DNA from: Lingula anatina
Taxonomy: Eukaryota; Animalia; Brachiopoda
DNA length: 64,000 nt
Assembly: GCA_051362555.1 (NCBI GenBank)
Contig: CM120647.1
Span: 5,642,001 to 5,706,000, forward strand
Direction: 5' to 3'
Position numbers and translations under genes: made by a program. Shown piece after piece: positions 1 through 64,000 of this stretch. The notes under the pieces were generated by a model that ran no database searches, was not told the origin of the DNA, and was given only the letters and a program-made list of their open reading frames with translations. The stretch's first letter is position 1; every line of letters begins with the position of its first letter.

Positions 1-559
1 GACCTTTCATAAGAAAATAATGACATGATGTGTTTTAATTGAAAGGATTTTATCATTTATAAAATCTGGACTGGCAAGATTAATACAGACTTGACATTTA
101 ATATGGAATATTTTTTTCCAAATCATTTTTCATCAGTTTTTTCCTATTTTGCTGACTGATAAATGAAAATAAGGCTTAAAATTGGGTTTTAATAACTTTT
201 AATTATCCTTTTGATGTCATTGTGTCTTCAGTTAATTAATGGAATTCGCCAGAGAAGCAAACAAAAACACATTGCCTATTCTATGTCATACGACAACAAT
301 TAAAAGAGATATTTTGGATCTCCATATTTTCCAAATTATTTTCTGTAAAAGAGTTACACGCCTCACAAAGAACCCCCATGTCAGTGTCTAGTCACAGTAA
401 CGGTCGCTGTTACGCTTGACCTCTTCTGTCTGCTACCAGCGCTCTCAAGGGGCAAGGCATTCCTTGGGTTAGGTTTTTAGAGTTAAATCTGGAATAACAT
501 TCCAGGCATCGGTCAAAATCTGTCCTATTTGGTCCAGTTTTGTTGTAGGACATGTAGGT

Positions 560-1360
560 CATTGATTCGGCGAGTAATGGCCTACCCACATATTGTCTAT
601 GTGGTTCAAATGTGGCGATTTTGATTACCAAGGTAGCTGCTGATTTCCTTGGTTCTGTAAGTAATCTGCTTTTAAAAGTGCTCTGTGTGTACCGGCAATT
701 TCACCGTGCAACCTAAAATTGTTCCTAAGGTGCCCCCTGTCAAATGATAGTCAAGTGGTTCCCAGATTATTCCTTTATTTGATCTGGTTCAGGTTTTCGT
801 GGATGACCACCATTGGTGTTTTGGCACCAATGTGGTATCCGCTCCAATTACCGACGCTGTTAATGAACTAAGTCACTTTAAACGCGGCACACGCTTAGTT
901 GTTGGCCTCTTCTGGATGTCTGTAAATTCTGTTTTGACAAGTTGAGCGGTACAGGTGAAAACTGACCTCAATAAAGAAAGCCACGAGTTTTCAGTGTTCA
1001 ACTCAGAAACAGTCAAGGTCCCCAATTCATTAGAGAAACATACAGCGATGTTTTGCTGTTTACAGTGGGTTCCCCCGAGGTCGTCTGGTATTCTAACCAG
1101 CTAAAACCAGTTTGGTGTTCGCTAAGGGCCTTGAAAAATGCGTTTTGGTGGCAATTTACCCCTCATTCTGAACGGACTGGGTGTTTTTTGTTTAGTTGCA
1201 ACAACATATCCCGACAGACAGTACGTCCTGTACCCTGGTGGTAAGATTTCAATACATTGGGTGTGGTCTCTGTGTAGGTGCATCAGTCTGGACATTACTC
1301 TATAAAACTGTGCGGACCGTTTCGTTTGGCGCAATTATCTGTCTGGCAATACCTGGCTTT
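560..1360 (+). mobile_element. Highly degenerate non-LTR retrotransposon (L1/Tx1-like) remnant: ORF1 zinc knuckle and APE endonuclease traces
   Basis: Frameshifted + strand pieces read FKCGDFD..VAAD (CCHC-like, ~600-650) and LVAIYP...FFV*LQQHIP...LV(G)DFN (~1145-1255), resembling the 'IYAP...FF..L.....GDFN' endonuclease motif. Many stops. Confidence 0.4.
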
Positions 1361-2808
1361 TTCGAGCCATTCTGCCACAGATTAACAAATTTGCGGAGCA
1401 GTGCATAGCTCATTTTACACCTTGCAAAACTGACCACTTGCATGCCAAATTTCAAATTCTTCTATGCAGTAGTTACCGACATATGGATACTTTTTTGGAA
1501 GAACCATGCTTTGCCAAAGCCAAGCTTTGACCTGCCCAAAGGAGCACTACCCAATTAAATCACTGCATATTACATAATGCAGCAGCGCAACAAACCTGGA
1601 ATTCAGTGAATTGGAAGTGACACACCTGACTACACACTTCTCCATTCACATATCTTATATGAGATCTGAGTTTTTTGAAAAAAGGATGCATTTTTACCTA
1701 GGCATACATTCGAAACTGAAATATTCCATATTAAATGTCAAGTCTGTAGCTTTGCAGGATAGTTTTAAATATTTAAATATACAGACATAACTATATAACT
1801 TTAAAAGATATCAAAGGCAAGCGCCTTCCCTAATGCATTGCCTTACTTATTGCTCGTTACAGTCTTTTCTTCATGACTGGGTTGAGATCAAAAACTTACA
1901 GGATTATTTTAAGGGGGGGTCCGCGGATGCGAAGCCGACCATCCCCCCCCCCCCCCCCCCCCCCCCCCCACCGGTTGGCGTGGGGTTCGTGGCCCGCTGA
2001 AGGGCCCCGAAAATTATTGGTATTTAGAGGGCGAATGGTGCCATTTGGTACTGTTTAGTACTTTAAATCAGCTAGTCAAAATTCTAATTCCAGGAGGGGA
2101 ATATCAGTGTGATTTTTTTTCAGAAACCGAAGGAGGGGGGTTAGGACCCCCCCACACACACACACCTCCCCCTCTAAACCCGCCACTAGAGAGAGAGAAC
2201 TGAATGAGGGAGAGAGGATAAAGGAGAGAGCTTTTTCACAAGTAAAATATCATTCCCCCATTTTCAAATTACATCTGTCAGTGAATGTGAGATACAAACA
2301 TCATCATTTATCCCTGATACATACACTTAAAAGAGAGCTGTCGATTACTTCATTTACGAGTAAAATTGAGCATGCACAAGACGTCACACCATACCACTTT
2401 TTCACAGCCTCTCTTCCCGTGCAATGTTGCGATGAAAAAACCACGGAAAAAAAACATGATAAATCGCAGCATTTACGCATTTCAGAACTGGCATGCAGGC
2501 AACTCAGACTGAACCCATTTCTATTTCGAGACTGGTTTTGTCCGCTTCTTATATAATTTATCGAATTATAGAGTCTAGATTTCTCCATTCCATTATATAG
2601 CCGTCCGCGGCCATCAAATTATGATATCAGCATGTAGGTTTATGGTGACCACCGAGTCAAGCAATTTGTCATTTGATATTGAAATGTCGACATTTCATTT
2701 GACCATGATGTTTTTTCACCTCGAAATGCTGGATTCCTTTTTTTTTTTCAATTTTTAGACCTCAATAATCCCGTTAACTTCAACTTTCCCAAGTCAAGGT
2801 CATTGTAT

Positions 2809-2843
<35 letters not shown>

Positions 2844-4726
2844 TCATTTTTGTGCACTTCACTGACTCGAGTTGAATCACTTCTTAAACACTCGCTATAA
2901 ATTAACACTCACATTTATCGTATCACTGCCCATAGCTATTCATCTACAACCAAAGGGAAGACAGGAAACAATGCCACTCATTGCACCTGTAAATCTGTGT
3001 ATAATTCACCTTGTGAGTCAACGGAGCTTTGGCAAAAATGCCACACGGTATTCTTCCTCCCCCCCTCCCCCTCCCCATTCGCACTAGTCCTTGACCCCTG
3101 ATGAAGAAATAAGTATTATACCGTGGTCCACATCTTAGAACAATTACGATATCAAATGTATCTCTGACTGACCATGATTGCCTTGTTTGTCGGGCATACG
3201 CGAATTATCGCCTTCTCAGCTTTCGAAATAATGGATGCATCTTTTCATATCGTATTTTTCTATCATACTTAATTGAACATTAGAATGTTTTACAGATGCT
3301 TTTAACAAGTTTTCTACGCAAGTAATTCTGCAAAGTTATATACAGACGACAAATATACAACTTAATTAACAAAACATTACGATTAACAAGTTGTAGCATA
3401 TCTACATATTTGCCTATAGCGCATATTGATGATGCGGTGGCTTGAAAAAATCAACAGTGTGGCTATTGCAAGCGACGGGTATTTCGCTTCTTTTAAGAAG
3501 TAGAAATAAACTATCAAGTATAAAGAATTTTAAAGCTTTCAGACTTGTTTCATTTTGTCCACTGAGAAGTCTATTTCGACTGAAAATCCCAGAAAGAACA
3601 CCTTTTCCCTTTAATTCACTCATGCTTGAAGGCATTTCAATCAAGTCATGTGCTCAAGCGTATCGCATCAGTGTCAAAAACAGCCATTTTGACCACTATG
3701 TTTTCCTGTACAAAAGGATTTGTCTACACCACGTGCACGTGCTTGAAACTGAGGATTTTCATATGTTCTAATATACGGAAAGGTGTGAAGGGAACGGCTA
3801 GAAAAGTCGTTCTAAGTTTGAAAAATGGGTGGGGGCCGCACTAACCCCTCCTGTGAATTCACTGATAAAGGGCCGCAAGAGGACAGATGTTCAAGAGATA
3901 TCGAAAAAAAAAAGTTGCTCTTAACTTAAAGGTCAAGAAATGGTAGTCTGCTTAAATTCAGGGCAATTCCGCAATAGTCCAATGATATTAAATTTTCAGT
4001 AGTCTAAATATTAGTCACTAGCTGTTTTCATGAAATCGAAAATTTTATTAATGGCCATCGATGTGCATGAGATTTTATCCAGAAAAATATTTATTTGATA
4101 CCATTGAATGAAATAGGGATTCCATTGGGCTTTTTGTTTTAAACCCTGGGGCTCAATGGCATGAGCGCACGCATACACACTATGCAACTTTCACACACCT
4201 GAAACTATCACCCTTAAACCGGAACGCGGAATGAAATAAGAAACACAAAATATACTGTGATGCTATTTATTGATTGGTATAAAATTATGTGTTTACATTT
4301 CATATATCATTTGATAAGAAAAGAAAGAGCGCGAATTTTAGCTACACTGGTACCTGAATTACAGTTTAGCATCACTTCGTACATTAGAAAATTAGCATTA
4401 TATATTACATCGAAAGAATGGCGTTGTTTGAAGTTACTAGTAAGTAAGTTTTAATAAAATATCACTAATCAATTTATATTAGTATAAATTACGATCTAAA
4501 AATATATCGAAAAGTTTTGTTGGTAATAACCAACGCTTTAACAAGTTCTGTAACGGATGCGGTCTGTCTTGAGTCTGACGTCATATTGTCGAACATTGGT
4601 GGACACACTCCAAAAAGTAACCTCTTTCCTGTTTTTTTTTCTGTTTAAAAGGGGGGAAATCATCTTTTTTATGAAGGGACATGAAACATCAATCGTCCGT
4701 TGCCTATGATGAAGACAACAAACTAA

Positions 4727-4951
4727 GGGTGCATTCCCAGAGATTTAGATCGATCCAGACATTTAGATTTAGATCGACCTAATTCCCTTGGGGTTCACGT
4801 TAAGTTGCAGTCAGCCGAGCGCGTACCTTAGTTAATTACCCCCTTACAGCTTTTAGTAGGCGGGACAGACGCTTAAGCCGGCTAAGCTGACAGTAATCTA
4901 GTGAGACTCCCCACAGGGATAGATCGATCTAAAATCTATGGGAATGGGGTC
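4727..4951. mobile_element. MITE family 1 (PIF/Harbinger-like), copy 1
   Basis: Imperfect TIRs GGGTGCATTCCCAGAGATTTAGATCGATC / GATCGATCTAAAATCTATGGGAATGGGGTC flanked by TAA on both sides. Inverted copies at 15889-16114 and 10398-10578. Confidence 0.8.
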
Positions 4952-5705
4952 TAAGAAGCACATGCAGTTCAAATTCTTTGCGGATAGATGATAACTCATT
5001 TAGGCCTACATGCAAAACGAATCCTCGAGTGAAAGAATGGCAGTTTCAAATGTTTCTTTAACTGATTAAAAAAGGAACTGGCAGGTTGAAAGAAACTCGG
5101 TATATGGGTCATCCGCCAATCAAGTAACTTAATAGTCAATCTCCAGCACGAGTAGGGCCAATCCATATGAAGTTTGTTCTCAGGTTCAAGAGAAAACATG
5201 ATGGTAGAATTGAGTGTGTCCCGACAATACGACTGAAAGATAAAAAAAAATTAAAAAAAAAAAATTAAAGAAATGAACCCACTTACAGAAAAAAAAGTGC
5301 ATTAATTTGAACATGTCATGTGCACAAACATCAAAACGAGTAAGGAAATATATTTAGAAACAAAATGTAATCCAAATGTAACTTTCTCAGAAGTGATGTT
5401 TTCTTTGTGATTCAGCATAAAACTGACTTTCTGATAATTCCTGTACAACAATTACGAATTTTGTCTGAACAGAATTATAATTATGCATGATTATTAAGTG
5501 TGCTGTATTTAAATGACATTAATGAATTTCTGAGGCTATATTCACACCTTAGTTCTCTCTCCTTTGAAGATCCTGAAGTCTTTTGAGTAGTTTAATATTG
5601 GAGTCTTCAGCTAAAAGCGAAGTCATACAAAGCTACAGTATAATCATCACATAAGGACAGGCAGATAGAAAACATACAGCTTATTAAAACAGACAACATA
5701 TGGCG

Positions 5706-5843
5706 CAGGCCCGCCCGTAGACAGCAATTCAAAAAAGGGGATGGGTCTTTTCCAAAAAAGTGGACATTTTACAATGAAACTTTTGTGTACCTAGATAAAA
5801 TTTTGTCCAGAATGGACCTTTTGCTGACAAAAGGGCGGTTCTT
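5706..5843 (+). mobile_element. Truncated copy of the CAGGCCCGTAG MITE
   Basis: Aligns by eye with the first ~135 bp of the complete element at 31989-32158 and stops where the satellite begins. Confidence 0.7.
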
Positions 5844-8800
5844 TGCTTTAGTGGAGATCTGCATGTACGAGTGCAAGACTATGAGTAGTAATTCATCACG
5901 TGTGTACATGTATGTGTGCGTGTTACCTCTGAAACCACGTTTATCGTCGTTGAACCCCTGAACTTTAAATCCTGAAATAAAGCAAGAATATCAGTTGGAT
6001 ATGCTTCCTGGAATCAAGATTCCTGTTAGAAGAGAATGTTTGATCAACTACACGTATCACCATGTACCGAGAATGAGTAGCTGATACGTTGATCATCGGG
6101 GATGTACATGTATGTGTGCGTGTTACCTCTGTAATCACGTTAATCGTTGTCGGAAATTGTGCAAGGATATAATTGAATGCATTCCTAATTGATTCAATAT
6201 TTGTGTAAGAAGATAATCTTTGACCAACCATATATACCTATCGGAATTTATGTCTACATGTAAATGTTTGCGTTGCAGTTGGGCATGCGTGTATATTACC
6301 TCCTCGCTTCATCTCATCGTCTACGTCACTGTCACGCCACACTTTTTCAACTGAAATCGAACAAGAATATATTTGACTGTATTCTTCATCGGATCATTAT
6401 TTGTGAAAGAAGCAACTGTTTTTTTTAATCCAACGTTAGAGGATGGATGGGTGTATATTTTTTACCTATAATTGGGCATGCGTGTATTGCTAGCTACAGC
6501 TCAAAATCTTTTATATGTCTTTCTACAATAATTACGGATCACTTTAATATTTTGCTTTAGTGGACATCTGTATGTGCGCGTGCAAGACTATGAGTAGTTA
6601 TTCATTACGTGTGTACATGTATGTGTGCGTGTTACCTCTGTAACCACGTATATCGTCGTTAACATCCTGGATATGATACCCTGAAATAAAACAAGAATAT
6701 CAGTTGGATATGCTTCCCGGAATCAAGATTAGAAGACAATGTTTGATCAACTATACGTTTCACCATGTACCGAGAATGAGTAGTTGATCATTGGGGATGT
6801 ACATGTATGTGTGCGTGTTACCTCTGTAATGCCGTTAATCGTTGTCAGAAATTGTGCAAGGATATAATTGAATGCATTCATAATTGAGTCAATATCTGTG
6901 TAAGAAGATAATCTTTGACCAACCATATATACCTATAAACATTTATGTCTACATGTAAATGTTTGCGTTGCAATTGGGCAAGCGTGTATGATACCTCCTC
7001 GCTTTATCTCATCGTCTACGTCACTGTCAAGCCACACTTTTTCAACTGAAATCGAACAAGAATATATTTTGACTGTATTTTTCATCGGATCATTATTTAT
7101 GAAAGAAGCAACTGTTTTATTAATCCAACGTTAAAGCATATGGGTGGGTGTATATTTTTAATTTATAATTGGGCATTCGTGTATTGCTAAATTCAAGCTC
7201 ATCATCTTTCATATGTCTTTCTACAATAATTACGGATCACTTTAATATTTTGCTTTAGTGGACATCTGTATGTACGCGTGCAAGACTATGACTAAGACTA
7301 TGAGTGGTTTTTCATCACGTGTGTACATGTATGTGTGTGTGTTACCTCTGTAACCACGTTTATCATCGTTTAGTCCCTGGACTTTATATCCTGAAATAAA
7401 ACAAGAATATCAGTTGGATATGCTTCCTGGAATCAAGATACCTGTGAGAAGAGAATGTTTGATAAACTACACGTATCACCATGTACCGAGAATGAGTAGT
7501 TGATCATTGGGGATGTACATGTATGTGTGCGTGTTACCTCTGTTATCACGTTCATCGTTGTCAGAAATCGTGCAGAGATATAATTGACTGCATTCATAAT
7601 TGAGTCAATATCTTTGTAGGAAGATAATCTTTGACCAACCATATATACCTATAGGCATTTATGTCTACATGTAAATGTTTGCGCTGCAGTTGGGCATGCG
7701 TGTTGGTTACCTCCTCGTTTCATCTTATCGTCTACGTCAATGTCACGCCACACTTTTTCAACTGAAATCGAACAAGAATATATTTGACTGTATTCTTCAT
7801 CGGATCATTATTTGTGAAAGAAGCAACTGTTTTTTTTTTAATCCAACGTTAGAAGATGGATGGGTGTATATTTTTTACCTATAATTGGGCATGCGTGTAT
7901 TGCTAGCTACAGCTCAATATCTTTCATATGTCTTTCTACAATAATTACGGTTTACTTTAATATTTTGCTTTAGTGGACATCTGTATGTGCACGTGCAAGA
8001 CTATGAGTAGTTATTCATCACGTGTGTACATGTATGTGTGCGTGTTACCTCTGTAACCACGTTTATCGTCGTTAAGATCCTGGATATGATACCCTGAAAC
8101 AAAACAAGATTTCAGTTGGATATGCTTCCTGGAATCAAGATCCCTGTGAGAAGAGAATGCTTGATCAACTACACGTATCACCATGTACCGAGAATAAGTA
8201 GCTGATACGTTGATCATCGGGGATGTACATGTATGTGTGCGTGTTACATCTGTAATCACGTTAATCGTTGTCAGAAATTGTGCCAGGATATAATTGAATG
8301 CATTCATAATTGAGTCAATATTTGTGTAGGAAGATAATCTTTGACCAACCATATATACCTATCGGCATTTATGTCTACATGTAAATGTTGGGCATGCGTG
8401 TATATTACCTCTTCGCTTTATCTCATTGTCTACGTTACTGTCACGCCACGCTGTTTCATCAGAAATCGAACAAGAAGATATTTGACTGTATTCTTTAGCG
8501 GATCATTATTTGTGAAAGAGGCAACTGCTTTATTAATCCAACGTTATAGGATGAGTGGGTGCATATTTTTTACTTATAACTGGGCATGCGTGTATTGCTA
8601 ACTTTAAGCTCATCATCTTTCATATGGCTTTCTACAATAATTACGGATCACTTTATTATTTTGCTTTAGTGGACATCTGTATGTGCGCGAGAAAGACTAT
8701 GAGTGGTTACTCTTCGCGTTTGAAAATGTACGTGTGCGTGTTACCTCTGTAACCACGTTTATCGTCGTTAACATCCTGGATATGATACCCTGAAATAAAA

Positions 8801-10235
8801 CAAGAATATCAGTTGGATATGCTTCCTGGAATCAAGATCCCTGTGAGAAGAGAATGTTTGATCAACTACACGTATTACCATGTACCGAGAATGAGTAGTT
8901 GATCATTGGGGATGTAAATGTATGTGTGCGTGTTACCTCTGTAATCACGTTCATCGTTGTCAGAAATCGTGCAGAGATATAATTGACTGCATTCATAATT
9001 GAGTCAATATCTGTGTAGTAAGATAATCTTTGACCAACCATATATACCTATAGGCATTTATGTCTACATGTAAATGTTTGCGTTGCAGTTGGGCATGCGT
9101 GTAGGTTACCTCCTCGTTTCATCTCATCGTCTACGTCACTGTCACGCCACGCTGTTTCATCTGAAATTGAACAAGAATATATTTGACTGTATTCTTCATC
9201 GGATCATTATTTGTGAAAGAAGCAACTGTTTTTTTTTTTTTTTAATCCAACGTAAGAGGATGGATGGGTGTATATTTTTTACCTATAATTGGGCATTCGT
9301 GTATTGCTAGCTACAGCTCAATATCTTTTATATGTCTTTCTGCAATAATTACGGATCACTTTAATATTTTGCTTTAGTGGACATCTGTATGTACGCGTGC
9401 AAGACTATGAGTAGTAATTCATCACGTGTGTACATGTATGTGTGCGTGTTACCTCTGTAACCACGTTTATCATCGTTAAGTCCCTGGACTTTATATCCTG
9501 AAATAAAACAAGAATATCAGTTGGATATGCTTCCTGGAATCAAGAGATCCCTGTGAGAAGAGAATGTTTGATCAACTACACGTATCACCATGTACCGAGA
9601 ATGAGTAGCTGATACGTTGATCATCGGGGATGAACATGTATGTGTGCGTGGATATAATTGAATGCATTCCTAATTGAGTCAATATTTGTGTAGGAAGATA
9701 ATTTTTGACCAACCATATATACCTATCGGCATTTATGTCTACGTGTATATGTTTGCGTTGCAATTGGGCATGCGTGTACATTACCTCCTCGTTTCATCTC
9801 AACGTCTACATCACTGTCAGACACCCGTTGAAATCCTGAAATTTAACAAGAATATAATTTAGTGTATTCTTCATCAAATAAGGGTCATGCACCCGATAAA
9901 TTCTGTATCCTGATATGGAATAAGAATATTATTTAGCGAATTAATAAGCGAGTCAATATTTGCTCAAGAAGAGAATGTTTCGTCAACTACAATGCACGTG
10001 TGCACGTGTCCGCAAGTATGTCTATGCACATGTTTGCGTTGCGCGTTGCGCGTTTCATCTCATCGTCTACATCAGTGTCAGACACCTGTTGAATTTTGTA
10101 TCCTGAAATTCAAGAAGAATATATTTTAGTGTATTTTTCATCAAATTAATGTGTATGCCTGAGAAGTGCACGCTTGATCAACTACACACATAAACAGCAT
10201 GTGCAGCATGTGGGCATGCGTGTATTTTACCTCCT
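5841..10235. repeat. Tandem satellite, ~705-bp unit, about 6 copies plus degenerate tail
   Basis: Anchor TTTGCTTTAGTGGACATCTG recurs at ~5842, 6551, 7248, 7963, 8660 and 9368. The ORF track repeats the same spurious peptides (MVGQRLSS..., MFALQLGM...). Confidence 0.95.
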
Positions 10236-10397
10236 TGATGGAGGTTATGATTAACATGAACTAATAACTATGCAGTGAGTCCCCCATGATAAAAAGTTCG
10301 ATTCCGTTTCATTTGTACAGGTATTCTTAGCCCTATATTGTGACTTACTGAGATCAGGCTTACCCTAACCATTATAACTAAATGGAGGGTGGACTAA

Positions 10398-10578
10398 GAC
10401 CCCATTCCCACATATTTTAGATCGAGCTATCCCTTTGGGGAGTCTAACTAGATTACTGTCAGATTAGCCGGCTTAAGCGTCTGTCCCGCCTACTAAAAGC
10501 TGTAAGGGGGTAATTAACTCTGGTGCGCGCTCGGCCGACTGCAATTTAGCGCGAACCCCCAGAGTTAGGTCGATCTAG
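10398..10578. mobile_element. MITE family 1, truncated copy nested in another dispersed repeat
   Basis: GACCCCATTCCCA...GTCTGTCCCGCCTACTAAAAGCTGTAAGGGG matches the reverse complement of 4727-4951. Flanks match the repeat at 14500-14600 and 19696-19795. Confidence 0.75.
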
Positions 10579-11579
10579 TTTGGAGTTTCGTTACACTGGA
10601 CCTTTAGTACATTGTGGTAGTTGAGAGAGCATCAATTGTACAACGCCCTAATAACTCCTTTCTTAATGTTTGGGCCACAGGCATTGGTTTTTATCTTGCA
10701 TTGGTGACGATGAAAATTCCTGGATCCTGTTGGTGATTCGGATTACCCGCCGAAATCTAATCTCTTTTAAGCTCATCCATTTCTGACCTATCCTACAAGT
10801 TTCATCAAACTACATCAAAATGTTTTAAGCTGGCGATGAACGGACAAACAAAAGGATGTGAAAACATATATAAACTCCTTGGCGGAGGCAACAAACATTC
10901 GGTTAACACTGCCAGGCTTTGTCTGTGCCAGTTACGCCATTTTGTTAAGTTTGAAAAAAAAAACGCTTATACCCCCCACCCAACCCTATCCCCCGAGACG
11001 GTTTGGCTTCACAGCCTCCGTAGACTCTACGGTTTAAGCCCATATTACATCCGTCAAGGGCGCCGTGCTATGAAAAAGAAGACGATTTTCCGTATGATCT
11101 TTTTGATATCTCAAGTACCTACGAACTACGGCGGGTATACGGATACAACACCATTTCGTTGGCTTGATTTTGATGTCACGAAACGAAAAATCAAAGGGTT
11201 TCCGGTTGAAAAGTGTTCAGTGCGGTCGCCGCATGCCTCCGTGTGGATTCCTTGAAGGTGTAGCCTTCTACGAAATTTTCACGCAAGCGGTCAGAACAAA
11301 GAAAACGCATTTCAAATTCATGTACATGAAGTACACTTAGTTTAAAACATCTATACTATTTTTATGCCTCCTAAAACCACCAGAGATGGAAGAAAAAGAG
11401 ACCACCATCAGGTTCAACTATTATCACCATCATCGCAAGTTCACCGAACATGTTCACTGTACGGGAACTGTGCATTTGCTACGTCAAACGGGTTTAATAT
11501 TTTAGACATATTTCAAATGTTTTAGCGTGAATCCGTGCGATTTCGTACGATTTTGCGAGGCCACCGACTGCCTCTGCAC

Positions 11580-11985
11580 AATACAATACAATAAATTTTA
11601 TTTCATGTCGGTTATAAATTGAATGGAAACATTAGCTTTACAGCTATTCTCCGACTGTGTAAGGACAAAAACATATCTACAATAATGCAATATTACACAT
11701 GAAGTCTAGTAAGAGAGAGAAAAAAAAATCTACAAAGAGTAAACAAAAACACGAAATCTATTAAGATAACAAATTAGAAAAAAGAGAAAAAAGTTTTTTA
11801 TGGGAAATGTGCAGAATGCTAGCTATACCTAAATCAACTGTGAAAAACAGACAATACTACATACAATGCTCAATGATACAGTTATATAAAACAATGTAAA
11901 CATGACGTATTATTACACATTTTCACTAAAAGCATATAGGTTACACAGGCTACATCTGCATTTGGGTCCTTCCCAAAGCCTTAAA
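11580..11985 (-). mobile_element. 3' end of a CR1/L2-group LINE (5'-truncated)
   Basis: Minus strand reads LRLWEGPKCRCSLC, a W.G..C.C..C LINE ORF2 C-terminus, then an AT-rich 3' UTR with AATAAA and a short (ATTGT)n tail. Confidence 0.5.
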
Positions 11986-14499
11986 AGTGATTTGGGGCGG
12001 GGGAACAGTTGCCGAGCATCGGGCAGTTTACGAGCATCGTGCAGCAACTCACAGTAAATGTAATTTAGGTATTAGTCAATCCGAAACGTTGACAATTTTA
12101 AAGCTATATATTTCAACCCTCGTGTTCTATTTCAAAGCGCGAGTCGATCATGAAATAAATCCCGCGAGTTGAAACAGAACGCTCGAGTGGGCTTATACAT
12201 AATGCCAACTGACCGATGACAAGAACGGCGTATCAAATTAAACTTTATAAGATCCAAACAATATTTTATAAATATTAAATTATTTGGTGATTAATTGAGG
12301 AATATGTTTAAACAGATTTCAAAACTTGAATAATGCGAATGGTTAAACGACAGGCTGATAACCTAACAAAGTAATTGACTGTCCAACGATACTAATAAAA
12401 GTCCGAAACTTACCTCTCGCTTCTACAGACGTGGCGGGGGAACAGTTGCCTGAAATTAAACATATATTTCATTTTTATTTATAAGATAACTGTTTTGATG
12501 TGTTTAATTTCTTTTTAGTTCTTTTTTCATTTTCAGTTAAGCCAAAGACTTCGCCTAGAAGTAAAAAATGACTTTAAAAAAGTCTTTCCCTTTTGCGCTC
12601 TTTTTTCAGACCCTCCAGCCGGGGGCTTTTGAGAATTATAAATTGTTATTATTTTTTCTTTCATTCCATCCCTCTCTCTCTCTCTATCTCTCTCTTTCTC
12701 TCTCTCATAAGTCCCTTACCTGAATCGACAAGTATCCCCAAGACAACAGCTCCGCAAGCTAAAGCGACAAGAAAATGCAGGTCTTTCATACTTGGCTTCA
12801 ACCACTCAGCTTGCTAACTCAGTGGAATCACGATGTGAGCACAGTGGAGTAACGACGTTTCACCACCCAGGCTTTATACCTCGGCCAGACACGCCTTGTA
12901 TCATTAGCTCGGGCACCGACTCGTTTTAGATTTTACGTGGGGGGGGGGGGGGGGTGGAGGAGGTTGGCTACACAGTTTTCGCGACAGTTTGATCAAAATT
13001 ACTCATGCAGCAGAAACACAACGGCTGGCTAGTACATGAAAAGGAATTGAAATTTTAATTCTCAATTCACTTCCTTTCTTTTTTCTTTCATTCATTCATT
13101 CATTCATTCATGATTTATTTACTTACTTATTTATTTATTTATTTATTTTAGGGAGTGTCCACCCTGCCCTCCCCCCTAGCCCCGTCATTGACAATTGCAC
13201 TATTTACATTCATATGTAATTCCCGCATAAATTTACTTTCGTGCTCTACCATTGGTCAGCCAAGTGATGACGTCAAAGGACTCGGGCTGCACAGAAAGTG
13301 GAGAAAATGTCAAAGCTTAAGATAAACCAGAGGAATATTTGTGGCAATTTAATGCAAAGAAAGGTCACTGTGATCTGTGTAGAGGGTAATTATTCCGTGT
13401 GTTTTCTAAATGAATAAAATATGTTCAACGCAATGTTTGACCGGAAGCTGTAGATTGATATGTTTTATATAATCTGAATTGTAAGCAGAAGCACAAAAAA
13501 AAAAAAACTTTTTTCACAATGTCAGCAAGTCAAGCGGTCAAAACTGAATTCTAGAGATAAACATAGCTAGTAATATTTGTTTGGCCTAAAATCTGTAACT
13601 GATCTGAAATCCAACTTAGTACATTTTCCTCCCAAGCTTACCGTACCGACAGTCACACAGAATATGTTCCACAGCTTGGGTGCTCCCGCATGTGCACCTT
13701 CAATTTTCATACAGGGCCCTTGACTAGCGACTTTTTTCCAACATAAGCGTCAGGGGCGGATCCAGAATTTTTGTCGGTAAAAAATCAATGACAAGCGTGC
13801 ACCACTGCGCCAGTCATAATGCACTGATCACTTGTTTCAGTTTCTCCTTCGGATTGGGATGAATTCTAACATTTGAGGAAAACATTTAAAGGGTTTTGCA
13901 TGTTTATATTCATCGACATGTATACTACTCCCCCCCCCCCCCCCCCCCCCATTCGGCAATCAACAAGTGAAACACTTGTGTAACGATCTTGAATAGGATT
14001 TAAATATAATATGCATGCAAAAGGATATGAAAGATTGAAAAAGAAGAAACGGGAAGGGCCAATTACGAGCCTTATCCAAGGTTACTATAAAAGATAAATA
14101 TTATGATATCATTGTAATTGACCTACCGAAGAAATATATCTGTATTTTGGGTCTTTGCTAAATTTTTTTTTTCATAACAAGTGGAAATAAAACCTCGGTT
14201 TCTATTCCTTAACTTACATAACTTGGTCGACTGATTCAGTGAATCTGAAATACAAACAGCGCTTACCCCTCGCATGTTCAAAAAGATGCCATTTACGCGT
14301 AAAATTGAGCATGGACAATTCGCAAAATAGCCCATTATTTGAGAAAGGAACAATCTTGTCTCAAGGCATCCATTTCCATGCTTTGTTCCCGGTCGATGCT
14401 ATGGACATTGATATCATGATTGATACGAAATGACAAATGAATTGTCTTGTAGTTGTAGGCAAATCGGATTGAACTCCCCCCCCCCCCCCCCCAATGCAT

Positions 14500-14600
14500 G
14501 ACCGTTGTAACGAAACTGAGGGTCGGTGTAACAGAAAGTCCGCCCTTCATTTAGTTTTAATGGTTAGGGTTAGCCTGACGTAGGTGGGTCAAAATCTAGG
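14500..14600. repeat. Dispersed repeat containing GGTTAGGGTTAG
   Basis: Reverse-complement copy at 19696-19795 and an interrupted copy at ~10345-10600. Confidence 0.7.
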
Positions 14601-14707
14601 ACGAGGCTTACCCGTAAAAAATGAATGGGAAGCGGACTGTCTGTCATGGGAGACCCTCTGTCACGTTACACCTGGACTCTTTGTTTCATCCATAGTGCCT
14701 TGAATTA

Positions 14708-14955
14708 TATAGCCATTTTCCCATGGATACAAACGGTTTACGTAAACCGATCCAACCATGCGGAGACTCTCGCTGAGTGCAACCAGCTTCATTGAATGGC
14801 ACGCGTTTTCCTGGCGTTCAGTAGAATACATAAAAGTTGATTTAACAAGTACGTTGGCAACAAGAGGAGATGCGACATTCAATTAAGCTGATTGCACTCA
14901 GCAAGTGTCACCGCAGAGTTGGATCGGTCTATGTTTCTATGGGAACTGGGCTATA
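14708..14955. mobile_element. Palindromic MITE
   Basis: Ends TATAGCCATTTTCCCAT / ATGGGAACTGGGCTATA. Internal arms GCTGAGTGCAACCAGCTTCATTGAATG / CATTCAATTAAGCTGATTGCACTCAGC. Confidence 0.75.
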
Positions 14956-15888
14956 GGCTGAATCCCTCCCTTCTGTAATAGGTCATCGCGGTATAACCAC
15001 GGATTAAAGTTGTTTGTCATTTGATCACGAGATTGGGACATTATATTTGAGAGTGGTGTGACTTTCTTATTGTTGCTATTCACATTGGGTTGATGAATTT
15101 TCTCATTTTCAGTTTTCATTTGGCCCAAATCCTTCTCAATCAGTTTTTTAAATGTCAAATAATTTTATTTATTTATTCATCTAAAATTTCGTTGTCTTTT
15201 TCTTTTCTTTTTTATTTATTTATTATTTTTTTTTTTTTTATTTTTTTTGTGGAATATGCTGTCAGTCTTTTTAGTATCACCTTGTTTATGAGAATGTGTC
15301 ACATACACCTCTCTCTAACACATGGTATATCTCATCTTTAACAACCGTAAAATTGGTTTGTGTGGCAGATGCAAAAGTATTTCTGTCCTTATAATTATGA
15401 TAAAGAAATGGGATATGAAATGTCGTACTGCAATCCATTATATTGAAAGGTGAGAAGACGATCGTTCACGAATGCGAATGAAAGGCAATCATATGATATC
15501 GTAATTCTTCGGTGATTTGGACCAAGGCGGGATTACATGTATAAGTCACTTGTGTGGCTTTCGTTAGCTACAGGTATTTCGCTTTTTAAGCTTTTTAAAT
15601 CTTTTATGAAAGTATATAAACATTTAAATGTTTCAGGTTTGTTTCATTTTATGGATTCTGAGGCCAATCAAGACCCTGTTTCATGAAGGATTTATCACTA
15701 ACTTGCCTTTAAATTCAGAGTTTAACTTGAAATATCTCAATACCAAATACTTTTAATATGCGGCTCCTAAGTGAGAGGAATGCAGTTATATTGTGGCGTG
15801 ATACTGTTACTCCAAGTACAGCCAACGCAACACTAGGCTGGTTATATGCAAACCAGATGCGACCCCCAAGGGCCAGCTCATTCTCTTA

Positions 15889-16114
15889 GACCCCATTCCC
15901 ATAGATTTTAGATTGATCTATCCCTGTGGGGAGTCTCACTAGATTTACTGTCAGCTTAGCCGCCTTAAGCGTCTGTCCCGCCTATTAAAAGCTGTAAGGG
16001 GGTAATTGACTATGGTGTGCGCTCGGCTGACTACAATTTAGCGTGAACCCCCAGGGAGTTACGTCGATCTAAATCTAAATCTCTGGATCGATCTAAATCT
16101 CTGGGAATGCACCC
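15889..16114. mobile_element. MITE family 1, full-length copy 2
   Basis: Reverse complement of 4727-4951, flanked by TTA and TAA. Confidence 0.8.
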
Positions 16115-16769
16115 TAAATTACGACCGCATTGAGATTATGTGGGATATCTTCAAAAATGGATATCTCAGTTAAAGACGAAAATGAGAGCTAAAAAGATCC
16201 CAGTCTATTTTTCCGCCTAATGTGGAACGACATCACTCCGGAAGCGTTACAGAGCATTTTGTCTCTATGCACAGACGTGTGAGGTGCGACCTCCGATCTT
16301 ACCGTACAAAATCCTCAAAGGTGACTGTGATTTAAGCTTATTCGTTGGTTGTGCATTCAGAAAATATTTGTGAGATAAGTGAAAAAAAACCTTTAGAAGT
16401 TGGATAAAAATTATTGGTTTATAAATTGATTTTGAACATCACTTTACGCATTGCATTATAGGGGGTGGGGACTATTTTTGGTAGGGGAGTGTGGTATTAT
16501 CATTTACTCTGGGAAATTTGATTTCCAAATATAGTCCTAGAAACCACTGATTAAAATGTTTCAACGCTGTTTAGCTTACCGGCTCTCTAACTGCCCTATA
16601 AACCACACAGTTTTAATTTAGTTGGCCGGTGATTAGATAATTAGATTATATGTCCACCGGTAAAGCTGATACACCGGTTAGTGAAAAACACCCTTTAAAA
16701 TAACTGGATTTTTATAATTATTTTTTATATCTTTTTTTTACTTCGTCACCTGTGCAGTCAGTATCATCC

Positions 16770-16770
<1 letters not shown>

Positions 16771-16816
<46 letters not shown>

Positions 16817-17240
16817 TTATTTCTTAAAACCACATTAATAATAATAATAATGATTCTTATAACAATAATATTAATAATAATAATAATGATCATTTATTAC
16901 TTAAAACCACATTAAACATGCTTGTAAGTCTCTACTCTGTCTCTACACTGTCTATCATAAGGCTTACATACAGTGTGTAATATCACAGCACCACAAACCA
17001 CATAGATCAATTTAAGAGGAGGAAGTAAAAGTTAAAGAAGAACTAGACCAACCAAAGTATTCTTTAAATAAAACATGTAGTGCAATTTCTCTTAAAAACT
17101 ATCATAATTTCATTTGTTGAAATTAGACCATACATTTGGTCCACCATTTAAACAAACAAGCAAACAGAAACTAATTATACATTTTAATATGATTCATAAT
17201 AAATCTTATATGGGGAATTTCATTATACACGGTAAGACAT
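16771..17240 (-). mobile_element. Old L2/CR1-like LINE 3' remnant with (ATT)n tail
   Basis: Minus-strand frameshifted GGPNVWSNF...FKRKLH resembles the LINE ORF2 end 'GP..WN.L....FK..L'. (AAT)n microsatellite at 16771-16815 on the + strand. Confidence 0.4.
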
Positions 17241-18083
17241 TAAAAAATATCACATTAACTAGCAAACGCAAACAAGTAAACGTTTCTCTACACGATTAGC
17301 ATAAAAGAAAAGGTGTATTTGACACAAGCTCAATTATGCTATTTCCGTGAAAGTAAAATTGCAATTAAAATAATTTTTTCATGCTAAGAGAGCCTTAAAT
17401 TATACATCTAAAGTTTTTCGCATAGACACACAAACGGAAATAACATTTGCTTGCTCGACACATGGTAAGTCAAATGTATTTGGTGCAAGCTTAAGTCTAC
17501 TTTTTTCGTATGTTGTTCAAATGCAGTGGTTGTTTTCTTATATGATGAGTACGTGAAAATCTGTAAGATCTCGCTCAAACTGAAAAAAATGTTAGTTTCC
17601 TCAATAACACAATAAATAATGTCAATTTGGTGCAAAACCAATTTCCACTTGAGTGTGTCACGTATAAATTAAAGAGTACATGTGCATACGCTAGATACCT
17701 TCACAAAATAAATAAACTAATTACCTGATTTATTAGTAATTTAAAATATTAATTAGTTTATAAGTTTTTAATTGATACTTTAATACAATACACCTTTTAA
17801 TAGAAAACTGAAATATCAAAAAGAGTATATTTGTACTAATATGAAGGCACAAATGGTTAACAGCACATTCTGTTAAAAACATGTAAGCGGTGCAATAAAT
17901 CGCAAACAGAATTGGTTTTAGCTAAGGAAAATGGCTTTTTTTATGAATGTTAACAGTTGGCTTTTATGGTGTACAATGTATCCTCTATCAGGGCCACAGA
18001 TTGATTTTTCACTAAACATTCACAGATAGTGTTTCTGGTTATTTCGTGGCACTTTCCTCTACTGTTACTCAAGGTACACAAAA

Positions 18084-18365
18084 GAGGCCACTCAGAAGAG
18101 AAGATCCGAGGATCTATTGGTCCACAGATCAAATATGGCGGACCCTACAGAAAATAAGAGTTAACTAATCTGCTGATGGTCTCCCCACCTCCACACGCGC
18201 CGTCTTTGCCGGGGTCTAGCAATTAAATCTCATAGCATGTTTTAATCTGTCTAATGGCGCGTGTGGAGGCGGCTATACCATCAGCGGATCAGTCAGCTCT
18301 TCTTTCATGTAGGGCCCGCCATATTTGACCTGTAGGTCCTCGGATCTTCTGATCTGAGTGGCCTC
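18084..18365. mobile_element. Palindromic MITE just downstream of gene B stop codon
   Basis: TIRs GAGGCCACTCAGA / TCTGAGTGGCCTC, with further paired arms (CAAATATGGCGG / CCGCCATATTTG; CCTCCACACGCGCC / GGCGCGTGTGGAGG). Confidence 0.85.
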
Positions 18366-18483
18366 ATAATTGATATACGGCCCTAGTAGAAGGCATGTTC
18401 AATACAGCTTTAAAGTATATTTAGACATAGAAAAATGTGAATCCAAGACATTTTCAAATGCGGATAGTGTACATTTAATACCA

Positions 18484-20873
18484 CTAGCAATAGTTAAGAT
18501 AAAATTCAACATCCATATTGTTATTCTGCAAATAATATCCATGTTGACAGAGGGCGTGTTTGTCCTGAACAGTGAGCACGCACGCAGAAACCACCCACGG
18601 TTTGTGGCACTTCCGGCGAGGATCCCAGTAGTCGTAATAGTCGTTATCGCTGTTGTCGTACACGGTTCCTGTCGGGCAGTCAATGGGGATATACCTGTTA
18701 TTGGCCTGATAGCACTCAGCCACTGTAAGACAGGTTCCGCACAGCTGCGCTGGTTTCAGGGGGACACAGGGGGACTGGTACGGGTCAACGGCATAGGGTG
18801 CTTTTAACGTGAGACACGTGGCGCATGTCTCGGCAGCGGGTGGAGGATTCTGGCAGTAGGACAGGGCTTCAAAACCATAGTTCTAGAAAGAGATTGGCAA
18901 GATTTGTTAAAACACTCGAATCAACAGAATTGCTGGATGAAATTTTAGGTTGTAAGATAATCGCTGAATAGGTCGGTTGGAAAGGGTTACTTTTTGTGCA
19001 AAAAGTTCACCTATAACCCCCTTTACTTGGCCCAACATGAAAATGGTATATAACCTAGATATTATTTTTATTATTATTATTTACGCCATTAAATGGTTCT
19101 TCCAAACCCCTGAAGTCAATTAGTACTAGAAGGGCCTACTCTAAACTTGGGAGCCCTTACATTCACGTCGTACTCTCAACCCGGGAACCCTTACATTAAC
19201 GTCGTACTCTTAACCCGGGAACCCTTACATTCACGTCGTACTCTCAACCCGGGAACCCTTACAGCCACGTTGTACCCTCAACCCGGGAACCCTAACACTC
19301 ACGTCGTACTCTCAACCCGGGAACCCTTACAGCCACGTTGTACCCTCAACCCGGGAGCCCCATGCAGTCACGTCACGTAACTTACTCTCAACCCTGGAAC
19401 CTGTACTACGGCACGTCGTACTTACCACCCAGGAACCGCTCTGCAAGGGCTCGCATAGAGCCCATAAGTCTGTAGTCGTTGGTTGACAATGGCTGCTGCC
19501 TGTCCATGGATAAGAACACGCACCTAGAATCTAATACAGATAGATGGTCAGAAAAATGATCGCAAAAACTAAACAAAAATGAGATTACCCGGAAATATCA
19601 ACTGTTCACTTTTCCGTTAATCACGAGTCTTTTTCACACCCAAAATCGGTGAAACGTGATAGAGCCCCCTCCCCACCCCCCACCCCCCCACCCCCGATAG
19701 ATTTTGACCCACTTAGGTCAGGCTAACCCTAACCATTATAACTGAATGTAGGGCGGACTTTCTATTACACGGACCTTCATTTTCGTTATACCGGTAACAT
19801 AGTTACGAAATATACATTTCATTTCATTTCATTTTTAGTTTCATTTTAGACGGATTTGTAGTTTGCTAGCCACTATCACAACGGAGATAGGGCCTTGTGC
19901 ATTTCACTCGTGAGAGTAAATTAGGGTATTGGAAATTTCGAAAACGGGTTCATAGGTGGCAGTTTTATCAATCGATTTGGATTTGGTGTACCTTGATGAA
20001 AATGGGACTTTTTTGTTGTATACAATACTTAGTTAAAATACATAACAATTGGTATTTTTTAGAGATTGTGAACTTTGTTATTTAAAAAAAGCTCGCTTAT
20101 TGCGTAAGTGACCCATCTTACCAGACCCGGCTAATTAACAGTAGGAAGCGAACTTGTGAAAGCGAGTATAATCTCCTGTAACGTAATAAGACTGTACGCT
20201 CCTCCAAAGTGCACCGATCCAAGCGGTATCTCAAAGTGTACCGATACGGAAATTATTGCTTAAGTGTACCTCTCGATGTGAAAGGGTGTGAGGGTGTGTT
20301 CACTGTGAACATTCTGTTCTAGCTAAAGTCCATTCTTTCCACTGGATCTTTTGCTGAATGCGATCGGCTTAACAGATGTGAAAAAAGCCTCCTCCTGGCG
20401 TTTCAGTCCAATACAGGTAAGTTGGCTATAACACGAGAATGTTGGAGACGTGTTAATCTGTTATTCCCATTGCATTCAGCGAGAGTCCCCGCAGACTACG
20501 TTGGACAGATTCACTGAGAACGCACTGAAGGCAAAACCTTACCGGGTTCCAGATCTTAGGGTTCTCACAGACGATGGGGACGGGCTGCGAGCTGCTGCTG
20601 GCACAGTAGAAATATTTCAAACACGTGTTGCAATCTTGGTGGTAACCCGGCCCCAGCACAGCACAATCTGTGAAGACAATGTTTTAGGTGAGACGAAACA
20701 GAGGGCAGAGAGCTCAAATATAGTGGCGCCATCAATCCCCTTAAGTCATGTTCTCCGGCTAAGAACTTAATTACCAAGGTAACATGGTCACGTGGGCACA
20801 TCTTACCCTATCAGGAACAGTGTTACAACACTCTCATTGCAATCCTAGTCAACTAAGCCAGGGAACTGACTAA

Positions 20874-20908
<35 letters not shown>

Positions 20909-21720
20909 TGAAACTGGGGCCATTGCTTACATGATTTAAATTGAATTCATCTTAAACTTAAGTAATATTGACCAATGTTCATTCCAGCTTTTCTGATGTC
21001 ATCTCTTACTTTTCTGACGTCATTATTGACGTCATATTTCTGAAGTGACGTCATCCCTTATTACGACTGACCTGCGTTTGGACTGGCTGGACATTTCAGT
21101 AAACCAGTCGCACAGATTCCAGTGCTGACTTCTTGAACCCAGCAGACGATAAGGAAGAGGACTGGGGCTATAATAAATTTAGGAAATGATATACATATCA
21201 TTATTGTATTTGTCAATATGAATTAATACAAAGACGATCTTGAATCCAGTGAGAGGGTGACCCAGTGGGTCACACACCCCTGCGAAAATTTGTCTCATAT
21301 AACTTACGGTTCTCAATCTATTCTAGAACATTTGGTCTTGAAAAACATGATGTTCTTGGACAGATTGAAAACCGTAGGTGAGCGTTAAATGAGACAAATT
21401 TTCCCACCCACCATCTCTCTTTAGCTTTTGGTGTAACTTCTTCAGCTGACTTCTTTCCCAAGAAGACAGAGAACAGTGGCATATTTTCGTATTGTAGGTG
21501 CACTGCACACTAGTAGGTGTAGAAGGAATTGATGATGCCGATGATTAAGTTGCTAGACTGAAGTAAGTAATGTTCCACTTGGACAAATAATTCCTCTGCT
21601 CGCTTACTTTTAATAAAATATTTTCTAACATGTTAAATTGGTTTAGCTATTGAGAATCAGTGAATTTATGACGCTGACGATACTGTGCTCTCTTCTGCGG
21701 GACTACAATTGATCACTGCG

Positions 21721-21759
<39 letters not shown>

Positions 21760-22146
21760 CTGGGGTCTATACCTCTTCACCCAAAGGTTTTTAGCGAATC
21801 AAACTTGTTACAACCAAACGAGTGAAGGATTCAAATGATGTGATTTTCACCCCAAAAATGTTGACAATGGGAATTTGACATATGCGCTTCGGGGCACAAT
21901 CCTGTGGTTTAACCACAAAAAGGGATTTCCATATATAATTTGAAGGGATCAACTTTCAAGGTAAATTTTGAAGAACTTGTAAATTCTGTCTCTTCTTCCT
22001 TTAAGCTGAAATAAACATATATTTTTAATTTTATCCCCTAATTTACATTCATATGAACCCCTTTCAAGAAATTATGCCAGAATAGAAATCACGTGACCAA
22101 GACACACCCAATCCACGTACGTACCTGATATCAGCATTTCGAACAT
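18484..22146 (-). CDS. Gene B: secreted Cys-rich protein with two atypical chitin-binding type-2 (peritrophin-A) modules, 248 aa, 5 coding exons
   Basis: Exons 22146-22125, 21167-21072, 20667-20543, 19530-19426, 18882-18484. All are GT-AG with consistent phases (747 nt, open to TAG). Signal-peptide-like MFEMLISAPVLFLIVCWVQEVST, then CAVLGPGYHQDCNTCLKYFYC...CENPKIWNPILGACSYPW. Paralogous to gene A. Confidence 0.85.
19149..19437. repeat. 34-bp minisatellite in gene B intron 4, about 8 copies
   Basis: Unit GGGAACCCTTACATTCACGTCGTACTCTCAACCC at 19149, 19183 and onward. The last copy overlaps the exon 4 donor. Confidence 0.9.
20740..20920. mobile_element. Dispersed non-autonomous element (intronic)
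   Basis: Reverse-complement copy at ~43300-43516 (GTTCCCTGGCTTAGTTGACTAGGATT...GGTAATTAAGTTCTTAGCC). Both carry a TTGTGAAAYTGGGGCC terminus. Confidence 0.75.
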
Positions 22147-22433
22147 CAAAACCTGGACTCAGTAGATTAATATAAACAATAAACGCCCAGGCAGAAAACA
22201 GTTAGTTTCGATTCAACCCAGACATCTGAAAGCGGGAGCGCACGATCAATTGTTATACCCTTAGGTAAATGTGCATTACTTTTACGGATAATGTGGAGTT
22301 ATCCTACTGTTAAAGTTTACGGGAAATTAATTGCCTAACCCCAGGTCCTCAAATATGCTGTGTTTGCCCCCTGTGTGACTTGAAGGCTTGATATGATTAC
22401 TGATACATGTATCATTCTGAGTCCCCGAGCCCC

Positions 22434-22466
<33 letters not shown>

Positions 22467-22502
22467 GGGGAGAAAGAGAGAAAGGGAGAGAGAGACTGGG
22501 GT

Positions 22503-22541
<39 letters not shown>

Positions 22542-22803
22542 TGGCTTGTAAAATAAAGACTATTAAAAGAGGATAATAAATATATGTACTTATAAAACTA
22601 CAAGGTTATAGTAGACTAATAAAAGATAAGTATTTTAACTTTAGAAATTAACTCATACGACCGAGCAATAATGCCCTGATCAACGTGTGGGTTAGAAAAC
22701 AGTTATTAACAATTTTTGCGAACTTGCTTATGATGTCAATTTTACTTCTTCTTTACTTCGTCCTGCAAAACGAATATCTGCCTGGTTTCCTATATCTCTC
22801 TGT

Positions 22804-22858
<55 letters not shown>

Positions 22859-23201
22859 TTTTGTTTTTTCTTTCTCTATGCAGATCCCCTCACAACGGAA
22901 AACATAATCGTATGGGTCACGTTCTCTTCACGTTAAAATTTATTAATATTCTGCAATTACGTCCCGTGAGACCCGGATGTCGTTTTCGTTTTACATATCG
23001 CCTTCCGGTAGTTCAAAGAGAAATCACAACATAATAATAAAATTTTTAAAAATGTATTTCTTGACACAAACACAAGGTAAAAGATAGAAATGTCACTCTA
23101 GTATGTAGACAGCTACACAGTCAAGTGCACTGAAACACGCCACGAGTTCACATATTTTCTAGTAACATCTCGTATGTAACGGACCGTTAAGTTGGATATC
23201 T

Positions 23202-23464
23202 CCCCGTTCCCATACCTAGATCGATCTTGCAGGATCGACCCATCAGATCTCCAAGATGTTTCCGGCTATATTACATTCAGCTTATACTGCTGTGATGTCT
23301 GTCGCGCCTACTGAAGCTGTTGGGGGGGGGGGGATTAACTATCGTTTAGCAGCTTCAGTAGGCGTGCCAGACATCAGAGCCGCTTAAGCTGAATGCAATT
23401 TATCGAGAATCCCCTCGGAGATAGGTCGATCCTGCTAGGTCGTTTTAGGAATGGGAACGAGGTC
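23202..23464. mobile_element. Palindromic MITE related to family 1
   Basis: Arms CGTTCCCAT..GCAGGATCGACC / GGTCGATCCTGC..ATGGGAACG and GATGTCTG..CGCCTACTGAAGCTG / CAGCTTCAGTAGGCG..CAGACATC. Confidence 0.75.
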
Positions 23465-23611
23465 TTAATTTTTGTAGTGCTATTTAAATGACGGTTTTAA
23501 CAAGATGAAAGGAAGTCTCAGCCTCACCCAGGATGGGTGTGAACCCACCGTGTCAAAGTTAAACGCCATTAAAATTACATTGTAAATTTTGCCCTCTGTG
23601 AACACACGACA

Positions 23612-23880
23612 ACGCCATAATCGTTTCTGAATTTAGTATTCAGCGAAAAGTGATAATGTTTTACTTAATGCATCTTTGTTTTGAGCTGTTAGCGTCAGCG
23701 ACGATTAACAGATTAATTGCTATAATCGTTTCTGAATAAAGTATTTAGCGAGAAGTGATAATGTTAAGCTTATTGCATCTCTGATTTGAGCTGTTAGAGT
23801 CAGCAACGATAAACAGAATAATCGCCATAATCGTTTCTGAATAAAGTATTCAGCGAGAAGTGATAATGTTTTACTTAAAG
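23612..23880. repeat. ~105-bp tandem repeat, about 2.5 copies
   Basis: ATAATCGTTTCTGAAT..AGTATT.AGCGA.AAGTGATAATGTT occurs three times, with a further diverged piece at ~24250-24305. Confidence 0.8.
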
Positions 23881-24728
23881 GTACATACGAACCGAGCATC
23901 GGTGGAGCGTGGATTCCCAGTAACACATGTAAACCACTTCTACTAGATTCTTATATTACTCAAATAAATTCGACATGCCAAGGGATAAACTGAATAGATC
24001 ACTCGATCAGCCGTAAAAGACCTTTAGACTGCTCCTTTCTTTAAATTTTTGGTTGTAAATTTAACCTACTTTCGTGACCTACTTTCCTGCCCCATTGACA
24101 TACAGCTTAGAATGCCAGCAGAAAAATCCGTTCAAACATCATTTTCGGGTAAAATTAAACAATGCCTTTTGGTAATTCTCTTAGTTATACTACTTGAAAC
24201 TATGTGCTGGCATTTGGTTGGTTTTTGTGACAAAAAAAATTGACTTTGTATGCATCTTTAAAACATTTTTGTTTGAGCTGTTAGAGTCAGCAACAATAAA
24301 CAGAATAGTTAATATTACACGTAACACGTCAGCCGTATATTCGAAGAGCATCTTTCTGATTACTTTAAAGCCTAGCAATTTTCTTAAAATGTTACGTGTA
24401 CGGTTGACAACGACCAATTCTTGTAAATAACTAACAATCAAGCCAAAAACAATTGATCAATATTTGCAAACAGACTACTTTATTCTACACACTGCACTGA
24501 TTGTCCCCACACGGAAGTAATCTTTTTTTTCTAATGCAATCTCTCGTGAAGACAGATAACATTATCTGATTTACAGTTTACACTTTGAATTATTTTAATT
24601 CACTTTGCCAGGTACACTTACAATAAGAAATGTCCACACACAAATGACAATGCAGACCCTATCTATTCATCCTCATACCAAAATTAGCAAAGTGAAAAAG
24701 GTCTGTGGAGAATCGAACCGTGGACTCA

Positions 24729-26188
24729 TTAATAACAGTGCGTACTATAGTACATGGCCGCTTCACTCCCGGGTGTCGCGCCTTGATAATGGGAACAAAT
24801 GGCGGCCTGATCTTGGGCGGTCAAAGAGCACGCGTTCGTCTTCCATGGCTCGAGGCACTTGCTAGTGGGATTCCCCGTAGGGTTTGTAGCCTGGGGGTCG
24901 TACACCTTCCCCGCCTCACAGGGGAATGAAATTGGCAGAGGGTAGGAGTAACAGACGGCGACTTTAAGGCAGGATTCACACGTCTGAAAGTCACCAAATC
25001 GCCCGTTACAGGCCTCTCCCGGCCGAATGACGTCAGACGTGGGAAAGGGGGCTTTCAGTTTTCCCGTGATGCAGTTCGGGCAGGCAGTAGGTGTCGCCAC
25101 AGGGTCGGACATCAAGCTGATGGATAGGGACTGCATGTACATCATTCCATCATAACCTCCCATCTGGAATGAAAGGTTCGGAGAGTTATGCTTACTAACA
25201 ACCAGGACATTATTATTGAAAATGTATGAAAACTCTTTAAGAATTATGCTCTTTTAAGTTCTTGTATATAATTTTGTACTCAATAAAGTCATTCAAATCA
25301 AATCAAAAACAACATTTTGACGATAACAACCGATTTCTTGTCTTGTCAGGGGATCAGTGACCTTGATCAGAATTATTTATTCGATGTTTTACTTAAGAAA
25401 AACATAAACCTTTATCACTTTTTCTGTCGGCTTCATTCTTAAATGTCAATAGGACGGGTCATATTTTGACACATTGCAATTACACACTTTTTGACACTTG
25501 CAGTTTTGACAATCTTTTTATAAAAGTAAAAGGTCAACTTCAACAAAAAAACAATAACACAAATTAATTTAATAAACAATCAACCAAGGAAAGTATACAG
25601 AAAATGGCACACACGATGAACACAAAAAGTAAGCCAGTATAATATTATTCTTTTTAATAAATTTACTAGGCTTTAAAAATCCGCTCAAAAACATTGATGA
25701 CCTTTTGATTGATAATTCACACTGAAATGCCCAAAAAACTCTCAATAACGCCCCGATCTCAAGACACGTGTCATACGAAATAAAATAAACAAATAAATAA
25801 AAAAGAAATCATTTAAAAAACTTACCTGCCAATCACCGGACTCGCGCAGGTAGTCACTGACCGTCACGATGTCTGAGCTGGTCAGTTTACAGGTCAGTCC
25901 ACTGACCCAAGGCCAGTCGCACTGCTGGCTGGCCTGTTGAATACAAAAAAAATAAATACAGGCATAGGCATAGGCCTACAGACAGAAATATAGGCAAAAC
26001 CTGGGTTTAGTCTCATGTATGATTCAGTCTTGTATTAGACATGGAAACGGGTAAATTTCACTTACCGGAGTAAATGTTAGAAATGAAATTCTCACAAACG
26101 ATTTATAGATCATAATTTCATCAACTGTTTTGAATAAAGTAGGCCTATATCTTAGGAAATTTATTAATATCTCCAATATATTTAGGCC

Positions 26189-26230
<42 letters not shown>

Positions 26231-26549
26231 CTTTGTCTAATACACTTCTTGAGTCTAAAACGGCACGCATATTTACCTGATTCCAAACATGCCCATTGGG
26301 ACACTGAACGTTTTCGCGCACTCCGTTAGTGCACCTTACATAAGACAAGCATGACGCACAGTCCTGATGCATGCCGTCGCCTAGCAACCCACAGAAATCG
26401 CCACCGTAGCAAAGAGAAGACGCTTCCGAGGCTAACGTGTGACACTCGCGGCATGGGTGACTCCCGTGTAATTCCTGGACTAGGAATGAAGCGGCAATTA
26501 CGCCGAAGATGAAAATTGCAAGGCGCGACTGTGCGGTTAAGGTTTTCAT
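24729..26549 (-). CDS. Gene A: secreted Cys-rich protein with two atypical chitin-binding type-2 (peritrophin-A) modules, 271 aa, 3 coding exons
   Basis: Exons 26549-26277, 25933-25826, 25163-24729 (GT-AG, all phase 0). Signal-peptide-like MKTLTAQSRLAIFIFGVIAASFLVQELHG. Module 1 has C-x13-C-x5-C-x9-C-x12-C-x9-C spacing with Y and W at ChtBD2 aromatic positions. AATAAA at 24484-24479. Confidence 0.88.
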
Positions 26550-26632
26550 CGTGCTTAAATGTTGGATCCGACTGTTTTTCCTGTTTTGTGCACTGAAATA
26601 CACAAATTGCCAAAATGGAGCGTTGCTTATCC

Positions 26633-26638
26633 TTTATA
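26633..26638 (-). promoter_or_regulatory. Candidate TATA box of gene A
   Basis: TATAAA(GG) on the minus strand ~85 nt upstream of the ATG, with a TCAGT Inr-like motif at 26596-26592. Confidence 0.45.
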
Positions 26639-28177
26639 ATTATATATCATGGTGGAACGATAAAGATATGCCTTTGAAGATATATTTTCGGAATTATCTT
26701 CTACAATTATAATCATAATCTCCAACAGATTTTATCATATCGAATATGACCCAAAATTTACCAACTGATTAAAAAAAATCTTGTGAATTTTGAAAAATGA
26801 TCTACTGACGTAAATTGTTTCTGTCAATGTGCAGAAAGTAATACCATGCCAAACGTACCTTTTATAAAGTTATAATTCCTTTTTGACCTGCTCCAAGGTT
26901 ATCTTCAAAGTAAGCGAACTAAAGCTCCCTTCGTTAATTAATGAGTGCAAATGCGTACTAATAGAAAACCAAATAAATCCCTGAAAATACAGTAATTAGT
27001 ATAGCTTGTCCTTACAACACTCTCTAGTGGCTTTGAATGCAAAATAAGAAACTGTTCCTCCTTTTATACAAAAAAAAATTGCATAGATTATCACCGACTC
27101 CTCTCAAAAAATTACGCCCGACCAAAAACGCACGCCCGGCGGAAATGCATTGAAATTAAATATTAAAGCGTCGCAGGTGAATGTTTGCAGCAGGTGAAAA
27201 CGATGCCGTAGCTTTATTACGCCATTTGTCTTTTATAGTGGGTTGTTCAGAGGAAAACAACGAAGACCGAAATTAAGGCGCACTGTAGTCGCACTACAAA
27301 ATTGCCAACTTAATTAGCAAATGATTTAGAGGACTCTAGCTTGTGCATATAACAGGGTCATCTGATTGGCGAAAGTTGAACCGATATTTGTTAAAAGAAG
27401 TCACGTCTGAATACAGCTGAACTGCGTCACTTCCGTAAACAGATGTCTGGCGACATTTATACTATTTATATTCTAATTCGCTTACGCTTAAACGTATATA
27501 AATTATTTATCGTCTAATAACTCTCAACGAATAAAACCACTTCATCTTCAAACACCAAATCATTTATTTATAATTAGGAATGAGTCGATGTGCCTCTGCA
27601 TGTGTACAGACGATACAATATTACATACAAACTTTTGCTCCGTCACCAGTTACATTTCCCGCATAGCCTAATTCCAATTCTGGTACAGTTCGTACTTACA
27701 TGAATCTGATAATTTTATAACGCATAATCAAACCCCATCTTTATACAAATGTTTTTATACAAAAACTTTTATTTGGAATAAACTGGAATGTCTGTACAGT
27801 AGCGTAGCTCGACTTCGAATGATCGTTTCCCTTCCTCACGTGATCTGTTCACCTTTTGAATACAGCGCCCCCTGTACCTCCTAATGACCTTTCTCCTAAG
27901 ACACGTCATCGTTGACCCGTTAAACGACAATAAATACATATATATTTATGTATAATTTATTCATTCTTCATCCCAATGGGACAGGTTTGCTGTCACGATG
28001 GACCGTTGAATTTATTTTTTTAATCAAAAAATTTAAACACTTATTAGACAACTGAAACTAGAAACACTTTTAATATAAAAAATTTGAATCCAAGTTTATT
28101 TCAATTGTTGTATCAATATCTTTAAATAAAAGATGCAGTGAATATTCAGTATGGGTTACACGCTTTTTCATCGATTA

Positions 28178-28362
28178 CAGGGGCGGATCCAGGATTATTT
28201 GAAGGGTGGCGAAGCCGCCCCACCCCACCCCTTGCCGTGGGATCATTGTGGACAGTGGGACCATTGTGATTTTTTTTCAGAAATCGACCGCCTTTACCCC
28301 CCCCCCCCAAAAAAAAAAAAATAATAATAAATAAACAAAATTTAAAAAAAAATCCGCCACTG
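28178..28362. mobile_element. GC-rich MITE with CAG termini
   Basis: TIRs CAGGGGCGGAT / ATCCGCCACTG with 5-bp flanks GATTA / GTTTA. Related fragments at ~1898-2188 and 13751. Confidence 0.7.
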
Positions 28363-30392
28363 GTTTACTTCAGCAAATGTTAACCACAGGCGTATTTCAA
28401 ACTTAGCAAACTAGGGCTGGGTCGAGATAGAAAGAAAAGAATGCAAATGTGGTGATTAGCTAATTCCATGTTCGTGAGGCAGTTTAGAAAAAAAAAACAC
28501 TTGGAAAAAACATTGCATTCCATTTCACTCCTCACTTACTACTTGTCAGTGAATGGGGGTAATTCGATAAAGACACTTAACTAGATTTTAATCGAGTTAA
28601 AATAGAACCTCAAGGACCTCCCGACACATTTATTGCTAAAATTTTCATAATGGGACATTAATTCTTTTACGCATTATTTTAGTATTTGCCTGCACGTATT
28701 TGTCGTACGTCATACAGTGTGACTAACTTATTTGCATACCTATTTCCCCTGGTCTCAGATTCCAGTATTGTGACAAATAATTAGCAAAAATAAAACCATT
28801 TCACGTCCAATTGCCGTTTATTTATATCTTATTGGTTTGCTTTTCTATTTTTTTCACGTGTTAGTAATTACCTTTGGACTATCGCCCTAGACTCAGATTC
28901 TAAAATAATGACAAGTAATTAGTAAAAACAAGAAATTTGCTATGAGGGCCTTTTTATTTTTATCTAATTTGTTTGCTTCTTATTTTTTTCACTTGCTAAT
29001 AAATATCTCTGGCAACAAAAAAGGATACATTTTCATCAGCGTTGCCTTGCTTGTTAGAGTACAAGGCATCATTAGTATTAAAGAAATTTTGTTGAATTTT
29101 TAAGAACGTTCTGTACGAGGAAATTATTCTGTAAAATTTCAAGTTAATCCAGTCTCTTTATTTATGTAAAGGATGGTTTTCATTCTCTTTAATTTTCTTT
29201 ACATTTTATCTGGGCAGAGGATGCATTCTAGTTGTCCGGCATGGGATGGCTAAATCAGGGAATTTTATCGGATATAATTCCCTGGCTAAATACACTTCTT
29301 ACATAAATTGATATATCAAAAACATTTTGCAGATCAAACCCAAGCGAAGTGGGCCAATTCTCTCAATATGATTCACAGAACAAATATTCATATCTACTTG
29401 CGATTTAATATCACAAAACTACAGCATATCCGAATCTCATTTCCGTGAATACATTTAAAAGTACGCACGTCAACAAACGTAAACAATGTTATTCACATCA
29501 AAGAAGCTGCAACCGACAGGTGTTTTAGGAAACTGAGAACCAGCAACTCACATTTTATTGCTTTTATTAATGAGAGTAAATGGCAAGTGGAACAAAAAGC
29601 ACCGATAAAAACAAAACGTCTCTCGTAATTTTCTAACAAACAAGTGGGACGCTTTTTCATCTGGAGCTATTAATTACATTCATTGTCATACATATTAATT
29701 AATTATCAATGAACAAATCACGTTGCACGTGGGTTGGCAATCTAATAAGGGCTAAGAGGACCAACCCAGACTACATCAGCAGCATTTCGAAGTTTTTCGT
29801 CAGTTTAATCAACAAAGAAGTAATCAGAATCACATCAATTTTCGTTTGATCAAAGCACCCATCCATTGTTCAATGCGCGGCAACAAAACAAACGACGTGA
29901 ACCGATTACTGCCACAAATTTTAAACGTTCAGAAGCATATATCATCTGCTGCATTCAGATTTTTGTCGACGATCGAAGATATTCTAGACCCGAGCATTGT
30001 AAGTGACATCTATGTTCACTTGAAAGCAGTTTATATTAAAAAAAAGGATTTTCCTGGGGTATGCACGTTTAAGCAGTAAGTTTAAACAGACAGCTACACC
30101 CGAGTTAGTAAATTTCACTACAAGTTGTACATACTGTTCAATTTTTATTTATCTTATTGGAGTAAATATAATCTTAATTTATGGAATTATCGTGTGATAT
30201 ATGATATGTATTGAAAATGTGTATATGCATTATTATTAGATATAAAATGCCACTGTAATATATGCATTTAGCGCATAATAATCTTTAGTTTTGAACAATC
30301 TTAAGTTTTGATCAATTTTCAACTTTCGGTCCTAGATTTTTTTTTTGTGATACCACCCTCTGATAATGGATATTTTTGCTGTAAAATAACTT

Positions 30393-30533
30393 TCAGTCAG
30401 CTTCTAAAGCAAGGAGAATTTTTTCATTGATTCTGTCTTGATCTTCAGAGTCATCTAGGAGGTAATAACTATCAAAGCTGTCTTCATCTTCAACAGGTGG
30501 TTCCTCCAGTTCATTTATCTGGAATATCGATAG

Positions 30534-30569
<36 letters not shown>

Positions 30570-31074
30570 TAGTAAAACTGTTTTCCCTTACTTATTTATT
30601 ATAATTATTGTATCAATTACAATAGTATAAAGAAACAAATAATAATAACGAATAAGTAAGTGAGGGAAAAACAGTTTTACCACTGAATAATTGAATTCAA
30701 ATTCAAATCCAAGAATTGCATATGTGAATAATGTTTTCTACATGTGGCTGTTTCATCAAATTAAACCAACCAAAAACTAAGCCTTCATCTGAATAATTCC
30801 AGCTGTTACTTGAAAGTATATATACATCCACATACCTGGATAACTCCATCTGTTTCTTCCAGTACATTACATGGCTTAGACGCATTTATCTCAACAGATA
30901 TTTTCCCATTGACGGACACAATGATCAGGTGACTGAAAGCGTCCTCTAGGGCAATCTTGTAGGAAAACTTCTTTGCTTTGCAAACTGCTGTCAGTTTCTG
31001 TCCTGGGTCTGGAAATAGTGACATGAGTTACAGAGTGCATACAATGTGCACTTGTATTTACATACAAATTATAA

Positions 31075-31115
<41 letters not shown>

Positions 31116-33636
31116 CCCTGGAAATCTTTCTGTTATTTTTAAGACCAAATCAACAGGTATGTACAACTTGTAGTGTATTTAACTAACTTTGGTATAGCTG
31201 TCTGCTTAAACAGTAATTGTTATTCTCAAAATCAGGATGTGTACAGAGTGCATACAAAGTGCATTTGTATTTACATTCAAATAATAATAATTTTAATAAT
31301 AATAATAATAATTCCCTGGAAATTTAAAATTTTTCTGTTATTTTAGGACCAAATCAGTCACAGTTATTAGTTATCAAAATCAGGATGTATAAACTAGCTT
31401 CTGAATTCTAAGTTTCTCATCTTTGTGTCAGCGTCATAATGGAAAAGGCAACCAGCGATTTTCACTATGGTAAATTTCAAAATTAAAATCACATTAAAAT
31501 TTTAATCTAATCTAATCTAATCTAATCTAATCTAATCTAATCTAATCTAATATTCCTTTCATGATTACAATAACATATAAATTAACTAAAATATCTGTTG
31601 TCTTATATAGATACTGGCAGTGCAACTAACACCTCAGAAGAGTCAACTATCCTTTACCTTTACTATTTGTCTAGAGACATATCTGTGAATATCTGTGGAA
31701 AATCAATCTGCCGACCTGGTAACTATCTTACCTGTAAATGCTTCCTTCCACTCTCCATACCCTGTAGTACTGACTCCCTGAGCTGGGACTGAAACTTTGA
31801 CTCCACACGTACAACATGCTGTGGTTCCGCTGCTGGTGTCGAGGTCCATCTTCAAAAGTAAGTACGAAAAGTAGGACTGGATTCACATAAACCTAATGTA
31901 CTAGTACTAGAAGGATAATTCCTACAACAAGATTTCCTGGGTATAAACAATCAGCTGAATTATGGAATGGCATAATTAAGAGTCCATGCAGGCCCGTAGC
32001 CAGCAATTTCAGAAGGGGGGTTCGTTTTCTGAAAAAGTGGACCTTTTACCATAAAATCCTCAAGTACATAGGTCAAATTTTACCCAGAGTGGACCTTTTC
32101 CCAGCAAAAAGGGTGGTTCTTTCGAACCCCCGAACCCCACCCCCTGGCTACGGGCCTGCCATGGTACTGTACTTACAGAAATAATCTCAGTGTTCCATCC
32201 ATTGAAACCAAGGTAGTAGTTGGCTAAATCATAGCATTTGTTTACAGGCAAGGCTCTGCTTTTTGGAAAGTGATTTTTTCTTCGTGCAAACTGGATCTGA
32301 AGGCAAATATCAAATTCTTTAAAGGAAAGATCTATATGCACATCACACATTATCTAAAATCTGTATGTAGTCTAAATAATATTAATTTTTTTTATAATAT
32401 TTACATGTGTTGTATTTATAACACAATTTCTAGTGAATGACATTGGCCTTAAAGAAAAAATACACTAAATGTCCATCTGTTTTTTTTTAGTCTTTATGTC
32501 AAGAATTTTATCATTTTTCTTATGGACATTAAGTGTAATAGCAATATTATATTATACTACAAAAATTAATTATATAAAATGTACCGTTATCATCAATTTA
32601 TTATTATTATTATTATTATAAGCACCATTTATTATTATTATTTTTATAAGAAAATGAGACTCCGTTCACATGAAAAATCTATTTTCTAAAAATCTATTTT
32701 CTATTCGCAGTATCTTGTGATCACTCCGAGCACAGCCGAGAATTAATTACAGCTTTGGAAGTAACTGGCTCGCGATGCCAGTAATTACCCCGCGGGGTAT
32801 TCAGGGCACAGACCGTGATCACAAGATACCGTGAATAGAAAATAGATTTTTAGAAAATAGATTTTTCATGTGAACGAAGCCTTACCCTTATAAGCTTCCC
32901 ATTAAGAATCAGTTTGTTATTGAGGTCACTTTTTGCCCTGGCAGCATCCAGAGCAGAGTAATACTTGATAAATGCAAAACCACCAGTATTTGTGCAGCTG
33001 ACTCGCCCACTGTGGTATTGTCATTGTCTTTTTCTGTGCCTGATTTGTTAAAGACTTGGATTTCAAACAGGAGTCCATATTTGGAAAATATTTCTTCAAG
33101 TTTTGCCTAGAAAAAAAAATGACTCGGTTAGATGATATTACTGGTAGTTGATGTGGAAGGAAAGAAACTGAAATATATATTTCACTAGAATGAATAAGAG
33201 ACAATGTAAAATGAACTAATACATTTCTGTATTCCCCCCCCCAAAAAAAAAAAAAAAAAAAGAAAAAATGGTGTTTAGGGCTGAAATTATTTTTTAAAAA
33301 TTTAAATACAGTAAATGATTAATAAAGGCAAAAAAATAATAAAAAATAAATCATTTAAGAAATAAGAAAAATGCAAAAGAATAAGAATGCAGATGGTATT
33401 AAAGCTTCACAGCAAGTTCTTTCTCAATCTACCATAAAACTATTAACAGCTCGAAAATCATGCTAACCGGTGATAATGAAGCTGTTTAATTTACTTACTA
33501 ATAATACACAAATTATAAAAGTGGATCTTACTGTCAGCTCATCATCTGTGTATTCAAGCGGTATCCTTGTTAGATAGAGGTTCTTCAAATTATCTGTGGG
33601 ATACAAAAATTCTATCAAATCGACAACTGTGTCCAT
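30393..33636 (-). CDS. RDM1: RAD52 motif-containing protein 1 (RRM + RAD52-like domain), 6 coding exons, apparent 1-nt frameshift in exon 2
   Basis: Exons 33636-33532, 33106-32886, 32296-32177, 31849-31732, 31008-30836, 30518-30393. Motifs IFSKYGLLFEIQV, GFAFIKYYSALDAARAK, KCYDLANYYLGFNGW, ALEDAFSHLIIV..NGKISVE and the acidic tail match RDM1 as I recall it. The total is 863 nt, one short of 288 codons. Confidence 0.88.
30569..30683. mobile_element. Small hairpin element in RDM1 intron 5
   Basis: GTAGTAAAACTGTTTTCCCTTACTTA / TAAGTGAGGGAAAAACAGTTTTACCAC inverted arms. Confidence 0.7.
31504..31550. repeat. (AATCT)n microsatellite
   Basis: About 9 perfect copies. Confidence 0.9.
31989..32158. 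mobile_element. Complete MITE with 5-bp TSD in RDM1 intron 3
   Basis: Perfect 15-bp TIRs CAGGCCCGTAGCCAG / CTGGCTACGGGCCTG flanked by CCATG on both sides. Confidence 0.9.
32657..32882. mobile_element. MITE with ~65-bp TIRs abutting the RDM1 exon 2 donor
   Basis: CGTTCACATGAAAAATCTATTTTCTAAAAATCTATTTTCTATTC and its reverse complement at the other end. Confidence 0.85.
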
Positions 33637-33699
33637 TTTCGTAACAAAAATTAAAATAACAACAAGTCTTAAAATTTCCCGGCAGATATAACCTTGACC

Positions 33700-34100
33700 T
33701 TCCTTTAGGTTCAGTTCTCCCTTTACGAAAGAGCTCCATTGAAAACAACGGACAGTCAACGTGACTTTACCGGTTGGTGCTTGTATGAATTTTATACATT
33801 TTGATTCACTGGGTTATGGATCTCCCTTTACAATTCAGACAGCTATTGTGAAATCCAGAGACATTTATTCTGGAGATACAGAGACTACGTAGGAATGTTT
33901 AATTGAAAGAGACAGACCGACTCAATGATGCTGTAGTGTAGATCTACTTCGACTTATCAGTCTAATGTAAGTACACGTGTTTAGCTCGTAAGTATACCGA
34001 GTATATAAGTGCTATTAACCGATTACAGTGACGTCATATTTGCTCCGTAACACTCGTCCAGCGGCCATTCTGGAGGGAAAGAACGACGGGGAATAGTAGC
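33700..34100. promoter_or_regulatory. Putative RDM1 promoter region
   Basis: CpG-enriched relative to the flanks, with a TGACGTCA (CRE) palindrome at 34029-34036, just upstream of the RDM1 ATG. Confidence 0.35.
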
Positions 34101-35554
34101 GTAAATATAGGTGAACCAAATAAAATGAAATAATCTTCATATCGTGATCAAGTACACCAAAAGGAAAATAGTATATACATGTGAAAACTTCAGCTGATCA
34201 GCGTGATCGACCCATATAAACTCAAGACAGTCCAAAGACGTGAAATCCTGACCTACCCCTGTATCCCAACATCGTGGAATGTTGTCAGAAGCTAGTTCAG
34301 TTATCTTGTACTTCATTTTTCTTGTTCATTGGGTAATAAAAGTTATAGCTTTAGAGAGTTTACTGTGTAATCATAAGTTCAACCTTTCATAGAAGCAACT
34401 TTGTACATAAAGGATAGATATTAGGAGAAATTTGAGCTGACTATCGGGATCAACCCTTACGGACTCAAAGAAGAGAGTATGCAGGGTTGTGACAAGAAAT
34501 ATTGCTGTCAGATATGATTTAACTGTACATCATGAAGCTGTCAGAAATTATTTCAGCATTCTTGTGCTTCATTTTGGTTCATTAGGAAGTATTTGTAACA
34601 TGACTGTTGTTTGAGAGTTCAATATTTTACCATGAATTCAACCATTCACAGTAGCAACATTGTTAGCATTTTATTATTAGTCCAGACCTTCACAGAAGCA
34701 ATGTATTTTTCAAACTTATGACATTCAATGTAACATAACAACAAGTCAGTTCATGAATTGATCTTTATTTGATTGAAAATATAGGAAAATGCACATTTTG
34801 TATGGATAAAAGTAAACATGAAATGCAAAACATTGTTGCACAATTCAATGACAGATTATCAGGGTCCCTTTCCTTTTGGTTGATAACACTAACATGAAAA
34901 CTATTTCCATACTTTTAATGATACAATGCAACATGTACATGAGCATATTAAGTCGAATCAAGCCACCATAATTTGAGAAACCTGTTTAGTATATTTTTAA
35001 TCTATGTCTAGAGAAATGCTTGATTGAAGACTCTCAATTGATATGTGCTGTGTGGGTATGTACATATTAGGCCTTAGATGGTGTTACTAAGCAGTTTGTA
35101 ATTTTATTTAGGAGAATTCCACAACTGGTGGTCACAATTTAAAAATGCACAACAGTGACAACCTACATGTACAACAGCCATCTGTTTCTGCATATCAGAC
35201 CATCTGTGGGAGGTGCACCATACAAAATTTTATATTTCTTGCAAACTTTTCCATTTAGCCTTTAAACATATGAGAAAGAAAAAAGTGTTTTCATTTCTTC
35301 TTGTGCTTCTGCTCACAATTCTAAATAAATAGAAAACCTGTCCTTGTTGTATGCAAGCTATCAGGATAACAACTTTAAAACAACAAATGAAGAATGAAAT
35401 AAATAAACAAATCCAATTAAATAACTCCTGTCATGCACTGAATTTCACTCTCCTGATGTTCAGATCCTGTCTCCTCAGCTGGTCACAAAGATATAAGAAT
35501 ATTTTTTCGCTGCTTCTACCTTGTGTGCCATCTAGCTGCCTTTTGTACCTGTCA

Positions 35555-35585
<31 letters not shown>

Positions 35586-37022
35586 GATAACCAAGATTTA
35601 TTTGCACCCAATCATTCAGTGTGGCTTGGTGGGAAAATTTCAGATCAATTTCCTAAATGTAAATTAACAAAAAAAGGTAACAATAGTTATTTTTATTCAT
35701 ATTGTAACTTGCATCATAATACAGTAGGAAAACACAGAATTCAACATTTTTCAAATTCATTGTAAGTTCATTCAATTAAATGGTACCTGAGCTAGAATAC
35801 ATACTTAAAAAACAGATTTACTCTTAACACTACACTAAATCTAAAATCAAGCCACTAACTTCCAAATACACATGACACAGGTAATTGATTTAATTGGCCC
35901 AGCTGAGCTGTGTACATTGTACTGTAGCCTTGACACTAATTGACAATAATGCTAACCAGGTATTAAAGAGGTAGATGACAGCAGATAAAATCCAAAGAGC
36001 ACCATAACTGATAACAAATTACACCCAAGGCAATAAGTGAGTCTTCATAATGAAAGTCAAAACCCTGCCTGGGTATTTCCACACGTTTTTACAACACACT
36101 CTCCACCAAGACTTTTTGGGCACTACTAATAAGCAGTGTACGTGCGCTCATATCTTATACACCTCGGTCATTGGTTTTCTACTTTTTTTTCTTTTATGGT
36201 AAAGGCTGCAGAGCTGGGTCTTCATTCTTTGCTGTAAAATAAATTACTTTTATCCTTTACTTGTCCGATGAGTCTTGATTCAAAGCCACTCCTCAGTCTC
36301 TCCTCCGTTTACGGTTTTCGTCCCTACACCTTGGATTGTTACCACTGCAGGCAGTCTGTGAACGCTTGTTAAGTTATTTATCTTCTCTCTATCATATACC
36401 CTGCAGTAATTCATCATTTTACTCGGTTTAATATCAAAGAAAACACAGAAATTAAATGCTAAATTGTACATGTAGACATGATCATGCGCAGCAGACGATT
36501 CCGGTCTCCCTCCAGTATGGCTGCCGTTTGTTTTGATGACGAGGGCTACAATGGGTTAATACAGTATTGGCACTAGTACTATCCCCCCCTCCTCGTACTG
36601 TATCCTAGCAGAGTTCTTGATAAGTCAGTAATTACAATGCAATACACGTTTCAGTCCAAGTCTTTTGGGTACACGGATTTCCCTGAAGTTCCATTTTATA
36701 AATTTTATAATTTTTTTTCAATTATTTATTCTATCTGCACTGAATAATTATTAAGCATTTCTATTTATATATTTTTAATTTACTTTTACTTTTGTTTGTT
36801 ATTTTTTTACACGTTTTATTGTGATAACTCATATCACAGTTATAAAGAATTCATTAGTTCTGTTTATTGACATATTACATGTAATTATGAATAAGTATTC
36901 TTGGTTTTAAAATCAAAGATTGTGCATAAAAATTCTACAATTTTGTTCTTGTAAATTCTCATTTAATTATTATAGTACGTAGTATATTGATGACTGCACA
37001 ATAATATTTAGCCGTACAATAG

Positions 37023-43153
<6,131 letters not shown>

Positions 43154-43428
43154 AACAGTAATTATAGCTTGGAAACTGAGTAGCATATATACATATGACC
43201 CTGCATTTGGGAACGAGGATATCTGCATCATACATCATGAAATTTGTCCTGAAATAGAAGGGTAAATACAACTTGGAAATTGATAAGCATTTAAATTAAG
43301 CCTGTTCCCTGGCTTAGTTGACTAGGATTTCTACAAGAGTGCTGAATATTACACTGATCCTGATAGGGTAAGATGTGCCCACATGACCATGTAACCTTGG
43401 TAATTAAGTTCTTAGCCAGGGAACCCAA

Positions 43429-43475
<47 letters not shown>

Positions 43476-43814
43476 TTTTATTTTTATTTTATTATTTTTT
43501 TTGTGAAATTGGGGCCTGGAGTTGGGGTTGACACATATACTTTTAACTGAATTTATTCATTGTCTGGAACAAATTCTATGGAACAGATTTTTTGCTTGGT
43601 ATTAGCTGAAAGTAACATCTCTTTACTCAAATCTTAGAACATTAAAATTAAAAATGAATTTCCCTATCCCTAAGTGCAACTGGTGTTAGCTGTTATAGTA
43701 TCAATATTATTATTATGATAATTGTAATTATATTGATTATTTTCTTTTTTGGTGAGTTTGGAGATGAAAGAGGCAACCTTGAGCTTTGAAATCTCCACCT
43801 CACAGAGATTTTTA

Positions 43815-44268
43815 TGTACAGACACAGATGTGTCTGTACATATAGCCGTCAACTGTGTCTGTGGTCGCCATCATTTCGTCATTGCTGTCATCGTACACTT
43901 TCACCAATAACACTATAAGTTGAAAACCATTTTACCTTCTGGCTTGAAACTTACAGAACTGATGAATATTCAATATACGCAGGTAAAGTTTGAAAATCAG
44001 CATGATGGGGCCATTTTTTCCATAGTTATGCTGTTTTTTCACTTATTTCAGCATTTATGCAACACAGTTAAAAGATAAAGGGAAAACCGTCACCTGTGTT
44101 TGTCGTCGCTGTCGTTTCGTCATTGCTGTCATCGTACACTTTCACCAGTCACACTATAAGTGGAAAACCATTTTACCCTTTGGCTTAAAACTTACAGAAC
44201 GGATAAATATCCATAATGTGGAGGACAAGTTCGAAAATCAGCATGATCAGGCTATTATTTAATAAGTT
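43815..44268. mobile_element. Inverted copies of the HINE-like element
   Basis: Palindrome TGTACAGACACAGATGTGTCTGTACA followed by two copies of GTCGT..TCGTCATTGCTGTCATCGTACACTTTC...GAAAATCAGCATGAT. Confidence 0.6.
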
Positions 44269-44269
44269 A

Positions 44270-45110
44270 GCCATCCTTGCATACAGGGGTAACAGACTCT
44301 GTAAGTTCAGTGTGAACTAACTCAAATGGTACCTTAGCACGACTATCAGCCACTCTGCTAAAGTGCTGTGTCTTCTTACCCATTGTACACACTTCACAAT
44401 CACTAAACTGCCTATCAGTAATTTTCATGTCCTTAACTACTGATTCGAGTTTCTCAATATCTTTAACATTACAGTGGCAAAAAAACTCTTCTAAGCTGTG
44501 CTTGCCCTCTGAATCAACAATGACAAAGTACAAATAATATAGCTGACCATGTTTCTCAATGTCAAAGAGTTCCATTTGTCGCGACATCCTTTCTCAGTAG
44601 CTGCTTGCACTGAAAAAATGTTCTGTTTGTAACTCGGGATGTTTAAAGCATTGTCTGCATTCCTATCAGCAGTGGTCATGATCAGTGACACATTCACTTT
44701 CCCTCTTCCTTGGGCTATGCCATTGGTCCAAGTTTCATCGGCCAATTAAATAAAGTGCTTGTCCTGGTCAAAGTTTTTGTTCTATGAATGTTGATTTGCC
44801 CGTCTCTATGTGTGACGTGGCCCCACAGTCCACAAGAAAACTAACATCTGGTGTTTGACAGGTTTTCTGTTATTCTGAATACAAAGTTACAATTTTCCTC
44901 TGAATTTTATACATTGTTTATTACCTTGGCATGATGTGTTCCATGTGCTTTGTTTCTCTGCTTTGACTCATCAGCCCTGCATTCATACGATTTATGTCCC
45001 CTTTTATTGCATGTCCAACAAATCACATCCTTTCGATCCTTTCATTTTACATTAGGTGATGAACTCCACACTTTCATTACAGTCTCTTTCTCTTCAGGCT
45101 CACCTGGGTC
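44270..45110 (-). mobile_element. Degenerate Copia (Ty1) gag-protease-preintegrase fragment
   Basis: CWTCNKRGHKSYEC (CCHC), FLVDCGATSHI (protease) and HCN...CEVCTMGK...PFELVHT (GAG-pre-integrase/integrase start), in Copia order with frameshifts. Confidence 0.88.
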
Positions 45111-45239
45111 ATCTTCTGATTCTCTGTTAGCTGACTTTGTTTACTTGGACATTTGCTTTTAAAATTATCTAGCCTTTTACACAAGTGACATCTTTTTCCT
45201 TCTGCAGGGCACTGGGCTGTGCGGCTGTGTCAATGCCCA

Positions 45240-45440
45240 CACTGTCCACATTCAAACTAAAAATGTCACATCCTTTTTGTCCAACCCATATCATCAAGTA
45301 ATTGCACCGATCTTCTTCAGCAGTCTTCTTCACTGGGCCCCCAAACATAAATCGGCGTGCTGGCAAAAGCCCTTCTATGCGGTTATCAAGTTGTCTGCCT
45401 CCCAGTCCATTTCCGGTGCATTCCCGGCCAAACTTGCCAT
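45240..45440 (-). mobile_element. Gypsy gag N-terminal fragment
   Basis: PEMDWEADNL...MFGGPVKKTAEEDRCNYLMIWVGQKGCDIF resembles metazoan Gypsy gag starts. Confidence 0.6.
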
Positions 45441-45522
45441 ATTTCAATTCTTTGAAATAAGAACGTCTCAAAACTAGAAAGATCAAATTCTGTAAAATTT
45501 TAGTTTTGTTGGTCTCTCGCAG

Positions 45523-45705
45523 TCAACACAGTCCACACGTCTCACACACTCGAGCAGTCTGTGCACTGGGTAAAAAAGGAATCCCGTGGCCTACATGAGC
45601 AGTAACAGATTTATGGGGTTTCTTGAAAGACGGCATATGCTCTTCTGTTGTTTGGGTACCAAACACTTCATTAAAGCTTCGGTAATGACCATCATCACTT
45701 ATCAA
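45523..45705 (-). mobile_element. Fragment of a probable DNA-transposon protein
   Basis: DGHYRSFNEVFGTQTTEEHMPS...PFLPSAQTAR..C..C looks like a recurrent transposon-associated motif. Superfamily uncertain. Confidence 0.35.
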
Positions 45706-47465
45706 GAATCAAACATTTTTGTAAAATACAGACATGAATGAAACATAAGTTTTAGTTTAAAATTTTATACACAAAAATTCCAGTTTCTTTAAGCCAGCTT
45801 TTTTCAACATCTCCCTCACTTTATTAAACAAAATGTGTTTATTGTTCATTACTTTGGGGTCTCCTGCATAGGCATCCGGGAGAGACAACTTGCGGTTAGC
45901 TGCAAGCAACACTTTGAGTTTTCTTACTGAGCCAGGTACGGCGTCATCAGTTTTGGTTTCAGGACTAGAATGAGGGCCAAAAGTAGATCTCTATTCATTT
46001 GCAGATGCAATTTCAAATCTAATGTAGTGTCCGAAATGGTGTACAGTCTCACATATCTTCATATTTAACATCACAAGATCCCCTGTCTCTGTTTTGTTCC
46101 TGCTTAATTGTAGCAGACACACTGCAATCCCTCAGTTTTTCTGGAAATGTCCATTGCGTACCCACAGGAATGGATCCATTTTTTATCCCATTATATAACT
46201 CCCATGATGGTACAGACCTCTGAAAAACCATCAAAGATATTTCACGGTAAGATGACTTTCAGTCCATGGCGTATTTGGACAGATTTTTAAAAGTGATTGT
46301 CTTTGATTTCACTCTAGTTAATATTTAAATGCATCTAAACTGAATCTGTCTGATCTTTCCCAGACTCCTAGTGATTGTCACGTATAATTCATGAATAAAG
46401 ATTGTGTGATGATCCTCTCCTTACGTTCACGCACTGTGCTAGGCAAGTGTCTCTTTGCATGAATAATTGAATCTCCTAATGGAAAAAAACTGGTTTTAAC
46501 ATGAAATCCTTATAGTTCTTATGCAGTCTTCTTTGCAATTCTTTGCATATTAGTGAAAAAATGTAAAAATAACCAAAAGGGAATTACTTTTTTTTCTTTT
46601 TCAGGACAGGAATCTGCCTACAACCTGATTACAATTATCATATTGATAATGAAACTTAACTCAAAACAACAATATCTTCCAAATATTTGGGCTTTTTAGT
46701 CGCCTCTTTGGTCTCACAGCTTCCTCCTCAGCTACAACTGCCTGATCACTTTCCTTTTCCTCTTCTTGGAATTGAACATCCTACGGTTCTTGTTTAACAG
46801 TTTCAGATTGATCAATCTCTAATGTTTTTCCTGACAGGATCTCATCTTTTCTGTTCTTGGGTCTGAATTCTGCTGATTTTGTTGCACTTTCTGGAATTTC
46901 TGGAATTGAATAACGTCGTCTGCTTTGTTTATGACACTGTTGCAGAGTTTAAATTGGCTAGCATATCTGCACACTGTTCTTCCATCTGTTATTCTTCAGC
47001 CAGTTATATGGTGTTATGCCTTCGAGGCCGAGTGCCATATGAAGGTACAAATAACAATGTACTTACTGGTGTCCTAGAGTCAATGGTGAGCAAAGACAGA
47101 TCATCAAACATCAACGAGAAGCCCAAAGAAGAGACCCCAAAGAGCCAAGAGCACAGACCACAAGAGCCAAAAAGACCGCAAAGAAGCCTCAAAAGAGACC
47201 GATTTATTTCAAGTCACACCTTATATACATGTTCAGATAGTATACGTTTACCAATCAGAACCAATTATACAGTGAACAGTTTTACCTTTAAGTTACCAAT
47301 CACGGGAAAGATTCAAACTTGCGCACCGGACTGTACTTTACTTATAGAGACATCTACCGGCAGCAATTTAAAACAATCTCAACTAACGCAATACATCGTC
47401 ACACTGGGAATCTTTTATTTCTGAATAGTCAAGTTTTATCCTTACTGCTTTTCCCCATAGTGCAT

Positions 47466-48030
47466 TGTAAGGTGCTAGTCCTGCGGCGTTTATAGCATGG
47501 CAACAATGACAAAGATGATTAGTTTTCCAAAAGTTTATTCAGTTCAGTTGTGGCATATAAAGTCATTTAACGGCCTGACGGTGGCATAATAAGGTATATA
47601 AAAAGAAGGCATATGTAATAAGATGGCATGTATAAGGCCCCTGAAAAAGTACAAAGAGTATATTTTAATAAGGCCTATTTCACAAAGCTACATACATACT
47701 GAAACTGAATGCGAGACAAATATCGGTATCATAAGACAACTATTAGTACTTTCGCTGTCACAACAAGATAGCGCTTGTATTTTCTTATATAATGTTATCT
47801 TTTATAATAAATAACTCTGAATATGATACATTATAAGTAAATACTAACCCTGACAGACAACTTCGGACAAAGCCTAGAGCACACAACCTCACACCACACA
47901 CGTGCCTCTTCGTCTCTGCACACACAGTGAATGAATACTAATACAAAGTCAAATTCACCACTTGACTTCCGGAGTTACTGGAAGTTACATAAACTGCTAA
48001 ATATTCATGAGTGGCTTGTCACTTGTCACA
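47466..48030 (-). mobile_element. LTR-like repeat, copy 1
   Basis: TG...CA bounded. About 535 bp closely match 55421-55958 in the same orientation. Confidence 0.75.
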
Positions 48031-48760
48031 CAATCCTTCTCTCTCTTTCAGACAGTAAGAGAGTTGCCCCTCTCTTCTCTTTGTCGGTGCTTTTCTGCTT
48101 TAGTGTTGAGAGACCTTTAATTGTCTCAGAAGCGGTCATTTGGAACTCTGCTTCCTGATTTATAAATTCTTGTAGGCTCAGCACACTCTTCGCATCGTTT
48201 TTCATTCACCCATCGGTAGTACTTGGTCAGTAGTGCTTCATCTAGCTTGCGTTGGATGTTGATATAGAGGGAGCCACCTCCTAGCTCACTCTTCTGTCCA
48301 GCTTCCATTATGTTCACTACTATTGAGTCCAATAGCTCAGCTAACAGTTCTATGTCTCTAGGGTGGTTGTCTCGGACTTGTCTGAATCTGTCCAATTCTT
48401 CCAATCTCAAGGTGATTTGTCTACGTTTTCCACCACACTTTCTTTCTAATCTCTCCATTGCTACGTTGTAAGCTGTAGCTGAATAACCAAGGTTCTCGAC
48501 AACTTTTAATGCTTCACCTTGAAGGCTGTTATGTAATCGTAGGAGCTTGTAGTCTGGAGTGAAGGTAGTGCGATCCACACACGTCAGGAATGCTACTTTC
48601 CAGCCCTCGTATGTTTTCTTATCACCATTAAACTTAGGAATATGTTCCCTTTCTAGAAGCCTTGATGAGTCAAAACTGACTGCCTCTTCTGTGCTTGAGT
48701 CTTGGACACGTCTGATTCTTCTTTACTCAAGTTCTTACTGACCTTACACATCTGCTTAGG
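48031..48760 (-). mobile_element. BEL/Pao gag fragment (DUF1759-like)
   Basis: IPKFNGDKKTYEGWKVAF..CVD.....YKLLRLHNSLQGEALKVVENLG...Y..AMERLERK.GG. Confidence 0.85.
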
Positions 48761-49213
48761 ACTAGAGGTTGACCTGGTTAACATGAGGTCATTCATGATC
48801 TTTTCCAGATCTCTGTAACACTTCTAATTCAGCAGTAGTGGCTGCAATTTTATCTACTTCTCTCCACCTGTCCATGTGGTTAAGTAGTTCATCACAACTT
48901 ATTACATACTGTTCAAAAACCAATGTTCTTGAAATTTCTGCCTGATTATAGTTTTTTCTATCTTTTGGGACATATTTTGTATCCAGTTTTCAAACTCACT
49001 CGCTGCAGCTACAAAGGCTGTTCTGGCCAGCATCTTCTTTGTTTTCAAACTCATGGTCAATTTAGACTGGCTGTCTACTGTAGTACCTTTTAAAACTTAT
49101 GATGTTCTTTAAAAAGTTCAACCTAGCTCTGCTTCCAAACAATGTTCCGGATTTATCCTCCGGTGCGGTAAAAATTAAAGCACATGTGTTAATATTCTTC
49201 CTTTGTTCTATCA

Positions 49214-50975
49214 CAGTGTTCTCAATAATTTTTTTAAAATCCGAGTCCATGGGACTCACATGTTTGACAAAATGTGAGTCCCATGTAAATTTTCCGAGTC
49301 CTTCTCTTGAAGAAGAAAAAAAAATAAGTACCATTTAGAATTGCACAAATGTGTTTATTGAAATACATGTGACAGGTCAAAATTATGTAAAAATATAGCA
49401 AAATAAAAATATAACATCTTACAAAACATCTTTTTAAAAATAAAATTCTGCAGACTCATTGTACCAGGACTAGTCTACTAGAGAACGAAACTCAGTAAGT
49501 TTCTGTCAAATAAAACCAGTACTTTTCTGTTTTAGAAATATTGACTTTAAAACTACTTTGAATGCTTCCAAGATGGCAACAACAGCCTGTTCCAGGGAGA
49601 GCCAGCGAACAGCCAAAGGTTGCTTCAGTGTGAGAAACTGGTCATCTTCCATCAGATCATATACAGCTCGGAGTCTGTTGTATCTTACCGCAGAATTTTG
49701 GAAGAACTGGTAGACTGCATTGACTGTTTCTTGGTAGGATTTAATTTGTTCCACTGAAGCCGCAGCTTGACCCACTGCTAAGGCCAGTTTGTGAGCCAGA
49801 CAATGAATATGTACAAGATATGGATTTCTGCCCTTTAACTGTACTCCCACACCTGTTCGCCGGCCAGTCATCACAGCAGCTCCATCACTACCCAGACCCA
49901 TGACTTTAGAAGCTGAAATGTTGTATCCTTCCATCCACTGTTCAATTGCAGCCACAATTGTATCAGCTTTCCCATCTGGGACATTCAGGTTGGCAGAGAA
50001 AGAAGTTCTGGCTTTTCCACCTACAACAGTCTGGACATAAATAATCAATTTTTTAAAAATTGCAATGTCGCAACTTTCATCCACTTGAATGCCTATGTAT
50101 TTACTTTTCTCTATGGGATTTTTCATGTCATCCTCAATAGTATCTGACAGACACTGAACCATTTCATTTACCACTCCAGCTGACGTATAGTGTCCCTTCA
50201 TTGACTGAAGTAGGCAAAGGTCCGGGTAGAGATTTAGAGCCAAGTTATGAGATACCAAAAAGTACACAGTTTTCATCTGATGACCGAGGTTGTCATCTGT
50301 TTTTTGTTCTGCTGTGGATATAGCCCGCTGTAGAGCTGACTGGCCCTTAAGAGTAGAAGCCGCTTGCTTATGTTGTTCGGACTGCACGTGTCGAACAAGT
50401 GTAGATCTCTGGTAATCACTGCATCCCGGATCAGTTGTAAAAACGTTACTCTTCTTGGCACGTTTACAAATGGAGCAAAACATAAAGTTGTCCGTGACAT
50501 AAAGCCAGTCTTTAAAACTGGGATCTTCCAGCCAGGTTTTGTTGAAAGTCCGGATCTTTTTTTTAGCATGGGACTGCGCCATTTTGAGACATTACAACCA
50601 CCTGCATTCGGCACACCTCGGTCTTTTTCGTCAGGGATAACCTCGGCCGTAATGAGCGCCATTTTGCTTATTGCGTCATTCGGTAGATGGCGCACTAAGT
50701 GACGTGACAGGCCCAGCAAACTACCAAACACGGTGTGTTTTTGTAAATTAATACGCTAGTTTCACCAATCACATCACTCATTCTGTATAATTTCCGTGGT
50801 CACTAAGATAATCATCCCTTTCAGTTGTTGTTTTTTTTATCTCTCCCACTAATCACCCGCCTAAACAGGACCGCATTTTTTTTCGTCCCTGGGACGAAAG
50901 GGTGTTGATTATTTTACGTCCTTTTTAATTTCATTGCGTTTTTTACATATTGGGACGCCGTAAATGAGAACACTG
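49214..50975 (-). mobile_element. Internally deleted hAT element (ZNF862-like transposase, ORF 49506-50582) with TIRs and 5-bp TSD
   Basis: TIRs CAGTGTTCTCA / TGAGAACACTG with TATCA on both flanks. The ORF has a TTF-type Zn finger (F...W....WL...MFCSIC...H..S..H) plus DESCD, GSDGAAVM.G, HCLAHKLAL and VRWLS. No C-terminal dimerisation domain. Confidence 0.92.
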
Positions 50976-51083
50976 TATCATATTTCTGTTTTATTCCCAC
51001 AATACATTAAAAAAGTTCCTGTAACAACAGGTGTTTCACTTTAACTGTCACAGAGTAGGCAATGTCTTTCAAACAAACTCAAA

Positions 51084-52110
51084 TCATGAGAGGGTAAAGT
51101 TTTTAGTGTTTTTCTCTAGAACATGGTGTAATGACACCCAGACGTCTGACCCTTTCCTGAACACGAAGACAAAGTGTAAGTGTATTCTGCATAGCTCCCT
51201 GAGAATTTCTTGAAGAAGGCTGGGTGGACTAAAGAACGATTGCTGATCATCAATCAGTGCATGTATCTTCTGCTTGTTCTTTGTATCCTTCTTGTTGTGG
51301 AGAATAGCTGGGACTACTTTAGCACATGATTTTCCTCCATGGAAATCTTCACATACTTTGGAACATGCTGTACTCACCGACTCCTCCCCACCATGATCTG
51401 GTCTGGGACTTGGGTGCATGGCAGAGGTATGTCTATCACTATCACACTGTGCGCATCTGACTTCTACCACACAACTGCCCCATGTATGTCCTGGTTTACA
51501 TGGTGTAGTGTTTCTTCACACACTGTCTGCATCAGCCTGGGTTGTGGCATTCTTGGCCACGATGTGATTTGTTCGAACAATTAAAGCACAGGCTTCTAGC
51601 TTTAGCAAATTCTCTTCTTTCTTCAGTTGTCTTGTTATGAAACTGTGTGCACTTTGATATGGTATGGTTTTCCTGGAATAAACAACAACTTTCAGACTAA
51701 GTGCACTTGATTTGCAGGGCTAGGCTTCTTTTGGTAAGCTGAAACAGTAGATGTATTACTTGCAGTATTATGCACTATGGCCTTTTTTCTTGGAGGATCT
51801 ACTTGAAGGCAATTTTTTTACGGTATATGTCATAATCTTCACCTCTCTCTGTACAAAGTCAACAAGTGTCTCAAAGGTCACCTTTAAACCTTTTTTCTTC
51901 TTGAAAGCATGCGTCCTCCATCTGACTTGCATTGGTGGCAGCAATTTGTGTGCAAGCTTCTTAATATTCTCTGGGTATTTGAGTATGGCGACTGTAGCAA
52001 TTGATCCCTCCACATAATAGCATTCTTGTAAGAAAATCCCATAATTGTCTTAAGCAGATATATTGCCTGGCTTTATATTGGACCACTGTGTTACCCTTTT
52101 TGCCAATCAA
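51084..52110 (-). mobile_element. BEL/Pao gag zinc-knuckle and protease-start fragment
   Basis: KLLPPMQVRW...FETLVDFVQRE, CCLF..NHT...C, C.QC.S.RH..AMH and SCAKVVPA...HALIDDQ. Confidence 0.75.
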
Positions 52111-52452
52111 AAACTAGCTGCTCAAATGAATACGCCATTTGTGTCTCGCACAATTAAATGTTTGTGTCTCGCACAAGTATCTGGTTTGTACAGTCTCTGC
52201 ACTTCTGACACCATGTGATATAAACGAAATGTGTCATGCCGCCATGCTGGAGCTCACATGTGCGTCTTTATTCATGTCGCTTATGTCAAACTCAAATAAT
52301 ACAAGGTCGCTTATATCAAATATGTTACACAAACTAGATCTTTTGCCAACTTAACTGATATTGATTATGAAGCTAAAGCATTATTAGTATGTGAAGATTA
52401 AACAGAATTCTGTACTGAGCGTACTTGGTCCACGTATCATCAGGCACCCATC

Positions 52453-52920
52453 TTTCTTTAATAGCCTTCATGGCGCCAGTGTTGGTAACATTAGGTGGCC
52501 ACAGAACCTCATCGTCCACCACCCAGTGGGAAGGAATAACCTCCTCTACCTCCTCACTGTTCTCCTCCCAAATAACTCTACTCCACATCTGTAATAAACA
52601 GCAAAAGTTTTCTTTAATAGCCTTCATGGTGCCAGTGTTGGTAACATTAGGTGGCCACAGAACCTCATCGTCCACCACCCAGTTGGAAGGAATCACCTCC
52701 TCTACCTCCTCACTGTTCTCCTCCCAAATAACTCTACTCCACATCTGTAATAAACAGCAAAGGTTTTCTTTAATAGCCTTCATGGCGCCAGTGTTGGTAA
52801 CATTAGGTGGCCACAGAACCTCATCGTCCACCACCCAGTTGGAAGGAATCACCTCTTCTACCTCCTCACTGTTCTCCTCCCAAATAACTCTACTCCACAT
52901 CTGTAATAAACAGCAAAAGT
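52453..52920 (-). repeat. 156-bp tandem repeat (3 copies) of an acceptor plus exon start from a probable DNA-transposon accessory gene
   Basis: Period 156 nt (52561, 52717, 52873). Each unit is TGTTTATTACAG|ATG then MWSRVIWEENSEEVEEVIPSNW......WPP. Confidence 0.85.
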
Positions 52921-53109
52921 CTTATCTACATGCAGACCATTATTCTTGTTAAAGATTTGTTTTAACATTAAAATCTGATGCTGTAAATTTTATAAAAAAA
53001 CTTTTTTTGCAAACTCAATCCACTAGAGGTAAAAGAGTGAGAGTAGAAGGCAACTAGGTATCAGAAAAACAATAAAGAAAGTGAATCATAACACACACAA
53101 GACACTGTA

Positions 53110-53470
53110 TGACCATGTAATACATCTAAAGCCTCTTCAATTCTTGGCAGAGGGTATGCATCATGATGTGTTTTTGCATTAAGTTCCCTATAACAACACA
53201 CATTTGAAGTCACCTGTTTTCCTACATACCAATACAATTGGAGCAGCATAACGACTATGTGAGTCTCTGATAATACCTCTTTCCTTCCATTGCTTTAAAT
53301 ACTGTCTCGATTCTTCCCAATGCTGAGGAGGAACTCTTCTATATGGAATACGGACTGGTACATCGTCTTTGGTTCTTATGTTATGTTTCACTTTCCGGCA
53401 TAAACCAATTTCATCATCATGCTTGCTAAAAACAGTATCATATTTTACAATTAAGTCAATCAGCAGTCTT
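53110..53470 (-). mobile_element. Gypsy reverse transcriptase N-terminal fragment
   Basis: KHNIRTKDDVPVRIPYRRVP...GIIRDSHSRYAAPIVLV and YRELNAKTHHDAYPLPRIEEALD. Confidence 0.9.
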
Positions 53471-54229
53471 TTACTTTCCTCAACAAGTTGTAATGAACCT
53501 TTTACATATGCCTATGATGAATGTCCTGAACTTATATAATTTTGAACGCTTAATTCAAGCGTGGGCTCGAAATAGGACATTACGTTTTCGTCTAACTTAG
53601 TGGATAACGCAATCCAAAGATTCCCCGGTTCGTGTCAGATTTACGTATGGTAGCGCAAAGAAAACCCAAGTCCACATAATGACCAGTTAAATGATTTATT
53701 CGTTGACGCTAGGTAACTACATGATATTCTAAGTGAAGTCCCCAACTCCTAACTCGTCAGCTCCGTACTCTGTCGCTTCCAATCTCCTCCTCCGCTGCTT
53801 CCTTCTACATCACTCCAGTATATCTCTCCGTATCCCTCTCCCCGTTCAATTCTCATCACTTACTTTAAATACTATTTTGTTATCTTTACATGGATCCAGT
53901 GCTGCACTAGTATGAGATGTACGTCAAACATAATTACCTTTAATTGTATAATAAATTTCTTTACTCCGGCGTCATACATAGAGACCGCCGCATTACTCAA
54001 AAACTATTGCACTATAACACATTACGTCATACGACTTCATATGATCTTTATGTCGGACCCGACATAACCCATTTAAAAATCCTGAATTTGTGGACAGTTT
54101 CTAAGTAAATGTTCTTCTGAGCCACACTTAAAAAATTTCTTCACCTCAGATTATCTACCATATCGGTTGCTGTGTCGGCCTCTACCTCTACTTTGACCTC
54201 TACCTCTTACTTCTCTTAATTACCATGTC

Positions 54230-55958
54230 ACGCTGACCTCGAAATTGCCCTCTCATTAACTCATTTATTTGTTGCTGTTGCTGCAAAAGTTGTTTAGATT
54301 GCTGAGCTATTTGTTTATTTTGTTCTTGGACTAATTTTAAAATTTCATTATTTTGTACAGCAGACTCTTGGAGAGTACCTGTTTCTGTCTGACTCTGATC
54401 ACTCCTACCAACCCAGTCAATTGCTCTATCTCTAAGATCAAAAAAATGACAACCTTGGTTGTTCTAAATTTAGTCTTCTTAACTCCCTTTTTAAACTGTT
54501 GTCTCTAACACATTCCGCAAATCTACCTTTCAGTGTATTATTTCTGTCAACCAAGAATTCTTCCCTGATAACACAAAGTTCAACCAATTTTAGTGAACAT
54601 GACAGCAGATCTTCTTAACTACCTTGTTTGTACTCATAAAAACGTTGCTGAAGAACAGGCAGTATGTCGCCATCCCCAAAAACTTCGAAAATTTTCTCTG
54701 GGTTTGTGCTAATTTCTATCCCTCTACCAATTATTTCTTTCCTAGCTTTACCAGCTAAATGACTAACAATGAAAGCGGCAGCTTCTTCCCTATCTTTAAA
54801 TTTTCTGGTATTGAGGTGAGCTTTTATATCTTGTACCCATTCTTTTATTTCTACATCATCAGGAGATGAAGGCTTATCTTTAAAACATGCTATTCTTCTT
54901 GAGGGGAGATATACTGGTAACATGTTTGATCAGTAAAACCTTCAGACCTTAACTCTTTTTTAATTTCTGACTTTAGTTTTTCTTTACTCTCTGCCATTTT
55001 TATTCAACCCAACTAACAACATGCAATATTCTAACTCAGTTGACTGATGTAATGTTAAACTAAACTAAACAAAACAAAACTAAACTATAACATATAATAC
55101 TACTACAACTGATAAACAATGAGAACATATACAATATTTACAATACATTTATTCACTGAGGTTGCTGAAGTTGCTGACCCTATCCTGAAACCATAGAGTT
55201 CACTTGCCCTGTACTGAATTCACATAGATCACTGGCTCTGATTCACTGGCTCAATGACATCACTAGCCCTGAACTGAATTCACGCAGGTCACTGGCTCTG
55301 GTTCACTGGCTCAAGGATGGGCGGGTGGGCTAACTACATGTATGCCTTAAATATGCCATGTGCCATACTATCCTACCCTGCTCGCAGCGCCAAATGTAAC
55401 CGAGTGTTTTTATATTTTCATAGCATGGCAACAATGACAAAGATTATTAGTTTTTCAAAAGTTTATTCAAATCAATTGTGGCATATAAAGTCATTTAACG
55501 GCCTGACGGTGGCATAATAAGGTATATAAAAAGAAGGCATATGTAAGAAGATGGCATACATAAGGCCCCTGAAAAAGTACAAAGAGTATATTTTAATAAG
55601 ACCTATTTCACAAAGCTACATACATACTGAAACTGAACCGCGAGACAAATATCAGTATCATCAGACAACTACTAGTACTTACGCTGTCACAAAAGATAGC
55701 GCTTGTATTTTCTTACATAATGTTATCTTTTATAATGAATAACTCTGAATATGATACATTATAAGTAAATACTAACCCTGACTGACAACTTCGGACAACG
55801 CCTAGAGCACACAACCGCACACAACACACGTGCGTCTTGGTCTCTGCACACACAGTGAATGAATACTAATACAAGGTCAAATTCACCACGTGACTTCCGG
55901 AGTTACCGGAAGTTACATAAACTGCTAAATATTCATGAGTGTCTTGTCACTTGTCACA
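54230..55958 (-). mobile_element. 5' part of a Gypsy element: LTR (55958-55395), PBS, leader and gag
   Basis: LTR TGTGAC...TTACA, then TGGCGCTGCGAGCAGG at 55392-55377 (complementary to a tRNA-Ser-like 3' end). Gag ORF ...EWVQDIKAHL...FIVSHLAGKARKEI at 54615-54923. Confidence 0.8.
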
Positions 55959-57789
55959 TAAACTTAACTGTCTTTCTAGAAGCAACACCAACTTGTGAAT
56001 AGGGTGTTCTAGTATGGTGACTTGAGATAAGGGTATGCCCTTTGTAGAGAGAGCGCAGTGTTACCAACTTGAACCTTAAAGGGATAATAACTCTTCCTAT
56101 GAGGTCTATATTTCACAATAAAAACATTGTGAATAACTCATAGAAATAAAATATATTCTGTTTTACGACAAAAACAGCAGTTATAGCTATTATTCTGATA
56201 TCTGAGCTTGTCTTCAGACCACGTGACCTGCATAGATGGCTATACTCTGTTATAATCTCTTAAAAGATTTTAACAAAAAAAAAAAAAAAACTTTTTAGTA
56301 AAAAACCGGGGACTAACTTTGAATGTAAAAATGGATTCATTAAGCATTGGTAAGTATAGGAAAATTGTTGTTTACTCCAGGAAAATTCATTTTTTGGCCA
56401 AAACGAAGAGTTATTATCCCTTAAACTCTGTGGACTAGGGAATCAATCTACAAAACAAAACAAAAAAAAAAAAAAAAAAAAAACGCTTTCTGCAAGTGCT
56501 GAGAATATCTTCCACCAGGTAATAGTTTATACAATCAACTACCACACAAAAATTCAAAGACTATAAATCTATTGTAAATACCTCTTTCATTTAGAATTCT
56601 GAAATATGAAAATGGAAATATTAAATAAATAATGAAAAAATTATTTGGCTTTCTTACTCAATTTTTAATATTTCTTTTAGTATCAGTTGATCACTTTCTA
56701 ATCTATATAGTAATTATCAGTCTTACAATAAGTTTTCAAATGAAATTACAACATTTTCACATTACTTATTTAAAATAATAGCACAAGTTTGTGCTGCAAG
56801 TTTTATTACCTTTTATCCTCTGCTTCCTCATCTGGAGTTATTATTGATGTCCTGTTGGTGTTTGTGAAGTTTACAGGCTCAAGCTCATCATCACCACTAC
56901 TCTCTTCTGTTTCTTGGCAATCATTCTAAAGAGATGGACATTTATTTTCTCATCTCGTTATTTAACACTCTTCTAAACAATTCTGAATCATGAAAATTAA
57001 TTAGTCTTTGGCAGAAAAATGTGCTAAATTCAAATGAACTTGAGTGGACTAGGACGTAAGCGTAACAATACATACAAGAAACTTGGATTTTGATTGGCTG
57101 TTTTCGATGCGACGGGTCGCTGGACAATGTTGTATTTCAATATAATCGATGACAATGGATTTTCCGCCAGGAGAATTATTTTTTCCCCATCGAAAAGATT
57201 GAAGAATTACCATACTTAAATATGACTTCGGAGACCTTTAACCTTGATCAATCTATGGCAGCTTTGGCAGGTGTTATACTCTGCTGTTCCATCATCATAT
57301 TCCTTGAGCGGGAAATTTTTTGGGATTGGCCGAATATAAATTCGACCAGAGGTTACTATCTTCAGGAGATCACACTCACAAAATTCTGATATAAAAACTT
57401 CAAGTTTGGTCCTGGAACCCTCACCATTTTTGAGCAGCTCAATGCTGCCGATTCCAGCTAATTTTGAAAATGTGCTGAATAAGATAATAATAAAAATTAC
57501 TGAATTCCTTAGAACAGAATTGAGGTCCATTGTCACTAATGACAGTAGATGGTATTCCATATCTGGAGAAATGTCATTTTAAATACTTAATAACACTCTT
57601 GGAAGAGGTGTCTGTGAGTTTATCACATTCCCAGAATGAATCCAATGTAGTAATCCACAGAAATCAAAAAGTCATGATTCTCCACAGTGAAAAGGTCAAG
57701 ACCTAATTTTTCATAAGGTGCTTGAGGATCAATGGGAGTAAGAGTTATATATATATATTTACACACAATTATAACTAATAAATAAATAA

Positions 57790-57900
57790 AAAACAAGAGA
57801 CATGTAATAACCCCTACTCGTAAGTTTCACGGGCATACCCAGAAGGTATGCCCGATCGTTAGGAGATTTATTTGAAAATAGTTTTTTAGCTGTTTATGTG
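57790..57900 (+). repeat. Dispersed repeat terminus with hairpin GGGCATACC-CAGAA-GGTATGCCC
   Basis: Near-identical copy at ~61920-62025. It starts AACAAG after an A-rich tract, like a Helentron-type end. Confidence 0.7.
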
Positions 57901-58424
57901 GATGGCGTGATGACATTTACGTCACGTGCTGGTCCAGCCTGGGCGAAAACAGATCTGGGCCAGATGACCATTTTTAGCTGGGATATGGATTGCACGAACA
58001 TGGGGCTGCTTGTGGATTCTTTTTAGATAGATGAATAATTAAGATGTTGAATCTAATGTGTTATTTACGTCAATTGATGCCGCAGATCCTGTTGTTTATA
58101 AAAAAAAAAATCAACCTAAATTGAATTTGATACTACTACGGACGACTGATTGACTGGCTGTTTTTCCAGCTGTTTTCACAGAGTATTTCTACCGACAGTG
58201 TCTAAAAGTGATTCAGTGGAATCTTAACACCCTATATATTCCTCTGCAGTATGTTAAACTTGAAAGAAATAAGCGTAAATCTATTAAATTCGATACGTTT
58301 CTTACCTACGTGTAATCACTGATTCATACGTAGTGCCGTATGACTTATGACTTGTCCTTGAGAAAAACTACGCACAAAGTGATGACGTCGCACATTAAAC
58401 GTCGTATGGAAGGCCTTGCCAAAA

Positions 58425-59020
58425 CTTTCTATTGTGTCAGCAACCAACAAATCTTTCCCTTTCTTGTATACCAGTCTGATGCGGTATGGTTGCAGCTGTA
58501 GTAGCATTCGTTGCAGTCTTACTGGTGCACTTGGTAGTGGCTTTTTCCGTATGGAGATCAGTGGTTATTGGTCAGTTTCAATGGTTATGCCCTTGCCATA
58601 TATATATTCTCGGAATTTTGCGCATGCAAAAACTACTGCAAGAAGTTCCTTCTCAATTTGGGCATAGCGTTTCTCTGCGTCTGACATTGCTCTGGATGCA
58701 TATGCCACTGGTTTCCCATTCTGTAGACATGCAGCTCCTAAGCCTGCTTGTGAAGCATCACAGGTCAGTGTGACTTCCTTGGAAGCATCATAGTATGCTA
58801 AACAGGAATCCCGACTTATCTCCTGCTCAATTGCTTCTAAGGCTGTGTCATGTGCATGGTTCCAAACAAAGGAGTTATCGTTGCGTAGAAGTTCATTAAG
58901 TGGTGCGCACTTCTCACTAAGCAGTGGAATGAACTTGGACAGGTATTTGGCCATACCTAGAAAACGTAACAACTCTGTCTTGTCTCTGGGTTTGGGCATC
59001 TCCTGGATTGCTCTGACCTT
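58425..59020 (-). mobile_element. Gypsy RT connection/RNase H fragment
   Basis: RFLGMAKYLSKFIP, LTCDASQAGLGACL.Q.GKPVAYASR, YAQIEKELLAVVF and RLQRMLLQLQPY...YKKGK...ADT. Confidence 0.92.
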
Positions 59021-59779
59021 CATCATTATAAAAGTATACTCAACACCATATTTTAGAATAGTACAGGGAAAACTTAACCAATGCATCATACATGAATTTG
59101 TAATAGTAAATTTAATAAGTGCAGAGGCAAGATGTCAAAAGATCAGTACATTCCATGTTTTGTGATTTCTAGGATATAAACATTACTACTACAGTGAACT
59201 TCAAGTCACAAATGTATTATAATGTTGCATAAAACTCTCAACAACTTTAAAACTTTAACATGCATAAATGTTATTGAAGTTAAAAACTAAAAGTTATCAG
59301 ACTTTGTAAATGACTGTCTTTACTGACACCAAAGTTATCAGTCAGTAATATTCAACAAAATACAATCACAAAGTGTAAAAAATGAAGTAAAATAAGCCAT
59401 CTATGCGCAAGACATTTCCCGTGTAGGTAAACAAACGTAAACAAAAAATGCATACAGCCATTGCAATCTTGCAAGAACATCTACCGCAATCACTATACAA
59501 ACATTACTGTTGCTTGCTATGCCTGTAGTAACACACCCCTCCAAAATCTATCTGAGATTTTTAACAACGCAAACTAATGCAAATTTCAAGTAACACAAAC
59601 TGAAAACACATGATAGCACTTCTAACAAAAATTAAAGAATTAGTTAAAATCTACAATTTTACACAATGCAATGTGTTACTCACTATGATTCTAATACGCA
59701 GTAACCTTGCAAAGAGTGCATTACCTGCACAATTGAAACATCAAATTAAATGTAATATCTAAAAGTTATTTATTTCCAG

Positions 59780-61625
59780 TGTAAACTTCACTGTCTTTCT
59801 AGAAGCAACACCAACTTGTGAATAGGGTATTTCAGTATCACTAAGCACAGATTTACTTGATATCCACACAGGCAATATCATTGATGTTGCCCGAGGCTTG
59901 TCAGAGGCACAACATATGGAAATGGCAGATACAGGTTGATCCCCTTGGCCTCACTTTTGGTCTAAATATAGTAGGGAGGGATGAGATCCCTTGCATTTAG
60001 AGCATGTGGCACGTCTCCTACACTCTTTCGAGATGTGACCTCTTCTTAAACATCCAAAACAAAGTTTATTGTCTCTAACAAATTTCTTCTTTTCTTCCAT
60101 GCTCTTGGCATCAAACTGTGAACATTTGTGGATAGAATGTAAACCATCACAAAAATGCATGGAGGGTACTGCTCTGAGGAATTGTTTGAGCTTGTAGTGA
60201 ATGAGTGACTTAATTTTTCAGCAGGCTTGCTGTTCTTAGGATCTTGAAGGTTACCAAAGATGGGGTGATTAAGAATCCTTGCTTGCTCTTCTACGAACTA
60301 ACAATGTCACTGAATTTTACCACCCTTTCAAGCGTTTCTGAGATGTAGTCTGCTTGGGTTCTCCATTTTTTCCACAAGTCGCTAGGGGGCTTATTTATCA
60401 ATAATTTCAACGTTTCAGGATTTTCTATGCAATGGGAATACCCAATCTCCTTTAACGTATTCTGACAAGAGGTCAGCGACATGGAGAACCTTCTCAGGGC
60501 TGCTGAGTCCTCAACCTTGACAACAGGAATGTTGTTGAGTTTATCTACCGTCTAGCTATTAAAAAACAAAACTACTGGTACGCGTTTGATCGATAACTGA
60601 TTTAATTCTCGTAAGATTACCATCCGCCCCCTTCCTTATGAATAGGTATTACTTTATTAATACAATGCAACCGACGTGTAGCCGCACGTTAGAAGACAAT
60701 GTGTGATTACGCACAGCAGTATGAGGCCGCTACCCCTTCCCAGCAAGGAGTCAACTAAGCCGCAAGTTTGAAGACAATGCGTGATTACTCACAGCAGTAG
60801 GAGGCCGCTACCGCTCCCCAGCAAGGAGTCAACACAGCAGCGCGTAACCCGGGCTTAATTAGGGGTTATTGGCTGTCCACTTATGATCGGTATTGTTCGT
60901 CTTGATTGCAGCACACTTCCTACTCACTATTGGTTCGCCCGCCTCTTCTTTAAATGCTCTCTCAAACCTTTCCTCAGTCAGCCCAGAATGGAAACACATT
61001 TATCTGCCGATAAACTACGTCGTTGATGTATTATTCGGCATCATTCTACAGTGGGTCATAAGGCTCTATCTATGATTTTTTTCGTATCGCATTTTACCAG
61101 ATTAAGCTGACGCTAGAAAACTAAATTTAATGAATAATTTTCTCACGTGCACGTATCCAGCTAATTTTACGACAATAACTACCATGGCACCTCCGCCATT
61201 TGCAATTGTAGACGAACCACGTTTCCAGCTGATAGGCCAATACAACTATACCAGACCCATTGCACGAGAAAAGACCGTTTATATTTAATGAATTAAAAAC
61301 ATTTGAGGATCGCGATTTTCTATTGATATACTATCGATGGTATCCCTGTATTAATGCTGTAGCAATTTTAAAATCCTGACCATTCCTTTTCTTCAAAAGT
61401 TTGCGAGCCTCTAGGTAACCATCTTCAGAATTCATGGCACTACAACTCTTCATCAACTCCTGCACTTCACCTCTTGTATATTGAACCAAGTAGTATAATC
61501 TGGTATTTGCATTTTGGGTTTTTGTTTCAATAAGGTTCTCAAAGGCTCGAATGAATTCACTATACTTTAATGGATTTCCATAAAAAAAATCGGCATTTCC
61601 ATAATTGTAAGTGTAAGGGCCGTCA
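59780..61625 (-). mobile_element. BEL/Pao gag fragment split by an ~800-bp insertion (60552-61353)
   Basis: [18 protein letters not shown]...[11 protein letters not shown], continuing GQDFKIATA | VDKL across the insert, then KLCFGCLRRGHISKEC...CSKC...HPSLL. Confidence 0.88.
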
Positions 61626-62519
61626 ACACCTGAGTAATATGCTCATCAGAGGGCACATTTCCTCAGCAGTAGTAGGTAATGTAACTGAGGTAGTTGCTGT
61701 GAATGCATGAGTAGCTGGGGCAGCTGTAACAGTCGAGGCAAGTGGAACAGCAGGAAAAAGGGGAGTACTCGTAACATGTGTATCAATTGAAAGGGGCACT
61801 GGTATGGGAGTAACTGGGCTGGCTCCCACCCTGGCAGCTGAGTTTTCTGAAATTGGAGTACTCATACTGAAATGCAAAGCATATATATATACAATTAAAA
61901 TAAATAAATAAATAAATAAAAAACAAGAGACATGTAATAACCCGACTTCGAGTTTCACGGGCATACCCAGAAGGTATGCCTGATCGGCAGGAGGTTTATT
62001 TGAAAATAGTTTTTTAGTTGTTATCTGCTATCATTCTTTCTCCATTGCTAAAATCAGTAGGGTCCCTTTTCAGGACACCACTAAGATCTGTGAAAACTTC
62101 TTGATATTTGCTCCATAAGGTACAGATACTGTCCTTAATAATTTGAATCTCCTCAACCTCCTTTAAGTCACAACAGTTAAAGTTCATAAGTTCAGTATCT
62201 ATGTGGGCACTTAACTTGTCTAACTTGGTTGTAAATGGACTAATCTTTCTATTTAAGTTTCACAGTCAAGAACAACAAGAGATCTCCTCGGTAAGACCCT
62301 TTATTCATTCTGTCTATTCTGCTGGAAGTCCAGCTTTTATATATTCTGTACAAGGAAATATTTTGAATCTTAATTGTAACTTTCTCTTAACATGTATTGT
62401 TGTCAAACATTAGTATTCCGAATCTTAATTGTAACTTTCTCTTAACATGTATTGTTGTCAAACATTAATTATGCATAAGGTCACATGTATAGGACTACGT
62501 AATAAGGTGCATGATAGGG

Positions 62520-63044
62520 CTTCCCCGGCGAGTTAGGTTTCGAGCCTCGAAACTATTATATTAACTTTAAAAAAAATTGTGGTCAATAATCTCCGTTAAA
62601 ATAGAGTCCATTCCTACTGAACACAATTCAATGCACTACACTCCAATGTGATTTATGACAAATACAATCAAGTACAACAAGATATTATATGATACAATGC
62701 AGTAATTATCATTCAACACATTACACTACGATACAATACACTATGAAAGACTATTAGATGATAGCTACTATCATAATATGTGACTAATTTATATCTAGAT
62801 CAATACAAAGGAGGATCCCGAGACTGCTGGATTACAAAAAATTAAATATATATCTGGTACACACAATACACGTGGATCGAACGGTTAGAATCATATTTTG
62901 TGGATAGGTATGTAATGAATGTAGCCATGGTGTAGGGCTACCAAATGGGTATCAAACCGTTTTTGGGTGATGTTTTTTAAGCTCCACTGAGGGATCCTCC
63001 TTTGTATTGATCTAGATATAAATAAACCTAACTCGCCGGGGAAG
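62520..63044. mobile_element. Non-autonomous TIR element with interrupted left TIR
   Basis: CTTCCCCGGCGAGTTAGGTTT is perfectly inverted at 63024-63044. A second 33-bp arm at 62787-62819 pairs with 62991-63023. Confidence 0.8.
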
Positions 63045-63109
63045 GAATCAAAGTCGGGGGGCAACACAGGATCTGGGTGGAAAGGTTTCTAGCACGTCAA
63101 CTCAGGGTT

Positions 63110-63565
63110 TGGAATTTTCCTCGAGTACACAAATCGTAGCAATAGGCCTTCTCAACTCATGTTTAGAGGTCTTAACAACCATTCTTTCCATCTGTCTAGT
63201 ATGTCTGCTGGTAATGGTTCATCCCATGGATGTTTCTTCATCCATAATTCTTGTTGCATCATCTTGGCTAGGGTAATGAATGGAGATATGTAACCACAAG
63301 GGTCAAATATGGAAGCCATTGTGCTAACCATTCCCCCCTTGGTCAATATCGGATCTTTCAGCTTGCATTGAAATGTGAAGGTGTCGAGCTTAAGCTTCCA
63401 GTTAATGCCTAGAGTGCATTGCCGAGGGGCTGTTTCTGCTCTGTCTAAGTCTAGGCTCTGGATTGCCGTCTCAGTGCTGTCCATTGCAGCCAATACATCT
63501 GATTTGTTGGAGAGCCACTTGTGAAGTCTGAACCCACCTCTCTGTAGCAGATTTACCAATTCCTT
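63110..63565 (-). mobile_element. BEL/Pao pol fragment (RT end / Peptidase_A17 region)
   Basis: GGFRLHKWLSN, TLGINW, SIFDPCGYISPF...K..MQ.LW....WDEPLP...W..W, fused to an integrase-end-like RPIATICVL. Confidence 0.9.
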
Positions 63566-64000
63566 GTGTTATGTCTTGTGCTTGTTTGCAAACCATGTGC
63601 ACTCTGTGTGGGTTATAGATTACTATATCTTTATACTCATCACTCAAGACCATGTGGACTGCCATCTTACTATCCTTTATTTCCTAAAGAGCCCTTGCCA
63701 CTAGTGTCGCCACTAGACAAGACATTAGACCTTGGATAATTTGATTGCTTGTGGTGCACTGTCTGTATTCCTGCGCAGCGTGTGCATCGTGTCCTTGGAC
63801 ATGGGTTAAATCTTCTTTGTTGGGGTTGTCCTCTGGGTCGCTGTGATGGACCTCTATATTGCCTGGTTTCTCTGCGGAATTGGGGTTTCCTACCACTGGC
63901 ACCCTTGACTACATGGACTGTTGTACTGGTCTCTCTTTGTTCTAATATAGTTTTGGATTCTATCTTTTGTTCGTGGAGATGTCAAGTCTTCTTTCCACAA

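Follow-up and report, generated by a model that had tools for sequence, protein, structure and literature searches.

Downstream of VCPKMT, a plus-strand gene of the brachiopod Lingula anatina, at least nine independent transposon insertions representing four superfamilies (four BEL/Pao, three Gypsy, one Copia and one hAT) all lie on the minus strand. The array of broken remnants that they form begins at position 44,270 and runs to the edge of the window (the whole stretch of DNA that was analysed, 64,000 nucleotides); it is at least 20 kb long and leaves the window, and all its recognisable coding remnants are antisense to VCPKMT. We think it probable that the array is a one-strand piRNA source locus, and treat it as a candidate for one.

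A one-way transposon array behind VCPKMT

As originally predicted, the array starts about 1.1 kb past the VCPKMT stop, with the last coding exon extending to 43,150 on plus and the first remnant standing at 44,270 on minus (Table 1). The VCPKMT exons are 92-95% identical, exon by exon, to L. anatina protein P0157 (tblastn; 95% for exon 1). Coding remnants become denser, from one in the first 43 kb of the window to nine in the 20 kb of the array, and the pieces in our interval list, which was drawn up partly by eye, span 12,747 of its 19,731 bases (65%). The single remnant on the left, a LINE in VCPKMT intron 2, is likewise antisense to the gene, and a T-run at 38,307-38,348 is likely its poly(A) tail. 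The repeat adjoining the array start is inverted relative to copies in the same intron. AATAAA is absent from the VCPKMT stop to 44,749; ATTAAA motifs at 43,641 and 43,647 could mark the VCPKMT mRNA end.

Collinear pieces were lumped before insertions were counted, which leaves at least nine independent insertions with tool support, 9/9 on the minus strand; for this locus the two-sided chance of such agreement is 0.0039. Dense fragments lying mostly on one strand, as found here, are one mark of a uni-strand piRNA cluster, further marks being a long single-strand precursor antisense to the fragments and phased, 1U-biased small RNAs of 24-32 nt that map uniquely to one strand. The families that the prediction had named (Copia, at least three Gypsy, at least four BEL/Pao, and hAT) are supported by Pfam, tblastn and profile HMMs. 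Its description of the pieces as mostly lacking target duplications was overstated: most do abut without visible duplications, but the hAT element still carries its 10-bp terminal inverted repeats at the two ends along with a 5-bp duplication, and the MITE at 56.1 kb sits in TTAA. Both elements therefore came in by normal transposition, each having ends and a target duplication of its own. A 5-bp target duplication is the defining mark of hAT5 in the cited account (PMC12730594), and the element, which is likely internally deleted, is hAT5-like as judged by its transposase, inverted repeats and duplication. The order of domains in the first remnant we take to fit Copia. BEL/Pao-2 stands behind an LTR end and primer-binding-site motif at 52,200-52,213.

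Table 1. Features of VCPKMT and of the array downstream, in window coordinates.
Feature	Positions	Strand	Evidence and remarks
VCPKMT/METTL21D host gene	37,053-43,153	+	Candidate read-through source; Methyltransf_16
VCPKMT coding exons, four	37,053-37,307; 37,785-37,973; 42,478-42,603; 43,046-43,150	+	tblastn
LINE remnant, VCPKMT intron 2	38,350-40,466	-	661-aa ORF with RT; RVT_1 E 3.9e-24, zf-RVT
High-copy repeat piece, ~160-bp units	43,809-44,269	.	Self-blastn 73-84%; adjoins array start
Copia-type remnant, broken by stops and frame changes	44,270-45,100	-	Zinc knuckle (zf-CCHC_3 E 1.1e-4), Pol beta-barrel domain (Pol_BBD E 6.1e-4), GAG-pre-integrase (gag_pre-integrs E 0.031); all under curated cut-offs
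Gypsy-1 gag remnant	45,086-45,500	-	Gypsy profile E 1.6e-10; tblastn 45,101-45,461
ORF remnants, uncounted	45,760-46,258	-	One weak match (E 9.4e-4), the matched protein belonging to no Pfam family
LTR-like copy A	47,493-48,030	-	Shares 93% identity and its orientation with copy B; ~30 nt short at 3' end
BEL/Pao-1 gag remnant	48,041-48,722	-	DUF1759 E 1.3e-10; 61% to BEL polyproteins
hAT DNA transposon	49,214-50,975	-	361-aa ORF; zf-C17orf113 E 3.6e-15, DUF4371 E 6.3e-5
BEL/Pao-2 remnant (gag end, zinc knuckle)	51,087-52,214	-	BEL profile E 2.8e-8
Three tandem 156-bp copies, uncounted	52,376-52,921	.	TRF; open frames on both strands
Gypsy-2 pol remnant, start of RT region	53,094-53,511	-	Gypsy profile E 4.2e-4; tblastn E 1.9e-4
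LTR-like piece, uncounted	53,540-54,064	- (inferred)	By eye; RNA reads mostly minus in X1, X3, X4
LTR-like copy B, leader and broken gag-like ORF	54,200-55,958	-	LTR at 55,395-55,958; lumped with Gypsy-2
High-copy MITE	56,076-56,424	.	21-bp terminal inverted repeats, TTAA site; orientationless
Gypsy-3 pol remnant	57,442-59,026	-	RT/RNase H 58,325-59,026 and integrase piece 57,442-57,742, ~580-bp insert between; RT_RNaseH_2 E 3.6e-29; Gypsy profiles E 1.7e-59 and 2.9e-17
BEL/Pao-3 remnant	59,876-61,642	-	DUF1759 61,334-61,642 E 8.7e-4 and zinc knuckle 59,876-60,172, collinear and counted as one element; BEL profile E 3.8e-12
Nested non-coding elements	62,520-63,044	.	Perfect inverted ends, 21-bp and 33-bp
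BEL/Pao-4 pol remnant	63,117-63,601	-	Peptidase_A17 E 1.3e-14; profile E 1.1e-21
Possible Gypsy gag end	63,673-63,981	-	By eye, no Pfam match; lumped with Gypsy-3, not separately counted

Coding sequence on the two strands

We used Pfam to search every stop-to-stop ORF of at least 45 aa to the right of 43,000. On the minus strand 7/79 ORFs match transposon families, four of the seven above the curated cut-off; an eighth match, Spuma_A9PTase on the Gypsy-2 piece (E 0.044), was left out of the count. The plus strand gave one nominal match among 103 ORFs, to RVP, at 22.2 bits against a cut-off of 20.7. It falls on the three-copy 156-bp tandem, no stretch of which passes alone, and was rejected; it disappears when frames are read through stops, and a plus-strand Pfam search of all 15 such frame pieces of 44,001-64,000 found no transposon family. 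The minus frame of the same tandem resembles unnamed eukaryotic clusters (score 0.95, low recognition).

Searches that treated both strands alike agree with this picture. Using 156 BEL and Gypsy relatives as queries, tblastn returned nine clusters, all minus, and tiled profile HMMs returned five BEL-profile and four Gypsy-profile clusters, again all minus, two of which overlap at 57.5 kb. The tiled profiles gave no clusters on a reversed-window control; in another search the reversed control yields matches of E 0.008. Two plus-strand matches were rejected, one at 60.9 kb (E 0.16, permissive settings only) and one at 58.7-59.0 kb, whose query ORF is antisense to the Gypsy anchor of locus L077. 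Thus the claim that every recognisable coding remnant faces minus and none plus is confirmed, with nine supported independent insertions and no credible plus-strand one.

The LTR-end/primer-site motif gives a further view of orientation, being present in 34 of 78 Gypsy comparison loci (from metagenomes, mostly single elements of 2-10 kb) on the sense strand only, and on the minus strand of the array at 52,213. A BEL query found no relative among the metagenome loci. No tool assigned a family to 45.8-46.3, 52.4-52.9, 54.2-54.9, 57.2-57.4 or 63.7-64.0 kb, which add nothing to the nine; the gag and primer-site motif seen by eye in 54,200-55,958 drew no Pfam, PDB or locus support, and Rfam found no family in the sequence scanned. 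A 57-bp duplicate (55,959-56,015 and 59,782-59,838), read by eye as a BEL pol end, was dropped when a profile of BEL C-termini gave no support. Neither a plus-strand excess of pyrimidine-tract/AG matches (49 to 1, a count raised by base skew and by matches that overlap) nor a sigma-70 promoter scan, inapplicable to an animal, was used.

RNA over the array

Nine runs, all of long RNA-seq, were available, and strand was analysed in six stranded ones (X1-X6). The strand convention was checked on known exons, the first mate being minus over VCPKMT and plus over a minus-strand exon at 33.5 kb. Summed plus/minus depth over the array bins was 17.2/8.3 in X1, 16.6/2.7 in X2, 12.1/3.6 in X3, 4.1/3.9 in X4 (no plus excess by depth), 2.5/0.7 in X5 and 9.5/4.9 in X6, and was even in the unstranded X7 (3.7/3.6). 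Across the six, plus exceeded minus in 44 run-bins, which are not independent of one another, with 14 opposite. The intronic LINE served as a control and gave mostly sense reads in X1 (sense/antisense 7.9/1.9) and X2 (6.0/1.2), and an even balance in X5 (0.95/0.77) and X6 (4.5/5.4).

These data weakly show plus-strand RNA, antisense to the transposons, over parts of the array. The little RNA that maps there is mostly plus, as originally proposed, but no continuous plus-strand precursor is seen: coverage is low and interrupted, some of it derives from other copies, and 11-14 of 24 bins are empty in X1, X3 and X4. The first array bin (44,416-45,079) had a depth of 0-0.03x in 4/4 runs of the set with X2, X5 and X6, in which VCPKMT exons themselves reached only 0-3.6x, and none of the joints listed connects VCPKMT to the array. 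Reads of the strongest plus pile, at 47.1-47.7 kb, show substitutions and have a segment replaced, so that their likely source is a different copy or haplotype. The MITE has the deepest pile in the set of X1, X3 and X4, most of its reads continuing into other loci; most reads on the repeat at 43,809-44,269 likewise continue into unlike sequence.

Origin of the array and its relation to known piRNA clusters

If the array is a one-strand piRNA source, a long plus-strand transcript would run through it and be processed into piRNAs antisense to Gypsy, BEL/Pao, Copia and hAT families; antisense insertions would be retained and those in sense would disappear, with deletions trimming the pieces down to 0.3-1.8 kb. 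Read-through from VCPKMT and a promoter near 43.2-44.3 kb seem to us about equally likely as the origin of such a transcript. In Drosophila, strand bias taken from sequence alone predicted true clusters in 2/2 testable candidates of the cited work (PMC10643416), and both PIWI groups are present in all lophotrochozoan phyla covered by the survey in PMC11114477.

Another way to view the shared orientation is as the product of a filter that involves no piRNAs, in which plus-strand transcription covers the array as part of a long intron, of a 3' extension or of a non-coding RNA, and sense insertions are purged because they disrupt the transcript. The antisense LINE in VCPKMT intron 2 agrees with this, L1 elements within human genes are also antisense-biased, and low plus-strand RNA at about VCPKMT exon depth fits nascent or intronic RNA. 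We consider it unlikely, however, since it leaves the step in density and variety unexplained, no downstream exon is seen within the window, AATAAA has not been purged from the plus strand (25 occurrences against 13.0 +/- 3.2 in shuffles; 26 against 15.3 on minus), a count that also weighs against a piRNA source, and in ordinary read-through genes of the mouse, as described in PMC11615739, sense and antisense transposon content are about equal up to 10 kb downstream.

An ordinary graveyard, formed where a locus tolerates repeated nesting and deletion, would owe its orientation to chance or to fewer events than we counted; part of the array may, for instance, lie inside one Gypsy element bounded by LTR-like copies A and B, which are 7.9 kb apart and accompanied by two shorter same-strand duplicates. 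Only nine events have tool support, and if the genome has 200 equally dense windows, the chance of at least one all-one-way case of nine is 0.54; the sparse RNA, partly from other copies, also fits. Every nested insertion is nevertheless a separate draw of orientation, the minus-facing pieces recognised by eye would lift the count to at least 12 (0.0005 at this locus, 0.09 over 200 windows), and the reads lean antisense, so we regard a graveyard as quite unlikely. Highly improbable is a single composite mobile element, produced by Helitron-like capture or by template switching among co-packaged retroelement RNAs, that collected its pieces in sense and moved as a unit. The pieces are indeed short, often gag-proximal and mostly joined with no target duplication in sight, but the hAT and MITE insertions speak for normal transposition, no Helitron protein was found by Pfam on ORFs or on plus frames read through stops, and the patchwork is not seen as a multi-copy unit in the RNA runs.

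A piRNA source thus remains our preferred explanation, and its known counterparts differ in how closely they resemble the array. Drosophila flamenco and flam-like clusters are built of the same co-oriented LTR-element fragments, and candidates there were found by strand bias alone; in that account, however, the bias is driven exclusively by Gypsy and other LTR families are depleted (PMC10643416). Because four BEL/Pao, one Copia and one hAT insertion share the bias with three Gypsy here, the term flamenco-like, used in the original prediction, is too narrow. Clusters of that type span hundreds of kb and have a promoter of their own, with expression in ovarian somatic follicle cells; of the array, at least 20 kb lie within the window. 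The mammalian piC-DoG clusters are closer in layout, with dense antisense transposon fragments directly downstream of a protein-coding gene over tens of kb, and the VCPKMT array likewise has antisense fragments starting right behind the last exon. They differ in content (LINE-1 and ERV, against Gypsy, BEL/Pao, Copia and hAT) and in that read-through beyond the polyadenylation site of the gene and piRNAs from both its exons and the region downstream mark those clusters and were shown there, whereas the brachiopod array is known from sequence and long RNA-seq (PMC11615739).

Nearer relatives match other aspects. Lymnaea stagnalis piRNA clusters show enrichment in Gypsy, Kolobok and hAT5 and Crassostrea gigas class 2 clusters in BEL, a transposon mix much like the array's; young elements are enriched in these molluscan clusters, for which the accessible part of the source gives no per-cluster orientation, whereas the pieces here are mostly short and decayed (PMC6128900). 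The piRNA loci of Macrostomum and Capitella, also spiralians, include unidirectional ones of 10-20 kb, but were defined by small-RNA reads, and the relevant parts of these papers describe no one-way transposon archive (PMC4604429, PMC8915122) and, for Capitella, report no locus of flamenco size (PMC8915122).

More tentatively still, read-through from VCPKMT, a housekeeping gene, might drive a broad antisense archive of DNA transposons and three LTR superfamilies, making this a downstream-of-gene piRNA cluster of the mammalian type, a doubtful proposal at present. Our literature search, which left subscription papers and supplements outside, found no brachiopod piRNA cluster and, from 2023 on, nothing linking piRNA clusters to read-through downstream of genes in invertebrates. 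Loci of this kind are already known, so that, pending a demonstration of small RNAs, the array is moderately surprising. If real, it would give a phylum that has received little study a named piRNA source open to testing, and would test whether host-gene read-through builds clusters outside mammals; should the VCPKMT read-through proposal prove true, gene read-through would be a shared bilaterian way of building piRNA clusters.

Orientation of the remnants

Behind the plus-strand host gene VCPKMT (METTL21D), in the array of transposon remnants that runs from 44,270 to the window's right edge, the original prediction had placed every coding remnant on the minus strand and none on the plus, and Pfam, tblastn and tiled profiles agree on this. 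Among all stop-to-stop ORFs of at least 45 aa right of 43,000, Pfam transposon families matched 7 of 79 on the minus strand (four above the curated cut-off) and, nominally, 1 of 103 on the plus; the latter, an RVP match on a tandem repeat, was rejected, as no stretch passes alone and the match was gone on reading 15 plus-strand frame pieces through stops. With 156 BEL/Pao and Gypsy relatives, tblastn gave nine clusters, all on minus and right of 45 kb, while tiled profiles gave five BEL and four Gypsy clusters on minus and none on plus or on the reversed control. One plus-strand match, from ORFs of 78 metagenome Gypsy loci, was discarded, its source ORF being antisense to its own Gypsy anchor. 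The orientation bias at this locus is real; that it is exceptional could only be demonstrated against the genome background, and the part of PMC6911290 available held no orientation background usable for the array.

Left of 43 kb, the 147 ORFs of at least 60 aa contained one transposon remnant, the LINE in VCPKMT intron 2, which looks young; two further single-query matches were weak (E 0.005 and 3.6e-4).

Features of the window, in window-relative positions
Feature	Position	Strand	Details
About six tandem units of ~700 bp	5700-10250		60-94% identity
Cysteine-rich ORFs	18487-26633	minus	18487-18882 and 24732-25253 similar to each other (by eye)
Peritrophin-A (chitin-binding) match	20456-20683	minus	E 0.006
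Peritrophin-A (chitin-binding) match	26148-26633	minus	E 1.9e-6
RDM1-like gene	32063-33813	minus	DSRM_RDM1, E 3.9e-10
LINE, 5'-truncated	38307-40466	minus	antisense to VCPKMT; 661-aa open RT ORF, 42-nt T-run
~160-bp-unit repeat	40432-42423		VCPKMT intron 2
~160-bp-unit repeat, inverted piece	43809-44269		adjoins array
Copia	44.3-45.1 kb	minus	weak scores
Gypsy-1 gag	45.1-45.5 kb	minus	
BEL-1	48.0-48.7 kb	minus	
hAT	49.2-51.0 kb	minus	
BEL-2	51.1-52.2 kb	minus	
Gypsy-2, lumped with LTR/gag-like stretch	53.1-53.5 kb	minus	weak scores
MITE	56,076-56,424		within TTAA
Gypsy-3	57.4-59.0 kb	minus	
BEL-3	59.9-61.6 kb	minus	
BEL-4	63.1-63.6 kb	minus	

The host gene and RNA over the array

The window (GC ~37%) is animal DNA. 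VCPKMT shows 92-95% identity to the L. anatina protein across four coding exons ending at 43,150; exon 1, at 37,053, is 95% identical to L. anatina METTL21D/VCPKMT, the next-best among the 120 matches listed reaching 67%. The source is therefore a lingulid brachiopod, whether a divergent L. anatina or a species close to it. A 75-bp unit (42351-42530; 2.4 copies, 94% match) overlaps the start of exon 3, making extra in-frame mini-exons or alternative acceptors possible. The RDM1-like gene, head to head with VCPKMT at ~3.3 kb, served as strand control for RNA. Between the two, 35120-36447 carries minus-strand RNA at 7-29x in four runs and no Pfam-recognised ORF; this RNA may derive from repeats.

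Of nine raw-read runs labelled as the same species, none a small-RNA library, seven were mapped: X1, X3, X4 and the unstranded X7 to 42,200-62,100 at 95%, and X1, X2, X5 and X6 to 31,800-51,700 at 90%, reading ~6% of each run (25% of X7), the samples likely coming from other individuals than the window. A few reads in X1 and X2 set the strand convention, with first mates minus over VCPKMT exons and plus over the minus-strand exon at ~33.5 kb. With VCPKMT exons covered at no more than 0-3.6x, sensitivity was low; precursors of piRNAs are in addition under-represented in mRNA libraries. In the first set 6 of 30 bins (the four reaching up to 44,855 and the two spanning 55,480-56,807) were dropped as non-oriented high-copy repeats or VCPKMT; in the second, 11 of 30 were used, from 44,416 on.

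Summed plus/minus depth over the array was 17.2/8.3 (X1), 12.1/3.6 (X3) and 4.1/3.9 (X4) in the first set and 16.6/2.7 (X2), 2.5/0.7 (X5) and 9.5/4.9 (X6) in the second; plus was ahead in 44 run-bins and minus in 14, X7 being even. The proposed plus-strand transcription thus gains weak support from this excess, but against a precursor stand 11-14 of 24 bins without reads in the stranded runs of the 42,200-62,100 set, a first array bin that stays at 0-0.03x in each of the four runs mapped to 31,800-51,700, and the lack of a VCPKMT-array joint among the joints listed. The RNA pile at 47.1-47.7 kb is likely from another copy or haplotype, and an LTR-like piece at 53.5-54.1 kb has minus-strand reads.

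Over the LINE, reads are mainly sense in X1 and X2; X5 and X6 show an even balance. The intronic ~160-bp repeat draws 150-580x, strongly one-directional, in four runs, and its inverted piece is read on plus; that piece may either initiate transcription or simply be carried along often in mRNAs. From the VCPKMT stop to 44,749 there is no AATAAA, the only such signals being ATTAAA at 43,641 and 43,647. The array itself shows no plus-strand depletion of AATAAA (25 versus 13.0 +/- 3.2 in 100 shuffles), and minus has 26 versus 15.3.

Assembly of the stack and its possible function

The pieces had been described as mostly lacking target duplications, a description that does not fit the hAT, which retains 10-bp terminal inverted repeats and a 5-bp target duplication (a mark of hAT5 in the part of PMC12730594 available), or the MITE. 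At 52,213 the minus strand carries an LTR end with a primer-site motif that recurs in 34 of 78 Gypsy loci, always in sense orientation and never on the opposite strand, and two LTR-like copies (93% identity), pointing the same way, are separated by 7.9 kb. It is therefore likely that the stack was built up by ordinary transposition events at the locus, with deletions coming afterwards; this speaks against its capture as one composite element, a reading we regard as very improbable. A weak BEL C-terminus match (63117-63278, E 0.001) directly behind a Peptidase_A17 piece suggests an internally deleted copy. Same-orientation duplicates occur at 55959-56015/59782-59838 (57 bp, 93%) and 57755-57894/61881-62022 (144 bp, 87%, with hairpin and A-rich end).

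Positioning the pieces on full-length reference polyproteins and lumping all potentially collinear ones leaves nine insertions. The two-sided probability of their all pointing one way is 0.0039 (0.0005 for 12); assuming 200 equally dense windows genome-wide, that of one such case is 0.54 (0.09 for 12). A transposon graveyard oriented by chance is, in our judgement, improbable, and a host transcript that filters orientation without piRNAs is only slightly less so. We lean instead towards a plus-strand transcript that would cross the stack and give rise, on processing, to antisense piRNAs targeting many families, its origin, VCPKMT read-through or a separate promoter, being about equally open. 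Brachiopods possess the piRNA machinery, both PIWI groups being present in every lophotrochozoan phylum surveyed, according to the part of PMC11114477 available.

As far as the portions available of the papers cited here go, of the Drosophila candidates picked by strand bias from sequence alone, in 100-kb windows, both of the two that could be tested proved to be real clusters, and the bias of flamenco-like clusters there is Gypsy-only (PMC10643416). The array differs in this, so that the label flamenco-like does not apply in the strict sense. Its layout best matches mammalian piC-DoGs, clusters downstream of genes with dense antisense fragments right behind the gene, supplied by read-through (PMC11615739), while its family mix resembles that of mollusc piRNA clusters (PMC6128900). 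The words piRNA and piwi are absent from the main text of the Lingula genome paper (PMC13121700). We conclude that the one-way transposon archive is real and well supported, and that the array is a good candidate uni-strand piRNA cluster, though unproven, and of a type of locus already known.
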